Positions 1 to 64,000 of a stretch of DNA of 64,000 bases are shown in pieces. A model generated the notes under the pieces. That model saw nothing but the letters and a program-made list of their open reading frames with translations, did not search any database and was not told the DNA's origin. The translations under genes were made by a program, and so were the position numbers. Numbering within the stretch: the first letter of the stretch is position 1; each line of letters starts with the position of its first letter. The DNA comes from Candidatus Woesebacteria bacterium. GTDB taxonomy: Bacteria; Patescibacteriota; Microgenomatia; UBA8517. Where the stretch lies: contig DMZH01000003.1 of the NCBI GenBank assembly GCA_003484955.1, positions 47,815-111,814 on the forward strand, written 5' to 3'.

Positions 1-409
1 GTCGGGCGTTGTCGTTGTAAATACCAAAGGAACAAACAATAAAACTGTAAAACTAGCAGATATTGCAATCGGAGATTTTATAGTTGCGATGGGATACGTT
101 GACGGAGACGATGTACTCGATGCCCAAAGAATTCTTGTTACAGACTCCCCTGTCGAAACAAAAATTAGCGTATCGATACAAAAAGTTAATGATGTCACCA
201 AAAAATCTTTAACCCTTGTTTCTGAAAACGAAGGCCAGGCAACAACCATTACACCCGATAAAAATACGAGCATTGAATCTTTTTCCGACGGGAAAATAAA
301 ACAAATCAAGCTGACTGATATCTCTTCATCGGACACCGTGGTTGTAGTTTCCGACACGACAGGCACTCCGGCTCTCACACGTTCGCTTTTCAATCTTGAA
401 GAAGAATAA
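1..409 (+). CDS. C-terminal part of a larger protein (repetitive, Ser/Thr/Val-rich); reading frame is open from the window edge
   Basis: Frame 2 has no stop from nt 2 to the listed ORF at 89-409, so this is a 5'-truncated gene with no recognisable domain. Confidence 0.4.
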   Translation, partial: SGVVVVNTKGTNNKTVKLADIAIGDFIVAMGYVDGDDVLDAQRILVTDSPVETKISVSIQKVNDVTKKSLTLVSENEGQATTITPDKNTSIESFSDGKIKQIKLTDISSSDTVVVVSDTTGTPALTRSLFNLEEE

Positions 410-549
410 AGCCAAATACTTGCAGTTTTTCTTGAAAGCTGATATAATGCCCCTTTGTGAGTCAAGCCTCTCGCTCCTTGTCCCGATATTTTTCGGGACA
501 AAGACCGGGAGGTTTTTTATTACTCTCAAACTGATATATAATAACTATT

Positions 550-1455
550 ATGCAAAAGGGTCCTGTTACACCAAAAGGGTTTGGCGATATTATGCCCGCC
601 GAGGCCAAGAAAAGGCGTTTTATGATAAACGCTATTGCCCCTATTCTCGAAAAATACGGTTTTGAACCGCTTGAAACCCCAATCGTTGAGTTTGCAGATA
701 CGCTTCTGGGAAAATACGGCGAAGACGAAAAATTGATCTATAAATTTGAAGACAAAGGTGGAAGAGAACTTGCCTTAAGATACGACCTGACTGTTCCCCT
801 AGCCCGTTTTGTTGCCAATAATCTTGGTCTTCTCAAACCCACTTTTTCCCGGTACCAAGTAGGACAAGTTTTTAGAGGAGAAAATCCTCAAAAGGGCCGC
901 AAGCGAGAGTTTACCCAGTTCGACCTCGATTCTGTGGGGTCAAGTGACGTTTCTGAAGATGTAAGAGTAATTTCCGCAACAATCGAGGGGTCGCGTGCCA
1001 TCGGACTAACCGATGCCATTTTACAAATAAATGACCGTGAACTTTTTGACAAAATTGGCTTTTCCAAAGAAGGAATCAGGTCAATTGATAAGATCGATAA
1101 AATCGGGCGTGATCAGGTTGTCACACTTTTAAAAGAAATTAATTTAGACGAGGCCGAAAAGATGTTTGCCGATCTGGAAAAATCCGGCAAGACAGAAAGA
1201 CTAACCAAAATTTTTGAAGAACTTAAAATTAATGGATTCAAAGAAAATGTTGATTTTGTTTTTAACCCGTTTCTCGCCCGGGGCCTGGATTACTACACCT
1301 CAACAATTTTTGAGCTTAAGCTTGACAAAACACCAGGAGGACTTTCCGTTGGTGGCGGCGGAAGATATGACAACTTGATTGGAATGTTTGCCGGCCGCAC
1401 TATTCCTGCGGTTGGTTTTTCATTCGGAATTGATAGAATAATTGATCTTATATAA
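550..1455 (+). CDS. hisS: Histidyl-tRNA synthetase, catalytic core only (class II aaRS); no anticodon-binding domain
   Basis: HisRS motifs LRYDLTVPLARF and GGGRYDNLIGMF and AVGFSFGIDRI; the protein stops right after motif 3 at 301 aa. Confidence 0.75.
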   Translation: MQKGPVTPKGFGDIMPAEAKKRRFMINAIAPILEKYGFEPLETPIVEFADTLLGKYGEDEKLIYKFEDKGGRELALRYDLTVPLARFVANNLGLLKPTFSRYQVGQVFRGENPQKGRKREFTQFDLDSVGSSDVSEDVRVISATIEGSRAIGLTDAILQINDRELFDKIGFSKEGIRSIDKIDKIGRDQVVTLLKEINLDEAEKMFADLEKSGKTERLTKIFEELKINGFKENVDFVFNPFLARGLDYYTSTIFELKLDKTPGGLSVGGGGRYDNLIGMFAGRTIPAVGFSFGIDRIIDLI

Positions 1456-1460
1456 CTAGT

Positions 1461-2372
1461 ATGAGCCCTGCCCGAAAACGCGCCTATATAGAACTTCTTA
1501 TTGTGGCCGTGATTTGGGGAAGCGCCAGTCCTATCATTAAGTATACCCTGGGCGGTTTTTCCCCAGCCATATTTTTGGTCTACAGATTTTTTATTTCGGC
1601 AATCGTTGCCTTTGTCATTTTTGCATTTACCGGCATAAAATTTCCCAAAAAACCTAAGGTTCTTGCGGTAACCCTTTTAAACGGGTTTTTACTCTCAACT
1701 GTCGCGCTTGGACTTTTATTCCTGGGCACTGATAAGACCACCTCAATTGATTCTAATTTGATTTCCGCCATATCCCCCATTGTTATTGCCGTTGCCGGGG
1801 TTTTCTTCCTGAAAGAACATATCACCAAAAGAGAAAGTATCGGAATTCTGATTGCACTCACAGGAACTCTTATTACTATAGTCGAACCCATCCTTAAGTT
1901 TAATAACGGCTTCGGTGGGCTCGAAGGTAACCTCCTAGTTTTAGCCTCTGTGATAGTTGGTGCCATAACCGCAATACTTGCCAAAATACTTCTCAGGAAC
2001 AATGTTGATGCCATTTTTGCGACAAATATATCTTTTATTATCGGATTTGTGACAATGTTGCCGTTTACCCTTCCCCAGATTCTAAATTCCAGATTCCAAA
2101 TTCTTACTTCGGTTCCCTTTTCCTACCATCTCGGAGTTTTCTATATGGCACTTTTATCCGGAACTCTGGCTTATTTTCTCTGGCACAAAGCCGAAAAGAC
2201 AATTGAAGTCGGAGAGGTCAATCTTATCGCTTACCTCTACCCTCTTTTCGGTGCGCCGTTGTCAGTTTTCTGGCTGGGAGAAAAAATCGGCACGCCTTTT
2301 GTTATCGGGGGTATTTTAATAGCGGCTGGGGTTACCCTTGCCCAAATAAAGAAAAAAAGGTATAATTCCTAA
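1461..2372 (+). CDS. EamA/DMT-family transporter
   Basis: About 10 predicted TM helices in two EamA-like halves. Confidence 0.6.
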   Translation: MSPARKRAYIELLIVAVIWGSASPIIKYTLGGFSPAIFLVYRFFISAIVAFVIFAFTGIKFPKKPKVLAVTLLNGFLLSTVALGLLFLGTDKTTSIDSNLISAISPIVIAVAGVFFLKEHITKRESIGILIALTGTLITIVEPILKFNNGFGGLEGNLLVLASVIVGAITAILAKILLRNNVDAIFATNISFIIGFVTMLPFTLPQILNSRFQILTSVPFSYHLGVFYMALLSGTLAYFLWHKAEKTIEVGEVNLIAYLYPLFGAPLSVFWLGEKIGTPFVIGGILIAAGVTLAQIKKKRYNS

Positions 2373-2375
2373 GTT

Positions 2376-2681
2376 ATGAAGGCCACAATTCACCCAAAAT
2401 GGTTCCCTGAAGCCAAGGTCACTTGTGCTTGCGGCAACGTGTTTACAACAGGGGCAACCGTTCCTGAAATTCGTGTGGATGTCTGCTATAACTGTCATCC
2501 TTTCTATACAGGACAGATGAAGTTTGTAGACACCGCAGGTAGAGTCGACGCGTTCAAAGCCAGAATGGCAGGTGCCAAAAAACATATCACAAAAACCGAG
2601 AAGAGAATGGTTAAAAAACTTAAGAAACTTCAGGAAGAAGCAGCCAGGCCGGAATCGCTTGCCGAGCTTAGGAGTAAGTAA
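2376..2681 (+). CDS. rpmE: Ribosomal protein L31
   Basis: MKATIHPKW start, Cys ribbon CACGN...CYNCHPFYTG, VDTAGRVDAF. Confidence 0.85.
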   Translation: MKATIHPKWFPEAKVTCACGNVFTTGATVPEIRVDVCYNCHPFYTGQMKFVDTAGRVDAFKARMAGAKKHITKTEKRMVKKLKKLQEEAARPESLAELRSK

Positions 2682-2687
2682 TCGGAT

Positions 2688-3401
2688 TTGGGTAGTATGA
2701 ATAATAATCAACTCCAGGTAGTCTATTTAGAAATCAGGGGTGCCACCGGCGGTGATGAGGCTAAGCTTTGGGGTCAGGACCTACTTCGAATGTATATCCG
2801 CTTTGCCGGGAAAGTTGGCTGGAAAGTATACTCCGTATCCGACAATACTATAAAAATTTCAGGGTTTGGAGCTTTTGACAGTCTCAAAAACGAATCCGGT
2901 GTGCACCGTGTGCAAAGAGTACCTGTAACCGAAAAAAGAGGTAGAATCCACACATCCACTGCCACAGTGGTTGTACTTCCCGAAATTAAAGAAACCGAAA
3001 TTCAGATAAACCCCAATGACCTGGAATGGAGCTTTACCACAGGCGGAGGCCACGGAGGCCAAAACGTAAATAAAGTTTCGACAGCAGTGAGACTTGTCCA
3101 TAAACCTACCGGTACCGTCGCAGAAGCCCGCGAGGAGAGGTTCCAAGAGCAAAACCGCCAAATAGCGCTTTCTCTACTCAGATCCCGTCTTTGGGAGCGC
3201 CAGGAAGCCGAGAAAATGCGCACCGTTGCCGGCTATCGCTCAGTTATAGGCCGTGGAATGAGGTCAGAAAAAATACGCACTTACAATTTTCCCCAGGACA
3301 GACTCACTGACCACAGAATCGGTAAAAATTGGGGCAAACTTGAAGCTATTATGGACGGTGAATTGGAAAAAGTCGTAGAACTAACCCGAAATATTCAATA
3401 A
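2688..3401 (+). CDS. prfA: Class I peptide chain release factor, RF1-type, lacking the N-terminal domain 1
   Basis: PVT tripeptide (RVQRVPVTE) and GGQ (GGGHGGQNVNK). It aligns to E. coli RF1 from about residue 115 onward and is only 237 aa. Confidence 0.8.
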   Translation: MGSMNNNQLQVVYLEIRGATGGDEAKLWGQDLLRMYIRFAGKVGWKVYSVSDNTIKISGFGAFDSLKNESGVHRVQRVPVTEKRGRIHTSTATVVVLPEIKETEIQINPNDLEWSFTTGGGHGGQNVNKVSTAVRLVHKPTGTVAEAREERFQEQNRQIALSLLRSRLWERQEAEKMRTVAGYRSVIGRGMRSEKIRTYNFPQDRLTDHRIGKNWGKLEAIMDGELEKVVELTRNIQ

Positions 3402-4544
3402 TTACTGAACTATCTCAGTTAAAGTAACGTTAATATTTTTGGTTTCTCCGTTTCTCCAAATATCAAGTGAGATTGTGTCTCCGGGTTTTTTACCGGAAAT
3501 TATCGTACTCAAAGCCTCGCTATTGTCCCCAACCGTATTTCCATCAATTTTGAAAATTATGTCCCCCACCTGAATTCCGGCTTTTTCCGCGGGAGAACCG
3601 GAAACCACATTCACAACATACATTCCTTGAGGCACCTGATTAAGGAGTGCGATTTGTTGAGAAATAACCTGATACCCGACTCCGAGATATGCCTTGGCAG
3701 GAAACTTTCCGGTGGTTTTAAATACGTTCAAGGCTTCTTTCACTGTATTTATTGGGATTGAAAAAGCAATGTTATTGGCCCCCTCGGCTACTGCCACATT
3801 TATTCCGATTACTTGGCCCGCCGAGTTTAAAAGCGGACCACCGGAATTACCCGGATTTATGGCTGCGTCTGTCTGAATTACATTATCCAATCGTTCCACA
3901 TAACCCTGAAAGCTGCTCCCTGCATCAATTCCACGTCCGAGTCCTGAGATAACTCCTGTAGTAACGGTATTTCTAAACTCTCCCAGGGCAGTTCCTATTG
4001 CAATTACAAACTGCCCCACTTGCAAATTTGAGGAATCACCCAGATCAACCGGAGTAAGCCCAGAGGCATCAATTTTAATCACGGCAATATCATTATTCGG
4101 ATCCCGGCTTATCTGTCCGACATCATATGTCTTACCGTCCGATGTTGAAACTTTATAACTCAAGGCAGCGTCAGCAACTACATGCTTATTGGTTATTATC
4201 AAGCCATCGGAGGAAACAACAAATCCGCTTCCGATATCCTGCTCTTTCCCGCCTTGTGTACCGCTTGTAAAACCACTAAACGGTGAAAATTGTATTATTT
4301 GTCTTACCGGAGCTGTGGCCGAAACGGTCACCACTGAAGGTCCGACCTTTTTGACGACCTCAACAACGTCACTGCTTTCCGTAACTATTCTCTCTTGAAC
4401 AACGCCGGAAAGCTTGGGAAAGAATTTATCCAGGAGTTTAAATCCGAAGAGTCTGTCGGCCACCGCACCGGAAGTCGCTGCAGCTACAACTACTATTACT
4501 AATGCTGCAAAAATCAAAATTTTTTTCAAACCAATCTTTTTCAT
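3402..4544 (-). CDS. htrA: HtrA/DegP-family trypsin-like serine protease with a C-terminal PDZ domain
   Basis: N-terminal TM, GNSGGPL catalytic Ser motif, PDZ region. Confidence 0.8.
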   Translation of the reverse strand: MKKIGLKKILIFAALVIVVVAAATSGAVADRLFGFKLLDKFFPKLSGVVQERIVTESSDVVEVVKKVGPSVVTVSATAPVRQIIQFSPFSGFTSGTQGGKEQDIGSGFVVSSDGLIITNKHVVADAALSYKVSTSDGKTYDVGQISRDPNNDIAVIKIDASGLTPVDLGDSSNLQVGQFVIAIGTALGEFRNTVTTGVISGLGRGIDAGSSFQGYVERLDNVIQTDAAINPGNSGGPLLNSAGQVIGINVAVAEGANNIAFSIPINTVKEALNVFKTTGKFPAKAYLGVGYQVISQQIALLNQVPQGMYVVNVVSGSPAEKAGIQVGDIIFKIDGNTVGDNSEALSTIISGKKPGDTISLDIWRNGETKNINVTLTEIVQ

Positions 4545-4591
4545 AACCCAATTATCGTTTAACGGCTGTTATCAGTCAATTAATACAACAG

Positions 4592-5863
4592 CTAATTAAA
4601 GAGTTTTATCGCTGCATTAAGTTGAATGTCTTCCGTCGCGTCATCGGGATTGGCTACCTCAACATCAGGAATCAGTCCTTTTTCATGAACCCAAATTCCG
4701 TCCGGAGTCAGCCATTTTGCGGTAGTTACATGTATTCCGCTGCCGCCGTTTATGTCAATTGGTTCCTGTATCGTTCCTTTCCCAAAGCTTTTATCGCCAA
4801 CAAGTTTAATTCCTCTATTGTCTCTCAGGGCGCCGGATAAAATTTCGGATGCCGAGGCGCTTCCGCCGTTTATAAGGATAATTATCTGATAATTTTCAAG
4901 TCTTGGTAAAGAATTCGATTTATATTCTTGCTTAGTCCCGTCACCATTTTGTTGAATAACCACCGTTGTTCCTATCGGAACGAAATCCGAGGCCAGATCG
5001 ACAGCCGCCTGAAGATAACCACCGGGATTATTCCTCAGGTCAACTATCACTCCTTTTACATTATTCCTTTCCAAAATTTGAGATACTGCTTTATTCCACT
5101 CATCCTTGGTTTCCGCGCCGAATTTACTGATTTTAATATCGGCGATACTGGATTCATCACCGACCCATGTCAAGGTGACAGAGGAAACATTGATTTTTTC
5201 TCTGGATAATTCCACAACAATCGGATCGGAAACTCCCTCGCGCACCAAGGTCAAAGTAACTTTTGTTCCGGCAACGCCCCTAATATAAGTAACGGCATCA
5301 CTGGTGCTCATATTAGTGCTGTCCAAATCCACATTTTTTGCCTTATCGGTAATTTTCACTATGTAGTCCCCCGCTTTAACACCGGCTTTTTCAGCAGGGG
5401 TACCGGGAAGAGGGGCAATTACCGCCAAGTGTCCCCCTTTATAGCCTATTTCTATTCCAACTCCGCCAAAAGATCCGCTCAGATCCTCGTTCACAATTTT
5501 ATTCTGTGCCGGAGGAAGAAAAGTGGTATAGGGATCCCCGGCTGAAGCAACCATTCCCTCTATTGCCCCATAAATCATTTGGGATGGAATAAGCTTGGAT
5601 TTATCGTAATATTTTTGGGCCATCAAATCCCAAACCTGCCAAAAAAGAGAAAAGTCTATGTTCTTGTCGGGGGGAAGCTGCCTACTAATCGTAATGTTCA
5701 ATGCCTTTGTTACTTCGGCTTTATAACCCTCTACACCGAGAAAATACCCGCCGGTAAAAACAGCAACTAAGACAAATACGGACAGTATTATTTTTCTGGC
5801 CTTTAGAAAATTAATCTTTGCAGACATAAAATACATATTACCCTTAAGATTTGATCTACTCAA
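4592..5863 (-). CDS. ctpA: Carboxyl-terminal processing protease (peptidase S41) with a PDZ domain
   Basis: S41 motifs GGSASASEIL and FGKGTIQ; N-terminal TM. Confidence 0.8.
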   Translation of the reverse strand: MSRSNLKGNMYFMSAKINFLKARKIILSVFVLVAVFTGGYFLGVEGYKAEVTKALNITISRQLPPDKNIDFSLFWQVWDLMAQKYYDKSKLIPSQMIYGAIEGMVASAGDPYTTFLPPAQNKIVNEDLSGSFGGVGIEIGYKGGHLAVIAPLPGTPAEKAGVKAGDYIVKITDKAKNVDLDSTNMSTSDAVTYIRGVAGTKVTLTLVREGVSDPIVVELSREKINVSSVTLTWVGDESSIADIKISKFGAETKDEWNKAVSQILERNNVKGVIVDLRNNPGGYLQAAVDLASDFVPIGTTVVIQQNGDGTKQEYKSNSLPRLENYQIIILINGGSASASEILSGALRDNRGIKLVGDKSFGKGTIQEPIDINGGSGIHVTTAKWLTPDGIWVHEKGLIPDVEVANPDDATEDIQLNAAIKLFN

Positions 5864-5882
5864 GACTTAAATTTGATGGAGA

Positions 5883-6140
5883 TTAGTCCAATGACGGGGT
5901 GTAAGGAAGAAGACTTAGGTGCCTTGCTCTTTTAATGGCCAAGGAAATTCTTCTTTGATGTTTGGCACAAATTCCGGTTCTGGACTTTCCCAATACCTTT
6001 GCACGATCGTTCATGTATCTCGCAAGCACATCAACCTCTTTATAGTCCGGCATAGTTTTGCTTTTGCAAAAAGGGCAATTCCGGGGAACTACTATCTCAA
6101 TTTGTCTTCTTCTTTTTTTGTTGTCTTTTTTCTTTGCCAT
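5883..6140 (-). CDS. rpsR: Ribosomal protein S18
   Basis: CPFCK...DYKEVDVLARYM...GICAKHQRRISLAIKRAR. Confidence 0.9.
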   Translation of the reverse strand: MAKKKDNKKRRRQIEIVVPRNCPFCKSKTMPDYKEVDVLARYMNDRAKVLGKSRTGICAKHQRRISLAIKRARHLSLLPYTPSLD

Positions 6141-6143
6141 ATT

Positions 6144-6653
6144 TTAAAATGGGATGTCTTCCTCACCAGGTTCTTCCGCTTTTTCTTCTTTTACCTCGGT
6201 GGGGGCGGTTTCAGATTTACCGGATTTTTTTGCGGGTTTTCTGGCAGATACTTCCTCGGGTGAAACTTGAGGCTCTACTTCAGGTTCGGGAATGTCAATT
6301 CCGGAATCTCCAGAATCTTCCTTTTTATCCAAAATAACCATATCGCTTATCACTACTTCCGTTCTTTGTTTTTGGGTTCCGTCAGTACCTTGCCAAGAAC
6401 GTGTTGAGAGCCTGCCTTCAACGTAAACTTTTCTGCCTTTCTTCAAAAGCTGCGTGCAAATTTCGGCCAATTTATTCCAGGCTACAACATTATGAAACTC
6501 CACGTCTTCTTTCTTTTCTCCGCTTTCTGTTGTCCAGTTTCTGTTTGTAGCAACCCCGAAAGTACAAACCGCGGTTCCCTGGGGGGTATAACGCATTTCA
6601 GGATCGCGGGTTAAATTCCCTATCAACATTACTTTGTTTAAACTTCGTGCCAT
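6144..6653 (-). CDS. ssb: Single-stranded DNA-binding protein
   Basis: OB-fold N-terminus (MLIGNLTRDPE), acidic C-terminal tail ending DIPF. Confidence 0.9.
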   Translation of the reverse strand: MARSLNKVMLIGNLTRDPEMRYTPQGTAVCTFGVATNRNWTTESGEKKEDVEFHNVVAWNKLAEICTQLLKKGRKVYVEGRLSTRSWQGTDGTQKQRTEVVISDMVILDKKEDSGDSGIDIPEPEVEPQVSPEEVSARKPAKKSGKSETAPTEVKEEKAEEPGEEDIPF

Positions 6654-6941
6654 TTATTTATTTTTATTTATTAGTAAAAACCTAATTAAATCAGGGTCTA
6701 CTCTTAGTTTATCATTTAATGATTTTGCCCCTTTGGGGTCAAGTTCAATTTCGAAGAATAGGTAAAGCCCGGTCTCACTCTTTCCGATTTTGTAGGCAAG
6801 CTCTTTTACTCCCCAATCTTTAGACTCTTTAATTGATCCCTTAAAAATAGCCAAAACTTTTTCCAAAGTTTCGATTATTTTCTTTTTTTTGGCGGCTCCC
6901 GCCTTGCCGTCCAAAACCAGGGTTAATTCGTATTTATTCAT
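6654..6941 (-). CDS. rpsF: Ribosomal protein S6
   Basis: MNKYELTLVL start and length; rpsF-ssb-rpsR gene order. Confidence 0.85.
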   Translation of the reverse strand: MNKYELTLVLDGKAGAAKKKKIIETLEKVLAIFKGSIKESKDWGVKELAYKIGKSETGLYLFFEIELDPKGAKSLNDKLRVDPDLIRFLLINKNK

Positions 6942-6953
6942 GCTCAGATTATA

Positions 6954-6987
6954 GATTAGAAATTAGAAATTAGCAATTAGAAATTAG
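6954..6987. repeat. Heptamer tandem repeat (AAATTAG)n, about 5 units with one CAATTAG variant, between the ychF stop and the rpsF start codon
   Basis: Read directly: gattag aaattag aaattag caattag aaattag. Confidence 0.8.
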
Positions 6988-7983
6988 TTATGCTCCAATC
7001 TTAAATTCCACCACTTCTCCGTCTTTCATAATATAATCCCGCCCTTCGCTCCTTACTTTTCCGGCATCGCGAGCCGCCTTCCAACCGCCAAGGGTTACAA
7101 AATCGGTAAAAGCAACAACGTCAGCCTTAATAAACTTCTTAATAAAATCCGTATGAATTACTCCGGCCGCTTCTTGGGCGCTGATCCCTGCCGGAATGGT
7201 CCAAGCTCTAACTTCTTTTTCTCCCGCTGTTAAAAATGTTATTAAACCAAGCGTGGCAAATGCTTTTTGAATTAAACGCTCAAGGCCTGATTTCTCAACC
7301 CCCAAATCGGCCAAATATGCTTTTTGGTCTTCGGGTGAGAGTTCCGAAAGTTCCGCCTCGGTTCTGGCAGAAATTATCACAACCTGATTTTTATCTACCC
7401 CCAGCTCCTCTACATATTTATCTTCCAAACTGCCGGAATTCTTCAAATCGGCTTCATCTACATTCAGCACAATCAAAAAGGGTTTCTTTGAAAATAGCGG
7501 GAGGTTTTCGGGGTCCTGTTCTTTCTTTTTTTTATGATTTTCTATCGTTTCCGCATCTGCCAAATCAAGTTCCAATTTTAAAACTTCCAAGTCGGTTTTT
7601 GGGTTTTTTACCCCCTGCTTGATGATATCGGGGTCGGTAAAGGCTCTTAAAACGTAGCAAATCGCGCTGGTTTCCCTGATATGGCTTAGGAATTTATTTC
7701 CTAATCCCTCGCCTTTACTTGCACCTGCGATTAGCCCTGCGATATCTACGAATTCAACCGTGGCTGGAACTTCAGGAGGAAGATTAGACATACTTTCGGA
7801 TTTTTTTGTCACTTCAGCCAATTTTGAAAGCCGTTCATCAGGAACAGGAACTATCCCAATATTCGGCTCAATCGTTGCGAATGGGAAGTTCGCAACGTAA
7901 GCCTGCTGCTTTTTGAGAAGAGCATTAAAAAGTGTGCTTTTCCCTACGTTTGGTAAACCAACAATTCCTACAGAAAGACTCAT
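6988..7983 (-). CDS. ychF: Ribosome-binding ATPase YchF (Obg-family GTPase with a TGS domain)
   Basis: VGIVGLPNVGKSTLFNAL P-loop, FATIEPN, C-terminal TGS-like region. Confidence 0.85.
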   Translation of the reverse strand: MSLSVGIVGLPNVGKSTLFNALLKKQQAYVANFPFATIEPNIGIVPVPDERLSKLAEVTKKSESMSNLPPEVPATVEFVDIAGLIAGASKGEGLGNKFLSHIRETSAICYVLRAFTDPDIIKQGVKNPKTDLEVLKLELDLADAETIENHKKKKEQDPENLPLFSKKPFLIVLNVDEADLKNSGSLEDKYVEELGVDKNQVVIISARTEAELSELSPEDQKAYLADLGVEKSGLERLIQKAFATLGLITFLTAGEKEVRAWTIPAGISAQEAAGVIHTDFIKKFIKADVVAFTDFVTLGGWKAARDAGKVRSEGRDYIMKDGEVVEFKIGA

Positions 7984-8214
7984 ATGAAGCTATTTTAGCA
8001 CAGTTAATTTATCTTTTTTTTGTTTAACAATATCTAGCAATGATAACGTAGCGTTTTCTAAAATGTCATGGCGGGATGATATTTTTAAAACCATCATCCT
8101 ATAAGCGTCTGCTGCGCAAGCAATTAGATGAACCAATTTTCTGTCTGTGGGTATGTTAACTTTGCCCTGTAATTTGATAAAAACTAGCCTATATTATATA
8201 CTGCTCAACATACT

Positions 8215-9411
8215 ATGGGAAATGAGAGATATGTTCTACGTGATGAATCGTTCGGTGGCACACTCTACGATCGCAAACTGTTAAAGCATGACTTCTTATA
8301 CAAAGATCAAATAGACTCAACAGCCATCTCCATAAATGGACAGGAAATAAAATCTTTTGAACATTGGGAGGCTGAAGTGGAGAACTTAAGGACTGACATA
8401 TTATATTCCCCAATTCGTGTTTATATAGAAAGAACCCGTAAATGTAATTTAAGATGTGATACATGCTTTAATAGTTCTGGTGTGGAGCCAGAGGGTGAAT
8501 TAACAACAGACGAACTTAAAAAAAGTCTTGACGGCATGAGAAAAGATAACATATTAGACCTGCGTTTTTCAGGAGGTGAAATCACAACTAAACCCAATTG
8601 GCACGAAGAAGTGGGTTATGCAAAAGAGTTAGGATTTGCTGTATCAGTTAATACTAATGGTGTTTTCCAAAATCCTGACAAAACTGTAGAACAATTAGCC
8701 ACTCTGCATATTGATCAGATAACAATAAGTATTGACGGAAACCAAGAGCATCATGATAAAAACAGAGGACGGGGCACATACGAAAAGTCTCTAGAGGCGT
8801 TAAAAGAATTAAAACGTAGAGGCGCATCAACGAGAACAAACACCGTATTAACAACTCTTTCCATTAACGATCCTGAATCTATTATTCAAAGCGTTGCACC
8901 TTATGTTGATGAAATGGCATTTTTCCACATGAGACTTATCGGAAGAGCGCAAGGGATACAAAACAGAAGAGTTGATTTCTACAACTTAGTTGAATTTTAT
9001 AATCGTATGGAAATTTTGGAAAAAAGATACCCCAACATTCGGTTTTTTTATAAGGAAAGGGCTATACAAAATACATCAATAATGCCAAATGGATACGGAT
9101 TACGAGTTGGGTCTCCCGACGGATTAACCAGATTAAATTTGAATAATGGTGGATCTTTGTGGGCTGGCGGATATACTGCGTATATTGACCCAGATTTTAG
9201 ACTTGGAAATATAAAGGATGAAAATTACTCGCTTAGACAAATTTGGAACAACTCTCCTATTCTTGAGTCGTACAGAGATTTTGGACAAAAATTAGTTGAA
9301 AGATGTCTAAGTTGTGTCGAACTGGACACTCGTTGTCCCGGAGTAAATGTAGAAATGGAATTAATAAGAAAAAAATTTCCACTAATAGGAAATCCCAACT
9401 GTATTTATTAA
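8215..9411 (+). CDS. Radical SAM enzyme with an N-terminal ~70-aa extension (possibly a PqqD-like peptide-recognition element) and a Cys-containing C-terminal auxiliary (SPASM/twitch-like) region
   Basis: CNLRCDTC fits the CX3CX2C radical SAM cluster motif at about residue 76; C-terminal ERCLSCVELDTRC; the N-terminal YVLRDESFGGTLYD resembles a PqqD-family start. Confidence 0.7.
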   Translation: MGNERYVLRDESFGGTLYDRKLLKHDFLYKDQIDSTAISINGQEIKSFEHWEAEVENLRTDILYSPIRVYIERTRKCNLRCDTCFNSSGVEPEGELTTDELKKSLDGMRKDNILDLRFSGGEITTKPNWHEEVGYAKELGFAVSVNTNGVFQNPDKTVEQLATLHIDQITISIDGNQEHHDKNRGRGTYEKSLEALKELKRRGASTRTNTVLTTLSINDPESIIQSVAPYVDEMAFFHMRLIGRAQGIQNRRVDFYNLVEFYNRMEILEKRYPNIRFFYKERAIQNTSIMPNGYGLRVGSPDGLTRLNLNNGGSLWAGGYTAYIDPDFRLGNIKDENYSLRQIWNNSPILESYRDFGQKLVERCLSCVELDTRCPGVNVEMELIRKKFPLIGNPNCIY

Positions 9412-9412
9412 G

Positions 9413-10291
9413 ATGTCACTGACTAGAGCAGAATCCTCATATTATGTATATTTAACTGAACGCATGGATAAGGGCGAGAGTAAAAACATAGTTATTCCAA
9501 CAACTGTTGACCTTATCTCCAAACACTCACAACTCAAATCCGTAGTTAAAATATTAGATATTGGTTGTTTTAACGGAGCAATGCTTAATCAAATAAGACT
9601 CGGTACACCAGCTGAACTCAGGCAACGGGTTAGTTATACCGGAGCAGAAATTGACGGAAGTTTAATAGAAGATGGTAGAAAGAGATATCCAGAATTAAAT
9701 TTTCGTAAATTAAATTTGCAGGAACAATTACCAGACCTAGAACAATATGACATTGTTATATTATCAAATGTTTTACATGAAGTTATACCAAATAGCGAAA
9801 ATATAGATGTTGAGAAAGTAATTGGTGCATCATTAAAAAAGATTTCTTCACTTGTAACTGCAGATGGAGATTTGTTAATTTTAGACGGCTTAAGACCTGA
9901 CAACGATACTGATATTGTAGAGGTATGTTTTGCCACAAGTGAAGTTCATGAACTTTATAAGCAATTTGCCGAGAAATACACCGCTTTTAAAATATATGCA
10001 ACAGATCTTGGAGAAAATATAATTCAAACCAGAGTTAAGGATTTAGCAGCATTTCTTACTAAAGCAAGGTATTTGTTTGAAAGTTATTGGTCAATTGAAT
10101 CACAACAAATTTATCAATACTTCAACAAGCAGCAATTTACCAAAGCGCTACAATTATCAGGCTTCAGAATTGAAAGGCTTGAGCCGCAAAGATTTGATCA
10201 GGAGCATGTAGATAGAATGTTTTCCTCTATAACGCCTAAGATCGAATATCCTGCCAAAAATTTGTTAATTGTAGCGACTAAGAATAACTAA
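9413..10291 (+). CDS. Class I SAM-dependent methyltransferase
   Basis: Motif I ILDIGCFNG; post-I acidic residue; DIVILSNVLHEV. It is translationally coupled to the radical SAM gene by a 1-nt gap. Confidence 0.7.
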   Translation: MSLTRAESSYYVYLTERMDKGESKNIVIPTTVDLISKHSQLKSVVKILDIGCFNGAMLNQIRLGTPAELRQRVSYTGAEIDGSLIEDGRKRYPELNFRKLNLQEQLPDLEQYDIVILSNVLHEVIPNSENIDVEKVIGASLKKISSLVTADGDLLILDGLRPDNDTDIVEVCFATSEVHELYKQFAEKYTAFKIYATDLGENIIQTRVKDLAAFLTKARYLFESYWSIESQQIYQYFNKQQFTKALQLSGFRIERLEPQRFDQEHVDRMFSSITPKIEYPAKNLLIVATKNN

Positions 10292-11310
10292 CTTGCATTT
10301 AGAATGTCATGGATCGTCTTGGACACTTGGCCAAGATTTCCACCAGATACGCTCATTATTCCACTTTTTTTAACCATTTGGTTGATACAGTCTACTCGCC
10401 TATTGTGTTTATCTTCAGTATCCAACGAAGGCATGTAACCTAAAAACTTTGCTTCTTTACTAAATACACTTATAGCTGATCCTCTTACAATTCTAGACAT
10501 ATCTTCATACAATCGATACAAAAATGGAATTCCATCATCTTTTTCAACCAACAGAGGATCCTGTTCTTTACTGTCCAGGTGAATCTCAAAGATTGCATCT
10601 AATTTGTTAGGTTCTAGAGCTGAAACAAGACCTATTTGTTCGGGATTAACTGAAATTTTATCTTCCCAAGCCGATCCATTTGTCCCATGAAATAAGTCTG
10701 CTAAATCGGGAAAATTTCTTAAAACTGTTGACAGTCGTAATCTCAAATCCTTTGTACCATTAATTAAGTTTATGTCACCCGAGGCAGAATTATGCGATAC
10801 AACAGTTAAGTCGTTCGATACGACTTGCCCATTATATTTCCGACATAAATCAAGCATCACAGAAGTCTTTCCTGCACCACTATGCCCTAGTAACAACACT
10901 CCCTTACCATCAATGGTTAAGGCTGACGAGTGTAGCGTAAACAATGATTTCTCTTGTCTTTGAGCTTCCATTAACCAATAACTTGTCCACAAAACAGCCT
11001 GTCCATCTATGAAGTCGTCTTTACTTCCCATTAAGATGACTGAGGTTGTTTCTTCGTCAAACCTGAGTGATTTTGTATCACTTTCTATAAGAATTAATGA
11101 GGCCGAATTTTCCACTTTTGATTGGCCCACTATTAAACCAGGTACTATCCCTGAAAGATCTGCAATATTTGTTAATAAATCAACCTTTCGATCGTCAAAC
11201 TCTGTAAACAAATTGACACTCCCCTCTGGGGTTTGAAGATTGCCTTTAAAACCAGCTTGAGCAAATTTTTCTTTATCCTTGTTTCCGATTAAGCCTTCGC
11301 GTTCAGGCAT
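10288..11310 (-). CDS. HPr kinase/phosphorylase-like P-loop kinase (HprK-related family)
   Basis: LHSSALTIDGKGVLLLGHSGAGKTS matches the HprK C-terminal domain signature (LHG...GxGVLLxGxSGxGKS). Confidence 0.55.
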   Translation of the reverse strand: MPEREGLIGNKDKEKFAQAGFKGNLQTPEGSVNLFTEFDDRKVDLLTNIADLSGIVPGLIVGQSKVENSASLILIESDTKSLRFDEETTSVILMGSKDDFIDGQAVLWTSYWLMEAQRQEKSLFTLHSSALTIDGKGVLLLGHSGAGKTSVMLDLCRKYNGQVVSNDLTVVSHNSASGDINLINGTKDLRLRLSTVLRNFPDLADLFHGTNGSAWEDKISVNPEQIGLVSALEPNKLDAIFEIHLDSKEQDPLLVEKDDGIPFLYRLYEDMSRIVRGSAISVFSKEAKFLGYMPSLDTEDKHNRRVDCINQMVKKSGIMSVSGGNLGQVSKTIHDILNAS

Positions 11311-11342
11311 GGCCTGTATTATATCACTATAAGAAGATTAAA

Positions 11343-11831
11343 TTAATTTATTTCGCCCAAGTAGCCTATTGGACCATTAAAACCGTTTTTGTAGTCATTT
11401 AGAATTCTTCTTACAAGACCTTTTGGCTTTATGTTGTATTGATCAAGTTTGTTTAAATCTAGCCATATTTCCCTGTGTGTATCTTTGTATTCTTCATCTA
11501 CAACACCATCTATCTCTTCAAATTTATCAACATCGCCTAGAACAAAAAGTTCTAAACTATGTTCGTTTTCTTCAAGAATTATAAAATCTCTCACATATAA
11601 TATCTTTTTGAAAGTAAATTTTGCTTTACATTCTTCCTCTATTTCCCTTTCACAAGCACGTTTGATAGTCTCACCATATTCCATTTTGCCACCAATAAAG
11701 AAATAAAAATCCTCATCGCTCACATAGGACATAAGTATTTTATTATTTTTGATAATAACTAGTCTCATTCGTACTTTTATTTTTTTTGCAACTTCATCCA
11801 TACCGAGACAGTTTAATATACTCTGAACCAA
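11343..11831 (-). CDS. Nudix hydrolase
   Basis: Nudix box GGKMEYGETIKRACEREIEEE. Confidence 0.75.
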   Translation of the reverse strand: MVQSILNCLGMDEVAKKIKVRMRLVIIKNNKILMSYVSDEDFYFFIGGKMEYGETIKRACEREIEEECKAKFTFKKILYVRDFIILEENEHSLELFVLGDVDKFEEIDGVVDEEYKDTHREIWLDLNKLDQYNIKPKGLVRRILNDYKNGFNGPIGYLGEIN

Positions 11832-12031
11832 AATGAAATATCTTGAAAAAGTTAAGCTAAATAAATTTTAATGCAGGTAGTTTAGAATGGATGATTCTTC
11901 CTAAATAATCCATTTCAATAATTTGTCTAGCTCTTCTTGGCTTTGGCAACTTGAATTTAAATTTGAAGTTCAAAAATGGAGATGCAAATTGTGAATTCCC
12001 ACGGATAATCCCATACTCTGTATTTTATCAC

Positions 12032-12580
12032 TCACCGACTGAGATTGTTTTCGGATTCAAAATAGAGAAGTAAAACAGCTAAACTGATTCCACATTTTAT
12101 TTTGCCTGAATGTATCAAACTTATTATCTCTTGTTTACTATACTTCTCGACCGATAAAATATCTTTCTCCAAACCCAATGATCTTGTTTCTGTTAAATTC
12201 TGAGCTAAATAGGCAATAATTTTTGTTGTTTCGTGCCCGGGGGCCACATAAAACTCTCCAATTTTGTTCCACTTCATGGCCTTTATTCCAGTTTCCTCAA
12301 ACAATTCACGCTTGGCAGAAGCAAGATGTGTTCCTGAATCCACCATTCCTGCTGGCAATTGCAATATCCTCTTGTCTAAAGGATACCTATACTCTCTTAT
12401 AAAGACGATTTTGTTATCTTTAGTTTTGGCTATAACAAAAACAGCTGGTTTCTTTCTGATTAAGAAATAAATGTCATTTTCAGAAATTTTATGTTTCTCA
12501 ACAGAAAACCATGGATTTTTGTGGATTACTTTTTTTACAATCATATCTTTATTGGCTGACATCATGTTTCCTGAGGCCAT
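12032..12580 (-). CDS. Nudix hydrolase (ADP-ribose pyrophosphatase-like)
   Basis: Nudix box LPAGMVDSGTHLASAKRELFEETGI. Confidence 0.75.
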   Translation of the reverse strand: MASGNMMSANKDMIVKKVIHKNPWFSVEKHKISENDIYFLIRKKPAVFVIAKTKDNKIVFIREYRYPLDKRILQLPAGMVDSGTHLASAKRELFEETGIKAMKWNKIGEFYVAPGHETTKIIAYLAQNLTETRSLGLEKDILSVEKYSKQEIISLIHSGKIKCGISLAVLLLYFESENNLSR

Positions 12581-12630
12581 TTTAACACAATTGGTTTATT
12601 GTTTAACAAATCTCTCCTTAATTTTTGGTA

Positions 12631-12660
12631 ATATCTGGCAACATCTGGAAATATCTGGTA
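12631..12660. promoter_or_regulatory. Three 10-bp phased direct repeats (ATATCTGGCA / ACATCTGGAA / ATATCTGGTA) ending 10 nt upstream of the fic start codon
   Basis: Read directly; exact 10-bp periodicity. Confidence 0.5.
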
Positions 12661-12670
12661 GTATTAGGCA

Positions 12671-13657
12671 ATGTTGATTCCTCCAAAATATTTTCTCAAT
12701 ACTAATATCTCTAAACTTCTATCTAAAATAGAGGCTGCCAAAGAGATTGTTGAAAATATATCAATTCCCCCCGAAGTTGAATTAAACATCAGGCGCAAGT
12801 CAACTTTGAAAAGTTCCGTTTTTTCGGCAAGAATTGAGGGTAATCCCACACTTCTGGATGATTATTCAAGGCTTTCCTCAAAAGACAAAAAGAGAGTTGA
12901 AATAGAAAATATCTTAAAAGCAATAAATTGGATTCAGGAAAGGAACAAAAAAGATATTTCCGTAAAAGACATTTTGACTTTGCACTCAATCGTTATGAAA
13001 GGGATTGAATATGAAGAATTGGGAAAATTCAGAAAGAAGCATGAAGGTATATTCACAACTGCAGGGACTGTTGTCTATCATGCTCCCCCTCCTAGCCTAA
13101 TACCCAAGCTGATTGAAAGACTTTTGAAGTATACCAATGGCAACAAGGAAACCCTTGTTCCTGTTAAGGCGCTTCTTTCCCACTTTGTTTTCGAAAAAAT
13201 ACATCCATTTACAGACGGCAGCGGAAGGGTCGGAAGACTTTTTATCTTGATGGTACTGACAAAAAATGATTATGGACTTAAAGGAATTTTACCATTTGAA
13301 GAGAAAGTCGATAAAAGACGTGAGACTTATTACAAAATGCTTGAAGAGCCAGAACGTGACACCACAAATTACCTGGAATTTATGCTTGAATTGATTGCCG
13401 AGGCGGCCACAGAAGCAAAAGGGCTAGTGCTCAAAAAACAAAAGGTTGAAAGCTACGACACGCTTTTACCCAGAAGGGGTGAAATACTACGGCTTATAAA
13501 TGACCAAAAAATAATCAACTTTGACAGCATCAGAAGGAGATTTAAAAATGTTAACGAAAGGACGCTACGCTACGATTTAATGAGGTTGGCAAAAGAAGGT
13601 TTTATCCAAAAAATGGGTTCTACCCGTGGTGTGTATTATAAACCCAAGAACTCATAA
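12671..13657 (+). CDS. Fic-family protein (class II, with an N-terminal inhibitory helix motif) and a C-terminal winged-helix domain
   Basis: Fic motif HPFTDGSGRVGR; inhibitory motif SARIEGN near the N-terminus. Confidence 0.8.
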   Translation: MLIPPKYFLNTNISKLLSKIEAAKEIVENISIPPEVELNIRRKSTLKSSVFSARIEGNPTLLDDYSRLSSKDKKRVEIENILKAINWIQERNKKDISVKDILTLHSIVMKGIEYEELGKFRKKHEGIFTTAGTVVYHAPPPSLIPKLIERLLKYTNGNKETLVPVKALLSHFVFEKIHPFTDGSGRVGRLFILMVLTKNDYGLKGILPFEEKVDKRRETYYKMLEEPERDTTNYLEFMLELIAEAATEAKGLVLKKQKVESYDTLLPRRGEILRLINDQKIINFDSIRRRFKNVNERTLRYDLMRLAKEGFIQKMGSTRGVYYKPKNS

Positions 13658-13659
13658 AA

Positions 13660-14427
13660 TTATCCTTCTCGAGAATTTAAGTCGACTTCCATATTCCATT
13701 CTTTTTCATATTCCTTGGTAAACTGATCAAATCTTTCAAACTTTTCGCGTCGGTTTAGTCCCTGGTTCAAAAGCTCATCAACCATGCCTTTTACTTGTTC
13801 TATCTTTAGATTCAATTCCGATGAAATTCTATCAATTGCGCGATCATATTCGTTAAAGATTTCAAATGTGTCAAAAGTACAAACTCTCCTAACCAAAAAT
13901 TTGTAAAAACCATCGTTTACATGGGGATTCTTGCCTCTGGCTATGGGTAAACCAATCGAATTTCTTAATTCATTTTTTCTGTCCTGAACATCTTTTCTTA
14001 ACAATCTTTCGTAATCCTGATTAAAACGTCGAGAGGAAGACTTGTGTAATTTCATCAAATATTTTTCCGGGTCGTAGAAATCTTCAGGCTCCGATTCTGA
14101 TATACTTTTGAGGCTGGTTTCTTCCCAAAAAGCGGGTTGGAAAACCTTTTCTCCCGATGATTTTTTATGTTTCTTGTGGTCTTTTGCCCTTCCGAGTTCT
14201 CCGGATGTGTAAAGCGGAATTTTTCTGCCCTTCTCAAGCATTTGATTTTTTATGAGATTGACCCGCTCGGCAAACCTGGGATCATCCGACATTACCCCAA
14301 GATAAAAATCCATTACCATCTGGTTATTCTCATCCATATCTTCCCTTTTAATTTTTCCGGACAGAAAAAGAGCTAGTGTGTGAGCAATGTCTTGATTGTT
14401 GGTGCCTCTTTGTTGTTCAGAACTCAT
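13660..14427 (-). CDS. Hypothetical protein (charged, Lys/Glu-rich)
   Basis: Long ORF, no recognisable motif. Confidence 0.4.
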   Translation of the reverse strand: MSSEQQRGTNNQDIAHTLALFLSGKIKREDMDENNQMVMDFYLGVMSDDPRFAERVNLIKNQMLEKGRKIPLYTSGELGRAKDHKKHKKSSGEKVFQPAFWEETSLKSISESEPEDFYDPEKYLMKLHKSSSRRFNQDYERLLRKDVQDRKNELRNSIGLPIARGKNPHVNDGFYKFLVRRVCTFDTFEIFNEYDRAIDRISSELNLKIEQVKGMVDELLNQGLNRREKFERFDQFTKEYEKEWNMEVDLNSREG

Positions 14428-14567
14428 GAATTTCTCCTTATGCCCCCGTACTATACCAGATTTTTTTCCGTATGCAATTTTCCAACAAAAAACCGGAGAT
14501 AAACATCATCTTTTAAAAAACAAAGATGAAGCTTAGAGCTCCGGATTTGCTAAAACAATTTCAAAAA

Positions 14568-14918
14568 CTATTGAGAGGTGTCTCTTCCGACAGAACCTGT
14601 TAATATCAGTATCTGTCTGCCGTCTAAAACGACATAAACATTCCCAACTTCTTCAATATCAGGATCGGATGATCCGCAAGACGGTAAGTTAATAGCCTTA
14701 CCACCGGATCCGCCTTCACCTGTGGCAACAACTGCCCGTAAAATAAAAACAGGGCTGCCTGTCAGATCGTAGCCAATTCTGTTTGTCACGACTTGATAGC
14801 CATCGGGTGCAGTACATCCAGCGCCGTTTGCCAATGCTGGCAATATAAAGACAAAAAACGACACAAAAATAACTGCCACCAAAACTGCAAGGGATATCTT
14901 CAAACCTTTCTTTTCCAT
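14568..14918 (-). CDS. Small exported or membrane-anchored hypothetical protein
   Basis: N-terminal hydrophobic segment, GEGGSGG motif. Confidence 0.35.
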   Translation of the reverse strand: MEKKGLKISLAVLVAVIFVSFFVFILPALANGAGCTAPDGYQVVTNRIGYDLTGSPVFILRAVVATGEGGSGGKAINLPSCGSSDPDIEEVGNVYVVLDGRQILILTGSVGRDTSQ

Positions 14919-15026
14919 CGCGTCCTCCTTTGGACTAAAACTAAGTTCTTGAAATTTAAGGTACTAAAAAAACATTCCAGGCGCACGCCTAGATGGGCAA
15001 AATTCTAACACTATAAGTCTAAATTG

Positions 15027-15458
15027 TCAAGCTATAGGATCTGTTGGGATTGGCTTTGAAGCTTTACGGTTAAGGAGGATTCCCAAAATAAATACTGTTA
15101 TCATGTCCAGTTGACAGAGAACACAGACAGGACAAATTACATGAAGTTGGAATAGCTCACGGTAGGCAATATAAAGACAGAATGCCAGGCCAAAGGCAGC
15201 CATTCCTAAAACCAATTTGGCGTTTTTCTTGAATGCCGCGAAAAGAATTATTATGTAGCCAACAAGACCGATTAGAGGTGTCGGAATTCCTAAAGTCTTT
15301 GACACTTCCCCACTTATAACGGCGTCACAATTAACTGTCGCGTTTATGTTGCAAGGCTGAAAACTGGGGCGGAAAATTTGCTCCCAAAGAAGAAAAAGTG
15401 CTAGAAAAATTCCAAGTCCTGCTAAAATCTTAATCCAATTAAAAAACTTTTCTTTCAT
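15027..15458 (-). CDS. VKOR-family (vitamin K epoxide reductase-like) thiol oxidoreductase membrane protein
   Basis: Multi-TM protein with paired-Cys loop (CNINATVNC) and CPVCVLC in a TM helix. Confidence 0.55.
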   Translation of the reverse strand: MKEKFFNWIKILAGLGIFLALFLLWEQIFRPSFQPCNINATVNCDAVISGEVSKTLGIPTPLIGLVGYIIILFAAFKKNAKLVLGMAAFGLAFCLYIAYRELFQLHVICPVCVLCQLDMITVFILGILLNRKASKPIPTDPIA

Positions 15459-15505
15459 CTGTGTAATTCTATAACAACACTCAACAAAACCGCAAGCATT
15501 TTTAA

Positions 15506-15763
15506 TTACTTCTTGCAGCCATATGATAGAATGGCAGCATGAGCCAAGAACGTAGGCAGAATCACAATCAAAAACACGATTGGGGTGAATCCCCCATAAT
15601 AAGTCATCTTCTTGTTGTAAATTTTGACAGAATCAGGGAGATAAGAGATTTTGCCCGGCAACAAGAGGAGTTGCAAATATTTAGAAAGCTGCTGATATCC
15701 CCTCTCGTTATTAGTAACATACCTGACGATATTATAAAAAGCCTCAAAATAGACATCACCCAC
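15506..15763 (-). CDS. Small hypothetical membrane protein (uncertain; overlaps opposite-strand ORFs)
   Basis: TM segment FTPIVFLIVILPTFLAHAAIL; same strand as flanking HK and VKOR. Confidence 0.25.
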   Translation of the reverse strand: MGDVYFEAFYNIVRYVTNNERGYQQLSKYLQLLLLPGKISYLPDSVKIYNKKMTYYGGFTPIVFLIVILPTFLAHAAILSYGCKK

Positions 15764-15877
15764 CCCAAAACGGACGAGGAGGATCTGGTTCCTACCGAAC
15801 CAGTACTTTTTGGGGTCAGAGAAAATTTAATTAATGAGTTTGGCCATGAAGTAGTTCGCAGAATTAATATTTCTTTA

Positions 15878-16909
15878 TCAAACGGTACCGAAATTTGACG
15901 CAAACTGCACGCTAAAAGTACTTCCGTTCCCTATTTTGCTCTGAACCTTTATTTTTGCTCCTAACCTTTCCGCAATTGATTTGACAATAGAAAGCCCAAG
16001 TCCGAAGCCTTCTGTGTTTTCTTTTGATCTTGAAGAATCTGCCCTGTAAAATCTGTCGAAAACACGAGGAAGGTCATTTTTTGCTATCCCTATTCCGAAA
16101 TCGCGGACAACTAAAAATCCACCTTTTTTGGTTGAAACTTCTATTTTTTTAGCTTTCCCTGAATACTTTATGGCGTTTTCGATAAGAATACTTGCAAGCT
16201 CAGTTATATATTCCTCGTTGCTGTTCACGTAGACCTTAGCAATATTTTTAACAATCCTAATTTTATTTTGCTTGGCGTAAGAACCTTTACTTTTAATTAC
16301 TCTCGAGATTACGTTTCCAAGATCAATTTTGTCCATTTTCATATCAACTTCGGAGTTCTCAAATCTATGCAGTTTCAGAAGATAATTAGAAAGTTTTTGC
16401 ATGCCATTTATATCATCCAGATTGCTCTTCAAAATATTTTTGGCCTGCATCGGACTTAACTTCTTATCACGCAAGGCTACCTCAATTTCAGTTTTAAGCG
16501 AGGTCAGTGGTGTACGAAGTTCATGGCTGGCATTACTGATAAATTCTTTTTGTTCTTTGACCATCTTAGAGATAGGGTCCAGTGTCAAACCCGCCAAAAG
16601 ATACCCGCCAATCCCTGAAATAACCAAAATTGAGACATTAATAAGGCCAAGTGCGTAGATCACTCTAAGTCTTGCATGTTCTACTGTTTCCATCTCGAGA
16701 GACTGAGTCTCCAGTGGGAACGGAAGACTGTTTTGAATTAGAAATTCTCTTAGATCATCGAGTCTTGCTTCTCTCTCTTTCTGAAGATTATCTACCCGAA
16801 TCAGTTCTCTGTTTATACCAACATAAATAATTACAGAAAAAGAAAGGCTCACGATCATAATAATGACCGAGTACCAAACAGTTAACTTTATACGTGCTTC
16901 CTTAAACAT
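15878..16909 (-). CDS. Sensor histidine kinase (HisKA + HATPase_c)
   Basis: Two N-terminal TMs, H-box SHELRTPLTSL, N/G boxes. Confidence 0.85.
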   Translation of the reverse strand: MFKEARIKLTVWYSVIIMIVSLSFSVIIYVGINRELIRVDNLQKEREARLDDLREFLIQNSLPFPLETQSLEMETVEHARLRVIYALGLINVSILVISGIGGYLLAGLTLDPISKMVKEQKEFISNASHELRTPLTSLKTEIEVALRDKKLSPMQAKNILKSNLDDINGMQKLSNYLLKLHRFENSEVDMKMDKIDLGNVISRVIKSKGSYAKQNKIRIVKNIAKVYVNSNEEYITELASILIENAIKYSGKAKKIEVSTKKGGFLVVRDFGIGIAKNDLPRVFDRFYRADSSRSKENTEGFGLGLSIVKSIAERLGAKIKVQSKIGNGSTFSVQFASNFGTV

Positions 16910-16912
16910 TTT

Positions 16913-17563
16913 TCAAATCCTGTATCCAAACCCCCTTACGGTATGAATTAAATCGTTACCGAGCTTGTCGCGAAGATAGCCAATAAAAACCTCTACTGTG
17001 TTTGGTAGAATATCCGCTTCGTAATTCCATACATGGGCAATTATATTTTCTTTAGAAACCACCTTCCCGGAATTTCTCATTAAATACTCCAAGATTGCAA
17101 ATTCTTTTCTGGAAAGTTCGATGTTTTTACCATTCTTTTTTACTTCAAAAGTATTCGTGTTCAAAACTAAATCATTAACTCTTAGTTCTGAACTTTGAGT
17201 TTCTTTTGGACGCCTGACAAGTGCTCTAACTCTTGCCAAAAGCTCTTCAAATGCAAATGGTTTAACAAGATAGTCGTCGGCTCCGCTGTCCAAACCCTCA
17301 ACCCTATCCCCAACTGCACCCCTTGCCGTAAGCATGAGTATTGGGGTATGGTTGCCCGCTTTTCTCAACTTTTTACAAATCTCGATGCCGGGCATTTTTG
17401 GAAGCATCAAGTCCAGCACTATAACGTCATAATCCTCCGTTGAGGCCAGATCGTAACCTTCTTCACCATCATAGGCAACATCGGTAGCCCACGTTTCCTG
17501 TTCAAAACCGCGTTTTATGGAGTTTGCGATTTTATGCTCGTCTTCAATTACTAAAATTCTCAT
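16913..17563 (-). CDS. OmpR-family response regulator
   Basis: MRILVIEDE receiver start and C-terminal winged-helix; the ORF track extends to an upstream TTG, but the ATG at 17563 is more likely the start. Confidence 0.85.
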   Translation of the reverse strand: MRILVIEDEHKIANSIKRGFEQETWATDVAYDGEEGYDLASTEDYDVIVLDLMLPKMPGIEICKKLRKAGNHTPILMLTARGAVGDRVEGLDSGADDYLVKPFAFEELLARVRALVRRPKETQSSELRVNDLVLNTNTFEVKKNGKNIELSRKEFAILEYLMRNSGKVVSKENIIAHVWNYEADILPNTVEVFIGYLRDKLGNDLIHTVRGFGYRI

Positions 17564-17581
17564 AATATAAAGGGCAATGAT

Positions 17582-17599
17582 GTCTTGCCTTGGCAAGAC
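17582..17599. promoter_or_regulatory. Perfect palindrome GTCTTGCC-tt-GGCAAGAC about 20 bp upstream of the response-regulator start
   Basis: Read directly. Confidence 0.5.
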
Positions 17600-17714
17600 T
17601 GAATATGTTCATTTTCCATCACCAATAATCGCATAATGAGACTATATTATACCCCCACAGTCTTAAAACCAGCTGAAAATATTTTTGTGGTAAAAAGAAA
17701 AAACAAATCAAGAG

Positions 17715-18074
17715 TTGATTTTCTTACCGTTTTCAGACAAAATTTCCCATATGACCAAATACAAGGCGTATTTTGACAAGATGGTTTCAGAAAACAAAGA
17801 TGCTTTTAATAAATTCACCAAAGCGCACTTCGAATATTCAATTGATCAAGAGAAAAACCAGGAGGAATTTAATAAAATCGGTGCCGAAATCCTTAATATT
17901 ATCCATGAATGGGAAGACAGGCTCTGCAAACAATCCGAAAACGCCGGATTCGGTTCCTATACTTCAAATCTTGCTGAGAAATTTCAAACTGAAATAAAAA
18001 GTCATTTTCCTTTAATCGACCACATAGGAATAGTTGTCAATAAATTTTCAATTAAAAAAATTAAACTTCACTAG
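17715..18074 (+). CDS. Hypothetical protein
   Basis: ORF only; start may be the internal Met at about 17751. Confidence 0.35.
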   Translation: MIFLPFSDKISHMTKYKAYFDKMVSENKDAFNKFTKAHFEYSIDQEKNQEEFNKIGAEILNIIHEWEDRLCKQSENAGFGSYTSNLAEKFQTEIKSHFPLIDHIGIVVNKFSIKKIKLH

Positions 18075-18670
18075 AGCACTAGAAGAATTGATCCAATTAT
18101 TACTAATATTCCCACTGCTGTTCCAACTATTGTTGGCCAACTCATTCCTGTTACAGGAATCGGAACCGGCGTTGCCGAGCCTGTAGCTTGGGGTGTTGCA
18201 GAAGAGGTTGCGGTTCCTGTGGGTGTTGCACTGGCAGTCGCAGTGGCAGATGGTGTCGGAGTTAGTGTCGGCGTCGGGCTTGGCGTTGAACACATCGTTA
18301 AATCTGTAGTCCAGGAAGCACCCAGCGACGGACAGCAAAAATTTGTTGAACCGCAAAAAGTTGTGGCACCGACGTTAGTAATCGTTGAACAGCTTATATC
18401 CCTCGGTGAGTCCCCTGCATCCGCTGAATAGCAGCTTTTTAATAAAGTTGGATCCCCTGCGACAGGACAAGCTTCGGCTGCAGGGCAAACAAGAACTGCT
18501 TCTGCCTTTTCCCTAATATCTTGCTGCTGTCTGACAAGAATGACTCCTGCAACAACAGCTATAGCCAAAAAGACAACAACCAAAGCACCTATTATCAAAC
18601 CCTGTTTGGTGTTTTTACTTGGCTTGTTAGTTGTTACAACGTTAAAGCTCGGCTGATTATTTTGCTCCAT
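18071..18670 (-). CDS. Cys-rich surface protein with N-terminal TM, Thr/Pro/Ala-rich linker and C-terminal TM anchor
   Basis: TM LIIGALVVVFLAIAVVAGVILV, about 12 Cys, TPSPTPTLTPTPSATATASATPTGTATSSATP low-complexity, C-terminal hydrophobic tail. Confidence 0.5.
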   Translation of the reverse strand: MEQNNQPSFNVVTTNKPSKNTKQGLIIGALVVVFLAIAVVAGVILVRQQQDIREKAEAVLVCPAAEACPVAGDPTLLKSCYSADAGDSPRDISCSTITNVGATTFCGSTNFCCPSLGASWTTDLTMCSTPSPTPTLTPTPSATATASATPTGTATSSATPQATGSATPVPIPVTGMSWPTIVGTAVGILVIIGSILLVL

Positions 18671-18692
18671 GACTTAATGTTAATTCATTATC

Positions 18693-19340
18693 TCACAACT
18701 GGTCTATCGCTTGGGCTGTAATTTCGGAAAATCCCTCAACCACCAAATCTGCTTTTGAGAGAGCTTGTAAATCCCCGCCGGAAAAAATGGCAACAACTTT
18801 CATTCCGGCACGCCTTGCCGCCTCGACTCCTGAAGGTGAATCCTCTATAACCAAACATTCATACCTTTCAATACCAAGTTTATCCGCCGTTACAGTAAAA
18901 ATATCAGGATCGGGTTTGTTGTAAAGAACCTCATCGGCTGTCGTTATGACATCAAAGGCATCCCGTAAGTTGACCGTATCTAATATCTTTTCTGTCTGTT
19001 CCCAAATGTTCGAGGTGGCAAGCGCAACCCGTACTCCGCTGTCTTTTAATTTTTCAAGAAAATCATCAAACCCCGCTCTTACCGTTACCTCGCTAATACT
19101 GGCCAGGTATGCATTCTGAGTTTCTTTAGCTAGGGCTTCAGGAGTTTTATCCGTATTTATCGAATATTTCTTAATAAGAAGATCCCAGTTTTCTTTAACC
19201 CCAATTCCCTTTTCCTGAGGAGTGTCCGTCTTTGAATCAACATTTAAGTTTTTAAGAACTTTGTTAAATGCTTTTCCATACTCATCCTCATCTTCTAAAA
19301 TTGTCCCGTCCATATCAAAAATTACAGCAGAAAGTTTCAT
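18693..19340 (-). CDS. HAD-superfamily hydrolase (beta-phosphoglucomutase-like)
   Basis: DxD motif FDMDGTI, HAD motifs. Confidence 0.75.
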   Translation of the reverse strand: MKLSAVIFDMDGTILEDEDEYGKAFNKVLKNLNVDSKTDTPQEKGIGVKENWDLLIKKYSINTDKTPEALAKETQNAYLASISEVTVRAGFDDFLEKLKDSGVRVALATSNIWEQTEKILDTVNLRDAFDVITTADEVLYNKPDPDIFTVTADKLGIERYECLVIEDSPSGVEAARRAGMKVVAIFSGGDLQALSKADLVVEGFSEITAQAIDQL

Positions 19341-19341
19341 T

Positions 19342-20751
19342 TTATTTTAACGATTTATCACTTACATCAAAGCCGGCATCTTTTATTCGGTCACGTATCT
19401 TATCTGCCTCTTCAAATTTTCCTTCGCTTCGAAGTCTGTCTCTTTCCTCCATCAGAGAGGAAATATTTTCCGGGATTTCGATACTTTTTGTTTCATTCAA
19501 TTTCAGTCCCAATATTTCATCAAAACTCATGGCTAAATCGTATTTATCTCCGGACGGAATGTTACTGCCAAGCATTGACCACAATACCGCCAACCCCCTG
19601 GCAGTATTTAAATCGTCATTGATTGCCTCTGAAAATTCGTTTCTGTATTCCTCAATTTTTATCTCCTTATCCTCCGACAAAACGGTTCGATTCGGCTCCC
19701 CGGCGGAACTTTGGTGAAGCTGGAAAATTTGAGATTTAAGTTTTGAAAGTGCTGTCTGGGAAGCTTCCAGTGAATCCCAGGTAAAATTCAGAGGGTCGCG
19801 ATAGTGTGCTCCTAAATAAAGATATCTTAGATCCAGCGGGTCAAATCCCTTTTTCTCTACATCCTCCACTGTGTAAAAATTATTTAAGCTTTTACTCATC
19901 TTGCGTCCATCGACCATTAAAAATGCCGTATGCAGCCAATATTTTACAAAGGGAGTTTTGCCAGTTGCCGCTTCACTCTGGGCTATTTCGTTGGGATGGT
20001 GAATGCTTATGTGATCCTCCCCACCGGTGTGAATGTCAATCTGTTCTCCCAAATATTTCATACTCATCGCGGAACACTCTATATGCCAGCCGGGAAATCC
20101 ATCCCCCCATGGTGAATCCCAATGCATGGTGTGGTTTTCAAATCTGCCGATCCTTTTAAACCAAAGGGTAAAATCGGCGGGGTTTTTCTTGTGTTCCCCT
20201 GTTTGGACTTCACCTCTTACCGCAACTTTTTTATCTTCAAGTTTTTGTCCGAAAGCCTCACCGTATTTAGGAAATTTTGAAATATCAAAATAAACCGCTT
20301 CGGGAGTATCATAGGCAAACTCTTTATCCATTAATTTTTGTACCAGTTCAATTTGCTCCTTGATGTGGTCTGTGGCCTTACAGATAAAATTGGGTTTTTC
20401 TATGTTCAATTTATCCATCGATTCATAGAAATTATTAGTAAAGAATTCTGCAACTTCCCAGACTGTTTTACCCTGTTTAGCTGCTCCCTTTTCCAGTTTA
20501 TCTTCCCCTTCATCCGCATCGGACACTAAATGTCCGACATCGGTAACATTTTGAACATGTTCAACTTTATAACCATTTACAGTAAGCACCCTTTTAAGAA
20601 TGTCGTCCGTAACATATTTTCTGCCATGCCCTATGTGAGCGTAATCGTAAACTGTCATGCCGCAGGTATACATTCCAACCTTGGGAGGATTGATTGGTAT
20701 AAATTTTTCTTTTTTGTGAGTTAGTGTGTTGGTTAAAAAAATATCGGCCAT
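19342..20751 (-). CDS. cysS: Cysteinyl-tRNA synthetase
   Basis: HIGH (HIGHGR) and KMSKS motifs, Zn-binding Cys. Confidence 0.9.
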   Translation of the reverse strand: MADIFLTNTLTHKKEKFIPINPPKVGMYTCGMTVYDYAHIGHGRKYVTDDILKRVLTVNGYKVEHVQNVTDVGHLVSDADEGEDKLEKGAAKQGKTVWEVAEFFTNNFYESMDKLNIEKPNFICKATDHIKEQIELVQKLMDKEFAYDTPEAVYFDISKFPKYGEAFGQKLEDKKVAVRGEVQTGEHKKNPADFTLWFKRIGRFENHTMHWDSPWGDGFPGWHIECSAMSMKYLGEQIDIHTGGEDHISIHHPNEIAQSEAATGKTPFVKYWLHTAFLMVDGRKMSKSLNNFYTVEDVEKKGFDPLDLRYLYLGAHYRDPLNFTWDSLEASQTALSKLKSQIFQLHQSSAGEPNRTVLSEDKEIKIEEYRNEFSEAINDDLNTARGLAVLWSMLGSNIPSGDKYDLAMSFDEILGLKLNETKSIEIPENISSLMEERDRLRSEGKFEEADKIRDRIKDAGFDVSDKSLK

Positions 20752-20767
20752 GGGATCATTTTACATT

Positions 20768-20788
20768 GTTAATTGATAATTGTTAATT
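20768..20788. repeat. Heptamer tandem repeat (TTAATTG)x3 immediately upstream of the cysS start
   Basis: Read directly: cattg ttaattg ataattg ttaattg. Confidence 0.75.
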
Positions 20789-20789
20789 G

Positions 20790-21326
20790 TTATCCCGATG
20801 GAGGTATTGGTTTTTCGACTCTGGTTTGTTGTTTTTCCGCTTCATGTCTTTGCCCGGCACCAAACCGGCGGCTTGGTTTTGAGTGAATGGCAGGAATTTC
20901 GTTCAAACCGGTATTTTGTTCCTCATCAATCCGGTTTTTGACAGCCTCTTCTTGAGCTTTCAGAACCTGTCTTTGCTCCATGGAAAGCTCTGTATAATTT
21001 TCCAGTGGAATATCTTCCCCTTCTGCAATTCTACTTTGAAGATCGTTGAATAAATCCTGTTTACGAATGTCTGCAATCTCTTGATTAAGAGCCTCCATTC
21101 TACGGCTTGATTTGGCTTTATCCTGAAGTTCGTTTTGATAATGGGTGGTTTTTGGTCGGCTTTCAGAACTCTGGATATCCGGAGGTTGTATAATATCTTG
21201 GCTTTTTGTATCTTGCTCACCACCGGCAACCTGTTTTCCCGCTTCCCTTAATATTTCCAGTGGTTCCTGCGCAATTTGCTTTGCCAGATCCTGTGCAAGT
21301 TGTTGTGTATTTTTGGCAGTACCCAT
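20790..21326 (-). CDS. Hypothetical Glu/Gln-rich coiled-coil protein
   Basis: ORF only; start set to an internal Met to limit overlap with recR. Confidence 0.35.
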   Translation of the reverse strand: MGTAKNTQQLAQDLAKQIAQEPLEILREAGKQVAGGEQDTKSQDIIQPPDIQSSESRPKTTHYQNELQDKAKSSRRMEALNQEIADIRKQDLFNDLQSRIAEGEDIPLENYTELSMEQRQVLKAQEEAVKNRIDEEQNTGLNEIPAIHSKPSRRFGAGQRHEAEKQQTRVEKPIPPSG

Positions 21327-21330
21327 ATGA

Positions 21331-21939
21331 TCACAATTCTCTCCTTCCCTCAAGCGCGCGGGCCAGAGTCACCTCATCGGCATACTCCAGATCGGCACCG
21401 GTCGGAATCCCCATTCCCAATCTTGTAATTTTTACTTCTGAATTATTAATTTTTAACTGCTTCATCAGAAACATGCTCGTTGCTTCACCCTCCATTGTTG
21501 GGTTTGTGGCAATTATAGCCTCCTTTATGTCATCTTTATTGTCCTTTACCCTATTTAAAAGATCCTGTATATAAATTTCATCGGGACCAATATTTTCCAA
21601 CGGATTAATGGCACCATGCAAGACATGGTAAACCCCTTTGAACCTACCCATTCTTTCAAAAGCCAGAACATCCAGGGGTTCTTCAACAACCATTATCACC
21701 GAGTGGTCTCGGCTGTTATCTGAACAAATTGAACAGGGATCGGTCTCATTCACATTTTTACAAACCGAGCAAAGGACCGTATCTTTTTTAAGTCTTGAAA
21801 TACTTTCCGAGAAATCGTCAAGTTCTCGCTGAGGAACATGGAGAAGATAATAAGTTAGCCTCTGGGCCGATTTTGGTCCAATTCCGGGAAGTTTTTGAAA
21901 AGATTCAATAAGTGCTGCAATCGGGCGCGCTATTTTCAT
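21331..21939 (-). CDS. recR: Recombination protein RecR
   Basis: HhH N-terminus (LPGIGPKSAQRL), C4 zinc finger, Toprim. Confidence 0.9.
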   Translation of the reverse strand: MKIARPIAALIESFQKLPGIGPKSAQRLTYYLLHVPQRELDDFSESISRLKKDTVLCSVCKNVNETDPCSICSDNSRDHSVIMVVEEPLDVLAFERMGRFKGVYHVLHGAINPLENIGPDEIYIQDLLNRVKDNKDDIKEAIIATNPTMEGEATSMFLMKQLKINNSEVKITRLGMGIPTGADLEYADEVTLARALEGRREL

Positions 21940-21956
21940 AATGTTATTCTAGCAGA

Positions 21957-22232
21957 TTACTTTAGTCCACCCAGAAGCCCGCCCAAACCCCCTCCCATTT
22001 CCATCATTTTCCTTGCCGATTCTTTTTGAACTTTCTTCATCGCTTCATTTATAAGTTCTGTCAATTCTTTCATATCTTCATCACCGTTTTTGATGTAGCG
22101 AAGTTTTTGGTCCCCCGTCACAGAAACAGTCCAACCGTGTTTTTCCTCGGTTTGGATAATTTTCTCAAGTTCTTTCTGCAGCTCTTTTGCCTGACGCTGC
22201 ATATTTGCCAGGTTTTTAACTTTGTCAAACAT
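21957..22232 (-). CDS. ybaB: Nucleoid-associated protein YbaB/EbfC
   Basis: Start NLANMQRQAKELQKELE; dnaX-ybaB-recR synteny. Confidence 0.85.
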   Translation of the reverse strand: MFDKVKNLANMQRQAKELQKELEKIIQTEEKHGWTVSVTGDQKLRYIKNGDEDMKELTELINEAMKKVQKESARKMMEMGGGLGGLLGGLK

Positions 22233-22290
22233 ATATATCGATTTTACTTCGTAAAATTACAAATTACAATTTTGAATTTAAAGTTGGCTA

Positions 22291-23793
22291 CTAATTGCTG
22301 AATATTTTTTCGGCAATTTCAACAATATCTTTGTCTTTTCCTTCAGTTAAAATAGTTTCTATTTTTGTCTCTTCAACAATTTTCTTGGGTGGCGGCTCGA
22401 CCAGTACACAATTTACTTTTGTCGGCGACTGCAGTACTTTTGCAACAATCTCCTCCAGAGTTTTTCTGTGACGCGCTTCTTCAATCCTCTCTTTATGAAA
22501 TTTATAATAAACGCCCAGGGTGAGAATTTTTCCATTATAAGAAATTGGCTTAGCGGCACGAAGAAGGGCTTCCATTGTGGCGTTAACCGGTTTAACGAGA
22601 GCCAAAATATTCTTCCACACATCGTCTCGAATCTCCAATATCTCACCCGATAGGCTTTCCTGAAATTCAGTCTCAGATCCAACCTTGTCATTTTTTTCTT
22701 CCCTGGTCTCCTCTGCCTTAGGAATCTCTTTGGATTTGTTTTTTTTGCTTTCATCATCATCTTTTTCGTCTTCACCACACCAGGAAATAAGTGCCAGCTC
22801 CAAAGGCAGTTCCTCGACAGGACTTGATCCAATTTCCCGAAAAGCCCCGGTTAGAAGATCGATGAGGGTAATGAGCTCGGCCTTTGATAAACTTTCCAAG
22901 TTGTCATTTCCGACACCGACTTTGGATAAAAGGCTGCTTCTTAGTTTTTTTATTAAAGATTCCAAAAAGTTTTCAATCGTTACCCCCTTTGTGCCCAGTT
23001 CCTCGACCTCCGAAAGAAGTTTCTTCAAATCTTTCACTGCAAGGAGTTTTGTAAAATTATCCAAATCAAAAGATTTATTTTTAAAGAGAAACTCTTCAAG
23101 AGACTCCTCGGTAAGTTCTTTTTCTTCTGCCGTCAACTGTTCCAAAATCTTAATTGCATCCCTGAATGATCCGTCTGAAGCCTCAGCAATAAGTGTTAGT
23201 GCCGATTCCTCAATTTTTATTTTCTCCCCATCAACCACCCTTTTAAGAGATCTTATTATTTCGGGAATACTCGCCTTTCGAAAAGGAATCAGTGTGGTTC
23301 TGGAACGAATCGTGCCAATTAATTTTTCAGGGTTAGTTGTCGCTAAAATAAAAACCACATGTTCGGGAGGTTCTTCTAGGGTTTTTAAAAGAGCATTGCT
23401 TGCTTCGGCAGTTAACATGTGTACCTCATCAATAATGTAAATTTTCTTTTTACCGGACACAGGAGCAAGTTTAACTGCATCCCGCAGAACCCGAACATCA
23501 TCAATACCCCGATGGGATGCCGCATCCATTTCAACAACATCAAGGTTTGACCCGTTGATTATAGAAATACATTGCCCGCACTTATCGCACGGTTTGGTAT
23601 CTTTCAAATCCTGGCAATTAATTATTTTGGCAAGAATTCTTGCAGCTGAAGTTTTACCCGTACCCTTTGGTCCTGCAAACAAAAATGCATGAGGGATAGA
23701 TTTTTTGGAAACTATTTTTTTGAGAGATTCACTGACATCAGTTAAATCCAGTTCATCCAAATTTTTTGACCGGTATTTAAGATATAATGTCAT
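22291..23793 (-). CDS. dnaX: DNA polymerase III subunit gamma/tau
   Basis: AAA+ P-loop GPKGTGKTS, zinc module CDKCGQC, sensor motifs. Confidence 0.9.
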   Translation of the reverse strand: MTLYLKYRSKNLDELDLTDVSESLKKIVSKKSIPHAFLFAGPKGTGKTSAARILAKIINCQDLKDTKPCDKCGQCISIINGSNLDVVEMDAASHRGIDDVRVLRDAVKLAPVSGKKKIYIIDEVHMLTAEASNALLKTLEEPPEHVVFILATTNPEKLIGTIRSRTTLIPFRKASIPEIIRSLKRVVDGEKIKIEESALTLIAEASDGSFRDAIKILEQLTAEEKELTEESLEEFLFKNKSFDLDNFTKLLAVKDLKKLLSEVEELGTKGVTIENFLESLIKKLRSSLLSKVGVGNDNLESLSKAELITLIDLLTGAFREIGSSPVEELPLELALISWCGEDEKDDDESKKNKSKEIPKAEETREEKNDKVGSETEFQESLSGEILEIRDDVWKNILALVKPVNATMEALLRAAKPISYNGKILTLGVYYKFHKERIEEARHRKTLEEIVAKVLQSPTKVNCVLVEPPPKKIVEETKIETILTEGKDKDIVEIAEKIFSN

Positions 23794-24179
23794 TCTTTGT
23801 GATGAATTCCCATCAGATGCATGGCTCCATGTTCTATTAGTTTATAAACTCTTTGGTCAATCAGTATATTTTCCTCAATTGCCTCTTTCACTGCCAACGG
23901 GTAGCAAACAATAATCTCACCCAGATGAATCTTTCCGTTCGGCGGGTAGATGAATCCTCCTTTTGTTTCCTCGGTTACAAATGATAAAACATTGTGAAGT
24001 TTTTTGTCCTTCAAAAACTTTTTCCCTATCTCAAGCATTCTTTTTTCTCCAACTATCGCGACAGAAACTTCGGCATCGGAAACAATTCCCTTTTTTGTAA
24101 AAAATTCCGCCAGCTTTTTTTTGATAACCGCTGATTTGACCGGATAGTTAGATTGTTTAGTAATTAAAACTTTAATCAT
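23790..24179 (-). CDS. ybeY: Endoribonuclease YbeY
   Basis: C-terminal HGAMHLMGIHH metal-binding motif, about 130 aa. Confidence 0.75.
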   Translation of the reverse strand: MIKVLITKQSNYPVKSAVIKKKLAEFFTKKGIVSDAEVSVAIVGEKRMLEIGKKFLKDKKLHNVLSFVTEETKGGFIYPPNGKIHLGEIIVCYPLAVKEAIEENILIDQRVYKLIEHGAMHLMGIHHKE

Positions 24180-24197
24180 GATATACGAAGCTCCACC

Positions 24198-24635
24198 CTA
24201 ACCAAGTTCTCCTCTTACCAGTTGAGCAATTTTTCCTCCATCAGCATTTGGTGCTTTACCTTTTACGAATCCGATTACTTTCCCCATATCACCCATTCCT
24301 GCAGGTTTGATTTCGGCAACTGCTTCATCAATCAATTTCGCAAGTTCTTCATCGCCCATTTCCGGAGGTAGATATTCCTGAAGGATTTTTAGCTCATCTT
24401 CTTCTTTTTGGGCGCGGTCGGACGATCCGGCATTTTTATACATCTCAACCGCTTCCTTTCTTTTTTTTGCTTCACGCCTTATAACCACAAGTTCTTCCTC
24501 GTCTGTTAGTTCATGCTGTTTCTCAATTTTTTCGTAATTAAAGGCGGAAAGAAGAAGCCTCAGTGTGGAAGTTCTCGTTTCATCATGGGCTTTCATCGAC
24601 TCACCAATCTTTTGCTGTAAGGTTTGTGTAATCAT
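24198..24635 (-). CDS. GatB/YqeY-domain protein
   Basis: Typical YqeY N-terminus and length. Confidence 0.7.
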   Translation of the reverse strand: MITQTLQQKIGESMKAHDETRTSTLRLLLSAFNYEKIEKQHELTDEEELVVIRREAKKRKEAVEMYKNAGSSDRAQKEEDELKILQEYLPPEMGDEELAKLIDEAVAEIKPAGMGDMGKVIGFVKGKAPNADGGKIAQLVRGELG

Positions 24636-24952
24636 ATTTTTTTATCACTCGAGATTTCACCCAGCAGGTGCATGTGCATGTGGTGCACAGCAGCCGCGTC
24701 ACCTGCATTCGTTGTCATCCTAAAGTTAGTTATACCCTTTTCTCCCATCAGTTCCAACCCCAATTTTTTGATTTCAGTCCAAAGCAAATCGTCCAACCCA
24801 TTCACGTCTTTGATATGCCTTTTGGGAATAATTAAGATGTGTGTACTCGCCTGTGGATTGATATCATTAATCGCAATTAGACTGTCTGTCTCTTTAATTT
24901 TGTCAGACGGAATTTCCCGGTTTACAATTTTACAAAAAACACAATCTTCCAT
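24632..24952 (-). CDS. HIT-family (histidine triad) hydrolase
   Basis: HxHxHxx motif AVHHMHMHLL. Confidence 0.8.
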   Translation of the reverse strand: MEDCVFCKIVNREIPSDKIKETDSLIAINDINPQASTHILIIPKRHIKDVNGLDDLLWTEIKKLGLELMGEKGITNFRMTTNAGDAAAVHHMHMHLLGEISSDKKI

Positions 24953-26182
24953 CTATTTTTTAAGTCGTTTAATGACCTCATCGAAATCCAAAAGTTCGGA
25001 TGCGTCTGTCGTTCTTTCCTTCCACTCGATTTTATCTCCATTACGTTCCGATACAACTAAGCGAACGGGAATTCCGATTAGGTCGGCATCCGCAAATTTT
25101 TCTCCCGGAGCAACATCCCGATCGTCCCACAAAACATCGATATTGTTTTCTTTCAATTTTTCGTATATCTCTTTTCCATTTCCTCCAGGAAGTTCCACTA
25201 AGTGAATGTCAAACGGAGCGATTTGCGGATACCAAATAATCCCTTTGTCATCGTGTGACACTTCCACCAAAGTTCCCATAACACGTGTGGGGCCAATTCC
25301 ATAACTGGCAAACCAAATCGGTTTTTTAAGTCCTTTTTCATCCGTGTAATAAACATGCATCCGTTCCGCATACCATGTGCCAAGAGGAAATATGTTTCCA
25401 ACCTCCACCGTTCCTTCAATTTTTTCAATTTTCCCCTCTTTACATTTTGGACATTTTTCTCCCTCGTTTCCTTCGAATATTTCCTTATTTACGGAATAAT
25501 CACACTTATTACAAGTAAATATTGTATCCTCGCCATTTGCGCCGATTACTTGAAATTCGTGGGTGTGTCTTTCGGTAAAAACCCCTCCTGATGCCTCAGC
25601 GACTTTAAAATCAAATCCTAGTCTTTTGAAAATTTTTACATAAGCTCCTTTTACCTTCTCGTAATAATTCATCATATCTTCTTCATTTGCATGTGCAGAA
25701 TAAAGGTCTTTCATCATAAATTCCTTCCCTCTTAATATTCCGCTTTTGGCTCTTGCCTCATTTCTAAATTTGGTTGAGAGCTGATATATGGCAACCGGTA
25801 AATCCTGATAACTTTTGATATTTTTGCGAAGTAAATCCATTACTATTTCTTCATGGGTGAAAGATAAAACATATTCCTTTTTCCTGGTATCGGATAATTT
25901 ATACATTATCTCGTCAGCTTTATCCCACCTCCCTGTTTCACTCCAAATTTCTTTCGGATGAAGAAGGGGCATTAGCATTTCCTGCCCACCAACCGCATTA
26001 ATTTCTTCTCTGATGATCTGGTTTATTTTTGTGACAACCCTAAGTCCAAGTGGAAGAAGAGTCCAACTTCCGGACATCAGCTGATCAATAAATCCTGCGC
26101 GAACAAGAAGTTTATGGTTTAAACTTTGTGCGTCTTTCGGAGCTTCTTTTCTTGTTTTTGGAAAGAGTTGTGATTGTTTCAT
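24953..26182 (-). CDS. proS: Prolyl-tRNA synthetase, compact form with no INS editing domain and a Cys4 insert
   Basis: HKLLVRAGFIDQL...LPLGLRV class II motifs; CNKCDYS...CPKCKEG insert; start taken at the MKQSQ Met. Confidence 0.8.
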   Translation of the reverse strand: MKQSQLFPKTRKEAPKDAQSLNHKLLVRAGFIDQLMSGSWTLLPLGLRVVTKINQIIREEINAVGGQEMLMPLLHPKEIWSETGRWDKADEIMYKLSDTRKKEYVLSFTHEEIVMDLLRKNIKSYQDLPVAIYQLSTKFRNEARAKSGILRGKEFMMKDLYSAHANEEDMMNYYEKVKGAYVKIFKRLGFDFKVAEASGGVFTERHTHEFQVIGANGEDTIFTCNKCDYSVNKEIFEGNEGEKCPKCKEGKIEKIEGTVEVGNIFPLGTWYAERMHVYYTDEKGLKKPIWFASYGIGPTRVMGTLVEVSHDDKGIIWYPQIAPFDIHLVELPGGNGKEIYEKLKENNIDVLWDDRDVAPGEKFADADLIGIPVRLVVSERNGDKIEWKERTTDASELLDFDEVIKRLKK

Positions 26183-26195
26183 CGAGCCTATTGTA

Positions 26196-27308
26196 TCATT
26201 TTCCCAACGAGTTAATGAATCCGTCAATTCCACCGTTTGTTACAAGTCTTCGCACATCCCCGACTGTAATTACCAGAAGAAGAGTTAAAAGCAGGAGAAA
26301 GCCTATGTTGTTAATTGTCGCTTCAACTTTTCTGGAAACTTTTTTTCTGGTAACCGTCTCAATTCCTATAAAGACGAGTCTTCCTCCATCAAGCGCCGGG
26401 AAAGGTATAACATTCAAAATTGCCAGGTTGACGGAAAGAATACCGACAAAATTGAGAAGAGTCAGAAAACCGCTCTTTGAAGCTTCTGTAGTCACCGCAT
26501 AAATCCCGATCGGTCCTGAAACCCCTTGAGGGGTCTTTCCTTCAAAAATCCCGGACAGTAGACCCCACAGCCCCGTCGCAATGGTTTTACCCCAAAAAAT
26601 ACCGTCTTTAAATCCGTAATAAATTCCATAAAAAGGTCTGAGCAGTACGGGCGGATAATAAATTTCCATTGTTGTAATCGTCACCCCAACCGATCCCTCG
26701 CCGGAGGGTGGATTCTCTCTGGGAATAAGGCTAACCGTCAGGGTTTTTGTCTGACCGTTTATATCCCTCTGAACCTCATAAGTTACCCTTTTACCCTTAT
26801 AAGTGGCTGTTTTTGCAACAAACTCGTCAGACAGAACAATTGTTTCACCACCAACTTTAGTGATAATATCGCCAACCACAATTCCGGCATTTGCCGCGGG
26901 AGACCCTGATGCCACGTCGATTACTTTCACTTTTCCTCCGTCTCGGGGTATTCCGGAGAATGAGTAAACAATTGCAAAAACTATAATTGCCAAAAGGAAG
27001 TTCATAACAACTCCGGCAATTACAACCATAGCTCTTACTTTTTTGCTTTTATGCAAAAATGAATGTTTAACATTCGTTCCCTCATCCTCCTCCTGTTCCC
27101 CATGAAGTCTTACAAAACCACCAAAAGGAAGGGCATTAATCGAGTAGACAGTTTCACCTATCTTCTTGCTGAAAAGTCTTGGAGGAAGTCCGAAGCCAAA
27201 TTCTTCAACTTTTATTCCGGACTTTCTAGCAACAATAAAGTGTCCGAATTCATGGGATATAATTAACACCGAAAGCACAAGTATAAAAACAAGAATAGAG
27301 ACCAACAT
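26196..27308 (-). CDS. rseP: RIP metalloprotease RseP (site-2 protease, peptidase M50 with PDZ domain)
   Basis: HEFGH zinc motif in TM1, PDZ domain, LDGG motif. Confidence 0.85.
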   Translation of the reverse strand: MLVSILVFILVLSVLIISHEFGHFIVARKSGIKVEEFGFGLPPRLFSKKIGETVYSINALPFGGFVRLHGEQEEDEGTNVKHSFLHKSKKVRAMVVIAGVVMNFLLAIIVFAIVYSFSGIPRDGGKVKVIDVASGSPAANAGIVVGDIITKVGGETIVLSDEFVAKTATYKGKRVTYEVQRDINGQTKTLTVSLIPRENPPSGEGSVGVTITTMEIYYPPVLLRPFYGIYYGFKDGIFWGKTIATGLWGLLSGIFEGKTPQGVSGPIGIYAVTTEASKSGFLTLLNFVGILSVNLAILNVIPFPALDGGRLVFIGIETVTRKKVSRKVEATINNIGFLLLLTLLLVITVGDVRRLVTNGGIDGFINSLGK

Positions 27309-27372
27309 ATATGGATGTATTATGTATTAGGTATCACTCAGAAGCAAGAAGATCATGGACACGGGAAGAATG

Positions 27373-27927
27373 TTATATTTGAAGAAGTTCCGCTTTTTTC
27401 TTCCCACCCATCTCCTCAATCTTACCGACAAATTCATCGGTAATTTCCTGAAGTTTTTTCTCAAACAAAAATTTATCATCTTCCGTAATTTCTTTTGCCT
27501 CAAATTTATTTTTAATTTCATGCATCTCGTCTCCCCTTACTTGACGTATTGCAACTTTGCCATTCTCAAGTTTTCCGGAGAGAAGTTTGACATACTTTTC
27601 TCTGTCTTCCGTGGTCATTGGAGCAATAATAATTCTTATTACCTCGCCATCGATTGAAGGATTCAGGCCGATACCGGCTTCGGCTATTCCCTTTTTAATG
27701 TCTCCGATTATGGATTTATCCCAAGGATTAATAACTATCTGGGTAGGATCCGGAGTAGAAATCGAGGCAAGTTCCACAACCTTTAATCTTTGTGTTCCGC
27801 CATATGCAGGGCAAATAATATTTTCTACAAGTGCCGAAGATGCTCTACCGGTTCTTATTCCTGAAATATCAGAAGCAACAACGTCTAGAGTTGACTGCAT
27901 TTTAGAACGTATCGAAGATTCGTCCAT
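27373..27927 (-). CDS. frr: Ribosome recycling factor
   Basis: Full-length RRF similarity. Confidence 0.9.
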   Translation of the reverse strand: MDESSIRSKMQSTLDVVASDISGIRTGRASSALVENIICPAYGGTQRLKVVELASISTPDPTQIVINPWDKSIIGDIKKGIAEAGIGLNPSIDGEVIRIIIAPMTTEDREKYVKLLSGKLENGKVAIRQVRGDEMHEIKNKFEAKEITEDDKFLFEKKLQEITDEFVGKIEEMGGKKKAELLQI

Positions 27928-27941
27928 TTTGTGGAATTGTA

Positions 27942-28394
27942 CTACTTTCCTAATTCTACACGAAAAACCCGGCCCAAGCGAACGTTTTCCCCTGTCCTGG
28001 CAATAAGTTCCTTAATTAAATCCGAAACTTTTTTGCCGGAGTCTTTTACGAAATCCTGTTTTTCCAGATTAGCTTCTCCCATTGAGGCAACCTGCATAGC
28101 AAGGTCTTTTCCTAATGCTTCAAAAAGCTCATTTCTGGCGACAAAGTCAGTTTCGCAAAGAAGTTCCACTATACCAACAACTTTTCCTGTGTGGTGTGTG
28201 TAAACAAAAACCTTTCCCTCGGAAGTATTTCTTCCCTCACGCTTCGAGGCTTTTTCAAACCCTTCTTTTTTAAGAACCTCTAGTGCCTTTTTTTTGTCCC
28301 CGCCAACCTCTTCCAAAACTTCACGGATCCGAATTATGGCAACCCCCGTTTCTTCTCTGAGTTTTTTAATAAGTTCAATATCTATTTTGGCCAT
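27942..28394 (-). CDS. tsf: Elongation factor Ts (short form)
   Basis: UBA-like N-terminus LIKKLREETGVAI, about 150 aa. Confidence 0.85.
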   Translation of the reverse strand: MAKIDIELIKKLREETGVAIIRIREVLEEVGGDKKKALEVLKKEGFEKASKREGRNTSEGKVFVYTHHTGKVVGIVELLCETDFVARNELFEALGKDLAMQVASMGEANLEKQDFVKDSGKKVSDLIKELIARTGENVRLGRVFRVELGK

Positions 28395-28396
28395 TT

Positions 28397-29095
28397 TTAC
28401 TTTTCGGTCTGCGTTTTTTCTTGTCCGATAGCCCGTCCCACCAAATCCAGAATATATGTCAGGGCTTTGCTGGCGTCGTCATTCATTGGAATCGGATAAT
28501 CAATAAAGTCCGGATCTGCGTTGCTGTCTACTATTCCCACTACAGGAATTTTTCTTTCAGCTGCCTCACGGACTGCGGCTGATTCTCTCTTAGTATCAAT
28601 CACAAAAAGAACATCAGGAACACCGGTCAAGGATTTTATGCCACCGAAAAATTTTTCAAGGCGTACGATTTCACGGTCAATAAGAAGTTTTTCTTTTTTT
28701 GTGTACTTGTTATAGAAACCGGTCGCGAGATTTTCTTTCATCTCTTCCATCTTATCGATGGATCTTTTCATTTGACCAAAGTTGGAAACTGTTCCACCAA
28801 GCCATCTTTCATTAACATAAGGGATTCCAACTTTTTCCGCAACTTCTGCTACTTTATCTTTAATTTGTTTTTTAGTTCCAAGAATTAATATTTTCTTTCC
28901 TTCTTTGGCAGACTTTGCCAAAAACTCCAAAGCTTCTTCAATTAGGGGTTTAGTTTTTGTCAGATCAAAGATGTGGACACCTTCCTCTTGTCCATAAAGA
29001 TACTCCTCCATTTTGGGATTCCAACGTTTTGTTTGGTGCCCAAAATGGGCCCCCGCATCCATCAAATCTTCAAGTGAAATGTTTATTTTAGACAT
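28397..29095 (-). CDS. rpsB: Ribosomal protein S2
   Basis: LMDAGAHFGHQTKRWNPKM. Confidence 0.9.
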   Translation of the reverse strand: MSKINISLEDLMDAGAHFGHQTKRWNPKMEEYLYGQEEGVHIFDLTKTKPLIEEALEFLAKSAKEGKKILILGTKKQIKDKVAEVAEKVGIPYVNERWLGGTVSNFGQMKRSIDKMEEMKENLATGFYNKYTKKEKLLIDREIVRLEKFFGGIKSLTGVPDVLFVIDTKRESAAVREAAERKIPVVGIVDSNADPDFIDYPIPMNDDASKALTYILDLVGRAIGQEKTQTEK

Positions 29096-29123
29096 TTAAA
29101 ATCAAATTGCTTTCTTTTTCCGC

Positions 29124-29159
29124 CATCGATCGGAAGTTATCCAGAAAGCACGATCGATG
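29124..29159. promoter_or_regulatory. 9-bp inverted repeat (CATCGATCG...CGATCGATG, 18-nt spacer) in the rpsB upstream region
   Basis: Read directly; lies between the rpsB start and the folD stop. Confidence 0.4.
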
Positions 29160-29202
29160 TGTGACTCTCACCAGGGTCAAATTATATATGAAGGGTGTTA
29201 AA

Positions 29203-29997
29203 TTAGCAAGCCAGAATCAGATTTTCCAACAGACAGGAAATCGTTACGGGACCTACTCCCCCGGGCACAGGTGTAATAAAGCTGGCTTTTGCCGATACTG
29301 ATGGATCAACGTCTCCATTTGGTGAACCCACATCTATAACAATAGCACCGTCTTTTATCATATCCGGCTTAATTAAGTGTGCAACCCCTGTTGCACTTAC
29401 GACAATTTCTGAAGTTTTGAGTTTTTCCGTCAGATTTTCCGTTTCGGTACTCACCTCGGCAACAGTGTAGTCCTCTTTCCTTAATTCTTTTACAAGGGGT
29501 GTTCCCACCATTCCGGTGGCACCAACAACACACACAGATTTTGGATTGGTTTTTAAAGATCTTTCAGCTTCTTTGAGAATATCAATAACGGCTTTTGACG
29601 TTGGATGTAAAAATTGACTGTCATATCTTAAACCATCGATGTCTTTGCCGGGATCAATCGCGCCAAGTATCTTTTCTTTAAATTCAGAAAGCGATTCCGG
29701 AAGCGGAAGTTGAATCATTATTCCGTTGAAATTATCGTCGCTATTTAACGACTCTATTAACTGTAAAATTTCGGAGAACTTAGAGTTTTCCGGCAAAAAA
29801 TATACGTCTATTTCCGCCCCTATTCTCTCGGCAGCCTTTTTCTTGAGATTTACATAAAGCTCGCTTGCGGGATTATCGCCAATCAAAATTGACGCCAATT
29901 TAGGATAAACCCCTCTTGCCTTAAGCCCCAAAACTCTGATGCCTAAAGAGAATTCTTTTTCCGCCGCAAAGGCTCTACCATCAAAAATTATTGCCAT
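29203..29997 (-). CDS. folD: Bifunctional methylene-THF dehydrogenase/cyclohydrolase FolD
   Basis: AIIFDGRAFAAE...YVNLKKKAAE, Rossmann GATGMVG. Confidence 0.85.
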   Translation of the reverse strand: MAIIFDGRAFAAEKEFSLGIRVLGLKARGVYPKLASILIGDNPASELYVNLKKKAAERIGAEIDVYFLPENSKFSEILQLIESLNSDDNFNGIMIQLPLPESLSEFKEKILGAIDPGKDIDGLRYDSQFLHPTSKAVIDILKEAERSLKTNPKSVCVVGATGMVGTPLVKELRKEDYTVAEVSTETENLTEKLKTSEIVVSATGVAHLIKPDMIKDGAIVIDVGSPNGDVDPSVSAKASFITPVPGGVGPVTISCLLENLILAC

Positions 29998-30052
29998 AAC
30001 CTGTATTATATTACATTCTGAGGCTAAGTGCAGACAGGAAAGGATCACCTTC

Positions 30053-31354
30053 TTAGGGCATGGGGAATTTTTTACATAAGTCCCTGACCTCGGAAGCGAT
30101 ATTTTTTAAGAACTCATCATTGGCAACTTTAATTCTAAAAGATTTAATATATTCTCCTCTTTTTTCTTTTACCTCGGGTAGTTTTTCATCTTTAACATGA
30201 TCAAGAACTTTTAAAATCCAGCCGGCAATAATTTTCATTTCAGGTTCGGTCATTCCGCGGGTTGTAATACCGGGAGTACCGAGTCTGATACCGGATGGAT
30301 AAAACGGAGGCGCCGAGTCATTTGGAACTGAGTTTCTGTTAACAATAATTCCTGCTGCTTCCAGCACTTCAGCGGCAATATTGCCGGATAGTCCAATCGG
30401 CCTCAGATCGACAACCATTAAATGACACTCGGTTCCTCCTGTTACCAATGTAAGTCCCCCATTTTTAAGTTCTTCTGCCAGGTATCTGGCATTAATAACA
30501 ATTTGTTTTCCATATTTCTTAAAGTCCCCAGAATCGGCCTCGATTAAGGCCTGTGCAATACCGGCGGTTGTGCCATTGTGAGGTCCACCCTGAAGCCCTG
30601 GAAAAACCGCTTTATCTATTTTGGAGGCTGTTTCAGGATCTTTTTCGATTCCTTTCTTGGTAACCATAATCATTGCCCCTCTCGGACCCCTTAGTGTTTT
30701 ATGCGTCGTGGTTGTGACAATATGGGTAAACGGAACCGGAGAAGGATATTCTCCTGCCAAAACTAAACCTGAAACGTGAGAGATGTCTGCCACCAGCCAT
30801 GATCCGACCAAATCGGCAATTTCTCCCAGCTTCTTCCAGTCAAGAATTAAAGGATATGCAGTCGTACCGATTATCATAAGTGCCGGTTTTTCCTTTCGAG
30901 CCAGATTTTCAACCTCGTTATAATCAATAATTCCATCGTCTTTAGTCCCAAACTGAACCGATTTATAAAATCTTCCAGAAAAAGTTATATCCGGATGTCC
31001 ATGGGTCAGATGCCCACCTGAAGAAAGTTTAAGTCCCATTATTGTGTCACCCGGATTAAGTAGCGCAAAAAGAACTTCAGCGTTTGCGGGAGAACCGGAA
31101 TATGGTTGGACATTTACGTGTTCAACTTTAAAAAGTTCCTTTGCTTTATCGATTGCAAACGTCTCGATCTCGTCGATAATTTTATTGCCTTGATAATAGC
31201 GCCTGCCGGAGTAGCCCTCGGAATATTTGTTCATAAGGACAGACCCAACAGCTTCGCGGACCTCTTTTGAGGCATAATTTTCCGACGGGATCAACATCAG
31301 GGTCTCCTCCTGACGCTTCTGCTCTTCTTTAATTAAATCGGAGATTATAACCAT
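30053..31354 (-). CDS. glyA: Serine hydroxymethyltransferase
   Basis: PLP motif TTTTHKTLRGPRG. Confidence 0.9.
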   Translation of the reverse strand: MVIISDLIKEEQKRQEETLMLIPSENYASKEVREAVGSVLMNKYSEGYSGRRYYQGNKIIDEIETFAIDKAKELFKVEHVNVQPYSGSPANAEVLFALLNPGDTIMGLKLSSGGHLTHGHPDITFSGRFYKSVQFGTKDDGIIDYNEVENLARKEKPALMIIGTTAYPLILDWKKLGEIADLVGSWLVADISHVSGLVLAGEYPSPVPFTHIVTTTTHKTLRGPRGAMIMVTKKGIEKDPETASKIDKAVFPGLQGGPHNGTTAGIAQALIEADSGDFKKYGKQIVINARYLAEELKNGGLTLVTGGTECHLMVVDLRPIGLSGNIAAEVLEAAGIIVNRNSVPNDSAPPFYPSGIRLGTPGITTRGMTEPEMKIIAGWILKVLDHVKDEKLPEVKEKRGEYIKSFRIKVANDEFLKNIASEVRDLCKKFPMP

Positions 31355-31363
31355 ATCTAACTA

Positions 31364-32017
31364 TTATAGACGTTCAAGCTTTCTTTCGAAAATCTCTTCA
31401 AGGACTTTGGCGACAGATTCAGCTACTACCTCAGGTTTGGCCTCACCGTCTACAATATACCACTTAAGACCTCCCCATCCTGTTTTGACCATTTCTCTGT
31501 ACCCTGCTATAAGTCGGTCAAAATATTCCGAAGATTCTTTATCAAACGGGTCGCCATTTACGTTTTTACCACGCCTCTCAATGGAGGTTTCCTTCGAAAT
31601 ATCAAGAAGTATTATGGCATCGGGTTTATAATCTCCCAAAATTACATCGGCAATTGCCAGAATTTGTTTTTGATCTCCACTTTCCGCATAACCTTGATAA
31701 GCCCCTGTTGATGTGTGACATCTATCCGTTAAAACGTTCGCTCCTTTGTCTAAGTTTGGTACAACTACACCGTCGACCCAAAGCTTTCGTGCCGCAAAAA
31801 AAAGAACCATTTGTCCCTCCGCCTTTATAAGTTTCTTATCTCTGAGAGTAAAAATTAATTCTCTGATTTTCTCCGCCGGTTCAATTCCACCCGGTTCCCT
31901 CGTGTAGATTGCCTTAATCCCGTTTCTGTCGAGGAGATCTTTTGCAAGTTCTATCTGGGTTCCTTTACCGCTTCCTCCGATTCCTTCAAAAACAATAAAT
32001 TTTCCTCTTTCTTTCAT
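31364..32017 (-). CDS. tmk: Thymidylate kinase
   Basis: P-loop FIVFEGIGGSGKGTQ and dTMP kinase motifs. Confidence 0.85.
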   Translation of the reverse strand: MKERGKFIVFEGIGGSGKGTQIELAKDLLDRNGIKAIYTREPGGIEPAEKIRELIFTLRDKKLIKAEGQMVLFFAARKLWVDGVVVPNLDKGANVLTDRCHTSTGAYQGYAESGDQKQILAIADVILGDYKPDAIILLDISKETSIERRGKNVNGDPFDKESSEYFDRLIAGYREMVKTGWGGLKWYIVDGEAKPEVVAESVAKVLEEIFERKLERL

Positions 32018-32781
32018 CTTCTTAATCTTGATACATCACCACCACTTCCGGGAAAAATATCGTAGTTTTCTACCACAAGCGCTGGCTTAATTTTGGGTAA
32101 AACAAACTTTCCGTTTGTCCCAAATTCGCGACAAATATGGCTCTCAACCCTGTCAGCCAACTGTTCAACATTACCGGATGATCCCCCGGCTGATGTGTTG
32201 GCAATAAATTTATAGGAGTTGTTCTCTCCCTTCATTCCCCATTCATGCACTGATTCTGACAATCTTTCCAAGTATTCCGGATAATTTTTTAAGATCCCCA
32301 TCTCATAATTTCTTCCCCTATCAATTATTCTTTGTTTTAGTTCTTCCTGATCTGCGGCAACAACAATATGCATATCGGGATAAACCAAACTATCTTTAGT
32401 TGTGATTGTAAAAAAAATGTTTTGATATAAATTCCACTCGTTTTCATTCATCCAGCCCATTTTGAAATGAGTTTTGGCATAAATAAAATCCATATTTAAT
32501 TCCGGGTCAATTAGGGAAACTTTGCTTCTATCAATACTTTTAAGTTGTTCAACTTTTGAAGATAAAAAGAACACCTGAGATTTGAAGCTGTATTCTTTGG
32601 GGTCCTTGTAAAACTTTTCCAAAAACGGATTGGCGGGGTAGTTTTCTTCAATTGGCTCAATTCCCCATCTCCGAGCGAGTTCTTCAGAGAGAGTGGTCTT
32701 TCCACTGGCAAGGCATCCAACCAGTCCGATGACCAAGGGCTTTTTTTCCAATGTTTCTTTCCCTTCAATACTTTCTACCAT
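32014..32781 (-). CDS. Deoxynucleoside kinase (dAK/dGK/dCK family)
   Basis: P-loop IGLVGCLASGKTT, ERS-like region. Confidence 0.7.
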   Translation of the reverse strand: MVESIEGKETLEKKPLVIGLVGCLASGKTTLSEELARRWGIEPIEENYPANPFLEKFYKDPKEYSFKSQVFFLSSKVEQLKSIDRSKVSLIDPELNMDFIYAKTHFKMGWMNENEWNLYQNIFFTITTKDSLVYPDMHIVVAADQEELKQRIIDRGRNYEMGILKNYPEYLERLSESVHEWGMKGENNSYKFIANTSAGGSSGNVEQLADRVESHICREFGTNGKFVLPKIKPALVVENYDIFPGSGGDVSRLRR

Positions 32782-32838
32782 TTAATTAATCCCTTTACCC
32801 CTTTTCATCTTGTTCTTTATATTTTATTATCCTAATTA

Positions 32839-33783
32839 ATGTCAACTGGTAAAGTCTCCAAAAATAATGCCGACAGGGAGTATCAAACTCTTCTTAAAGA
32901 TATTCTAAAAAATGGGGTTAAAAGCAGCGACAGGACCGGAACCGGAACAAAAAAAGTTTTCGGTAGAATGCTTAAATTTGATCTCTCCGAAGGTTTTCCC
33001 CTTCTCACCACAAAAAAGGTCTGGTTCCACGGAGTTAAAGAAGAGCTTCTCTGGTTTATAAGGGGTGAGCGGAATTTACGGCCTCTTGTTTTAACTGGTG
33101 TAAACATCTGGAATGAATGGCCATATCAAAGATATTTGGTTGCCAATAAATTGGATAAAAAATATCCAAAATATACGCCAATCTGGGAAGGGAAAATGAA
33201 AGAGTTTATTGAAAAAATTGAAGCTGATGAAAAATTTGCGAATAAGTACGGAGATCTCGGTCCGGTTTACGGATATAAATGGCGAAACTGGAAAGGTGCA
33301 AATGGCAAGGGTGTAGACCAGCTCGCAGCTGCTGTTAAAGATATCAAAGAAAATCCAAATTCTAGAAGAATAATTGTAACAGCTTGGGACCCCTCGGTCC
33401 TTTCCGAAGTGGCCCTGCCCCCTTGTCATATGGAATTCCAATTCCAAGTGGTCGGTAAGAAACTAAATTGCTTCATGGTCCAGAGATCGGTGGACACATT
33501 TCTGGGGCTACCTTTTAATATCGCCTCATATGCGCTTTTAACCCATATTGTTGCCAGGGTAACTGGGAAAGTGCCGGGAATATTAACCATGGCTCTTGCT
33601 GACACCCATATTTACTTAAACCACATAAAACAAGCAAAGGAACAAACCACAAGGAAACCTAGGCCTCTCCCTAAACTAAGAATCAGCTCCAAACTTAAGA
33701 ATGTTGATCACATTGAATCGGACTGGATAAAGGTTGTGGGCTACGATCCGCACCCCGCAATTGCCGCACCCATATCCGTATAA
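32839..33783 (+). CDS. thyA: Thymidylate synthase ThyA
   Basis: RTGTGT, catalytic PPCH (ALPPCHMEFQFQV), DxxLGxPFN. Confidence 0.9.
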   Translation: MSTGKVSKNNADREYQTLLKDILKNGVKSSDRTGTGTKKVFGRMLKFDLSEGFPLLTTKKVWFHGVKEELLWFIRGERNLRPLVLTGVNIWNEWPYQRYLVANKLDKKYPKYTPIWEGKMKEFIEKIEADEKFANKYGDLGPVYGYKWRNWKGANGKGVDQLAAAVKDIKENPNSRRIIVTAWDPSVLSEVALPPCHMEFQFQVVGKKLNCFMVQRSVDTFLGLPFNIASYALLTHIVARVTGKVPGILTMALADTHIYLNHIKQAKEQTTRKPRPLPKLRISSKLKNVDHIESDWIKVVGYDPHPAIAAPISV

Positions 33784-33791
33784 AATATATT

Positions 33792-34274
33792 ATGAAAATT
33801 TCAATAATTGTAGCGGTCGCCCAAAACAATGTGATAGGAGGAAAAGGAAAGCTTCTCTGGCATATTTCTGATGACCTGAAACATTTTAAAGAAGTTACCA
33901 TGGGGCATCATATTTTGATGGGTAAGACAACTTACGAATCAATCGGACGTATTCTCCCGGGAAGGACAAGTTTGATTTTATCCCATGACAAGAATCTCAA
34001 AGTCCCCGACGGATATGTTTTTGAAAATGAGAAAGAAGCAATCGATTTCGCGGAAAAAAATGGTGAGAATGAATTAATGATAATTGGTGGCGAAAGTATC
34101 TATAAATTGTTTTTTTCAAAAGCAGACAAGATCTATTTAACCAAAGTTCTGAAAGAGTTCGATGGAGATGTGACTTTTCCGGAAATTAATATGGAAGAGT
34201 GGCGTCAAACCAAAAAAGAACCTCACCCAGACGAAAACCCTCCTTTTGAATTTATCGAACTGGAAAGAAAATAA
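33792..34274 (+). CDS. folA: Dihydrofolate reductase
   Basis: IVAVAQNNVIGGKGKLLWH...MGHHILMGKTTYESIG. Confidence 0.9.
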   Translation: MKISIIVAVAQNNVIGGKGKLLWHISDDLKHFKEVTMGHHILMGKTTYESIGRILPGRTSLILSHDKNLKVPDGYVFENEKEAIDFAEKNGENELMIIGGESIYKLFFSKADKIYLTKVLKEFDGDVTFPEINMEEWRQTKKEPHPDENPPFEFIELERK

Positions 34275-34275
34275 T

Positions 34276-34632
34276 CTATCTATTGTCGCCGTCTCCGTGA
34301 ATTTTTCCTCGTATTTTTCTTGAGGCGAGTTTTTTTAAGTTTCCCTTGGCAACGTCTGAAAATTTTATTCCGAGTTCCTTGGAAAGCTGGGCCAAATACC
34401 AAAGAACATCCCCCAACTCTTTTGCAATTTCCTCTTTTCTTTCCTTAGTTAATTTTCCCCCATCATCCCTGAAAAGTTTTTTGATTTTTTCCGAAACCTC
34501 ACCTGTCTCTCCTTGTAAACCCAGAAGCGGATAAACAAATTTTTCTCCGATTTTAGGATAGACTGCAGTTTTTCCACATTCCTTTTGGTACTTATCAAAG
34601 TCCGAGAATCCCATTGCAAAAGATTTTAGCAT
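34276..34632 (-). CDS. MazG-like nucleotide pyrophosphohydrolase (all-alpha NTP-PPase)
   Basis: EExxE-type motif and ELGDVLWYLAQL. Confidence 0.7.
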   Translation of the reverse strand: MLKSFAMGFSDFDKYQKECGKTAVYPKIGEKFVYPLLGLQGETGEVSEKIKKLFRDDGGKLTKERKEEIAKELGDVLWYLAQLSKELGIKFSDVAKGNLKKLASRKIRGKIHGDGDNR

Positions 34633-34650
34633 AATATATTAATATACAGA

Positions 34651-35202
34651 ATGTTAATTATCGGTATTACGGGAACTCTCGGTGCAGGTAAAGGAACTGT
34701 GGTTGACTTTTTAGTAGCCAGTAGAAACTTCAAACACTACTCCGTGTCGGAATATTTAACCGGGGAATTAATTAAACAAGGCAGAACTGTTGACAGAAAC
34801 GGTATGAGGGAAATTGCCAATGAAATAAGAACCAAACACGGACCTGATTTTATTGTTAAAAAACTTTTTGAAAAAGCAAAAAAAGAAAGTACGAACGCAA
34901 TTATAGAAAGTATCAGAAATCCTAAAGAAGCGGAATTTATTAAAAATAATGGTGGCCACCTTTTTGCGGTTGATGCTGATCAAATGACAAGATATAAAAG
35001 AATAAAATCCCGGAGTTCCGAAAAAGACAATGTCACGTTCGAAGAATTTAAACTGCAGGAGGAAAAAGAAAAACAATCGCGTGATCCAAATGCTCAAAAT
35101 TTATCAAAGTGTATATTGATTGCCGACTATAAATTTGATAACAATGACAGCATCGAAGATCTGTATGACAAAGTCGAAAAAACCGTCAACAAAATCAATT
35201 AA
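34651..35202 (+). CDS. P-loop nucleoside/nucleotide kinase (putative dNMP kinase)
   Basis: GITGTLGAGKGT Walker A; small kinase fold; sits in a nucleotide-metabolism cluster. Confidence 0.55.
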   Translation: MLIIGITGTLGAGKGTVVDFLVASRNFKHYSVSEYLTGELIKQGRTVDRNGMREIANEIRTKHGPDFIVKKLFEKAKKESTNAIIESIRNPKEAEFIKNNGGHLFAVDADQMTRYKRIKSRSSEKDNVTFEEFKLQEEKEKQSRDPNAQNLSKCILIADYKFDNNDSIEDLYDKVEKTVNKIN

Positions 35203-35692
35203 AGAAAAATATACCCGTCCGACTTGGGATGATTATTTCATGGAGGTTGCAGATGCCGTTTCCAAAAGAGCTACGTGCGACCGGGGTAGAAGTGGATGTG
35301 TTATAGCCAAAGACAAACAAATTTTGGCAACAGGCTACGTCGGTTCCCCGATAGGCTTTCCCCACTGTGACGAAGCCGGACATGACCTTAGACGCGCTTT
35401 TAATGAAGACGGCACTGTCTCAAACCATTGTGTCAGGACGGTTCACGCGGAGCAAAATGCAATCTGCCAAGCAGCTAAGCGCGGTGTTGCAATAGACGGA
35501 GCAACCGTATATTGCAGAATGACCCCATGCCGAATTTGTGCAATGCTTTTAATTAACTCCGGAATAAAAAGAATCTATGCTGAAAGAAAATATCACACAG
35601 GTAGTGAATCAGAAAAAATGTTTAGAAAAGCCGGTATTAAATTAGAATATAAATTCAAAGAGATAGTTAAATATAAAAATCAAAAAGGTTAA
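35165..35692 (+). CDS. dCMP deaminase
   Basis: HAEQNAI and PCRICA zinc motifs; RPTWDDYFM start region. Confidence 0.85.
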   Translation: MTKSKKPSTKSIKEKYTRPTWDDYFMEVADAVSKRATCDRGRSGCVIAKDKQILATGYVGSPIGFPHCDEAGHDLRRAFNEDGTVSNHCVRTVHAEQNAICQAAKRGVAIDGATVYCRMTPCRICAMLLINSGIKRIYAERKYHTGSESEKMFRKAGIKLEYKFKEIVKYKNQKG

Positions 35693-37653
35693 TTTGAAGG
35701 TTCTTCTTTTTTAGGGCTTCTCCAAGAAGCATATTTACACTCCGGATACCTTGAGCAGCCAAAGAATTTTCTGCCTTTTGAAGTTTTCTTAACAATAACG
35801 TCTCCGATTTTACACTCCGGACACTTTACACCGACTTTTTCCAAATATTTTTCTGTGTATTTACAGTCGGGAAATCTGGAACAGGATATGAATTTTCCAA
35901 ACCTACCGATACGGATAACCAGCTCTCCCTCCTTACATTCGGGGCATTTTTTACCAAGTTTTTCCGTTTCTATTTTTACCCTTTCGGCTTTTTTATCAAC
36001 TATTCCAATTTTACTTGCAAAGGGTTTGTAAAAATCTTTAATTATTCCGGTCCATTTGGCCTCTCCGTTAGCCACTTTATCAAGACTGTCTTCCATTCCG
36101 GCAGTGAATTCATATTCAAAAATATCCGTAAAATTTTTAACCAAAAAGTCGGTTACCGCCTCTCCGATTGAGGTCGGAAAAAACTTACCTTCGGTCTTTT
36201 CGACATAATTTCTGATCTGTATTGTAGAAATGGTAGGTGCATAAGTCGAAGGCCTGCCAATTCCCAATTTTTCCAAAGTTTTAATAAGAGAGGCCTCGTT
36301 ATATCTCGCCGGAGGTTGTGTAAACTTCTGTTCACCCCAGGTCTTTATATGATCCAATTTTTCATCTTTTGAAACCTCCGGTAATTTAACAACACTGTCA
36401 ACTTCAAGTTTTGCCGGAATTACTTTTCTCCAACCGTCAAATTTCATTATTTGCCCACCCGCGCGCAACAAATAATTTCCGGGTGCAGCCGCAACATCGA
36501 TAACTGTCTCGTCATAAAGACTCGGGTTCATTTGGCAAGCAATAAAGCGGGACCAAATAAGTTTATAAAGAGTCTCTTCATCGTGACCCCATTTGTCATC
36601 CGCAATTTGCAACTTGGAATTTATATTTGTTGGCCTTATGGCTTCGTGTGCCTCCTGGGCAACTTTTGATTGAGTTTTGTAGGCCCTGGGGGTATCCGGC
36701 AAATAATTCCGGCCAAATTCTTTTTCGATATATTTTCGGACAGTATCCACCGCCTGACTTGAAAGATTAAAGGAGTCCGTCCTGTGGTATGTAATCAGTC
36801 CCTCTTCATAAAGTTTCTGGGCTATCGACATTGTTCTTTTGGAAGACCAACCAAAAATACGGGAAGCTGCCTGAGTCATTGTGGAAGTCGTAAACGGTGG
36901 GTATGGATTTTTGGAAACTTCCTTTTTTCTTACATCAAAAACCGTGTATTTCGCCTTTTCCAAATCCGAAACGATTCCATCGGCATCCTTTTTATTTTTA
37001 ACTTCAGCAGTTTTCTCATTTATTTTGACCAGCTCGATATCAAAATCTTTTATTTCTTGCCTTTCGCCTTTCACCTTTGAATAGATTTCCCAATATTCTT
37101 CCGACTTAAAAGCTTTGATTTCCCGCTCTTTCTCCACAATAAGCTTAACTGCAACAGACTGCACACGTCCGGCCGAAAGACCCCGTCTTATTTTTTTCCA
37201 AAGTAGCGGTGAAAGTTTATACCCCACAAGCCGATCCAATACTCTTCTTGCGATTTGTGCATCAACCAGATTTTTATCAACTTCTCTAGGGTTTTGAATC
37301 GCCTTCTCAACCGCTTCTTTTGTGATTTCATGAAAAACAATGCGTTTTATCTTGGAGTCTGCATTTAAAATCTCGGCAACATGCTCCGCAATAGCTTCTC
37401 CTTCACGATCAGGGTCAGTTGCCAAATAAACAATTTTTGCTTTTTTTCCTTCGGTTTTGAGATTCTTGATAATATCTTTTTTCTTTGGAATATCAGCAAA
37501 GTCCGGTTTAAAATTATTTTCTACTTCTATTCCAAGTTTGCTTTTTGGTAAGTCTTTAATATGTCCCGCGGTTGCCTCAACAACATATGATCCACCCAAA
37601 AAACGGCCTAGGGTTCTGGCTTTTGTTGGTGACTCAACTATTATCAATTCCAT
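35689..37653 (-). CDS. topA: DNA topoisomerase I with C-terminal zinc ribbons
   Basis: Toprim start ELIIVESPTKA, catalytic Tyr region, CPECK...CSR[FY]P[DE]C ribbons. Confidence 0.9.
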   Translation of the reverse strand: MELIIVESPTKARTLGRFLGGSYVVEATAGHIKDLPKSKLGIEVENNFKPDFADIPKKKDIIKNLKTEGKKAKIVYLATDPDREGEAIAEHVAEILNADSKIKRIVFHEITKEAVEKAIQNPREVDKNLVDAQIARRVLDRLVGYKLSPLLWKKIRRGLSAGRVQSVAVKLIVEKEREIKAFKSEEYWEIYSKVKGERQEIKDFDIELVKINEKTAEVKNKKDADGIVSDLEKAKYTVFDVRKKEVSKNPYPPFTTSTMTQAASRIFGWSSKRTMSIAQKLYEEGLITYHRTDSFNLSSQAVDTVRKYIEKEFGRNYLPDTPRAYKTQSKVAQEAHEAIRPTNINSKLQIADDKWGHDEETLYKLIWSRFIACQMNPSLYDETVIDVAAAPGNYLLRAGGQIMKFDGWRKVIPAKLEVDSVVKLPEVSKDEKLDHIKTWGEQKFTQPPARYNEASLIKTLEKLGIGRPSTYAPTISTIQIRNYVEKTEGKFFPTSIGEAVTDFLVKNFTDIFEYEFTAGMEDSLDKVANGEAKWTGIIKDFYKPFASKIGIVDKKAERVKIETEKLGKKCPECKEGELVIRIGRFGKFISCSRFPDCKYTEKYLEKVGVKCPECKIGDVIVKKTSKGRKFFGCSRYPECKYASWRSPKKEEPSN

Positions 37654-37672
37654 AATTTATAATGCTTTAGGT

Positions 37673-37888
37673 TTACAAGCTTCGCTTATATTCCCCGCCT
37701 CCTAAACTCCTGACTTGTCCTTTCATTTCCATGATAGTCAGTCTAGCAGAAATCTCGGAGGTTTGGATACCTGTTATTCTAACAAGCTCGTCAAGGTGCA
37801 GGGTTTCGTTTTCCAAAAGTTCTATAAGTTTAGTCCCTTCAAGTATACCCGGCCCAACTTTTTTCATTAGCTCTAACCTCCATATCAA
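37673..37888 (-). pseudogene. dprA: DprA C-terminal winged-helix (DprA_WH-like) segment, frame-shifted from dprA (50-nt overlap)
   Basis: LHLDELVRITGIQTSEISARLTIMEMKGQVRSLGGGEY resembles the DprA C-terminal domain. Confidence 0.5.
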
Positions 37889-38747
37889 GTTCGTCTAAAA
37901 TATCCCGAGTTTCGGTCGCCATTCTCGCTCCGTTTTTCAGGAGATAAAACGGGGCTTTCGAAAGGGGTGATGTAATTGGTCCCGGAACCGCAAACACGGT
38001 TTTACCTTGTTCGGCTGCGTGAGATGCTGTTAAAAGTGTTCCGCTTTTTTCCGCCCCTTCAATTACGAGGACACATGTCGCAAGTCCAGAAACAATTCTG
38101 TTTCTGATAGCAAAATTAGCAGGGAGTACGGGGTAGCCAAGCGGATACTCACTAATAACTGCACCGCCTTTTTGAATGATTTCCTCCGCCAGAGTTTTAT
38201 TTTCGGGAGGATAGACACTGTCCAAACCGTTTCCCAATACTGCAATCGTAATACCACCCGCTAAAAGAGATGCTTTATGCGCCGTTGTATCAACTCCTCT
38301 GGCAAGACCGGAAATTATAGTTACACCGAATGAGGACAGCTCTGAAGAAAACTTTTCAGTGACTTCCTTTCCATAAGAAGTCATCCTCCTTGTCCCTACA
38401 ATTGCAACCGAATTTGTTTTCAAACCGTTGAGTGATCCGCGGTAATACAAGACAACGGGCGCTCCGTCCAAGATTTTAAAAATCTCGGGAAATTTATTAT
38501 CCAAAAATGTCGTAACTTTTATATTTAACTTTGTTAACCTTTCAAAATAAGATTCGATATTAAAATTTTTCCGAAAATTTAAAAACTCTATTGTTTTCTT
38601 TTCAGGTAAACCGACTTCGGCAAGCTCTCTCAAAGTGCTTTCCCATACTTTTTTGGGGCTCTTAAAATATGAGGTCAAAAGTCTCACCCTGGCAGGTCCA
38701 AAATAAGTAAATGCACAAATTGCGGTTAGATATTCACTTTCTGTCAC
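37839..38747 (-). CDS. dprA: DNA processing protein DprA (Rossmann domain); C-terminal winged-helix domain lies in a separate overlapping frame
   Basis: GLARGVDTTAHKASL, GNGLD motifs. Confidence 0.8.
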   Translation of the reverse strand: MTESEYLTAICAFTYFGPARVRLLTSYFKSPKKVWESTLRELAEVGLPEKKTIEFLNFRKNFNIESYFERLTKLNIKVTTFLDNKFPEIFKILDGAPVVLYYRGSLNGLKTNSVAIVGTRRMTSYGKEVTEKFSSELSSFGVTIISGLARGVDTTAHKASLLAGGITIAVLGNGLDSVYPPENKTLAEEIIQKGGAVISEYPLGYPVLPANFAIRNRIVSGLATCVLVIEGAEKSGTLLTASHAAEQGKTVFAVPGPITSPLSKAPFYLLKNGARMATETRDILDELDMEVRANEKSWAGYT

Positions 38748-38785
38748 AATACCAGATTAGAACCAAATACTTTCTAAGAAAAGGG

Positions 38786-40420
38786 TTAATTGGCAAAAGA
38801 AGCGTAATAATAGTCTGCAATTTTGCGGGCGATGGGCCCGGCGGCGGATGAGCCCTCGCCGCCTTTTTCAATCAAAACAGTGGCAACAATTTGGGGTTTA
38901 TCGGCAGGGGCAAAAAAAGTAAACCAGGCGTGTGGCGTCCCGTCTGTACCAACCTCTGCGGTTCCAGTCTTACAGGCAACATTTACCCCTCCGTGTCTTT
39001 CTGAAAAATCAAAAAAGGTATATGCCGTTCCCCCTTGAGAACAGGCTTTGCCCATTCCCTCTTTCACCAAGTCAAGGTTTTGTTTACTAACCCCTATTTT
39101 TTTACATTTAGCCGGTAATGATTCATTAAATCTTGGTTGACACAAATTTCCGTTTGCGGCAACAGCTGAAATATATGTATTTATCTCGGCAGGGGTCACA
39201 GAAACATCTCCCTGTCCGATTGACATGTGATAAGTGTTTCCTAAAAACCAGGGTTCATTTTTCGTCAGTTCTTTCCAAGATGGGGTTGGTATTAGTCCTT
39301 TCACTTCACCGGAAATGTCAATTCCGGTTTGACTGTCAAGGCCAAAAGTATTTGCCCATTTGGCAATTGCATCCGGCCCAACCATTTGTCCAATGGTATA
39401 GAAAAACGTGTCTGTTGAACGCGCTATGGCCTTTGTCAAGTCTATTGATCCTTCGGTCCGTCCATATTCACTAAAGTACCAATTCGAATAGGAATAATTG
39501 TTTATCGTTATTACACCCTGGTCATTATAGATAAAGTTTTTATCGATCGCCCCTTCCTCAAGAGCTGTAATTGATACGAGTGGTTTAAAGACCGATCCGG
39601 GATGAAAGGTACCGCTTATCACCCTATTAAAAAAGGGGAGGTTATCATCATTTAATAGGGAACTTATTTCATTATTGTTGCCTTTGTTGATGAAAATATT
39701 CGGATCAAATGATGGATAAGAATAAAAAGCCAAAATCCGACCCGTTGTGTCGGTAACAATAGCAGCACCTTTTTTGCCGTTCATTTCATTTGCAATTTCA
39801 GTTTGGAGACCATAATCAATGGTTGTCTGCAGATCCTGTCCCGGAACAGGATCTTTTTTACCAAGCATTCTAAGTTCATATCCAGACGCATCAACTTCGA
39901 TAATCTCCTCGCCGGGGGTACCGGAAAGAAGGCACTCGTACTTCTCTTCCAGTCCTGTTTTCCCAATTAGAGAATCTGAAGATATTGGACCTTTCTCCGG
40001 ACAATCAGGGTTTATTTTATCTACCTCATTTTCACCGACTCGTGCCAAATACCCTAAAGCGTGAGAAAATTTATCACCCATCGGATAATATCTTTTATAG
40101 TCTGTTATTACTTCTTCTTCCGCCGCTCCAGTTAAATCCTCAGAAAGGGTAAAACCACCGGTATCTGTAAACTCAATGCGTTTTTTGATTTCCGTATTTC
40201 CAGTCAAAATTTCTCCTCCGCGTGCCAAGATTTTTCCTCTTGGTGCAGGAATAACTACACGCCTAATCCTATTTTCTTCGGAAAGGTTTCTGAAGTAGCT
40301 ACCCTTTATTACTTGCACTTCTATAAGTTTGGCTATAAGAACCATAAACAGAAGTATCAAAACTCCCCTTAAAGACCATGATAACCATGATTGAGATTTG
40401 TCCGAAGATAAAGAATGCAT
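38786..40420 (-). CDS. mrdA: Penicillin-binding protein 2 (elongasome transpeptidase)
   Basis: N-terminal TM, SxxK-type transpeptidase fold, KTGTA motif; adjacent to mreB. Confidence 0.8.
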   Translation of the reverse strand: MHSLSSDKSQSWLSWSLRGVLILLFMVLIAKLIEVQVIKGSYFRNLSEENRIRRVVIPAPRGKILARGGEILTGNTEIKKRIEFTDTGGFTLSEDLTGAAEEEVITDYKRYYPMGDKFSHALGYLARVGENEVDKINPDCPEKGPISSDSLIGKTGLEEKYECLLSGTPGEEIIEVDASGYELRMLGKKDPVPGQDLQTTIDYGLQTEIANEMNGKKGAAIVTDTTGRILAFYSYPSFDPNIFINKGNNNEISSLLNDDNLPFFNRVISGTFHPGSVFKPLVSITALEEGAIDKNFIYNDQGVITINNYSYSNWYFSEYGRTEGSIDLTKAIARSTDTFFYTIGQMVGPDAIAKWANTFGLDSQTGIDISGEVKGLIPTPSWKELTKNEPWFLGNTYHMSIGQGDVSVTPAEINTYISAVAANGNLCQPRFNESLPAKCKKIGVSKQNLDLVKEGMGKACSQGGTAYTFFDFSERHGGVNVACKTGTAEVGTDGTPHAWFTFFAPADKPQIVATVLIEKGGEGSSAAGPIARKIADYYYASFAN

Positions 40421-40451
40421 AGTTTAATTATCAATTAACAGCTTACAATTT

Positions 40452-41528
40452 TCAAAGACCTTTAGTGACTCTTATTCTTTTTAGTAAACCATTGTCCTCA
40501 AGACAGAGTCCACAACCTCTAACCACACACGTCAGAGGATCGTCCGCAATATAAACCGGCATTTTTGCAGCTTCAGATATGGCTTTATCTATTCCGGGAA
40601 TAAGCGATCCGCCCCCTGCCAGGGTAATTCCCTTTTTCATGATATCACCAGTCAGCTCCGGCGGGGTTTCTTCGATAGTGTCAACAATATTGCTAATTAT
40701 TTCCTGCAAGATGGGGCTTAGAGCCTCCTGGATTTCTTCGCTTGTCAGCTTTATGGATTTCGGAAGTCCTGTTTCAAGGTCACGTCCCCTCACAACGGTA
40801 AGTTTTGTTTCCTTTTGCGCGTCTTTGTCTTCACCCATTTCTACTCCGCCGACACCTATTTTGACAGCCTCTGCGGTTGGTTGGCCCAAAAGCAGCGAGT
40901 ATTTCAGTCTTACATAATTAATTATTGCCTCATCCATTTCGTCTCCGGCAATTCTGACACTCCTTCCCAAAACTATTCCCCCAAGTGAAATTACAGCAAT
41001 CTCACTTGTCCCTCCTCCAATATCAACGATAAAATTTCCTTCCGGACCTTCAATTAAAAGACCCGCACCAATTGCGGCGGCCATAGGTTCTTCAATTAAA
41101 TTAGCCTCCCGGGCTCCTGCATCAATTGCTGCCTCAGCAACAGCCCTTCTTTCAACTTCAGTTACACCTGAGGGAATTCCGATTACAACTCTTGGTCTTG
41201 GAATTTTTGGAAAAGTACTTTCTGTTTCGTGAACTTTTTTAATATAGTGGGAAAGCATGGCGGCGGTCGCATCAAAATCTGCAATAACACCGTTTCTTAA
41301 AGGTCTTATTACCTCAATCGCCACAGGAGCTCTACCCATCATTTTTTTGGCTGAAGTTCCGATTGCCAAAATTTCTTTTGTTTTTTTATGTCTGGCCACG
41401 GCCGAAGGTTCTCTTATAACAACCCCTTTTCCTCTAACATAAACCAGCGTGTTTGCGGTTCCCAAATCAATGCCGATGTCGTGTGAGAAAATTCCCAAAA
41501 ATCTATCGATGGGATTCATGATCTTCAT
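40452..41528 (-). CDS. mreB: Rod shape-determining protein MreB
   Basis: DIGIDLGTANTLVYV actin-fold motifs. Confidence 0.9.
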   Translation of the reverse strand: MKIMNPIDRFLGIFSHDIGIDLGTANTLVYVRGKGVVIREPSAVARHKKTKEILAIGTSAKKMMGRAPVAIEVIRPLRNGVIADFDATAAMLSHYIKKVHETESTFPKIPRPRVVIGIPSGVTEVERRAVAEAAIDAGAREANLIEEPMAAAIGAGLLIEGPEGNFIVDIGGGTSEIAVISLGGIVLGRSVRIAGDEMDEAIINYVRLKYSLLLGQPTAEAVKIGVGGVEMGEDKDAQKETKLTVVRGRDLETGLPKSIKLTSEEIQEALSPILQEIISNIVDTIEETPPELTGDIMKKGITLAGGGSLIPGIDKAISEAAKMPVYIADDPLTCVVRGCGLCLEDNGLLKRIRVTKGL

Positions 41529-41605
41529 AATAGTAGCAACAGGAGTATACCTATTTAACGAAAAGTTGCAAAGGGTCTATGAGAGATCGTGTGTTAAAAT
41601 GAATT

Positions 41606-43654
41606 GTGAAATCATTTCAAAAAATAATTTTCTTTCTTTTTGGAATTCTTCTTTTCCTGGTGCCGTTAATTTTATGGCCTTACACATCTGAACTTTTCGA
41701 GTTTAACAAAATAGTAATTACATACTTTTCGACCATCTTAATAATTGCTTTCTGGACGATGCGAATGGTCTCGGAAAGAAAACTTATCTTTCGTCGCACA
41801 ATATTAGACATCCCTCTCATTGTTTTTTTGGGGTCGCAGTTAATTTCAACACTTATATCAATTGACACCCAAACTTCTTGGCTCGGATACTATTCAAGAT
41901 TTAACGGCGGGTTTTTATCCACCCTCTCCTATTTGCTTCTTTACTGGGCATTTGTTTCAAATATTGATAAGGGTGATGCCAGAAAATTAATTAATATTAC
42001 ACTTGGCTCGGCGGTAATTGTTTCTATCTACGGCGTTCTGGAACGTCTTGGAATCGACAAGGATATTTGGCAACAGGCTGTTCAACAAAGGGTTTTCTCG
42101 ACGTTGGGACAGCCCAACTGGTTAGCCGCATGGCTTACCGCTTTATTACCAATAACCTGGGTGTTAATAATTAAGCGTGAGGAGAGTAAAATTACTTTTT
42201 TCTCGGTAGTTCCCTATCTTCTGAGTTTGCTCTTTTTTACGGTCTTACTTTTTACGGGTTCGCGTTCAGGAATTCTTGGTTTCGCTGTAGCCGAAATTGT
42301 ATTCTGGGGAATTATATTTTTAAAAAGTAGATTTAAATATCTTAAAAGGTTTTTCATTTCCAATATGCTCCTGGCAGTTGCGGCTTTAATTTTTGGAACA
42401 CAATTTACACCAAGTATTTTTAAGATTATCGAAGGATCTCAGAACAACCAACCGGCAATATATGCTCAAACAGGAGCAACAGCTTTAGAAACCGGCGGAA
42501 CAGAATCCGGAACAATCCGAAAAATTGTTTGGCAGGGTGCAATCGAAGTTTGGAAACACTATCCCATATTCGGAACCGGCGTTGAAACTTTTGCCTATTC
42601 TTACTATCTCTACCGCCCGGCAGCACACAATATGACCACAGAATGGGATTTTATTTACAATAAAGCACACAACGAATATCTCAATTTTCTCGCAAATACG
42701 GGGATCATAGGTATTATCGCTTACCTGACGATGATCGGGTTTTCAATTTATTTGATTGTCAAAAATTTTCATCCCAAATCAAGTGATCAAAATGATTTAT
42801 TTCCGTTAATATCAATCGCACTTGTTTCCGGATATGTTTCAATTCTTGTCACCAACTTTTTCGGGTTTTCCGTCGTGCCAATACAGCTTTTATTCTTCCT
42901 ATATCCCGCTTTCTCTATGGTTCTGGCTACGGAAGATATGATGAAAAAAGAACAAAAAATAAATTTAACCCCGAATCAGAAAATTTTAAACTGGGTTGTA
43001 ATCTCCGCCGCCGTATATCTTCTCTTCGCCGCCTCCAGATACTGGTATGTAGATTATCTTTACGCAAAAGGTCTTAACTACAACAAGGTAGGAAGACAGG
43101 ACCTTGCGTCACAATACTTAAACCAAGCAATAAAACTGGAGCCGAATCAAAGCATTTATTATGCAGAACTCGCGAAATCATATGCCAATCTTGCCCTTTC
43201 CTATAATCAGGCAAAAGAGTCTACGGTAGCTTCACAATTAACCGAGCTTGCGATCGACGATTCCATAAAAGCAGTCGATCTTTCTCCGGCAAATTTAAAT
43301 CTCAAAAGAATGGAGTTTGGGGTTTTTGTTATGCTTTCTGTAATTGATCCAAACTATCTCCTGAATGCCAGAGATGTTCTTGTTACCGCAGCCATGCAAG
43401 CACCAACTGACGCTAAAATCCGCTACAACTTAGGTTTAATTTATTCCAGAATCGGACAAAATGATTTGGCGCTTCAAACCCTCAAGGAGACCGTTGAGTT
43501 AAAACCAAATTATAAGGATGCCAGACTTGCTTATGCCATCCTCCTCATTGACGCAAAGGAAAACTCAGAAGCAAGGACCCAACTTGAATATATACTGACA
43601 AACATAGACCCCACGGACTCCATGTCAAAACAATATCTGGAAAGTATTAATTAA
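41606..43654 (+). CDS. O-antigen ligase/polymerase-like polytopic membrane protein with C-terminal TPR repeats
   Basis: About 12 TMs, Wzy_C-like region, then TPR repeats. Confidence 0.6.
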   Translation: MKSFQKIIFFLFGILLFLVPLILWPYTSELFEFNKIVITYFSTILIIAFWTMRMVSERKLIFRRTILDIPLIVFLGSQLISTLISIDTQTSWLGYYSRFNGGFLSTLSYLLLYWAFVSNIDKGDARKLINITLGSAVIVSIYGVLERLGIDKDIWQQAVQQRVFSTLGQPNWLAAWLTALLPITWVLIIKREESKITFFSVVPYLLSLLFFTVLLFTGSRSGILGFAVAEIVFWGIIFLKSRFKYLKRFFISNMLLAVAALIFGTQFTPSIFKIIEGSQNNQPAIYAQTGATALETGGTESGTIRKIVWQGAIEVWKHYPIFGTGVETFAYSYYLYRPAAHNMTTEWDFIYNKAHNEYLNFLANTGIIGIIAYLTMIGFSIYLIVKNFHPKSSDQNDLFPLISIALVSGYVSILVTNFFGFSVVPIQLLFFLYPAFSMVLATEDMMKKEQKINLTPNQKILNWVVISAAVYLLFAASRYWYVDYLYAKGLNYNKVGRQDLASQYLNQAIKLEPNQSIYYAELAKSYANLALSYNQAKESTVASQLTELAIDDSIKAVDLSPANLNLKRMEFGVFVMLSVIDPNYLLNARDVLVTAAMQAPTDAKIRYNLGLIYSRIGQNDLALQTLKETVELKPNYKDARLAYAILLIDAKENSEARTQLEYILTNIDPTDSMSKQYLESIN

Positions 43655-43701
43655 TTAAAGCTTTTCTTACAGATTGGCCGATTTTTTGATATAATTCGGG
43701 T

Positions 43702-44235
43702 ATGATTAGAAAAATTGTCCTCTCAAATAACCCTATTTTACGAAAGAAATCTAGACCGGTTCCTAAGATCGATAAAAAGATTAAGGATCTTATAAAAGAC
43801 CTTAGAGACACGCTGAGTATACAAAAAGATCCGGAAGGTGTTGGTCTTGCCGCCCCCCAAATAGGAAAAAATTTAAGGATTTTTGTGGCTAAATATAAAG
43901 ATTTTGAAAAAGTTGTCATTAATCCGGAAATTGTCAGAGTGGAAAACAAATCCCGTTCGGCTAAATCTAGACAAAGCAAAAAGGAAATTCTCGAAGGGTG
44001 TCTTTCGCTTCCTTATTACTACGGCCCTTTAAAACGTGCTGCTAAAATAACAATTAAATATTTAGATGAAAAAGGAAAAACACTGACGGAAACTTTTGAT
44101 GGGTTCCACGCCCAAATAATTATGCATGAAATTGACCACCTTGAGGGAATTCTTTTTATAGACCATCTTTTAAGCGAGGGGAAACCTCTCTACAAAGTGG
44201 AGGGTGATGAATGGGAGGAGGTTGAGCTTTCGTAG
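43702..44235 (+). CDS. def: Peptide deformylase
   Basis: GVGLAAPQIG, EGCLS, HEIDHLEG. Confidence 0.9.
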   Translation: MIRKIVLSNNPILRKKSRPVPKIDKKIKDLIKDLRDTLSIQKDPEGVGLAAPQIGKNLRIFVAKYKDFEKVVINPEIVRVENKSRSAKSRQSKKEILEGCLSLPYYYGPLKRAAKITIKYLDEKGKTLTETFDGFHAQIIMHEIDHLEGILFIDHLLSEGKPLYKVEGDEWEEVELS

Positions 44236-44280
44236 GAAAGCGAAATCCTGAGGCAGCAGCTGAAGGATTATTTAAATAAT

Positions 44281-45162
44281 ATGAAAATAGTTTTCTTTGG
44301 TACACCGGTTTACGTTTTACCTATCTTGACTGCGATTCACAAAAAATTTGTGACCGGGCCGGGAAAATCTCCCATAACTGCCGTTGTAACTCAGCCACCA
44401 AAGCCCATCGGCAGAAAGCAAATTCTTGCATATTCTCCTATCGATAAATGGGCGCATGAGCATAAAATTCCAATTTATTATTCTGCGAATGATCTGATTG
44501 ATAGTCCCCCTGACGCTAACTTAGGAATACTGGCATCATATGGCGAAATTATCAAAAAAGATGTCATCGATCTTTTTCCCCAAGGAATTTTAGTAATTCA
44601 CCCCTCTCTTTTGCCAAAATACAGAGGTGCCTCTCCCGTTCCTGCCGCCATTACCAATGGTGATCAAATTACAGGTGTTTCAATTATTAAAATGGATGAA
44701 AAAATGGATCATGGACCAATTATTTCTCAATCAAAAGAAGAAATACTCATAGACGATACCGCGGAAACTTTAAGAAATCGCCTATTTGAAAAATCAGCTG
44801 ATGTTTTAGTTGAGCTACTGGAGCCTTACATCAGGGCGAAAATTAATTTAAAACCACAAAACGATGAAGATGCAACATTTACAAAAATTATGAAAAGGGA
44901 AGACGGCTTTTTCAACATAGACGAAAAAACTCCGGCTGAGGTTGAAAAACTTGTAAGGGCCATGTATCCCTGGCCGGGAGCTTGGACATTTATCCGTTTA
45001 TCAGCCACGGATGAAAAGAGTAAGAGATTAAAAATATTAAAAGTACATCTTGAAGATGAAAAACTAATTCTGGACGAAGTTCAACTGGAAGGCAAAGAGC
45101 CTGTAACCTGGAAACAATTTAAAGAAGGTTACAAGGAAGCAACTTTTGAGGAAGCTGCCTGA
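44281..45162 (+). CDS. fmt: Methionyl-tRNA formyltransferase
   Basis: HPSLLPKYRGASP formyltransferase motif. Confidence 0.85.
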   Translation: MKIVFFGTPVYVLPILTAIHKKFVTGPGKSPITAVVTQPPKPIGRKQILAYSPIDKWAHEHKIPIYYSANDLIDSPPDANLGILASYGEIIKKDVIDLFPQGILVIHPSLLPKYRGASPVPAAITNGDQITGVSIIKMDEKMDHGPIISQSKEEILIDDTAETLRNRLFEKSADVLVELLEPYIRAKINLKPQNDEDATFTKIMKREDGFFNIDEKTPAEVEKLVRAMYPWPGAWTFIRLSATDEKSKRLKILKVHLEDEKLILDEVQLEGKEPVTWKQFKEGYKEATFEEAA

Positions 45163-45392
45163 GGTTTTTTAATTTTTCCGATCTTTCTGAACCTGGAAAT
45201 ACAGCTTGCACAAAGCTTCATCTGAGTTTTTTTGCCGGCAACCACCACTGAAATCTTTTGAAGATTGGGCTTAAATAATCGAGGTGTTTTCTGTGCCCTT
45301 TTCTTCCATCTTTTTCCAGCAACACCTCTGCCGTGTGTGCTCTGACGGCCATGAACTGTTCCTTTTCCACAATTGTCGCAAATATATGCCAT
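45129..45392 (-). CDS. rpmB: Ribosomal protein L28
   Basis: CDNCGKG...NPNLQK L28 signature. Confidence 0.75.
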   Translation of the reverse strand: MAYICDNCGKGTVHGRQSTHGRGVAGKRWKKRAQKTPRLFKPNLQKISVVVAGKKTQMKLCASCISRFRKIGKIKKPQAASSKVASL

Positions 45393-45443
45393 ATTTTTAT
45401 TTTTAGCTTCCGTAGATTATACTATTAACTACTTTAAACCGCA

Positions 45444-46094
45444 ATGGATATCCTGATACTAATAATCGGAATTGCAGGCTTTGCCCTGGCAATCATTTTA
45501 CATGAAGTTGCCCATGGACTTGTGGCTGAAAGACTGGGAGACCCAACCGCAAGACTCATGGGACGCCTTACTCTTAACCCAATTTCCCATATCGATATTG
45601 TTGGCAGTATTATCCTTCCCCTGACTCTTTTGATACTCCGCTCACCTTTTCTTTTCGGTTGGGCAAAACCGGTACCCGTCGATCCGTACAATCTTCAGCA
45701 TCCAAAAAAAGATCTGGCACTTATCTCTCTTGCAGGACCTCTTGCGAACATTTCTTTCGCACTTGTTTTATCCATATTCTTGAGAATCATTTTAACGGTC
45801 TTTCCCAACACAAACATTTTTGCAATGTTTTTCTACGTTATCGAATTCAATATTGCCCTTGCAGTCTTCAACCTAATCCCGGTTGGCCCCCTTGATGGTG
45901 CAAAAATCCTCACCGGCCTTCTTCCTAATAAACAGGCCAAAGCTTTTGGTGATTTTTTGGACAAGTTTGGAATGATTCTGATTTTGGCTTTAATCTTTCC
46001 TATTTTCGGTGGAAGTTCCTTGGTTACACTTGTTATTAGTCCTGTAATTAACGTTTTTCTCAAACTTCTTATTCCCGGGTTCTCATCCATCTGA
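45444..46094 (+). CDS. Peptidase M50-family (site-2 protease-like) membrane metalloprotease
   Basis: HEVAHG zinc motif in a TM helix and LDGG motif. Confidence 0.75.
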   Translation: MDILILIIGIAGFALAIILHEVAHGLVAERLGDPTARLMGRLTLNPISHIDIVGSIILPLTLLILRSPFLFGWAKPVPVDPYNLQHPKKDLALISLAGPLANISFALVLSIFLRIILTVFPNTNIFAMFFYVIEFNIALAVFNLIPVGPLDGAKILTGLLPNKQAKAFGDFLDKFGMILILALIFPIFGGSSLVTLVISPVINVFLKLLIPGFSSI

Positions 46095-46316
46095 CTTGTG
46101 CACCTCTGATATAATTAATGTGGACCCTGTCGAAAAGTGTTCGGTTTAAATTTCCTGATCAAATAAAAGTGCTTTGGGAAAGCGGAGTCCAACCAAAGCT
46201 TTCATGCCGAGGAAGGCAGCTTACCCACCTGGTTTATCCAGGAATGCAGCCGGACTTTTTGAGGCAGGGTCTTTTTTCCTCGTAAATAGCTTCATTTATT
46301 GATATAATTCATTAGC

Positions 46317-46388
46317 GCCGGCGTAACTCAGTGGTAGAGTAGCTGTTTTGTAAACAGCAAGTCAGAGGTTCGAATCCTCTCGTCGGCT
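46317..46388 (+). tRNA. tRNA-Thr (anticodon TGT)
   Basis: Cloverleaf folded by hand: acceptor gccggcg/cgtcggc, anticodon loop tttgtaa, TPsiC GGTTCGAATCC. Confidence 0.8.
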
Positions 46389-46392
46389 CAGC

Positions 46393-46477
46393 GCTGAGGT
46401 GGCGGAGCGGTCAAACGCACGAGACTGTAAATCTCGCGTCCGAAAGGGCTACTCAGGTTCGAATCCTGACCTCAGCA
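46393..46477 (+). tRNA. tRNA-Tyr (anticodon GTA), long variable arm
   Basis: Acceptor gctgagg/cctcagc, anticodon loop ctgtaaa, long extra arm, TPsiC GGTTCGAATCC. Confidence 0.75.
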
Positions 46478-46489
46478 CTTGTTTTATTT

Positions 46490-46549
46490 GCCTGGGTAGC
46501 TCAGTGGTAAGAAAATCTTGCCACTTTCTCTACCCAGGTTCGGTGACTC
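46490..46549 (+). other. Duplicated 5' fragment of tRNA-Thr(GGT) (20 nt identical) that continues into a 9-bp hairpin
   Basis: gcCTGGGTAGctcagtggtaagaaaatcttgccactttctCTACCCAGGttcggtgactc; the first 20 nt equal the start of the downstream tRNA. Confidence 0.7.
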
Positions 46550-46621
46550 GCCTGGGTAGCTCAGTGGTAGAGCACGTACTTGGTAAGTACGGGGTCGTGA
46601 GTTCAATCCTCACCTCAGGCT
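46550..46621 (+). tRNA. tRNA-Thr (anticodon GGT)
   Basis: Acceptor gcctggg/ctcaggc (one G-U pair), anticodon loop ttggtaa, TPsiC GAGTTCAATCC. Confidence 0.8.
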
Positions 46622-46627
46622 CAAATT

Positions 46628-46657
46628 ACTATTCACTATTCACTATTCACATATAAT
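46628..46657. promoter_or_regulatory. Heptamer tandem repeat (ACTATTC)x3 directly followed by a TATAAT-like -10 box, upstream of rpmG
   Basis: Read directly: actattc actattc actattc ac atataat. Confidence 0.6.
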
Positions 46658-46673
46658 TTGCTAGAATATCCCC

Positions 46674-46865
46674 ATGGCTAAAAAAGGTGCTAGAGAAATT
46701 GTGGCTTTGATTTGTTCTGTTTGCAAAAACCAAAATTATATTACAGAAAGAAACAAAGTTAATATGGAGTTAAAAGGAAAAAAAGACTCAAAACTTGAAC
46801 TGAAGAAGTACTGTCACAATTGCAGAAAAGTTCAGATCCACAAGGAATCTTCAAAGCTAAAGTAA
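46674..46865 (+). CDS. rpmG: Ribosomal protein L33
   Basis: CSVCKNQNY...CHNCRK zinc ribbon, 63 aa. Confidence 0.85.
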   Translation: MAKKGAREIVALICSVCKNQNYITERNKVNMELKGKKDSKLELKKYCHNCRKVQIHKESSKLK

Positions 46866-46875
46866 TTTACAACCG

Positions 46876-47343
46876 TCAGATCTTGGTGGGAACAATGCGT
46901 TCAACTGTTTCGCGGATAAAGTCCATGCCCTTTTTGACTTCGCTGCTTATTTCATTTCCAAAGTAATTGTCAAGACTTGAGCTTAGAAAAGCGTATAATC
47001 TTTCGTCAGACAATCTATTTTCTTTAATCGAAAGTGAATCACATACCGTTTTTTTCAGATTTTCAAACATCACGGTAGAGCCGCTCTGATATAAAGAAAC
47101 CAATCTGTCCAGCACTATCACATTCATGTGATCTCTCACGTCTTGGCTTTGTTGTAATATTCCTTGCAGAGAGTCTGCCTTATTATCAACTAAATTTGAG
47201 GCAAATTCAGTTGCGATTCCAAAAACAGAATTTTTTTCCACATCGTTCATAGCCTCTCCCGATAATAGCTTTTTTCCTACCAACTCATAATTAACTTGTG
47301 ACCGTGATTGTAATTCTACATTTGCCATTCGTTTGGGACACAT
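46876..47343 (-). CDS. Hypothetical protein
   Basis: ORF only. Confidence 0.35.
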   Translation of the reverse strand: MCPKRMANVELQSRSQVNYELVGKKLLSGEAMNDVEKNSVFGIATEFASNLVDNKADSLQGILQQSQDVRDHMNVIVLDRLVSLYQSGSTVMFENLKKTVCDSLSIKENRLSDERLYAFLSSSLDNYFGNEISSEVKKGMDFIRETVERIVPTKI

Positions 47344-47483
47344 TGTATACCATTAAAGCTACTTAATCCAAAAATCCTCATATACCTTATAGTTAATTGA
47401 CTTTTGAAGCTATTTGGGATATCATCTCCCCATTCACCAATTGCGGTGAAAATTCGCACCTACACATTGAGGAGGAAAAGGAA

Positions 47484-47828
47484 ATGTCACGGAAAAGTTT
47501 GTCAGAAAAAGTCATTTTGGAAAATCGGGCTGGCGGAAAGGAAAGTAAAGTCGAAATATATATTGAAGCAGCCAAGGGACATCGGTCAATCAACCTTTGG
47601 GACTGGTCGGTTAAGATCACAGTCACCAGAAATGGGCATCCCTTTTCCAGCCAAGGCAACAATAAGCCAAATGAAAGTTTGGTCCACTTGATTAATCGGT
47701 TATTTGATGACATTCGCAGTGATATTTGTAATGCATACAAAAATTCGAATGTTGATTATGACCCGGTCTGTAGGTTTATTTCAGAAGCCCAGAAGAAATT
47801 TATGGCAGAACTATCTGCTGAAAAATAA
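47484..47828 (+). CDS. Hypothetical protein (start set at the Met after a strong GGAGG Shine-Dalgarno)
   Basis: gaggaggaaaaggaaATG; the listed ORF 47397-47828 has an earlier in-frame Met with no ribosome-binding site. Confidence 0.45.
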   Translation: MSRKSLSEKVILENRAGGKESKVEIYIEAAKGHRSINLWDWSVKITVTRNGHPFSSQGNNKPNESLVHLINRLFDDIRSDICNAYKNSNVDYDPVCRFISEAQKKFMAELSAEK

Positions 47829-47847
47829 ATTCTAGGCACCATTTATT

Positions 47848-47895
47848 GGGCGTTTTTATACAAGAAATTTTTGTGTAGAAACGCCCTTTATTTTT
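47848..47895 (+). terminator. Rho-independent terminator candidate
   Basis: gggcgttt...aaacgccc stem followed by a T-run. Confidence 0.5.
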
Positions 47896-47947
47896 CCTTC
47901 CTTTGCCCTCACAGGCTACATAAGGTAAAATTAGTAGTTGTTAACAA

Positions 47948-48018
47948 AGGGGCGTAGTTAAACGGCAGAACAGCGGTCTCCAAAACCGTTAATGGGGGTT
48001 CAATTCCCTCCGCCCCTG
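47948..48018 (+). tRNA. tRNA-Trp (anticodon CCA)
   Basis: Acceptor aggggcg/cgcccct, anticodon loop ctccaaa, TPsiC GGTTCAATTCC. Confidence 0.75.
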
Positions 48019-48102
48019 CTTAGTGAATTTAGCTTCAAAATATTAGATGCCTGGACGGAAGTTTGAACCTATACATAAAATTGATAATCGGGCTTGGATT
48101 TG

Positions 48103-48615
48103 ATGCAATCAGCCCGTGGTAAACAAAAATAACTATATCGTAAAAGCTCTCAGCGACTAGAGGCATCTTTTAGATGCTCTAATTGTCGCGCCATCCTTTC
48201 GGCTGATCCGCTAGGCACAAGACACAGAAACCATTGCCCGCTTTGCCTGTGGTCTAAACATGTAGACCTGAATACACCAGGAGATCGTAGGTCAAGCTGT
48301 TGTGCCAGAATGAGGCCACTAGCTCTAGCCTTTAAGAATTACGAAATCAACCCGTTTACTGGAAGGGGCGGAGGTGAACTGATGCTAATTCATCAGTGTG
48401 CTAACTGTGGCAAATTATCCCCTAACCGAATTGCTGGAGATGATAATGAGTATCAACTTCTTTCTATTTTGAGGGAATCGCTTAATCTAAACAGGGATAT
48501 TTCTAACCAACTTCAAAATTTGGGGTTAGAGCTTATCGTGTCTAAAAACAAAGAGGAGGCTTTGATTTCATTATTCGGAATCAATTACAAAAACTATTTG
48601 TCTCAAGAAGTTTAG
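48103..48615 (+). pseudogene. RNHCP-domain (zinc-ribbon) protein; the conserved N-terminal domain lies upstream of the only downstream ATG and is separated from the upstream ATG by an in-frame TAA
   Basis: In-frame translation gives FRCSNCRAILSADPLGTRHRNHCPLCLWSKHVD...SSCCARM...CANCG. The ATG at 48103 is followed by TAA at 48130; the ORF track only calls 48310-48615. Confidence 0.45.
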
Positions 48616-48730
48616 ATCAATCTGCGGAGAACGATAAACCAGTGATTGTTACTAAACTAATGACCCATTCAATAGGCATAGTAAGTTCGAATGGCTTCCA
48701 TCCAGGGCTGCAAAATTCTTTGAAGTAATG

Positions 48731-49222
48731 TTAGGCTAACAAATCTAGTGCTGCTTTACACGTATCTTCTAATGTACTCAAGATTTGTACGTCTGGACAA
48801 TCTTGAGAAAATCTTCTTTTAATATACTTCGTTCCCGAAAAACCCTCTTCTATTCCTATCACTATTTTTGCCCCATCTCTTTCGTGTTTTACTTTCCACT
48901 CGAACAATTCTCCTCTGGTCGTCTGTGCATAAGCCCTTTCGCAAACATGCGTTTCTTCCTTTGCCAACCAAAAAATGATTACACCGTTTCCTCCAGCTCT
49001 TCTGAGATGATACGTTTCCCAATCAACTTGTTCATTATATTGAACATCTTTATTAAAAGGTCTTTTTGGCGAAGCAATAGTGATTTCAGGATTTATTCCA
49101 TTAATAATTTCTTGAGCTTTAGATTGCCAATCAGGCGCTCCCTGTATTGGACCAGCCAAAAAGATTATTGATTTTCCCCCTTCTACATATTCGGGTGGAA
49201 TATATACACTTCTTTCAGACAT
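48731..49222 (-). CDS. Nucleoside 2-deoxyribosyltransferase-like (NDT/PTD-family) protein
   Basis: IIFLAGPIQGAPDWQ N-terminal motif typical of the NDT-like Rossmann family. Confidence 0.45.
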   Translation of the reverse strand: MSERSVYIPPEYVEGGKSIIFLAGPIQGAPDWQSKAQEIINGINPEITIASPKRPFNKDVQYNEQVDWETYHLRRAGGNGVIIFWLAKEETHVCERAYAQTTRGELFEWKVKHERDGAKIVIGIEEGFSGTKYIKRRFSQDCPDVQILSTLEDTCKAALDLLA

Positions 49223-49365
49223 ACACGGATTTTATATCGTAGGTGATATTTTTTGAAGTGTTGGAATATAACAAGGCTCTTGAAGCTCAAGGTAATAAGT
49301 TCTAACATCCCTTACGACTTTCTGCCACACACTTCTCCATAAATTCCATTTGATATAATGCTCAC

Positions 49366-49821
49366 ATGCCGATAACACCAGAGGAATTCAGATCTTTTCC
49401 GGAGCCAATCAAAACTTGTCTCGAACAATTTAATGTTACATTAGTGCTTGAGGGTAATTTTCCGGAGGATCTTTACAAAAAACCTATCGCTATGTACTTA
49501 CCCAATATCACTGCTGAGCTGGTTGATAATTGTGTTGAAAAAGGGGCAAAAAGAGTTGTTCTAACCACCACTTCAAATTCTATGAAAATCGAGGATGACG
49601 TTATAGAAACGTATCCCGAAAAAACACTTAGGCTTCTAAATAAAATAAAGTCTTCATGTAAACCAATATCCACCAAAGACCTGCAAAGAAAAGGTACACC
49701 GATTCCTGCACATGGAGGTATAGGCATATTCCAAACAATGAATTTTCTAAAACGCGTTGGGGGTGACTTGAACTACTATATTGTTAATCAAAAAATTGTT
49801 GCAGAAGTTACCTGGGAATAA
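49366..49821 (+). CDS. Hypothetical protein
   Basis: ORF only. Confidence 0.35.
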   Translation: MPITPEEFRSFPEPIKTCLEQFNVTLVLEGNFPEDLYKKPIAMYLPNITAELVDNCVEKGAKRVVLTTTSNSMKIEDDVIETYPEKTLRLLNKIKSSCKPISTKDLQRKGTPIPAHGGIGIFQTMNFLKRVGGDLNYYIVNQKIVAEVTWE

Positions 49822-49833
49822 ATAACTGAGGTT

Positions 49834-50472
49834 TTATATCTTAACCATTCCCAACTTTCTGGGCCAGGTTTCATTTTTGGGAGTAATCACAAACATCATC
49901 TTTTTATCAACAATATTCTTTCCTTTGATTTTGTTCGTATCCCACCATCTTTTTTCAAAATCTTTGATTCGAAATCTTCTATCCACTCCCACAAAATCGG
50001 AATAGGAATCGCAAAGTCTCAAATAGTTGGCTTTTTTGTCGACCTTGGTAATAACCGCATAATGCCCATTATCCTCATCCTCATCTTCGTAAAAAACACC
50101 CTGCCATTCTACCCCGACCGGATAGCCATATTTATTTATAGCCAAGGAGATGTCATTGATGGTAGATCGGTGTTTCCTCCAAAAAACAACCTCATTTTTA
50201 CCTAAGATGTTGGTAGCACGAGCCAGGTCGTGAATATTAAGACCCAACCGTCTGATTTTGTTTTTTGCTCTTAAAGACCTAACAATTGCAATTTGTGAGA
50301 CGTTTTTCCCCAAAAACGAAAACAACTCCAAAATTACAGCCGGGCCGCAGTGATAGCTGGAAATTTGCCTGACACGCTTCATTCCCGGAAAGGGCTTGCC
50401 GACAACCTTATCCTCAAGCTTAAGAAGCCTTTGAAGCAATTTCCTGGTTTTAATGTTTTTCTCGAGTTCCAT
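49834..50472 (-). CDS. Stand-alone C39-like (papain-fold) cysteine peptidase
   Basis: RQISSYHCGPAVILELF (Q...CGPA) and later GHYAVITKVD...CDS match the C39 Q/C/H/D arrangement. Confidence 0.5.
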   Translation of the reverse strand: MELEKNIKTRKLLQRLLKLEDKVVGKPFPGMKRVRQISSYHCGPAVILELFSFLGKNVSQIAIVRSLRAKNKIRRLGLNIHDLARATNILGKNEVVFWRKHRSTINDISLAINKYGYPVGVEWQGVFYEDEDEDNGHYAVITKVDKKANYLRLCDSYSDFVGVDRRFRIKDFEKRWWDTNKIKGKNIVDKKMMFVITPKNETWPRKLGMVKI

Positions 50473-50518
50473 AATCGGTCTATTTTACGACTCAAACCGG
50501 GTTTTGTCCAGGTGTAAG

Positions 50519-51595
50519 CTAGGAGATATTTTTGGCGTATTTTGAAAGCAGACTGGCCATGGTGTCTGAAAATTCCACTCCATGCATTGCCATTACTTCG
50601 GTCATGGGAAGCCCCATGTCTGGCCCGAAAGCCGTATTTGGGTTGCTGTCTGTAAAATACGGCATACCGGTTTCTTCATCTACTCTGACATCGAATTTTG
50701 CATAATCTTTATGTTGCAGTGCTCCGAAAGCTCTCACTGCAAGCTTGGTAATCTCATAACGCAAATCGTCTTCAACGAAAACATATTTGTATGCCCTTAA
50801 ATCATCGTATGATTCAAAGCTTGTAAAATAATGCTTCCCGTCGGGCTTGGTTCTAAATACCTTTTGTCCCATAAAAACGTGCCTTTTTCCTCCATCATCA
50901 AAAACGACAACGGTTATCTCAGGACCATCTATAAATTTTTCCACAATTACAGGAACATGGTACGTAGAAATTAAGTTGTTTGCCCTGAGCTTAGCAGCCC
51001 GATAAGTTTCCTTGACGGCGTGATTGTTTATTCCCACACTTCCCCCACCCTCATTTAGTTTTACTATTAAAGGCAAGCCCAAATCTTCATCAATGCTCGC
51101 CCCCACCCTTCTAATAAACTGAAATGGTGGCGTATGAACATCGTAGGCCATGAGAAGTCTTTTGGTCAGATTTCTGTTATTGCCGATTATCAGACCTTCC
51201 ATCCCTGCTCCCGTATAGGGAATATTTGCCAGTTCAAGAGCTGCAGGCACTGACGGCTGGAGCTTATCTCTTCCTTTTAGGGTATCAACAAGATTTACAA
51301 CCAGATCGGGTTTATCCACCAATAGGTTTGTGTAAAAATACTGATCCCCCGGTAAAGTCCGTACAGGAATCCCCAATTTTCTGATTTCTTCGGAAACCTC
51401 AATTGCCCGTTCTTCCACTTCAACCTCTGCTTCGTAAGCTGACTGTGTAGCAAAATGCTCTCTTTGAACGCTTGAGTAGGCTACTACCACAAGTCTGAAC
51501 TTTTTTAGTGTTTCTTTATCAATATTAAGTTTGATCTTCTCTTTAGAGGAGGCTTTCTTTACTTGCGCTTCGTCTTCGTTTTTGGCAGTGGGCAT
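50519..51595 (-). CDS. ATP-grasp enzyme of the D-Ala-D-Ala ligase family (divergent N-domain)
   Basis: PLIVKLNEGGGSVGI and FDVRVDEETGMPYFTDSNPNTAFGP resemble the Ddl central and C-terminal domains; the N-terminus has REHFATQS in place of GGxSxEHxVS. Confidence 0.6.
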   Translation of the reverse strand: MPTAKNEDEAQVKKASSKEKIKLNIDKETLKKFRLVVVAYSSVQREHFATQSAYEAEVEVEERAIEVSEEIRKLGIPVRTLPGDQYFYTNLLVDKPDLVVNLVDTLKGRDKLQPSVPAALELANIPYTGAGMEGLIIGNNRNLTKRLLMAYDVHTPPFQFIRRVGASIDEDLGLPLIVKLNEGGGSVGINNHAVKETYRAAKLRANNLISTYHVPVIVEKFIDGPEITVVVFDDGGKRHVFMGQKVFRTKPDGKHYFTSFESYDDLRAYKYVFVEDDLRYEITKLAVRAFGALQHKDYAKFDVRVDEETGMPYFTDSNPNTAFGPDMGLPMTEVMAMHGVEFSDTMASLLSKYAKNIS

Positions 51596-51637
51596 AAATA
51601 TATACTAGCAAATAGTAAAAAGAAAAAATAGGAGCTG

Positions 51638-52288
51638 GTGTATAATCTTGTTGTGGAAATCGGGGTATTAATCATATTTACTGGTGCCTCCGGCGCCGGA
51701 AAGGATTCTGTTATGGATGAATTTTTGAAAAATCCCATTGTCCAAAAATTTAACCTTAAAAAAGTGGTTACTTGTACAGACCGTCCTCCGCGACCCGGCG
51801 AGACGGACGGAATTCAATATCATTTTGTAAGTAGCACCCGACTTCAAAAAATGGCTGAAGATAATGAACTTGTTGAACCAATCACAAAATATGGAACATC
51901 AAATAAAGCAACTCCTAAGGTTGAAATTGAGAGACTTCTGGCCGGTGAAAATTTAGTTTGGAGAATTGATCCTTCCCGCGCGGCTGAAGTTGCTTCGGGG
52001 AAATTTTTCCAAAGAATTTTCCCTGAGAAGGCACATTTGCTTCAAAGTCATACAATTGTGTTTTTTGTAACTGCACCAAAAGAAGTCATTGCCGAAAGAA
52101 GAAAAAGAAGAGATCTTGATAAATATGACCCGGAAGAATATAAGGTCCGTGATGATCAAGACCAAATTTATTTAAACATACTTCAAGAAAAAGCCATTCT
52201 TATAGAAAATATTAACAGCAGACTTAATGAGGCAGTAGACACAGCCGTAAAATCCGCCGTGGGCATATATGACAAAATCAAAAACTAA
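51638..52288 (+). CDS. Guanylate kinase-like P-loop kinase (Gmk/PhnN family)
   Basis: TGASGAGKDS P-loop and TDRPPRPGETDGIQYHFVS. Confidence 0.6.
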   Translation: MYNLVVEIGVLIIFTGASGAGKDSVMDEFLKNPIVQKFNLKKVVTCTDRPPRPGETDGIQYHFVSSTRLQKMAEDNELVEPITKYGTSNKATPKVEIERLLAGENLVWRIDPSRAAEVASGKFFQRIFPEKAHLLQSHTIVFFVTAPKEVIAERRKRRDLDKYDPEEYKVRDDQDQIYLNILQEKAILIENINSRLNEAVDTAVKSAVGIYDKIKN

Positions 52289-52700
52289 AGTAATTCTAAC
52301 CGGCGGGTGCTTTGACATTCTCCACTACGGACATGTTTACTTTTTGAAAAAGGCAAAATCTTTGGGAGATTACTTGGTTGTTGCCATAGAATCGGATGAA
52401 AGAATAAGAGAGTTAAAGGGTAAAGGGCGGCCTTTTCATTCACAAAAACAAAGAAAAGAAACACTTGAGTCTTTGAAATTTGTCGATAAGGTAATTATTT
52501 TAAAAGATAAAATGACTCATCAAGATTACATTGACCTGGTTAATAAGGTTAACCCTTGTATAATCGCGGTAACCGAAGGTGACCCTATTCTTGACAAGAA
52601 AAAGGAGCAAGCAGAAATGGTTGGAGCCAAAATTGTCCAAATACCCCACATCAGAACCCACTCAACTACCCAAATATCCAAATTTTTAAATTTAGATTAA
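52269..52700 (+). CDS. Cytidylyltransferase-like nucleotidyltransferase (TagD / HldE domain II / RibL-like)
   Basis: HxGH motif GGCFDILHYGH, 143 aa; overlaps the upstream kinase by 20 nt. Confidence 0.65.
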   Translation: MTKSKTKVILTGGCFDILHYGHVYFLKKAKSLGDYLVVAIESDERIRELKGKGRPFHSQKQRKETLESLKFVDKVIILKDKMTHQDYIDLVNKVNPCIIAVTEGDPILDKKKEQAEMVGAKIVQIPHIRTHSTTQISKFLNLD

Positions 52701-53939
52701 TTATTCCCAAGTTTTGATTTCCGTCTGGGGTAATTTCAATTTTCTTGGCGTAACAAAAAGTAATATTATCGAGAACGTCAACACGATGACCCCTAACCAA
52801 CTAAATGTTAATCTTTCCCCAACCTTAGACGAGATTAGTCCGGCAAAAACTGGCCAAATTATATAGGAAAGGTTCATCACCGACCCGGTCAGTCCTATCA
52901 TGTCTTTCTTCTCACTTCCCATTCTGGTAAGAATATCCGTGTAAACCCCCTGCAGAAGCGGATAACAAACTGCCAACGCACTTGATGCTAAGCAAATTAT
53001 TGCAAGCTGCCAGGAAACGCTCGAGGAAAAAGCGATGGCTATAAAAAATATTCCGGACAAACCCAAAAATTTTTCAGCTAACTTTTTCTTACCGTTCGAA
53101 ATATTCCACCTGGAAAGTGGAATTCCTAAACAAATAGAAGGAAGAAGGTATAAAGGCAAAAACCATATACCCCAAGGATTAACCAAAGTTAATTTCTCCG
53201 TCCAAACCGCGCCAACTGTATAAAATGTTGCATCGATAAAACCCAACACTAGACCGATAGCCAGAGCCGGCCAAACTGTTCTGGAAAGGGTCAGCCAGTG
53301 CCTAAGTTCCGCCCACGGATTTGCATGAGAAAAATCAACAGCAGTTGGAACATCATGTCTATTTTTGTTCAGTGTTAAAAGCACTAAAGCGACAACAAGA
53401 AAAATTATTATCGTCCCCTGGGTAATCAAGATTCCGTTGGATAAAAGCTCTGCGGCAATAAACGGTCCCAGGAAATATGCCAGATTGACAAAAATTCCGG
53501 TAAATCCCCAGGCAGCGGCTCTCATTTGACTGGGAACAACCGTTCCCATAAATTGAAAGTTGGCAAAATTTACAAGTTCATAATAAATTCCCCAGAGAGT
53601 CATTGTGGCAATAAAAATAGCCAGTAAAGGTTTAAACGTAGACGCGCTTAAGAAAAACGACGTTAAGGCAGAAACCAATATTGCCCAAAAAATCAGGCGT
53701 CTTGTACGAACAGTCTTAAAAATTCTGGGGAAAATCAAATCGGCAGAAAACCCCACAATTGATTGAAAACTGATAATAGCACCCATAATAACCGGGTTTT
53801 GCAATGAATTTTGAATTTGATTCGGAGCCCAAAAAGCAATAATAGAGTCAGACAAACGTAGAAAAAATAAAATCAAAGAGAAAGTAAGAAGCCTATTCCA
53901 AACAAGATTCTCTTTAAACATCAAAATATACCTTTTCAC
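52701..53939 (-). CDS. MFS transporter
   Basis: About 12 predicted TMs. Confidence 0.6.
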   Translation of the reverse strand: MKRYILMFKENLVWNRLLTFSLILFFLRLSDSIIAFWAPNQIQNSLQNPVIMGAIISFQSIVGFSADLIFPRIFKTVRTRRLIFWAILVSALTSFFLSASTFKPLLAIFIATMTLWGIYYELVNFANFQFMGTVVPSQMRAAAWGFTGIFVNLAYFLGPFIAAELLSNGILITQGTIIIFLVVALVLLTLNKNRHDVPTAVDFSHANPWAELRHWLTLSRTVWPALAIGLVLGFIDATFYTVGAVWTEKLTLVNPWGIWFLPLYLLPSICLGIPLSRWNISNGKKKLAEKFLGLSGIFFIAIAFSSSVSWQLAIICLASSALAVCYPLLQGVYTDILTRMGSEKKDMIGLTGSVMNLSYIIWPVFAGLISSKVGERLTFSWLGVIVLTFSIILLFVTPRKLKLPQTEIKTWE

Positions 53940-53965
53940 AAACTAATAATGAGGCAAGTGAGAAG

Positions 53966-54973
53966 TTATTTCAACCTTGCAATTTGCGCATCAACCATCA
54001 GGTGAACTAAATCCTTGAATGTAGTTTTTGGAGTCCAACCTAAAACTTTCTTTGCTTTTGAAGGATTGGCAACGAGTGGTCCTGTTTCTGTAGGGCGGAT
54101 AAATCTGTCATCAACTACCACATGATCTTTCCAGTTAAGCCCCACATAGCCATATGATTCCTCACAAAGTTCCTGAATTGTGTGGGTTTCCCCGGTTCCG
54201 ATTACGAAATCGTCCGGTTTGTCCTGCTGTAGTATAAGCCACATGGCTTCAACATAATCCCCGGCAAATCCCCAATCGCGCTTTGCCTGAAGATTTCCAA
54301 GAGCTACTTTTCCGTTTTTGACAATTGGCTCGCCTTCTTCGTTGAGATGTTCGGAACTTTTAACTCCAAGTTTCGCACAGGCTGCAGCATATGTAACTTT
54401 TTGAGTTACAAAACCAAGATGTCTTCGGGGCGACTCGTGATTAAACAAAATTCCGTTTGAAGCAAACATATTATAGCTTTCCCTGTATATTTTGGTCATG
54501 GCATGAGCATAAAGCTTTGAAGCCGCATAGGGATTGGCCGGATTAAATGGAGTTTCTTCGTTTTGAGGAATTTCTCTTACCCACCCGAACATTTCGCTGC
54601 TGCTGGCTTGATAGAATCTTGATTTTGGAACAACATCCAGAGTCGCATCCAGAACTCTGTGAGCTCCAATTGCGGTAATCTCTGCCGTATGAATCGGCTG
54701 CCTAAAGCTTTCCGCGGGGTGACTTTGAGACGCTAGATTATAAACTTCATCGGGTTTAGATTTTTGCAACGCCTCACGAATCGAAATCGGGTCCAGTAGA
54801 TCCGCCTGAATCAAATTTAACTCTTCTTGAATGTGGGAAATGTTGGCATAAGCCATATTACTGGTTTTTCTCACAATCCCTGTAACAATATAATCTTTCT
54901 TAAGAAGAAGTTCCGCAAGGTAACTTCCGTCCTGGCCGGTAATTCCTGTAATTAATGCTACTTTTTTAGACAT
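53966..54973 (-). CDS. gmd: GDP-mannose 4,6-dehydratase
   Basis: ALITGITGQDGSYLAELLL N-terminus, SDR extended family. Confidence 0.85.
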   Translation of the reverse strand: MSKKVALITGITGQDGSYLAELLLKKDYIVTGIVRKTSNMAYANISHIQEELNLIQADLLDPISIREALQKSKPDEVYNLASQSHPAESFRQPIHTAEITAIGAHRVLDATLDVVPKSRFYQASSSEMFGWVREIPQNEETPFNPANPYAASKLYAHAMTKIYRESYNMFASNGILFNHESPRRHLGFVTQKVTYAAACAKLGVKSSEHLNEEGEPIVKNGKVALGNLQAKRDWGFAGDYVEAMWLILQQDKPDDFVIGTGETHTIQELCEESYGYVGLNWKDHVVVDDRFIRPTETGPLVANPSKAKKVLGWTPKTTFKDLVHLMVDAQIARLK

Positions 54974-55074
54974 TACAAGAAATCATAACATATGTTAAAA
55001 TTACAAGCTAGTATCACCAGGAAGGAGGCGATTTAAATTTATGTTTACCGCATAAGCGGAGATATATTCAAAAT

Positions 55075-55269
55075 ATGTTTATTATTAAAAAGAAAAAAGG
55101 AGAAAGCGACGACAAGCTTATTGCCCGCTTTCGTAAAAAAACGATAGTCGAAGGTGTCATGCAGGAGTATCGCGACCGCGAACACTACAAAAAACCGGCT
55201 GAAAGAAGAAAAGAGGCCAAGTATCGCATCGCCCACTCTATCGAGCTTGAGAAAAAGAGGAGTTATTAA
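55075..55269 (+). CDS. rpsU: Ribosomal protein S21
   Basis: Basic 64-aa protein with S21-like REHYKKPAERRKEAK. Confidence 0.7.
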   Translation: MFIIKKKKGESDDKLIARFRKKTIVEGVMQEYRDREHYKKPAERRKEAKYRIAHSIELEKKRSY

Positions 55270-55894
55270 AATAGCTTTCCACAAATTTCTTTCTGTGCAA
55301 TCTGGTCAGTCCGTATTTTTGGATAACATTTCTGTGAATAAGCGTGCCGTAGCCTTTATTTTTATCCCACCCGTATTTTTTGTATTTACGGTTATTAGAT
55401 AATTTGGCCATAAGCTTATCACGGTAAACTTTGGCTATGATTGAGGCCGCAGCAATTGAAATTGATTTAGTATCCCCTTTTATAATCGGTTTTTGATTCT
55501 TTCGGCGCAACCCTCTTACATAAGGAACGTAAAAAGCATCAATTAAAATATAATTTATCTCGATCCCACAGTTTTTTATCGCTTTCCTAAAAGCTATCTC
55601 ACTGGCTTTTTTGATTCCAAATTTATTAATTTGAGCAACACTCGACTTTCCAATTCCAAAAACCAGTGCGTTTTTTCTGATCCATTTATCAGCAATTTCT
55701 CTTTGTCTAGGAGTTAATTTCTTCGAGTCATTAATCTTAGGTGGGTTTTCCCATTTATCATTAAGACCAAAAACAACAGCCCCTGCCACAACCGGTCCCG
55801 CAAAACAACCTCTTCCAACCTCATCCATGCCGGCAATAATTCTGTATCCTTTTTTAGAGACTGTCTTTTCGAAAGAAAAATCCGGAAGATTCAT
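55238..55894 (-). CDS. rnhB: Ribonuclease HII
   Basis: GMDEVGRGCFAGPVVAGAVV catalytic motif. Confidence 0.9.
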   Translation of the reverse strand: MNLPDFSFEKTVSKKGYRIIAGMDEVGRGCFAGPVVAGAVVFGLNDKWENPPKINDSKKLTPRQREIADKWIRKNALVFGIGKSSVAQINKFGIKKASEIAFRKAIKNCGIEINYILIDAFYVPYVRGLRRKNQKPIIKGDTKSISIAAASIIAKVYRDKLMAKLSNNRKYKKYGWDKNKGYGTLIHRNVIQKYGLTRLHRKKFVESYFNNSSFSQAR

Positions 55895-56286
55895 TTTTTA
55901 ATCCGTTCCCTATACTTTCTGGGATACCTGTCATACAAAAAAGTGGCAAACCTGTCTACTAATTCATTCCGTTCTCCTGTAGACATTTCACCAAGACTGA
56001 TTTTGACCCTTATTGCCGAATTGCTGTTTACTACCCTTCCGGCCAATGTTACGTGCCCTACCCCGGCCAGAAAATACTGAAAACAGGCTTTCTTTAAGCT
56101 CATCGTCGCCTTCTCTTCAATTTCCTCCCAATAATCCATATCTGCAACACCAAATACACTTTCCGGGTACTCACCCTTTAATCCAACCAAAACAGATTCC
56201 CACGAACCCTCGGCAATTTTAAACTTAGGCTTTTTTTCATCCTCAAATCGGATGGGTCTTTTCTCACTTTCAGCTCCCATGGCCAA
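55891..56286 (-). CDS. Hypothetical protein
   Basis: ORF only, 4-nt overlap with rnhB. Confidence 0.4.
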   Translation of the reverse strand: MAMGAESEKRPIRFEDEKKPKFKIAEGSWESVLVGLKGEYPESVFGVADMDYWEEIEEKATMSLKKACFQYFLAGVGHVTLAGRVVNSNSAIRVKISLGEMSTGERNELVDRFATFLYDRYPRKYRERIKK

Positions 56287-56349
56287 TTATACACCGAGAG
56301 GCAATCTATCTTGTGCGCTTCAGAATAATTTGATACAATTCACATCTAG

Positions 56350-56535
56350 ATGAAATCGGTCGTTACTTTCTTTTCAGAAGTAAGAAGTGAACTTTCCAAG
56401 GTTACCTGGCCAAAGAAAAATGAAGTCGTCAGACTTACGAGTATCGTTCTTTTGGTTTCGGTGATTGTTGGATTTTACGTAGGAGGACTCGATTATTTGT
56501 TCACAACAGTTTTGACAAGAATATTAACTAAATAA
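56350..56535 (+). CDS. secE: Preprotein translocase subunit SecE
   Basis: 61 aa, single TM, VTWPKKNEVV motif; followed by nusG. Confidence 0.8.
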   Translation: MKSVVTFFSEVRSELSKVTWPKKNEVVRLTSIVLLVSVIVGFYVGGLDYLFTTVLTRILTK

Positions 56536-56544
56536 ACAATAACT

Positions 56545-57174
56545 ATGAACGAAGACACAAAACAGCAAGAAACAGTTGCAGGAGTAGCAGAAAGAGGTAT
56601 CGGACATAAAAAGATCCAGGGCCACATGATCCTTGCCCAGACAACCGATCCTAAAGCAAAGTGGTATGTAGTTCATACCTCTTCGGGCCATGAGGTACGT
56701 GTCATGGACACCCTCCGCCAGAGAGTTGAAACCATGAACCTGGAAGGTAGGGTTTTTGAAATGTTGGTTCCGACACAAGACAGAGTTATTATCAGAAGTG
56801 GTAAAAAAGCAACCATCAAGGAAAAGATTTTTCCGGGATACCTTCTTGTAAAGATGATTTTGGACGATCCGACTTGGCTTGCCGTCAGGACAACTGCCGG
56901 AATTACGGGGTTTGTAGGAGCGGGAAATAAACCCACCCCTCTTTCCGATGCTGAAGTTGCAAACATCCAGAAATTTATCAGCTCTCCCGCTCCCAGATTT
57001 AAGACCAAATTTAGTGTTGGTGAGGCTATTAAAATCGTCGACGGGCCTTTTTCGGATTTTCTTGGAACAATCCATGAAATTGATGAGGAAAAAGGTAAAG
57101 TCAAAGTTTTGGTTTCAATTTTCGGCCGCGAAACACCGGTCGAGCTTGATTTTCTACAAATTCAGAAAGTTTAA
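56545..57174 (+). CDS. nusG: Transcription antiterminator NusG
   Basis: NGN domain (WYVVHTSSGHE), KOW (GEAIKIVDGPF). Confidence 0.9.
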   Translation: MNEDTKQQETVAGVAERGIGHKKIQGHMILAQTTDPKAKWYVVHTSSGHEVRVMDTLRQRVETMNLEGRVFEMLVPTQDRVIIRSGKKATIKEKIFPGYLLVKMILDDPTWLAVRTTAGITGFVGAGNKPTPLSDAEVANIQKFISSPAPRFKTKFSVGEAIKIVDGPFSDFLGTIHEIDEEKGKVKVLVSIFGRETPVELDFLQIQKV

Positions 57175-57470
57175 TGTCTGAAAATTTAAATAAAAAAGAG
57201 GGGTTCGATTCTCCAGACTATCCCACAGTTCTTGACGTTGTTATTTGGAAAGACACCCATTATCAAGTAGTTGGCATTGCGCAGACAAAATCTTACAAAA
57301 ATGACCTGTTCACTGTTCAGGGGCTGGAGGATAAAGATACACCTTTCCGAATTAAAGGTGCTAGATTCCATCGTACAATAAGCCAAGACCCACCGGAAGG
57401 AAGGGTTTATAAAAGAGAAGAAGGCGTGAGAGTTACAGGAGAACTTCTTGGCGGAAAACGACACATTTAA
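57174..57470 (+). CDS. Small hypothetical protein inserted between nusG and rplK
   Basis: ATG overlaps the nusG stop (TAATG); no homology recognised. Confidence 0.4.
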   Translation: MSENLNKKEGFDSPDYPTVLDVVIWKDTHYQVVGIAQTKSYKNDLFTVQGLEDKDTPFRIKGARFHRTISQDPPEGRVYKREEGVRVTGELLGGKRHI

Positions 57471-57685
57471 GGTTTTGTTGGGTCTTTCCTCGGAGCAGGC
57501 ATGCCTTCAACAACCTCTTGATAAATATCTGCTACGATTTTTCCGTCTTTTCCGGTTTTGATATCAAGTCTTACTCCGTGTTGCTCGGCCGCTTTAGACA
57601 GCTTAGATGAAGAAACACTTCCTATTGGCACATCCTTAGCGACTGGTATTACCCAATCAACCTTTTCGCTAGCGTCTTCTGACAT
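57467..57685 (-). CDS. Small hypothetical protein (opposite strand within the nusG-rplK spacer)
   Basis: ORF only. Confidence 0.25.
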   Translation of the reverse strand: MSEDASEKVDWVIPVAKDVPIGSVSSSKLSKAAEQHGVRLDIKTGKDGKIVADIYQEVVEGMPAPRKDPTKP

Positions 57686-57822
57686 ACGTATATATTACAA
57701 TAATTCTACTTTACTCCGCAACTTTCCAATGATACAATGCCCTTACCTCGGTTAAATCTGAGGTAGACCACCAGGTCGAAACTTCATAATCGGTTTCCCT
57801 GTGTCTTTCTAACTAAGTTAAA

Positions 57823-58245
57823 ATGGCAAAAAAGATCAAAACAGTAGTTAAAATCAATCTTAAGGCGGCTGAGGCTACCCCTGCTCCTCCCGTAGGAACA
57901 GCTCTTGGGCAGCACGGAGTTGCCATCATGGATTTTGTCAAACAGTACAACGACAAAACAAAAGACATGAAGGGACAAGTTGTCCCCGCGGTCATCACTA
58001 TTTACGAAGACAGATCATTCGATTTTACAATCAAGAAAGCCCCTGTTTCCGACATGATTAAAAAGGCTTTGGGAATTGAAAAAGGAAGCGGTAAAACCCC
58101 GAGAGAGCCAGCAGGAACCATAACTCACGAGCAGGTCAAAAAGATTGCTGAGGAAAAATTGGTTGATTTAAACACAACTGATGTTGAAGCAGCAGCCAGA
58201 ATTGTTGAAGGAACAGCAAGAAGTATGGGAGTAAAAGTAGAGTAA
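57823..58245 (+). CDS. rplK: Ribosomal protein L11
   Basis: KINLKAAEATPAPPVGTALGQHGV, PPVGPALG-like motif. Confidence 0.9.
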   Translation: MAKKIKTVVKINLKAAEATPAPPVGTALGQHGVAIMDFVKQYNDKTKDMKGQVVPAVITIYEDRSFDFTIKKAPVSDMIKKALGIEKGSGKTPREPAGTITHEQVKKIAEEKLVDLNTTDVEAAARIVEGTARSMGVKVE

Positions 58246-58259
58246 AAGACACAAAAATT

Positions 58260-59042
58260 ATGGGAAAAATGAAAACAGCGTTTGTCGGAGAAGACTCCAA
58301 TAAAAAGAAAGAAAAAGAACAAGAAAAGGTTCACTTGGCCGGACTTAAAGGTGGTCAAAAAGTTAAAGTGGTTGAGGCAGCACCCGGCGAAGAGTCCCCG
58401 ATTATTGAAGAAGGAGCTCAGAACACCGAAGTCACCAAAAAATCAAAAAAGATCGAACACATAAGGGGTAAAAAATATAAAGAATCTAAAGCTAAATTTG
58501 ATCATGAAAAATTGTACAAAGTTTCTGAAGCAGTCAAACTTGTAAAAGAAACCTCTTATTCAAAATTTGACGGAACAATGGAACTACACCTTGTTGTCAA
58601 AAAGACGGGAACGTCCATCCAGATTACTCTTCCCCATCAGGCGGGTCGGGTTAAGAAAGTCGAAATCGCCAGTGAAGATACCATTACCAAACTTAAAGAA
58701 GGAAAAATTGATTTTGATATCTTAGTGGCAACACCCGATATGATGCCAAAACTTGTCCCGTTCGCGAAACTTTTAGGACCTAAAGGCCTTATGCCAAATC
58801 CCAAAAATGGAACTTTAATAAACGATCCCAAAAAGGTTAAGTCGTTTTCAACCGCAACGGTTACGTTAAAAACAGAAAGAGAAGCCCCTCTTGTACACAC
58901 TGTAGTCGGCAAAACAATTCAGGCGGATTCAGAGTTGGTTGAAAATCTTGAAGCCATTCTCAAGGCTTTTGGAGGTATAAAACAAATAGAAAAAGCATAT
59001 ATCAAAGCCACAATGGGCCCATCAGTGAAAGTTAAGGTATAA
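58260..59042 (+). CDS. rplA: Ribosomal protein L1 with about 50-aa Lys/Glu-rich N-terminal extension
   Basis: The L1 core starts about KESKAKFDHEKLYKVSEAVKLVKE. Confidence 0.85.
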   Translation: MGKMKTAFVGEDSNKKKEKEQEKVHLAGLKGGQKVKVVEAAPGEESPIIEEGAQNTEVTKKSKKIEHIRGKKYKESKAKFDHEKLYKVSEAVKLVKETSYSKFDGTMELHLVVKKTGTSIQITLPHQAGRVKKVEIASEDTITKLKEGKIDFDILVATPDMMPKLVPFAKLLGPKGLMPNPKNGTLINDPKKVKSFSTATVTLKTEREAPLVHTVVGKTIQADSELVENLEAILKAFGGIKQIEKAYIKATMGPSVKVKV

Positions 59043-59046
59043 CTTT

Positions 59047-59289
59047 TTGGATTTGATGAATTTTGGTTTTTTGATAAACTATAACCAAATGACAGAAGAA
59101 TCGACGGAAAGAGCCTTTAATCAATTGCCCCAAAAACCGATTTTAACCACCAAGGTGCTGGAAACTCCCGACTCAATTCAGAGAGAGTTTGATGTGGCTA
59201 AACTAAACCCAACTAGACTACAGGAAAAATTGGATGCCCAAAGAAGAATTGAAAAATTAAAAAAGAGTCAAATCGATAATCCCAGTTGA
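59047..59289 (+). CDS. Questionable small ORF in the rplA-rplJ spacer (more likely the L10 leader RNA region)
   Basis: ORF only. Confidence 0.15.
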   Translation: MDLMNFGFLINYNQMTEESTERAFNQLPQKPILTTKVLETPDSIQREFDVAKLNPTRLQEKLDAQRRIEKLKKSQIDNPS

Positions 59290-59377
59290 CTTTGCGCTTC
59301 AAAAATTAGATAATACCTCTGTCCTAAGAAAGTATGCTCCAGGCAAAACTTGGCATAAGTCATACCGAGGCAAAAGC

Positions 59378-59408
59378 GATTTTCGCGCCTCGTGCGCGAT
59401 TTTTTTTG
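59378..59408 (+). promoter_or_regulatory. GC hairpin plus T-run (attenuator-like) just upstream of and overlapping the rplJ start region
   Basis: gcgattttcgcgcctcgtgcgcgatttttttt. Confidence 0.35.
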
Positions 59409-59961
59409 GACAAAATATAAAAATATGAAAAAATTGGAAAAGATAGTATTTGTAGACAATTTAAAAGTTGAGCTAAAAGACGCCAAGTCGGTAATCCTTG
59501 TCAATTATGCAGGACTTGCCGTTAAACCCCAACAAGAACTTAAAAGAAGACTGGCCGAAGTTGGTGGAAAAATGGTTGTTGTTAAAAACACGCTCCTCTC
59601 CCGTGCCGGCGATGCGGCAGGATTTGACAGTAAAAATCTAACCGGCGAAATTCTTTCCGGTCAAACCGCTCTTATTATTGCAACCGACGATCCTGTTGCC
59701 CCAATTCAAGTTTTAGGAAAATTTGCCAAAGAATTTGTCAGTGCAGCCGGCGAATCAGTTCCGAAATTTAAAATCGGTATTGTTGAAGGATTATTCCAGG
59801 ATTCTCAATCTCTCTCTCAAATCTCGCTTCTTCCAGGACGCGATGCACTTCTTGGACAATTCCTTGGAACGTTAATGGGTACCCAATACGGGTTAGTTGG
59901 AACATTGAATGCAAATTTGCAGAAACTGGTTTATGTGTTAGACACAGCCAGTAAAAAGTAA
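59392..59961 (+). CDS. rplJ: Ribosomal protein L10
   Basis: L10 family similarity; position before rplL. Confidence 0.85.
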   Translation: MRDFFWTKYKNMKKLEKIVFVDNLKVELKDAKSVILVNYAGLAVKPQQELKRRLAEVGGKMVVVKNTLLSRAGDAAGFDSKNLTGEILSGQTALIIATDDPVAPIQVLGKFAKEFVSAAGESVPKFKIGIVEGLFQDSQSLSQISLLPGRDALLGQFLGTLMGTQYGLVGTLNANLQKLVYVLDTASKK

Positions 59962-59982
59962 GGATCGGAGGTGAATTATTAA

Positions 59983-60387
59983 ATGGCAGAAGAATCTAAA
60001 AAAGTATCAGAAAAAGTTGAAAAGATTGTGGAGGAAGTTTCTAAACTTTCTGTTTTGGAACTTTCCGAACTAGTCACAGCTTTGCAAGACAAGCTTGGTG
60101 TTTCCGCCGCGCTTCCGGTTGCAGCAGCAGCCCCAGCAGCCGCAGGAGAAGCTCCAGCAGAAGATGCCGGCAGTGCTAATAAAACAGTAGTCATGACCGA
60201 TTCCGGTGCAAATAAAATTGCAGTTATTAAGGCTTTGAGGGAAATAAATCCCAACCTAACCTTAATGGATGCCAAAGGAATGACAGACACTGTTCCAGCT
60301 GAAGTTTTGAAAGATGCTAAAGCAGAAGATGCTAAGTCAGCTTCCGACAAACTTACCGCAGCAGGAGCAAAAGTGGAACTTAAATAA
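59983..60387 (+). CDS. rplL: Ribosomal protein L7/L12
   Basis: Ala-rich hinge AAAAPAAAGEAPAE, C-terminal domain KIAVIKALREI. Confidence 0.9.
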   Translation: MAEESKKVSEKVEKIVEEVSKLSVLELSELVTALQDKLGVSAALPVAAAAPAAAGEAPAEDAGSANKTVVMTDSGANKIAVIKALREINPNLTLMDAKGMTDTVPAEVLKDAKAEDAKSASDKLTAAGAKVELK

Positions 60388-60427
60388 TTTTAATTAATTT
60401 GAAGTTATTGACAGTTCTACAACAAAA

Positions 60428-60455
60428 GGTCCCGCCAAAAAGGCGGGATTTTTTG
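60428..60455 (+). terminator. Rho-independent terminator after rplL
   Basis: ggtcccgcc-aaaaa-ggcggga followed by tttttt. Confidence 0.75.
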
Positions 60456-60547
60456 TTGGGTAAATTCTTTGCTTCGTATTTTCTTTGGGGTGTGAAAGCC
60501 ACTATCTTTTTATAAAATGAAGGGTAAGTATTATAATCAAAATACTG

Positions 60548-61444
60548 TTAATTAGCCAAATAATCGACTATTTTAGATGCAACATTAATTCCTGTTGATT
60601 CCTCAAATCCTTCAAATTGACAGGCTCTATTTACTTCAAGCACAACCCACTTACCTTCTTCGTTTTTCATAAGATCTATACCACAATAATCCAATTTGAA
60701 AAGTTTTGAAGTTTCTAAAGCAATACTGTTCGCCTCTAAATCTTCTCCGATTTTATATGATTCGACCTTACCTCCTTGCGAATAATTACTCAAAAAGTTC
60801 CCGGGTAGGGCAATTCGTTTCATCGCCCCAACTATTTTTCCATTCAAAACAATAACACGCAAATCTTCAGCTTTGGGTAAAAGTCTTTGGAAAAGAAGGG
60901 TTTTAATTTTAAAGTTCGAATTAAATGTTTTAAAAAGTTTAAGAAGGTCGGAGTCTTCTGATATTTTGAAAACCCCAATTCCACTACTTCCGATAATGTC
61001 CTTAGCGATATACGGATACGCGTCTACACTCCATTTTTTGAGTTCTTCAATTGATGTAAAACTAAAACTCTCGACAACCGGAATGCCTGCCAGGGCTAAA
61101 TTAATATATTGAGTGGTTTTATCTAATGAAGGCCATTTACTAAATGATTTTTCATTTAATAATTTTGATCCTTTTAATTTAGACCACACAATAATCGCAG
61201 TCCGGATTGGATTATATACACTATCCTCCCCCAACCCCCGCAAAAAAATCCCATGAGGGACAGGCATTTCTTCACCTTTTAATTTGAGTTCGAATTCCCC
61301 TGTTGTATAAACAATGTTTATGTCGTTGTATTTAATCACCCGAAGATTGATGTTCTTATTTTTTGCTTCCTCGATCAACCTTTTTGGGGCATAAGCTTTC
61401 GGGCCGTGGGTAAATAGAATAATATCCAAATCAAATTTTTTCAT
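60548..61444 (-). CDS. RimK-like ATP-grasp ligase
   Basis: VVLEVNRACQFEGFEESTG C-terminal RimK-type motif; ATP-grasp fold length. Confidence 0.65.
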   Translation of the reverse strand: MKKFDLDIILFTHGPKAYAPKRLIEEAKNKNINLRVIKYNDINIVYTTGEFELKLKGEEMPVPHGIFLRGLGEDSVYNPIRTAIIVWSKLKGSKLLNEKSFSKWPSLDKTTQYINLALAGIPVVESFSFTSIEELKKWSVDAYPYIAKDIIGSSGIGVFKISEDSDLLKLFKTFNSNFKIKTLLFQRLLPKAEDLRVIVLNGKIVGAMKRIALPGNFLSNYSQGGKVESYKIGEDLEANSIALETSKLFKLDYCGIDLMKNEEGKWVVLEVNRACQFEGFEESTGINVASKIVDYLAN

Positions 61445-61458
61445 AACTCGCCATTATA

Positions 61459-62400
61459 TTATATTTTTGACGAAAAATTTTGGACAAGTGCATTCAAAAA
61501 ATTATCTCTATTTTTCATCTCCCACTTTGGAAAACCTATCTGATCATTTATCTCAAATATTTTGGGATTGCCATCTTTGTCTATACCAAAATCGAGACTG
61601 AATATCGGGTTGTCGTATTCTTTGTAAAAAATTTTGGAAATTATTTTAACTATTTTCTTAACAGATTCCGGAACCTTGGAATAATCAACCTCCGTTAAAC
61701 TACCTCCCTGAGCAGCATTGGCTAAAAGTGATCCTTCGGCGGGAACTCTTACGTGACACCAAACAGCCTTTCCATTAACTACAACTATTCTTAAATCATG
61801 TCTTCCCGAAGTTATATTAGGAACTCCATTTGAAGTATCAATAAATTCCTGAAGTATGTATTTTTTTCCTTCTTTTTCCGGACTAAAATTTTTCAAATCC
61901 TCTTTTAACCCTATAAAAATCCCCTTGCCACGAAGACCGTCATATGGTTTTAAAACGACATTGTCAGTTGTTATTTTGCTAACTAGTTTAGCAGCGTTTT
62001 TTAAATTTCCTACCCAATACGTTTTGGGCATATAACTCGATAACTTAAGATATGTTTCCCATTTATTACAGGTCAATTCCTTAAACTTTCTGATATTTAC
62101 AACTTTTAGGCTTTTCTCATTTTTGGGTGGGAATAACAAATTTCCTACCCAATCAAAAACTAAATCTAGTCTAACCGTTTCTTCTACTCTCACAAATTTT
62201 CCATTTTTAAATAACCATGCACCATCAAAACCGTTGCCTCCCTTGTACGTTTTTCTGGTAAGAATATATACTTTCCAACCCTCGGCCTGGCATAATTCTA
62301 ATAGCCGAAGATAAACCGGTAATTTCTTCCCGATGTGGCTTAGTGGAGCAACCCCTTCAAAACTTCTGGAAAAACACATTCCAAATCTAATCATTGACAT
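61459..62400 (-). CDS. YheC/YheD-like ATP-grasp ligase
   Basis: VVLKPYDGLRGKGIFI, DLRIVVVNGKAV, LANAAQGG, IFEINDQIGF. Confidence 0.65.
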   Translation of the reverse strand: MSMIRFGMCFSRSFEGVAPLSHIGKKLPVYLRLLELCQAEGWKVYILTRKTYKGGNGFDGAWLFKNGKFVRVEETVRLDLVFDWVGNLLFPPKNEKSLKVVNIRKFKELTCNKWETYLKLSSYMPKTYWVGNLKNAAKLVSKITTDNVVLKPYDGLRGKGIFIGLKEDLKNFSPEKEGKKYILQEFIDTSNGVPNITSGRHDLRIVVVNGKAVWCHVRVPAEGSLLANAAQGGSLTEVDYSKVPESVKKIVKIISKIFYKEYDNPIFSLDFGIDKDGNPKIFEINDQIGFPKWEMKNRDNFLNALVQNFSSKI

Positions 62401-63283
62401 TTTCCTTATTTAAAAATTTGGAAACCTCATCAATTTCCGGACTAACGGTTTTATCGTAATTAAATCCTGGCCCCCTATTAACTTCGAGAACAAAAACTTT
62501 TCCTGTTCCTTTTTCAATTGCGATATCAACTCCACCTATTTGAATATTTAAACTTTTTACCGCACTGACCGCGATTTTCTGGATTTCGCGACTTATAGAG
62601 CTAACATCCAGATATTCTTCATTCTGATTTAGATTGGAATAATTTAATTTTAGTGAACTGTAATCTCTTGGAACTTTTGTGTGAACAACTTTTACCGCGT
62701 CTCCCAAAACCAAGAACCTGTATTCACTTTCTAATGGGATATATTTTTGAAAAAGATATTTTGCGGTTCTTTGCTTTTCTCCAATTTTTTTGGGTAACTG
62801 GTCAAACTGTTTCTTATTAGAAATGGAGTAAATTCCGGTCATATGTTGACCAACCAACTCTTTGGCAATGATCGGAAAACCCATTTTGTTAATAATATAG
62901 TCTTCATATCTCTTTATACTTTCGCCCATACAAAAAATTGTTTGCGGCACAGGAATTCCAGCAATCGATAACTTTAAATATGATGTTAGTTTATCCCCCG
63001 AAGCTCCAATTTCACTAAAACTTCTATCAAAATAGGTAATTCCCAATTTATCAAGACATCGGGCAAGACTTCCTGCTAAGGAAAAATGAGAATGGTCTGC
63101 CCTACGGATGTAAACCAATTTATATTCGGTTACATCAATTCCTTTTACAAGAATTTTTATATTCTGCCCATCAACATTGAACATAAGATCTGTGAAACAT
63201 GCAACCTGCGCATTTGCTTCGTTACCAAGAAATTTGACCTTAGGACCAATTTTATCAACAAGAATTAATATTTTTTTCATCAT
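62387..63283 (-). CDS. RimK-like ATP-grasp ligase
   Basis: FPIIAKELVGQHMTGIY, RFLVLGDAV, VFVLEVNRGPGF. Confidence 0.65.
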   Translation of the reverse strand: MMKKILILVDKIGPKVKFLGNEANAQVACFTDLMFNVDGQNIKILVKGIDVTEYKLVYIRRADHSHFSLAGSLARCLDKLGITYFDRSFSEIGASGDKLTSYLKLSIAGIPVPQTIFCMGESIKRYEDYIINKMGFPIIAKELVGQHMTGIYSISNKKQFDQLPKKIGEKQRTAKYLFQKYIPLESEYRFLVLGDAVKVVHTKVPRDYSSLKLNYSNLNQNEEYLDVSSISREIQKIAVSAVKSLNIQIGGVDIAIEKGTGKVFVLEVNRGPGFNYDKTVSPEIDEVSKFLNKENVND

Positions 63284-63296
63284 TTTATGTAAACAC

Positions 63297-64000
63297 TTAG
63301 TTTGTCTGATCGTCTACCTTAACTAAAAAACCCTGAAGATCACGTCGTCCAATAATAAAGATCTTTTTCAAACCTTTTCTGTTTGATACGGAGGCTATTG
63401 TATTAATCCTTCTTCCCGCCAGGTAGAAACTAATATTAATAACCGCTCTTTCCTCAGATCCCAAAGCGCTTTTAAAAACTTTTGTCCAAAGAATATTATT
63501 TTTTTGCAGAAGACCATTATTCTCTGCAAAAGTTTTATCTATTGAGCTTCTCCATGCACCCGTATCGATCTTCGCAGTTACCTCTACTCTGCGTCTTTCT
63601 GGTGTCACAATTTTGACTGTTTCGTCATTTCTGATTGTCTTAATACCCTCTTGAGCGGCCTTTCTGTTCTCAAATCTTCCTGCAAAAAGCGCCTTAGCAA
63701 GCATTACTCCTCGTTCTGCATCGGTAACATCTAGGTCTTCGACCCTTTCCAGTCTCTTTTTAAGTCCCTCCCCATTAGCCAGCTGAATTTGAAGCCCGGG
63801 TTGAGCGTTAAGTTCCAAAACCATAGGGCCTTTTTCCGGATGAATTACAATATCAACCCCTAAATATCCCAAATGCGAAGCTTCCTGGGCTCTGACCGCA
63901 GTTTCCAAAACCGCATCCCAACCGGGTATTTTTATTCCCCGAAGTTTACGTTCTGTCCCCGGTTTGAATACAATTTCCTCTCCATGCCAAATAGCTTTTG
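63297..64000 (-). CDS. RimK-like ATP-grasp C-terminal domain fused to a retropepsin-like (DTGA) aspartic-protease-type domain; N-terminus lies beyond the window edge
   Basis: LGYLGVDIVIHPEKGPMVLELNAQPG (ATP-grasp C-terminus) then VEVTAKIDTGAWRSSID; the frame stays open to nt 64000 upstream of the TTG the ORF finder chose. Confidence 0.6.
   Translation of the reverse strand, partial: KAIWHGEEIVFKPGTERKLRGIKIPGWDAVLETAVRAQEASHLGYLGVDIVIHPEKGPMVLELNAQPGLQIQLANGEGLKKRLERVEDLDVTDAERGVMLAKALFAGRFENRKAAQEGIKTIRNDETVKIVTPERRRVEVTAKIDTGAWRSSIDKTFAENNGLLQKNNILWTKVFKSALGSEERAVINISFYLAGRRINTIASVSNRKGLKKIFIIGRRDLQGFLVKVDDQTN

Follow-up and report, generated by a model that had tools for sequence, protein, structure and literature searches.

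The window analysed here, a 64-kb (64,000-nucleotide) stretch of a Candidatus Woesebacteria genome, carries near its left end a short form of hisS, the gene for histidyl-tRNA synthetase (HisRS), at positions 550..1455 of the plus strand, with the open reading frame running from an ATG start to a TAA stop at 1453-1455 and encoding a protein of 301 amino acids. Matches to TIGR00442, PF13393, PDB chains and Foldseek targets identify the product as a HisRS catalytic core with its insertion domain, without the anticodon-binding domain (ABD). The protein terminates in IIDLI, five residues past Arg296 of class II motif 3, and we know of no reassignment of TAA that would extend it. The conserved downstream neighbour, a gene for an EamA-family transporter (1461..2372, plus strand; PF00892, TIGR00950-like in NCBIfam), starts 6 nt past the hisS stop codon, and therefore no frame is left for a hisS C-terminal domain.

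The domain content of the protein was examined with several independent profiles. Pfam reports the HisRS core PF13393 alone (E = 9e-44), with no match to HGTP_anticodon (PF03129) in the 301 residues, and a tblastn search of the 64-kb window with an ABD query found nothing (best E = 0.26). The NCBIfam hisS equivalog TIGR00442 aligns over profile positions 2-312 of 406 (E = 5e-87) and, despite the truncation, scores 292.4 bits against a trusted cutoff of 286.75, and PDB HisRS chains of 420-465 residues align to the protein only through about residue 315-350, that is, over their catalytic parts. Taken together, the extent of these alignments shows that the ~100 C-terminal residues forming HGTP_anticodon are truly absent. 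An earlier note, made from the sequence alone, had described a protein ending directly after motif 3 and missing an ABD of about 100 residues, and both parts of that description are borne out.

Of the sequence features that characterise HisRS, the short protein has motifs 1-3, the HisA and HisB motifs, a TIGR00442 score above cutoff, orthology to hisS, and the G-1 pocket with its acceptor contacts; the canonical HGTP_anticodon domain (PF03129), joined by a linker of 9-14 residues, is absent. An AlphaFold model of the 301 residues is of moderate confidence only (pLDDT 74.6, pTM 0.79), with the best Foldseek matches being the HisRS structures 6nhi, 4phc, and 4g84 at a TMq of about 0.7. Relative to canonical class IIa HisRS of the eukaryote/archaeal-like subtype (6NHI from Elizabethkingia, 4G84/4PHC from human, and 1WU7 from Thermoplasma), to which its identity is ~33–35%, the protein is alike in catalytic fold, motifs 1-3, HisA and HisB, motif-2 loop, Gly-Gly pocket, and insertion domain, but lacks the interdomain linker and the ~100-residue HGTP_anticodon domain, and its insertion domain is shorter. 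HisRS is generally taken to include the ABD as a fixed component, and the only forms without it known to us are a truncated E. coli enzyme made by engineering and HisZ, a non-catalytic paralog. In the literature searched, which lies outside subscription journals, no account of a HisRS lacking the ABD in CPR bacteria came to light.

Conserved motifs and the distinction from HisZ

Residue conservation was assessed in an alignment of 23 diverse short forms (A1), and in a comparison of 118 short forms with 125 full-length relatives. Class II motif 1, which forms the dimer interface, spans G37-F48 (GFEPLETPIVEF; 658..693, plus strand), with G37, F38, E42, T43, P44, E47, and F48 invariant across the 23 sequences of A1. 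It is followed by D68-K69-G70-G71-R72 (751..765, plus strand), equivalent to 70'DRGGR74' of T. thermophilus HisRS, which forms the trans-subunit pocket for G-1 of tRNA-His (PMC4357726). In the short forms G70 and R72 are present in 118 of 118 sequences and G71 in 117, with G71 held more strictly than in the full-length relatives (67 of 125). In Caulobacter HisRS, the tRNA-His partner of which is without G-1, Asp-Asp replaces the Gly-Gly (PMC4357726).

Class II motif 2 and its loop, which bind ATP and the acceptor end, extend over F99-D125 (FSRYQVGQVFRGENPQKGRKREFTQFD; 844..924, plus strand), with R109, Q114, R117, R119, E120, and F121 invariant. Residues R109, Q114, R117, and R119 correspond to R112, Q117, R120, and R122 of T. 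thermophilus HisRS, which contact G-1 and C70-A76 (PMC4357726). The acceptor-end contacts conserved in the short forms comprise K9 (equivalent to T. thermophilus Arg7), E111, Q114, K115, R117, and R119. The helical insertion domain, known to act as an acceptor-stem clamp (PMC4357726), occupies approximately residues 166-235 (1045..1254, plus strand), in agreement with model helices at 163-227, and averages 68 residues in the short forms versus 92 in the 125 full-length relatives.

The remaining catalytic elements are equally recognisable. The HisA motif LARGLDYYT (residues 242-250; 1273..1299, plus strand) contains the HisRS-specific catalytic Arg244, which is present in 118 of 118 short forms, and L242, A243, R244, G245, L246, Y248, Y249, and T250 are invariant. 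Two motifs quoted in the earlier note were located in the protein: GGGRYD at residues 269-274 (1354..1371, plus strand), which is the histidine-binding loop HisB and in which G270, G271, R272, Y273, and D274 are invariant, and AVGFSFGIDR at residues 287-296, which is class II motif 3 and together with its five-residue tail covers 1408..1452 of the plus strand. Within motif 3, G289, G293, and R296 are invariant or nearly so in the 118 short forms (R296, 118 of 118). The catalytic arginines, HisA and HisB, the motif-2 acceptor contacts, and the Gly-Gly pocket are thus conserved at least as well as in the 125 full-length enzymes, and a protein working independently of tRNA would not be expected to keep unchanged those residues whose sole role is to hold an acceptor stem with G-1.

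These comparisons bear directly on whether the gene encodes HisZ, the regulatory subunit of short-form ATP phosphoribosyltransferase. HisZ (1Z7M, 3OD1) is likewise derived from HisRS, is of similar size, and consists of a HisRS-like core without a working anticodon-binding function, and one public record of a short protein (P0089) is named ATP phosphoribosyltransferase regulatory subunit. However, all 20 HisZ models score below their cutoffs against the 301-residue protein, with the best of them, TIGR00443, reaching 153.9 bits against a cutoff of 271.65, whereas the hisS model passes, and HisZ structures rank under HisRS in the fold search of the model. Aminoacylation and catalytic residues are characteristically lost in HisZ, which partners a short HisG and whose gene co-occurs with, and is usually linked to, short-form hisG and a his operon; in the short protein, every aminoacylation residue is intact and invariant, and the 64-kb window, like the 10 kb to the left of it, contains neither hisG nor any other histidine-biosynthesis gene. 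Furthermore, gene order and phylogeny, described below, give orthology to bona fide full-length HisRS. We consider an identity as HisZ very improbable and already largely refuted, and the HisZ-type name of P0089 is, on this evidence, a misannotation. The preference of the earlier note for a minimal HisRS over HisZ is accordingly upheld by the profile scores, by catalytic residues that are invariant in 118 short forms, and by the hisS synteny.

Spread of the short form and gene order around it

Independent assemblies yield the identical 301-residue protein on 39 contigs or more, one of which is a 750,195-bp contig spanning the window, and an assembly or sequencing artefact is thereby excluded. 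Public records of the identical protein include Candidatus Woesebacteria bacterium GW2011_GWA1_40_43 and the ACD_13 bin. Of the best 120 clusters at 90% identity, whose members share 74-100% identity with the query, 119 consist of short forms, all ending 5-10 residues after GIDR; in genome loci, the end of the short forms lies 8-13 residues from the G of the motif. A search of 1.84 billion 50%-identity representatives returned essentially the query's own cluster alone as short, with the closest relatives, at 52% identity or less, nearly all 390-440 residues long.

A further scan of one genome per GTDB species gave a wider view of this distribution. Among the matches listed, short forms of 51-73% identity occur in Woesebacteria, Gottesmanbacteria, Curtissbacteria, Daviesbacteria, and other Patescibacteria, and full-length forms in Saccharimonadales, Woykebacteria, WWE3, and other Woesebacteria and Daviesbacteria genomes. 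The named short-form lineages all lie within the NCBI Microgenomates group, groundwater bacteria with tiny genomes. Public names for the short proteins are inconsistent, ranging over histidine--tRNA ligase, hypothetical protein, and HisZ, and such labelling, the HisZ name in particular, can distort metabolic reconstructions of CPR bacteria, for example through false hints of histidine biosynthesis.

Truncated synthetase calls are common in fragmented metagenome assemblies, and several such fragments were seen among the relatives, which would favour a reading in which the gene is a pseudogene, or a normal hisS distorted by assembly or gene calling. Against this stand the recurrence of the identical protein across independent assemblies, more than 118 diverged clusters with a common end point and invariant catalytic motifs, and a next gene that abuts the hisS stop codon. 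The artefact reading is refuted by this recurrence and conservation, and its probability is negligible. The short hisS instead appears to be a natural, clade-wide form under purifying selection, as judged from the pattern of conservation.

A protein of 394 residues with an ABD (P0049), 79% identical to the query, was considered as a close full-length relative and rejected as an assembly chimera or a very recent recombinant. Its residues 1-290 are 100% identical to those of the short form P0037, after which the two diverge abruptly, and for 5,152 nt, as far as codons within motif 3, its contig (L001) shows no mismatch to that of P0037 (L011). From there L001 continues with an ABD and an EamA gene of a different lineage, of the type found on contig L002 (58% against 31% identity), and the contig stops 1.3 kb further on.

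A neighbour-joining tree built from the catalytic core recovers the short forms as monophyletic in 200 of 200 bootstraps, with their clade nested inside CPR HisRS. The gene order DnaB-LactB-hisS-EamA-L31-RF1-HtrA-CtpB-S18-SSB-S6-YchF is common to short and full-length loci, including those of Saccharimonadales and WWE3, which makes the short gene the positional ortholog of housekeeping hisS. The EamA gene fills the space held by the ABD codons in relatives, with the order hisS-EamA kept in short and full-length loci alike. The presence of short and full-length genes in one syntenic slot argues that the ABD was deleted in place, and once; approximately 300 nt, comprising the linker and the ABD, would have been removed between motif 3 and the EamA start in the common ancestor. 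The prolyl-tRNA synthetase encoded in the same window retains its HGTP_anticodon domain, so that the loss is specific to HisRS.

A nested hairpin followed by a T-run lies upstream of hisS (461..519, plus strand), with compensatory changes of the inner stem in contigs L011 and L013. The element resembles a terminator, matched no Rfam family, and is kept in close relatives only; a role as a regulatory or tRNA-mimic element was set aside on these grounds. It probably either terminates the upstream gene or acts as an attenuator, and forms part of the context of the locus with no tie to the loss of the ABD.

Proposed acceptor-end recognition by a bare catalytic core

The dominance of the G-1:C73 pair in histidine identity is well known. 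No tRNA-His gene lies within the 64-kb window, and one tRNA-His was recovered from a short-form genome. In that genome (locus L024), which encodes a short protein 56% identical to the query with its open reading frame ending 8 residues from the G of motif-3 GLDR, a tRNA-His(GUG) gene lies 1.7 kb upstream of hisS; its G-1 is encoded in the genome and faces C73, the next pair is G1-C72, and the CCA end is encoded as well. The canonical bacterial histidine identity set is thus retained in at least one lineage that has the short enzyme, and the tRNA-His with G-1 that the earlier note had proposed to look for is present beside a short hisS. A pattern scan of metagenomes for further tRNA-His genes returned 120 mixed loci, 0 of which had hisS nearby, the pattern being too general.

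Recognition through the acceptor end only is plausible because mini- and microhelices bearing G-1:C73 are charged by HisRS, and because the anticodon is a weak determinant for the E. coli and T. thermophilus enzymes and is not used by A. pernix HisRS (PMC9976931, PMC4357726). Acceptor-end identity of the kind proposed here is likewise established for AlaRS, SerRS, and A. pernix HisRS, and through microhelix and minihelix charging (PMC9976931). The HisRS enzymes that select their tRNA independently of the anticodon nevertheless still carry the ABD, whereas the short hisS is without it.

The closest functional analogue of the short hisS is the engineered E. coli Ncat HisRS (residues ~1-320/326), which has essentially the same architecture and is cut a few residues after motif 3 (PMC4357726, PMC7308279). 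According to PMC4357726, which cites Augustine & Francklyn 1997, this core alone suffices for adenylate synthesis and for charging of tRNA-His, with the isolated catalytic domain retaining ~0.6% of the aminoacylation efficiency of the full-length enzyme; PMC7308279 describes background activity only for the E. coli catalytic domain in cells. This low efficiency is the chief argument against ready function of the short protein. Ncat HisRS is thus an artificial construct of ~0.6% efficiency, whereas the short hisS is natural, clade-wide, and in the housekeeping locus.

We propose, with a probability of roughly 0.75, that throughout a large Microgenomates clade the short hisS encodes the functional housekeeping HisRS, and that this enzyme is blind to the anticodon. 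A single in-place deletion would have removed the ABD in the ancestor of this subclade, among whose members are genomes labelled Woesebacteria, Gottesmanbacteria, Curtissbacteria, and Daviesbacteria, and the 301 residues that remain would represent the class II catalytic core together with a shortened helical insertion domain. Dimerisation is predicted to proceed through the conserved motif 1, and histidine activation to be retained, with tRNA-His selected by its acceptor end only. The G-1 base would be seated in the Gly70-Gly71 pocket of the partner subunit, the motif-2 loop (Q114, K115, R117, and R119) would hold the 5' phosphate and C73-A76, and the insertion domain would clamp the acceptor stem, leaving the GUG anticodon no longer read. 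The short protein would then be the cell's only HisRS, dimeric, and active enough for growth, and organisms that grow slowly and have very small genomes may be able to tolerate low activity. The broader statement, that in a class-level branch of the CPR histidine identity is set solely by the acceptor end of the tRNA, with an anticodon-blind core of ~300 residues, evolved to function without a domain kept by every other known HisRS, as the only HisRS, appears somewhat more probable than its converse.

The comparison of 118 short with 125 full-length forms revealed no obvious compensating feature in the short clade, with no gain of charge and an insertion domain that is shorter. The low activity of the core may be offset by subtle changes within the core, may be tolerated, or may be raised by a partner. 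A two-piece enzyme, in which a separately encoded ABD or an unrelated tRNA-binding protein acts in trans, would account for a bare core overcoming its low intrinsic activity, and small PF03129-only proteins do exist in the database. Searches for a free ABD, using the P0049-type ABD and a profile of 15 sister-clade ABDs and limited to matches of roughly query size, gave only PF03129-only proteins of 78-188 residues. However, every such protein examined is a fragment of a full-length hisS: the gene is interrupted by an in-frame stop on contig L002, by a frameshift on L003, where coverage is low, and by a run of Ns on L217, and L216 is a long-read contig riddled with errors. We therefore found no evidence for a separately encoded ABD. 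Additionally, the 64-kb window contains no ABD, and none of the PF03129-only proteins is on a contig equal in length to one of the long contigs with the short hisS. The conserved hypothetical gene upstream of hisS was considered as a trans-acting helper and rejected; its product has a transmembrane helix and Ig-like repeats, as befits a membrane-anchored envelope protein, and the gene is also found near full-length hisS. A two-piece enzyme is, on these observations, rather improbable.

The short protein could alternatively have been neofunctionalised, as a histidine sensor or regulator, a producer of aminoacyl-adenylate or Ap4A, or an RNA or protein modifier like EpmA or GluQ-RS, with a second, full-length HisRS elsewhere in the genome charging the tRNA. 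EpmA/PoxA (from LysRS) and GluQ-RS/YadB (from GluRS) have kept the core and lost the ABD in the same manner as the short hisS, and that synthetase paralogs without an ABD (EpmA/PoxA, GluQ-RS, and HisZ) are generally non-canonical in function counts in favour of such a role. EpmA/PoxA and GluQ-RS/YadB are, however, extra paralogs beside a full-length synthetase, unlike the short hisS, which sits in the ancestral hisS locus, exactly in the housekeeping slot of other CPR lineages, with no second copy in the sequence available. The rarity of duplicate synthetase genes in CPR genomes of ~0.75-1 Mb also counts against neofunctionalisation, as does the finding that 0 genomes have two hisS loci among the matches listed (80 loci). 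Furthermore, G70, G71, Q114, K115, R119, and K9, which serve only in binding the tRNA acceptor end and G-1, are invariant. On the other side of the balance, Daviesbacteria-labelled genomes occur among both short and full-length forms, the genome measures at least 750 kb, of which 64 kb plus ~10 kb was read, and the E. coli catalytic domain performs poorly as a synthetase in isolation (PMC4357726, PMC7308279). We regard neofunctionalisation as unlikely, albeit less so than a two-piece enzyme.

If the short hisS does encode an anticodon-blind housekeeping HisRS, it offers a system in which to ask what share of tRNA selection the "operational RNA code" of the acceptor stem can carry, and how a bare class II core can become efficient. 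A compact HisRS that does not read the anticodon is also potentially useful in genetic-code engineering. Such an enzyme would also bear on the question of how far ultra-small genomes can pare down their translation machinery. RF1, encoded in the same locus, has also lost a whole domain, and the domain losses of hisS and RF1 at one locus hint at a systematic, domain-level trimming of the translation apparatus.

Domain retention and loss among the window's translation proteins

The prolyl-tRNA synthetase (ProRS) encoded in the window (24953–26233, minus strand; 426 aa) belongs to the compact bacterial form that lacks the INS editing domain, yet retains an intact HGTP_anticodon domain, so that loss of the anticodon-binding domain (ABD) is specific to the histidyl-tRNA synthetase (HisRS) and not class IIa-wide in this genome. 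Farther along the hisS locus, the peptide chain release factor 1 (RF1) gene (2688–3401, plus strand; 237 aa) matches the prfA profile over positions ~100–336 of 347 in a profile search, scoring 298.9 bits and thus below the cutoff of 400. Since this match begins at position ~100, the N-terminal domain 1 (~100 aa) is absent, and there is no space for it upstream, with rpmE ending at 2681 and RF1 starting at 2688. The PVT and GGQ motifs are both retained. RF1 size varies among relatives, with 232–234 aa in close relatives, and 294 aa and 342 aa respectively at L002 and L217, two loci at which a full-length hisS is broken into fragments. RF1 is thus a second translation protein with domain trimming at the hisS locus.

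Misleading records and broken genes

The public metagenome contig Ga0103680_10000688 encodes P0049, a seemingly full-length HisRS of 394 aa. DNA comparison of this contig with a short-form contig reveals 5,152 nt with 0 mismatches, extending as far as motif 3, and beyond the junction at 10858 of locus L001 lie a foreign ABD and EamA transporter gene, with the contig ending 1.3 kb away. P0049 is therefore rejected as a genuine full-length HisRS, the contig being a chimera, and the record misleads any inference of HisRS domain architecture drawn from it. Public names of the short family (e.g. HKB88599.1 and EKE13046.1) also conflict, with its members called “histidine--tRNA ligase”, “hypothetical protein”, or “ATP phosphoribosyltransferase regulatory subunit”, and the HisZ label could generate spurious histidine-biosynthesis evidence in reconstructions of CPR genomes. 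The full-length sister-clade hisS of L002 (9140–10348; GCA_964565795.1) is intact apart from one in-frame stop (KLGKIG*EGV), because of which it was called as two ORFs; the stop may reflect either a sequencing error or recent pseudogenization.

The hisS upstream region and other features

Upstream of hisS, a sigma-70-like element (TTGCAG-17-TATAAT; 419–448, plus strand) is followed by a nested hairpin (461–513, plus strand) with a T6 run, a predicted terminator or attenuator, the inner stem of which carries compensatory changes in two comparison loci, L011 and L013. The hairpin element was not found at more distant short-form loci, and has no Rfam family match. A second -10-like element, TGATATATAAT (within 419–548, plus strand), ends ~9 nt before the hisS ATG, and the transcript of hisS may carry almost no leader.

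At another locus, L024, a tRNA-His gene (8183–8257, plus strand) adjoins a short hisS. Its T-loop reads G53-U54-C55-C56-G57-A58, with C at position 55, where U55 is normally universal; the tRNA is otherwise canonical. Four adjacent ATP-grasp genes (RimK/glutathione-synthetase-like, ~298–430 aa) occupy the right end of the window (60548–63908, minus strand), and are also present at the comparison locus L010.

Follow-up and report, generated by a model that had tools for sequence, protein, structure and literature searches.

In the 64-kb stretch of DNA analysed here (the window; G+C content 39.6%), which matches metagenome-assembled genomes from Microgenomates/Woesebacteria, members of the CPR (Patescibacteria), the open reading frame at 2688..3401 (+) is a genuine prfA gene whose product, release factor 1 (RF1), lacks the entire N-terminal domain 1. 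Comparison with related sequences indicates that this domain-1-less RF1 is clade-wide in Microgenomates and under strong purifying selection. Our best explanation, with a probability of about 85%, is that the protein is a housekeeping RF1 in which domains 2 and 4, the codon-reading superdomain, are joined only by the GGQ domain 3. We found no paper on release factor truncation in CPR/Patescibacteria in open-access full text, and as far as we have found, a natural, repeated, and graded loss of domain 1 in a major bacterial radiation is undescribed; the biochemical possibility is already known from E. coli truncations.

Boundaries and domain content of the window RF1

The maximal prfA ORF (2688..3401, +) has a TTG start and a TAA stop and encodes 237 amino acids. 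ATG 2697 is the prfA start used by the gene callers, and the resulting 234-aa product is identical to the public protein P0001. In orthologues, the first ATG is located 7–15 residues ahead of the YLEIRGATGGDEA strand of domain 2. Based on the gene calls and the position of the first ATG in orthologues, we place prfA, coding for RF1 domains 2–4 only, at 2697..3401 (+), with ATG 2697 as the likely start codon. The 237-aa ORF described in an earlier note on this DNA is thus present, but its start is moved to ATG 2697 and its product is shortened to 234 aa.

The upstream in-frame stop of the prfA ORF is the TAA of rpmE, which encodes the 101-aa ribosomal protein L31 (2376..2681, +; Pfam PF01197, E = 9e-27, residues 1–63). 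The rpmE gene ends 6 nt before the prfA ORF and in the same frame, leaving at most two further codons open, and because of this stop no domain 1 can be encoded at the prfA locus. Only 7–13 residues precede domain 2. The earlier claim that prfA lies directly after rpmE, with no room for domain 1, therefore holds, the ORF being bounded by the rpmE stop at 2681. Beyond its Pfam domain, L31 carries a charged C-terminal extension of ~38 aa. A promoter-like site (TTGCCC-17-TATAAT; 2338..2366, +), with 10 of 12 matches in a consensus scan, is located just 5' of rpmE and may, tentatively, drive an rpmE-prfA transcript; no terminator-like site was found between the two genes. Besides rpmE, the neighbour of prfA in the window is a gene for an HtrA-like protease.

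RF1 profiles and the RF1 sequences of Thermotoga maritima and E. coli match the protein only from the beginning of domain 2 onward, in agreement with the earlier note. The Pfam PCRF model is matched at positions 99–194 of 194 only, the GGQ domain model RF-1 (PF00472) at positions 2–116 of 116 (E = 3e-33), and NCBIfam prfA at positions 108–344 of 361. Overall, the matches to the NCBIfam prfA models start at position 100–108 and run to the end, and the ~110-residue domain 1 is absent, as had been proposed. The prfA scores of 285 and 299 bits are below the cutoffs of TIGR00019 (423) and NF001859 (400), a shortfall consistent with the missing ~110 residues, which amount to one third of the protein. 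The comparison with RF1 and RF2 profiles suggested in the earlier note gave 285 bits for prfA and 184 bits for prfB, with domains 2–4 only matched; prfH and ArfB models scored 56 and 44 bits. The best match among solved structures was T. maritima RF1 (residues 89–318, E = 7e-66), while the alignment to E. coli RF1 begins at residue 111 and spans 2721..3380 of the window in tblastn.

The codon-reading elements of RF1, that is, GG(D/E)E, the Gln before PxT, PxT itself, and His-Thr, all align with those of T. maritima and S. mutans RF1. Domain 2 starts with YLEIRGATGGDEA (2724..2762, +), aligned to the RF1 sequences of T. maritima, S. mutans, and E. coli, and this region with its GG(D/E)E element, the reader of the first stop-codon base, is nearly invariant in 50 orthologues. 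The PVT tripeptide, the RF1 'anticodon' (PxT), is encoded at 2922..2930 (+; aa 79–81 of the 237-aa ORF), and PxT is kept in 64 of 64 loci, with a varying middle residue. The GGQ motif, which catalyses peptidyl-tRNA hydrolysis, is found at 3054..3062 (+; aa 123–125), is kept in all loci, and is invariant in an alignment of 21 close relatives (alignment A1). Both motifs had been recognized in the earlier note. The switch-loop and the EKIRTYNFPQ segment, which link domains 3 and 4 (3240..3296, +), align to SQIGTGERSEKIRTYNFPQ of T. maritima RF1 and are conserved in the orthologues. The domain 2 hairpin, WKVYSVSDNTIKISG (2820..2864, +), shows gaps relative to solved RF1 structures and is ~10 residues short compared with other RF1s; the missing residues presumably correspond to the SASEGEHGGYKE segment of E. 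coli RF1.

Compared with canonical RF1 (T. maritima 1RQ0, T. thermophilus, and E. coli), the window protein thus shares domains 2, 3, and 4 at ~45–55% identity, together with the GG(D/E)E, Gln, PxT, His-Thr, GGQ, and switch-loop elements. It differs from them by having no domain 1, by the shorter hairpin, and by the sequence ERFQEQNR in domain 3 (3135..3158, +); in other bacteria, the corresponding segment of RF1 and RF2 reads ERSQxxNK. The replacement of Ser by Phe in this segment is invariant in alignment A1, and ERFQeQNR is conserved in the 50 orthologues. Three lineage-specific tryptophans (W25, W111, and W166, 234-aa numbering) are likewise invariant in A1. An AlphaFold model, for which the underlying alignment was shallow and the confidence moderate (mean pLDDT 65), had the free, compact RF1 1rq0 as its nearest structure, with a TM-score on the query of 0.74 over 241 alignment columns (319-residue target).

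Conservation and selection

The RF1 product is 100% identical on GCA_000996165.1, on several JGI contigs from groundwater and sediment, and on a 750-kb ENA contig, and the identical P0001 is found on 32 contigs. In a protein database comprising 5.8 billion clusters, each of the best 120 matches listed is 224–244 aa long. A scan for orthologues using one genome per GTDB species gave 60 loci. Domain-1-less RF1 was encoded in 50 species-level genomes, labelled Woesebacteria, Shapirobacteria, or Microgenomates, or mislabelled; these proteins are 66–99% identical to the window protein, and their N-termini are located 7–30 residues before domain 2. In the same 50 loci, the RF1 alignment starts 0–132 nt after the L31 stop. 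The L31 gene is located directly 5' of prfA in 62 of the 64 fetched loci, including those with full-length RF1, and the canonical RF1 of other CPR is thus encoded after rpmE in the same way. Against the closer orthologues, dN/dS (Nei-Gojobori) was 0.03–0.05, synonymous sites being saturated in the rest. With domains 2–4 only, the motifs kept, a clade-wide distribution, and evidence of purifying selection, the description of the protein as a naturally minimised RF1 in the earlier note is well founded.

Many records of metagenome-assembled genomes titled 'uncultured Gammaproteobacteria bacterium' (TPA, CAZ/CAY prefixes) carry a prfA 70–98% identical to the Woesebacteria gene. The rpmE-prfA order is kept in these loci (L005, L006, L014, L017, L019, and many more), and the titles look taxonomically wrong.

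A graded series of domain 1 lengths across CPR

The length of the region ahead of domain 2 varies among CPR. In Parcubacteria-type loci (L055, L056, L060, and L063), 108–112 residues precede domain 2 and can be aligned along E. coli domain 1. The two Amesbacteria sequences (L051 and L052) have 73–74 residues, and various other CPR (L054, L058, and L062, and the proteins P0122, P0127, P0130, and P0133) have 52–82 residues, while the 50 Woesebacteria-type loci of Microgenomates have 7–30. The partial forms align to the C-terminal part of domain 1 only, approximately residues 50–112 of the E. coli protein, and the aligned part includes a conserved 'DPE..A..E' segment.

In a neighbour-joining tree of domains 2–4, which included an Amesbacteria sequence, the 50 domain-1-less sequences form one clade, sister to L052. 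A second domain-1-less pair, L057 and L059, with 21–24 residues before domain 2, is placed elsewhere among the partial forms. Because this pair stands apart from the 50-sequence clade, domain 1 seems, on the basis of the tree, to have been lost completely at least twice. The genes of the pair (L057 2384-3154 and L059 3830-4597; labelled Saccharibacteria and Spechtbacterales) encode a domain 2 hairpin of normal length.

The spacing from RMY to HRVQR, which covers the hairpin, is 39 aa in all Microgenomates loci versus 49–50 aa in the other CPR loci. The short hairpin is found in all Microgenomates sequences, including those of Amesbacteria with a partial domain 1, but not in L057 or L059. This distribution makes it a mark of the lineage; domain 1 can be lost without it. 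In two RF1-like cluster representatives, P0123 (477 aa) and P0125 (481 aa), the query was matched in two separate stretches; these proteins may be RF1 with a large insertion, or fusions.

Domain 1 was probably deleted in place, from the stretch that separates rpmE and domain 2, and the deletion would have become fixed in an ancestor of the Woesebacteria/Shapirobacteria branch of Microgenomates. The loss in Microgenomates appears to complete a shortening that proceeded stepwise across CPR, and the evolutionary steps would have followed in that order.

Alternative explanations

The source of the window is a metagenome assembly and the ORF starts just 6 nt past the preceding gene, and one could thus suspect an assembly fault, a gene called too short, or a pseudogene. 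However, the rpmE-prfA junction is the same in four independent assemblies derived from different samples (JGI, NCBI, and ENA), the architecture is common to 50 species, and the dN/dS values of 0.03–0.05 argue against a decaying gene, so that an artefact or gene in decay has a next to negligible probability. An assembly error, considered unlikely in the earlier note, is excluded by the four assemblies together with the 50 species-level genomes. It is also conceivable that the gene is split and that domain 1 is supplied by a separate gene and associates in trans. The region examined comprises 64 kb and flanks of a ~750-kb genome, and a helical bundle as poorly conserved as domain 1 is easily missed. 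Nevertheless, no displaced domain 1 was found in the 64-kb window, either by tblastn with E. coli RF1, which matched 2721..3380 only, or with a domain 1 profile made from 11 sequences (CPR and E. coli, with the domain complete or partial), for which the best of 1085 six-frame segments gave E = 0.87. Moreover, domain 1 has been shortened progressively at the same locus in related lineages, which is a pattern of loss and not of fission, and we regard a split gene as very improbable. A read-through fusion, in which L31 with its charged tail would act as a substitute N-terminal module of RF1, would fit the single reading frame of rpmE and prfA, which are separated by the TAA and two codons (2376 and 2688 are each divisible by 3), and the helical C-terminal extension of L31, ~38 aa past the Pfam domain. 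Against this, the distances from the rpmE stop to RF1 in orthologues (0, 1, 6, 14, 19, 25, 36, and 87 nt, and others) show no apparent frame relationship, the L31 extension has no match to the domain 1 profile, its length shows no relation to that of RF1 from locus to locus, and TAA is the strongest stop codon; such a fusion is extremely improbable. The L31 extension was also considered as a relic of domain 1, and rejected for its lack of similarity to the domain 1 profile.

The protein could further be a specialised rescue or repair paralogue of the PrfH or ArfB kind, with a normal prfA located elsewhere in the genome. ArfB, ICT1, and C12orf65 belong to the same superfamily and are likewise minimised, with the GGQ domain kept. 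ArfB-type factors have no codon-reading domains 2 and 4 and sense the empty mRNA channel by a C-terminal tail, whereas in the window protein the codon-reading module (domains 2 and 4) is complete. The ArfB model NF006718 aligned to just 36 residues and gave 43.8 bits, its cutoff being 100. PrfH (RF-H) comes closer, as it also combines a codon-recognition-type domain with GGQ and has no domain 1 according to PMC1586002 and PMC6514570, and the prfA score of 285 bits is below the NCBIfam cutoff of 423. PrfH is, however, an rtcB-linked factor of ribosome repair or rescue with divergent decoding motifs (PMC1586002 for the motifs), while the window protein has the canonical PxT and the other RF1 decoding residues. 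The prfH model TIGR03072 matched the GGQ domain only and gave 56 bits (cutoff 166.65), and 285 bits for prfA stand against 56 for prfH and 44 for ArfB. No RtcB gene was detected in the 10 kb flanking prfA on each side, whose neighbours are those named above, and the gene occupies the same position after rpmE as the full-length RF1 of other CPR genomes. A second release factor gene was found neither in the window, by tblastn with the window protein and E. coli RF1, nor within 10 kb on either side of prfA in the 64 loci. We therefore consider a specialised paralogue quite improbable. In the passages of a survey of release factor diversity that deal with forms without the N-terminal domain, PrfH and ArfB are given as such forms and CPR RF1 is not mentioned (PMC6514570).

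Proposed mode of termination without domain 1

A housekeeping RF1 made up of domains 2–4 would bind the ribosomal A site at UAA or UAG and read the codon by its GG(D/E)E, Gln, PVT, and His-Thr elements. It would then open and bring GGQ into the peptidyl-transferase centre, whereby the finished protein would be released. By analogy with canonical RF1, UAA/UAG specificity and peptide release are expected to be the same. Lacking domain 1, the factor would form no bridge to the L11 stalk and would not be engaged by RF3, so that its exit from the ribosome would have to rely on spontaneous subunit rotation, followed by recycling by RRF and EF-G. Independence of RF3 is thus predicted from the missing interaction domain.

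Cryo-EM has shown an L11-RF1-RF3 bridge formed by domain 1 (PMC3677378), and termination can be completed by RF1 and RF2 without RF3, via spontaneous subunit rotation (PMC6742477). When domain 1 is removed from E. coli RF1, codon specificity and peptide release are preserved in vitro and the factor works in vivo, but it fails to stimulate RF3 (Mora et al. 2003, as related in PMC1586002). These engineered E. coli RF1 and RF2 variants have the same architecture of domains 2–4 as the window protein, but they were made in the laboratory and placed in an RF3-bearing cell, which grew slowly (Mora et al. 2003, via PMC1586002), whereas the window RF1 is natural, fixed in its clade, and under strong purifying selection. 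Thermus and Thermotoga have no RF3 (PMC6742477), yet their RF1 structures retain domain 1. Domain 1 must therefore have other roles, and as loss of RF3 is insufficient to explain loss of domain 1, a complete deletion is informative. To our knowledge, all class I release factors examined by biochemistry or structure have domain 1, those of bacteria without RF3 included. A part kept by all studied bacteria thus appears to be dispensable in nature.

The clade-wide deletion, with intermediates in sister lineages, is evidence from evolution that domains 2–4 suffice for reading stop codons and releasing the peptide. It also offers a comparative system for the contribution of domain 1 and its L11 contact, e.g., to binding speed, accuracy, or factor recycling, and a compact natural RF1 of 231–234 aa for reconstituted or engineered translation systems. 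In public annotation, relatives of the protein appear as 'release factor 1', 'release factor-like', or 'PCRF domain-containing'. Since prfA scores are below the curated cutoffs, pipelines assign the label 'release factor-like', and surveys of completeness or pathways could wrongly score RF1 as missing.

Requirement for RF1 and the surrounding translation genes

In a greedy set of ~78 window ORFs, 45 end with TAA, 18 with TGA, and 15 with TAG. Public gene calls made with the standard code give normal lengths for genes ending with TGA, e.g., RecR and MreB, and all three stop codons are therefore in use. UAG is read by RF1 only, while UGA requires RF2 activity. As TAG ends ~19% of the window genes, RF1 is in routine use, and RF1 activity is needed in the source genome.

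The ribosomal partner of domain 1 is intact. The rplK gene (57823..58245, +) encodes a full-length L11 (tblastn with E. coli L11, residues 1–141, 50% identity) that scores 185.8 bits with NCBIfam L11_bact (cutoff 141.85) and has the proline-rich PAPPVGTALGQ segment. With L11 unchanged, the stalk shows no visible co-adaptation. RRF in the window is also full length.

A prmC (HemK-like) gene is located directly after or near prfA in L055 (10807-11799), L063 (10765-11622), L058 (19362-20123), and L062 (8889-9683), all of which encode RF1 with all or part of domain 1. Neither the sequence within 10 kb of each domain-1-less prfA in the 64-locus set nor the 64-kb window yielded a prmC-like ORF. Searches by tblastn for SecA, LysS, and SmpB, as possible neighbours of prfB, gave one SmpB only, in a Parcubacteria-type locus. 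It is a speculative and, in our judgement, rather doubtful extension of the housekeeping reading that termination as a whole has been pared down, with both class I factors lacking domain 1, no RF3, possibly no PrmC, and ribosome exit purely by spontaneous rotation. If this were true, the CPR series would constitute a natural deletion series showing which parts of domain 1 go, and in what order.

Two other proteins of the translation apparatus encoded in the window are shortened. EF-Ts (27942..28394, −) has 150 aa and matches positions 1–145 of 293 of the tsf profile with 97.7 bits (cutoff 104); its C-terminal half is missing, which makes it a second shortened translation factor in the same genome. 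Histidyl-tRNA synthetase (550..1455, +; 301 aa) matches hisS positions 2–312 of 406 with 292 bits, above the cutoff, and appears to lack the C-terminal anticodon-binding domain; the next gene encodes an EamA transporter. A half-length EF-Ts and a histidyl-tRNA synthetase without the anticodon-binding domain suggest a lineage-wide shedding of domains in the translation apparatus.

Four tRNA genes (46317..46621 and 47948..48018, +), three of them tightly clustered, are the sole Rfam matches in the window. Past the rplK-rplA-rplJ-rplL cluster, there are three adjacent ORFs of the RimK/ATP-grasp type (60548..63283, −). One of these (61459..62400) is recorded on very few contigs, unlike the core genes, and the region may be strain-variable.

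Follow-up and report, generated by a model that had tools for sequence, protein, structure and literature searches.

Inherited gene order, a putative docking site at tRNA-Trp and a candidate RNHCP frameshift between rpmG and secE of a Candidatus Woesebacteria chromosome

We have found that, in a Candidatus Woesebacteria (Patescibacteria) chromosome, most of the 9.5 kb separating rpmG from secE follows an old gene arrangement inherited within Woesebacteria, and that the interval is not one insertion. The interval lies in the 64,000-nt stretch of DNA that was analysed as a whole (the window) and is probably native chromosome built in layers, with an inherited part at 49.8-56.3 kb, a turnover zone at tRNA-Trp and an RNHCP recoding cassette. 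The 3' end of tRNA-Trp is a putative live docking site for a mobile element. RNHCP is a candidate for a conserved programmed -1 frameshift that is seemingly needed to make the protein.

The layout given in an earlier, sequence-only reading of this DNA was borne out. rpmG and tRNA-Trp are 1082 nt apart and enclose the two hypothetical genes described there (46876-47343 on the minus strand and 47484-47828 on the plus strand), the gap from tRNA-Trp to secE is 8330 nt, and all the genes that had been listed were found between rpmG and secE. The features are given below, with block gene functions assigned partly from sub-threshold family matches.

46317-46389, tRNA-Thr(TGT)
46393-46478, tRNA-Tyr
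46490-46539, plus strand, tRNA-Thr(GGT) 5' fragment module: 20-nt copy, 20-nt loop and inverted complement
46550-46622, tRNA-Thr(GGT)
46674-46865, plus strand, rpmG, ribosomal protein L33 (Pfam Ribosomal_L33, E = 1.3e-13)
46876-47343, minus strand, hypothetical 155-aa gene confined to close relatives
47484-47828, plus strand, hypothetical gene of 114 aa according to gene callers, with an AGGAGG ribosome-binding site
47948-48019, plus strand, tRNA-Trp(CCA), the last 5 nt being CCTGC (48015-48019)
48020-48717, plus strand, RNHCP cassette, bounded by half-site Y (48020-48072) and half-site X (48674-48717)
48116-48615, plus strand, RNHCP gene with a candidate programmed -1 frameshift (PF12647, an uncharacterised zinc-binding family)
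48731-49222, minus strand, nucleoside 2-deoxyribosyltransferase-like (NDT-like) gene (Pfam PF15891, Nuc_deoxyri_tr2, 33 bits)
49256-49324, no strand assigned, conserved non-coding motif of ~70 nt, common to L001 (2618-2686) and L006 (6846-6924)
49366-49821, plus strand, strain-specific hypothetical 151-aa gene (hyp151)
49834-52700, no strand assigned, conserved Woesebacterial cluster from the C39-like gene to the nucleotidyltransferase gene
49834-50472, minus strand, C39-like peptidase (Pfam, sub-threshold at 20.8 bits against a cut-off of 22)
50519-51595, minus strand, Ddl-like ATP-grasp (Pfam)
51638-52288, plus strand, Gmk-like kinase (Pfam Guanylate_kin)
52269-52700, plus strand, RfaE-II/TagD-like nucleotidyltransferase (Pfam CTP_transf_like)
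52701-53939, minus strand, MFS transporter (Pfam MFS_1)
53966-56286, no strand assigned, anchor genes from gmd to the 131-aa gene, termed ancient
53966-54973, minus strand, gmd (Pfam GDP_Man_Dehyd, 378 bits)
55075-55269, plus strand, rpsU (Pfam S21)
55238-55894, minus strand, rnhB (Pfam RNase HII)
55891-56286, minus strand, hypothetical 131-aa gene
56350-60387, plus strand, secE, nusG, hypothetical 98-aa gene, rplK, rplA, rplJ and rplL
56350-56535, plus strand, secE, followed by nusG, rplK, rplA, rplJ and rplL

Synteny was compared across 80 NusG-anchored loci, most of those with lineage names being Woesebacteria, Microgenomates or Patescibacteria. The distance from tRNA-Trp to secE in these relatives was 1442-9414 nt (median ~6.1 kb, 30 loci), and tRNA-Trp adjoining secE was not seen among the related loci, the gap being measured in 30 of the 80. 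Where 4 kb or more of sequence preceded secE (61 loci), rpsU lay within those 4 kb in 59 cases and rnhB in 43; where 9 kb or more did so (51 loci), gmd was present in 31. The anchor rpsU-(rnhB)-secE-nusG was kept in lineages down to 64% NusG identity with the window, and the order of the C39-like, ATP-grasp and nucleotidyltransferase genes, with the MFS transporter in some, was kept in nearer relatives. One locus, L075, has a different order (rpmG-rplKAJL ... rpsU-rnhB-secE-nusG-tRNA-Trp). The position of the MFS transporter is common to L003, L005, L010, L012 and others, and the gene is absent from L001. GC content is flat across the block (0.36-0.43) and matches the rest of the window, with codon-usage z-scores of -1.1 to +1.0 for all block genes. 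Scanning the block proteins for recombinase and phage families returned nothing beyond the guanylate-kinase match, and the 25 Pfam families met most often in 106 interval ORFs of related genomes include no recombinase. Because synteny is kept and GC and codon usage are native, 49.8-56.3 kb (~6.5 kb) is regarded as an ancient lineage-specific arrangement, the age of which is bounded only from below since the genomes examined all belong to a Woesebacteria-like clade. In an ancestor of the class, tRNA-Trp would have been parted from secE, and rpsU-rnhB would have come to lie immediately before secE-nusG. Its descendants would have retained the rpsU-rnhB-secE-nusG anchor, and intergenic positions, including nusG/rplK and rplA/rplJ, would have been free to gain and lose genes.

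Upstream of tRNA-Trp, the duplicated tRNA-Thr 5' fragment that had been reported proved real, 46490-46509 being an exact 20-nt copy of 46550-46569; the inverted complement in the same module is CTACCCAGGT (46530-46539). L170 and L001 have a module of this architecture on the 5' side of tRNA-Thr(TGT), and there it is polymorphic. The 155-aa gene has no match in Pfam, NCBIfam or PHROG, and tblastn found relatives in L001 (91%), L002 (59%) and L010 (36%) only. A terminator-like hairpin (47848-47886) lies 3' of the 114-aa gene.

Independent assemblies are 100% identical to the window over 20,345 nt, and in sister contigs a 12,952-bp island follows directly after 48019, with both sides of the junction 100% identical to the window. 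Identity on the tRNA-Trp side is complete up to 48019, and on the other side the alignment that runs from CCTGC into the RNHCP cassette shows no difference. In these conspecific strains the island lies wholly between 48019 and 48020. The occupied and empty alleles are precise, with a core in common at attL, attR and attB, and that common sequence is CCTGC only. The island has a GC content of 0.352 vs 0.394 for its flanks. It encodes a recombinase of 504 aa with Resolvase, Recombinase and Zn_ribbon_recom Pfam domains (L173, L170 and L168), located at one end of the element. This recombinase is not in the window, no integrase was found there, and the search for a direct repeat of the tRNA-Trp 3' end, which the sequence-only reading had proposed for the block edges, gave none in the window at up to 3 mismatches. 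L048, a distant Woesebacterium, also has a recombinase of this type at its tRNA-Trp, and 4.1 kb downstream lies a site resembling attR. A search of viral_contigs for the reconstructed attP junction gave no match. Judged from these junctions, the last 5 nt of tRNA-Trp appear to be the crossover core of attB for large-serine-recombinase elements, and the window carries the empty allele of this site.

The DNA immediately 3' of tRNA-Trp (48.02-49.83 kb) is variable and is regarded as a turnover zone. In L001, three other ORFs replace 48020-49855 and most flanking genes are 92-98% identical at the nucleotide level, vs a mosaic 78-90% for the 49834-52700 cluster. Across relatives, 136 unassigned interval ORFs from 29 species fall into 109 clusters. 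The NDT-like gene had no tblastn match in any of the 80 species-representative loci (L001-L080) and was found in conspecific assemblies; hyp151 had neither a family match nor a tblastn match among the 80 loci. The gene context of the ~70-nt motif differs at each of its three occurrences. The RNHCP cassette is 92% identical in nucleotide sequence to that of L038/L081, vs only 68-76% for other shared genes, and appears to have been exchanged horizontally. L081 has five X/Y sites (two partial) between small genes, and L062 has six. Only a few lineages, L062 and L081/L038, have the tRNA-Trp 3' end repeated farther downstream, and in the latter pair the cassette contains CCCCTGCT, made up of the final 7 nt of tRNA-Trp in the window and the base that follows. 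This zone would collect remnants that have decayed or are without an integrase, for example the 0.7-kb RNHCP cassette, and these would pass between lineages; a recombinase may have built the zone. For the NDT-like gene and hyp151 we can only infer an integration origin, because neither att scars nor a tRNA-Trp 3' repeat was recognised at them in the window.

These data bear on two other accounts of the block. It is hardly credible that all 9.5 kb arrived recently as a genomic island next to the tRNA array. The block does sit between tRNA genes and a conserved operon, with a tRNA fragment nearby and a tRNA-Trp 3' end that seems truly to be attB, but the gmd-rpsU-rnhB-secE-nusG order is shared across species at 64-100% NusG identity, and the C39-like, ATP-grasp and nucleotidyltransferase genes are shared by nearer relatives as well, the MFS gene by some. 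Composition is native, presence/absence polymorphism was not found for the block as a whole, the window has no bounding repeats and no integrase, and the real island of the sister strains has its own low GC and is confined to a single junction. The sequence-only reading had offered a lineage-specific rearrangement or an insertion. Rearrangement holds for ~6.5 of the 9.5 kb, where lineage-wide gene order and homogeneous composition, which that reading had itself named as refuting its proposal, dispose of insertion. Insertion survives, in a sharper form, for the tRNA-Trp-proximal 1.8 kb, where the 3' end would be an attB occupied by the 13-kb island in conspecifics. We think it rather unlikely that routine indels, together with homologous recombination among strains, account for the variability of this 1.8 kb and that site-specific integration plays no part. 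The presence of a serine-recombinase island exactly at the tRNA-Trp junction, both in conspecifics and in L048, speaks against this, as do the repeat halves that flank the RNHCP cassette and recur between small genes in L081, and the tRNA-Trp end plus next base within the L038/L081 cassette. Nevertheless, similar variability is seen at nusG/rplK and rplA/rplJ, where att sites were not found, the NDT-like gene and hyp151 are without recognisable scars, and the ATP-grasp and nucleotidyltransferase genes diverge in a mosaic way that points to homologous recombination.

The RNHCP gene had been described as carrying a stop. A TAA does lie in the domain frame (48130-48132), shortly before the entire domain. 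What is truly anomalous is the missing start. There is no ATG, GTG or TTG in the domain frame before the ATG at 48310, which falls halfway through the domain, and the ORF started there scores 28 bits against Pfam RNHCP vs 94.8 bits for the full reading. The 0 and -1 ORFs overlap, and the full Pfam domain is in the -1 frame. The elements of the candidate frameshift, all on the plus strand, are:

48116, GTG start, 6 nt after a -10-like TGCAAT, opening frame A with the codons MVNKNNYIVK
48142-48146, slippery site A_AAA_G
48153-48189, stem-loop, separated from the slip site by a 6-nt spacer
48613-48615, stop at which the -1 frame (frame B) ends

This architecture is conserved. In 61/62 distinct homologous loci the domain frame is without a usable start and is entered from an upstream ORF of 9-11 codons, and the slip tetramer, of type A_AAA_R or U_UUY_N, holds one position, at a constant distance from the codon for the first Cys. 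An in-frame start occurs in the domain frame of only 8/73 loci (duplicates included), a minority in which gene callers take an in-frame TTG as the start. In a comparison of the window with L038, GTG and ATG alternate as the start and GTA and GTG as the next codon, the latter change being synonymous in frame A, and in frame B (48133-48310) 11 synonymous changes and 1 non-synonymous change were counted by eye. The window's hairpin has a predicted energy of -17.4 kcal/mol (z = -3.7). Across homologs, 83.7% of cells are paired vs 26-44% with the partner slid, CG/GC/GU covariation occurs at 4 pairs, and 0/500 shuffles reach the observed pairing. The spacer between slip site and hairpin is 5-7 nt in 46/61 loci. 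Close homologs are truncated to 92-105 aa in database proteins, and N-termini of the ordinary in-frame kind are present in P0207 and in distant homologs. No earlier report of an RNHCP frameshift was found. Translation would begin at a start codon 6-9 nt after the -10 box, and the ribosome would read 9-11 codons and slip by -1 on A_AAA_G (U_UUU_G/C in other clades). A stem-loop 5-7 nt farther on would act as the stimulator, and translation would then run through the whole zinc-binding domain.

Gene callers give only a truncated ORF of 77-101 aa, and the gene is located in the turnover zone, as might be expected of a decaying pseudogene with the missing start and the upstream stop as inactivating lesions. 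Decay is nonetheless very unlikely, given that the architecture persists in 61/62 distinct loci at 45-95% amino acid identity, five or six slip-site variants keep one position, nearly all substitutions in the N-terminal half, which has no start, are synonymous, and the full domain scores 94.8 bits. Recoding by other means, through transcriptional slippage on the A/T run adding one extra nucleotide or through non-canonical initiation within the RNHCP frame, is improbable to a lesser degree. Every slip site consists of a homopolymer run, and an in-frame TTG lies near the domain start in the same 8/73 loci, but the window and most homologs are without a near-cognate in-frame start. RNA-polymerase slippage, when efficient, is known on longer runs (dnaX, IS elements). 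The RNHCP runs are just 4-5 nt in all but one locus, and transcriptional slippage is disfavoured because they are shorter than those supporting efficient slippage. The conserved, covarying stem-loop at 5-7 nt is a hallmark of ribosomal -1 frameshifting, and the shift would probably be made by the ribosome and not by RNA polymerase.

The cluster of many bacteria, such as Thermotoga and actinobacteria, is (tRNA-Thr/Tyr)-rpmG-tRNA-Trp-secE-nusG-rplKAJL, and mycobacteria have hadABC between rpmG2 and tRNA-Trp. The window keeps the order and orientation of tRNA-Thr, tRNA-Tyr, tRNA-Thr, rpmG, tRNA-Trp, secE, nusG, rplK, rplA, rplJ and rplL. It differs in that tRNA-Trp and secE are 8.3 kb apart (1.4-9.4 kb in all relatives measured), that rpsU-rnhB is the fixed upstream neighbour of secE, and that further insertions split nusG/rplK and rplA/rplJ.

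The island of the conspecifics resembles tRNA-linked islands in lying at a tRNA 3' end, in regenerating the tRNA, in its short direct repeat at the bounds, in having a recombinase gene beside the tRNA and in its lower GC. Unlike such islands, it encodes a large serine recombinase where a tyrosine integrase is usual, its att sites have a core of 5 nt only in common, and the window itself is the empty site. The X/Y arrays of relatives are like integron cassette arrays in that small single-gene units, parted by imperfect-palindrome repeats, follow a fixed anchor. However, the X/Y ends (GTTCGAA... / ...TTTGAAC) misfit the GTTRRRY/RYYYAAC attC consensus by eye, no IntI-type family is among the 25 commonest Pfam families of interval ORFs, the anchor is a tRNA 3' end, the recombinases found at the site are all serine recombinases, and arrays of this type are confined to few lineages.

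RNHCP resembles dnaX (A_AAA_AAG plus stem-loop) and the IS3-family transposases (A_AAA_G) in its overlapping 0/-1 frames, its A_AAA_G-type run and a stable stem-loop 5-7 nt downstream that is conserved across homologs. In contrast to these systems, the candidate shift would be obligatory for the sole functional product, it would come after only 9-11 codons on an apparently leaderless or near-leaderless mRNA, and its slip codons, Lys AAA and Phe UUU, interchange between clades.

The most interesting item between rpmG and secE is the recoding site of the RNHCP gene, which encodes a PF12647 zinc-binding domain 3' of tRNA-Trp and had been noted at first merely as carrying a stop. The separation of rpmG, tRNA-Trp and secE described in the sequence-only reading is real, with 1082 nt from rpmG to tRNA-Trp and 8330 nt from tRNA-Trp to secE, and every gene that it had listed for the block (46876-56340) was found with the ORF listing and Pfam.

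Features of the window from the tRNA array to rplL. tRNAs were called with ARAGORN and Rfam, hypothetical genes come from the ORF listing, the C39-like peptidase is a Pfam match below threshold, and all other genes come from the ORF listing and Pfam.
46317-46389, tRNA-Thr(TGT)
46393-46478, tRNA-Tyr
46550-46622, tRNA-Thr(GGT)
46674-46865, +, rpmG
46876-47343, -, hypothetical, 155 aa
47484-47828, +, hypothetical, 114 aa
47948-48019, +, tRNA-Trp
48310-48615, +, RNHCP ORF (ATG-started part)
48731-49222, -, nucleoside-deoxyribosyltransferase-like (NDT-like)
49366-49821, +, hypothetical, 151 aa (hyp151)
49834-50472, -, weak C39-like peptidase
50519-51595, -, Ddl-like ATP-grasp
51638-52288, +, guanylate-kinase-like
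52269-52700, +, cytidylyl/adenylyltransferase-like
52701-53939, -, MFS transporter
53966-54973, -, gmd
55075-55269, +, rpsU
55238-55894, -, rnhB
55891-56286, -, hypothetical, 131 aa
56350-56535, +, secE
56545-57174, +, nusG
57174-57470, +, hypothetical, 98 aa, directly after nusG
57823-60387, +, rplK, rplA, rplJ, rplL

The ATP-grasp, kinase and nucleotidyltransferase score far under the NCBIfam equivalog cut-offs; their names therefore denote fold families, and their functions are not established. An Rfam scan of 44-61 kb returned only the four tRNAs above threshold, and promoter and terminator predictions were no more numerous than the shuffled expectation, a hairpin at 47848-47886 being their sole notable feature. 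The convergent rpsU and rnhB share 32 nt at their 3' ends (55238-55269). Ribosomal protein L1 (58260-59042) has 260 aa; compared with the 231-aa L1 of two deeper relatives, L176 and L177, it is extended at the N-terminus by about 30 Lys/Glu-rich residues.

The RNHCP Pfam domain (profile positions 2-90) lies in one frame from about 48160. A TAA at 48130-48132 does close this domain frame, and the first ATG, GTG or TTG after it comes at 48310; a decayed gene is nonetheless not what the stop signifies, as the recoding layout is kept in homologues. A short ORF in the +1 register to the domain frame, frame A, reads GTG48116-MVNKNNYIVKALSD-TAG. At GTA_AAA_G (48140-48146), tRNA-Lys may re-pair one base back, and translation would then read on as ...K-SSQRLEASFRCSNC... 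across the entire domain. Scanning metagenomes for RNHCP homologues gave 80 loci (L081-L160), of which 73 were analysable and 62 remained after removal of site-region duplicates; the layout of the window recurs in 61 of these 62 distinct loci. The leader in these starts with ATG (54 loci) or GTG (7); in 43 loci a TAnnnT box precedes the start by 4-9 nt, and in 56 the leader comprises 9-11 codons. All 61 have as slip site a homopolymer tetramer whose distance to the first Cys codon is constant (U_UUU_G in 25, U_UUU_C in 17, A_AAA_G in 13, A_AAA_A in 4, others in 2), followed in 46 loci by a hairpin that begins 5-7 nt past it, with a median MFE of -16 kcal/mol.

Three explanations were weighed against these data. 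A change of frame by transcriptional slippage or unusual initiation appears quite unlikely; an in-frame start in the domain frame exists in 8 of the 73 loci, always as TTG, and the hairpin itself is conserved. Its pairing holds in 83.7% of the cells of a gapless 63-sequence alignment, against 26-44% with slid partners, and 0 of 500 shuffles reached the observed pairing. Compensatory changes occur, as at one pair that is CG in 31, GC in 16 and GU in 11 sequences, where a Gln/Glu change is matched by a synonymous one in the third position of a Leu codon. The stem-loop of the window (48153-48189; -17.4 kcal/mol, z = -3.7) lies 6 nt 3' of the slip site. That the gene is simply decaying we regard as very improbable. 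Between the window and L038, a related locus, frame A is preserved upstream of the slip site (start GTG<->ATG; Val GTA<->GTG), and downstream, in the domain frame, an alignment counted by eye has 11 synonymous changes and 1 non-synonymous change. Public predictions for close homologues are mostly 92-105 aa long and start at an internal Met; in distant members (42-48% identity), and also in the near member P0207, the N-terminus is in frame and ordinary, of the type predicted for the trans-frame product. A conserved programmed -1 ribosomal frameshift in RNHCP is the probable reading and fits far better than a pseudogene.

In the literature searched, neither RNHCP nor PF12647 was the subject of a biological paper, and the top-ranked literature on the Candidate Phyla Radiation (CPR, Patescibacteria) contained no frameshifting phrase; RNHCP had no match in viral_contigs. 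We consider the site a strong candidate -1 frameshift, conserved and so far unreported, that appears obligatory for the uncharacterised zinc-binding family PF12647, whose genes in a large Patescibacteria clade are systematically truncated to about 100 aa in public gene calls. If confirmed, it would provide a new case of cellular recoding and an annotation fix for many database entries.

A NusG scan with one genome per species gave 80 loci (L001-L080), onto which all window proteins and tRNAs were mapped. Most lineage-named loci are titled Candidatus Woesebacteria, Microgenomates or Patescibacteria; the submitter label "uncultured Gammaproteobacteria" on a few dozen loci is contradicted by their gene content. 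NusG protein searches aimed at outgroups returned Woesebacteria-like proteins only, and the synteny comparison is one of that clade. The window itself is 100% identical over 20,345 nt to contigs of several independent assemblies, one of them 750 kb long and derived from the ENA sediment metagenome PRJNA167727, and an assembly artefact is therefore ruled out. The gap from tRNA-Trp to secE measures 1442-9414 nt (median about 6.1 kb), and the two are adjacent in none of the 30 loci containing both. Where at least 4 kb of sequence precedes secE (61 loci), rpsU is found within 4 kb of it in 59 and rnhB in 43. Of the 51 loci that reach 9 kb or further upstream, 31 carry gmd; the ATP-grasp, nucleotidyltransferase, MFS and C39-like genes each occur in 10-17. 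Both loci of the deepest lineage reached (64% NusG identity to the window) keep rpsU-rnhB-(hypothetical)-secE-nusG ... rplK-rplA-(insert)-rplJ-rplL, with no tRNA within 10 kb.

Composition is native throughout the block: GC is flat, and by leave-one-out likelihood the codon usage of every block gene falls at -1.1 to +1.0 sd of the window genes. A search for direct repeats (24-mer/16-mer, up to 3 mismatches) found no second copy of the tRNA-Trp 3' end at either boundary of the block, and neither Pfam nor PHROG, the latter applied to nine ORFs of the block plus the short one behind nusG, found a recombinase or phage family in the block apart from the guanylate kinase. By the condition set in the sequence-only reading, a gene order conserved in the lineage and a homogeneous composition, insertion of the block as one piece is refuted; of the two possibilities raised in the sequence-only reading, lineage-specific rearrangement accounts for most of the block, and insertion survives for the tRNA-Trp-proximal segment alone. 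The split of tRNA-Trp from secE, with rpsU-rnhB newly upstream of secE, is an old lineage-wide arrangement, and the headline anomaly is real but ordinary, an ancient class-wide change.

The rpmG-to-rplL cluster is porous at other junctions too. Across the 80 loci the nusG-rplK gap ranges from 4 to 8206 nt and the rplA-rplJ gap from 9 to 6073 nt, and in one of them, L075, rpmG is joined directly to rplKAJL and tRNA-Trp lies 3' of nusG. The rplKAJL cluster is often split in Woesebacteria (L001-L080, L176, L177); a 1441-aa PA14-domain protein fills the rplA-rplJ gap of L176. In Woesebacteria the conserved rpmG-tRNA-Trp-secE-nusG neighbourhood was disrupted at an early stage and has since stayed open to insertions, which bears on the use of ribosomal-protein synteny in CPR genomes.

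Within this framework some genes differ sharply between close relatives. In L001, the closest species representative, rpmG, gmd, rpsU, secE, nusG and rplKAJL are 92-98% identical to the window at the nucleotide level, the MFS gene is missing, and window positions 48020-49855 (RNHCP, NDT-like, hyp151) are replaced by three different ORFs, including a second Ddl-like ATP-grasp. The ATP-grasp (50519-51595) and nucleotidyltransferase (52269-52700) are only 78% identical to L001, against 90-98% for most neighbours, and the ATP-grasp protein is 93-94% identical to those of L003 and L005 versus 86% to that of L001; this mosaic suggests inter-lineage recombination inside the conserved cluster. In L001, L007, L016 and L024 the C39-like peptidase lies between the first Ddl-like ATP-grasp (A) and the second (B, at 3453-4487, 2359-3345, 1998-3014 and 3931, respectively); the window has no ATP-grasp B at this position. 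Across 29 species, the 136 unassigned ORFs of the tRNA-Trp-to-secE interval form 109 clusters, and 96 of these hold a single ORF. Among 106 interval ORFs scanned, the 25 most frequent Pfam families are miscellaneous small enzymes (NUDIX, UDG, phosphoribosyltransferase) and include no recombinase; the NDT-like gene had no match in viral_contigs. A non-coding motif of about 70 nt (…GGAATATAACAAGGCTCTTGAAG…GTAATAAGTTCTAACATC…) occurs at window 49256-49324, L001 2618-2686 and L006 6846-6924, in a different gene context in each genome, and may be a promoter or another boundary element.

Conspecific contigs, retrieved by exact-sequence look-up of two window proteins, were of two kinds. The first is identical to the window. 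The second is identical through 48019, the last base of tRNA-Trp, then diverges, and is identical again from CCTGC|TTAGTGAATTT... Joining two halves of one contig gave an island of 12,952 bp that spans L173 (from 1344) to L162 (contig ena:ERZ27254733:k141_275195, about 1354-14305) and is also found in L164, L166, L168 and L170; island-positive samples are ERZ27254733 and JGI 3300025010. Its GC is 0.352, against 0.394 in the flanks. The gene at its tRNA end (L173 1326-2837) encodes a 504-aa protein that is a large serine recombinase, because it combines Resolvase, Recombinase and Zn_ribbon_recom domains. Other genes are several small ORFs, HTH_36, SHOCT and HTH_3 proteins, an ASCH protein, hydrolases, a UDG and a 1363-aa HTH/AAA_16 protein.

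Attachment sites at tRNA-Trp.
attB (window): ...CTCCGCC-CCTGC-TTAGTGAATTTAGC...
attL: ...CTCCGCC-CCTGC-CAATTCTCAC...
attR: ...GGCCACTAAGG-CCTGC-TTAGTG...

These sites share only CCTGC (48015-48019), the last 5 nt of tRNA-Trp; a short shared core is expected for a serine recombinase. The reconstructed attP, GGCCACTAAGG-CCTGC-CAATTCTCAC..., had no match in viral_contigs. In L048 (3445-7660), the complete genome CP011214 of a distant Woesebacterium, a second large serine recombinase, of 530 aa, with the same architecture but only 23% identity, overlaps tRNA-Trp on the opposite strand, and an attR-like site, ...GTTTATTAGCCCCTGC|AAAATAA, lies 4.1 kb downstream and ends in GCCCCTGC. With the island in conspecifics and the L048 recombinase, the suspected insertion adjoining a tRNA was therefore correct as to site, and the window itself is the empty allele. 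The tRNA-Trp 3' end is, to judge from these junctions, a serine-recombinase attB with occupied and empty alleles. This is a clean population-level pair of an occupied and an empty site, from an ultrasmall, uncultivated bacterium in which attB is formed by the 3' end of a tRNA gene. Its base-resolved attB and attP could serve as a new recombinase/att source, and the case could aid understanding of horizontal gene transfer in Patescibacteria.

Upstream, the duplicated tRNA-Thr 5' fragment proved to be an exact 20-nt copy (46490-46509) of the tRNA-Thr(GGT) 5' end. Together with a 20-nt loop and an inverted acceptor-end complement it forms a 10-bp hairpin (46490-46539) just 5' of the intact tRNA-Thr(GGT). 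A module of like design (20-nt 5' copy, loop with CTTGGCCACT, inverted GTTACGCCGG) precedes tRNA-Thr(TGT) in L170 (8764-8833) and L001 (312-384) and is absent from the window; it is therefore polymorphic in the population. A 29-nt tRNA-Trp 5' copy lies upstream of tRNA-Trp in L009 (7055-7083). We take these modules for products of local rearrangement. Relative to rpmG, the loci L002, L006, L010, L021, L031 and L050 have an inverted tRNA-Thr(TGT)-tRNA-Tyr pair, and L010 and L021 an inverted tRNA-Thr(GGT) as well, which indicates repeated small inversions in the tRNA array.

The RNHCP gene sits in a cassette that is, by its pattern of identity, apparently mobile: at the nucleotide level, positions 48013-48711 of the window share 92% identity with L038 (346-1010) and with L081, two loci whose other genes are 68-76% identical to the window. 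There the cassette lies 4.5 kb from tRNA-Trp and still starts with CCCCTGCT, the last 7 nt of the window tRNA-Trp plus the next base. Its left flank is motif Y (window 48020-48072) and its right flank motif X (window 48674-48717). L081 carries five imperfect-palindrome X/Y sites of about 95 nt, two of them partial, between small genes downstream of tRNA-Trp (1283-6602). In the same setting, L062 carries six 34-nt repeats (3697-6883), similar to the left arm of the island attR; three of the six end in the exact last 8 nt of its own tRNA-Trp, GCCCCTGC. Neither array contains a recombinase. An HMM of the X/Y repeat matched only the window, L081, L038, L094 and L006, and the repeat is therefore not a widespread family. 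Copies of the last 8 nt of each species' own tRNA-Trp are enriched 3' of the tRNA in L062 and L081 only, not generally.

We read the arrays as probable scars of serial integrations, confined to few lineages. An integron-like cassette mechanism is possible but unproven. In its fullest form, the tRNA-Trp 3' end would anchor a serine-recombinase integron-like system at which X/Y-bounded, integrase-less cassettes accrete and move between lineages, and the 0.7-kb RNHCP unit, with its presumed obligatory, conserved -1 frameshift, would be one such cassette; we hold this to be unlikely. The island is of the same kind as tRNA-linked islands, but with a serine recombinase at the Woesebacteria tRNA-Trp, and the L062 and L081 arrays have a cassette-like layout that resembles integrons.
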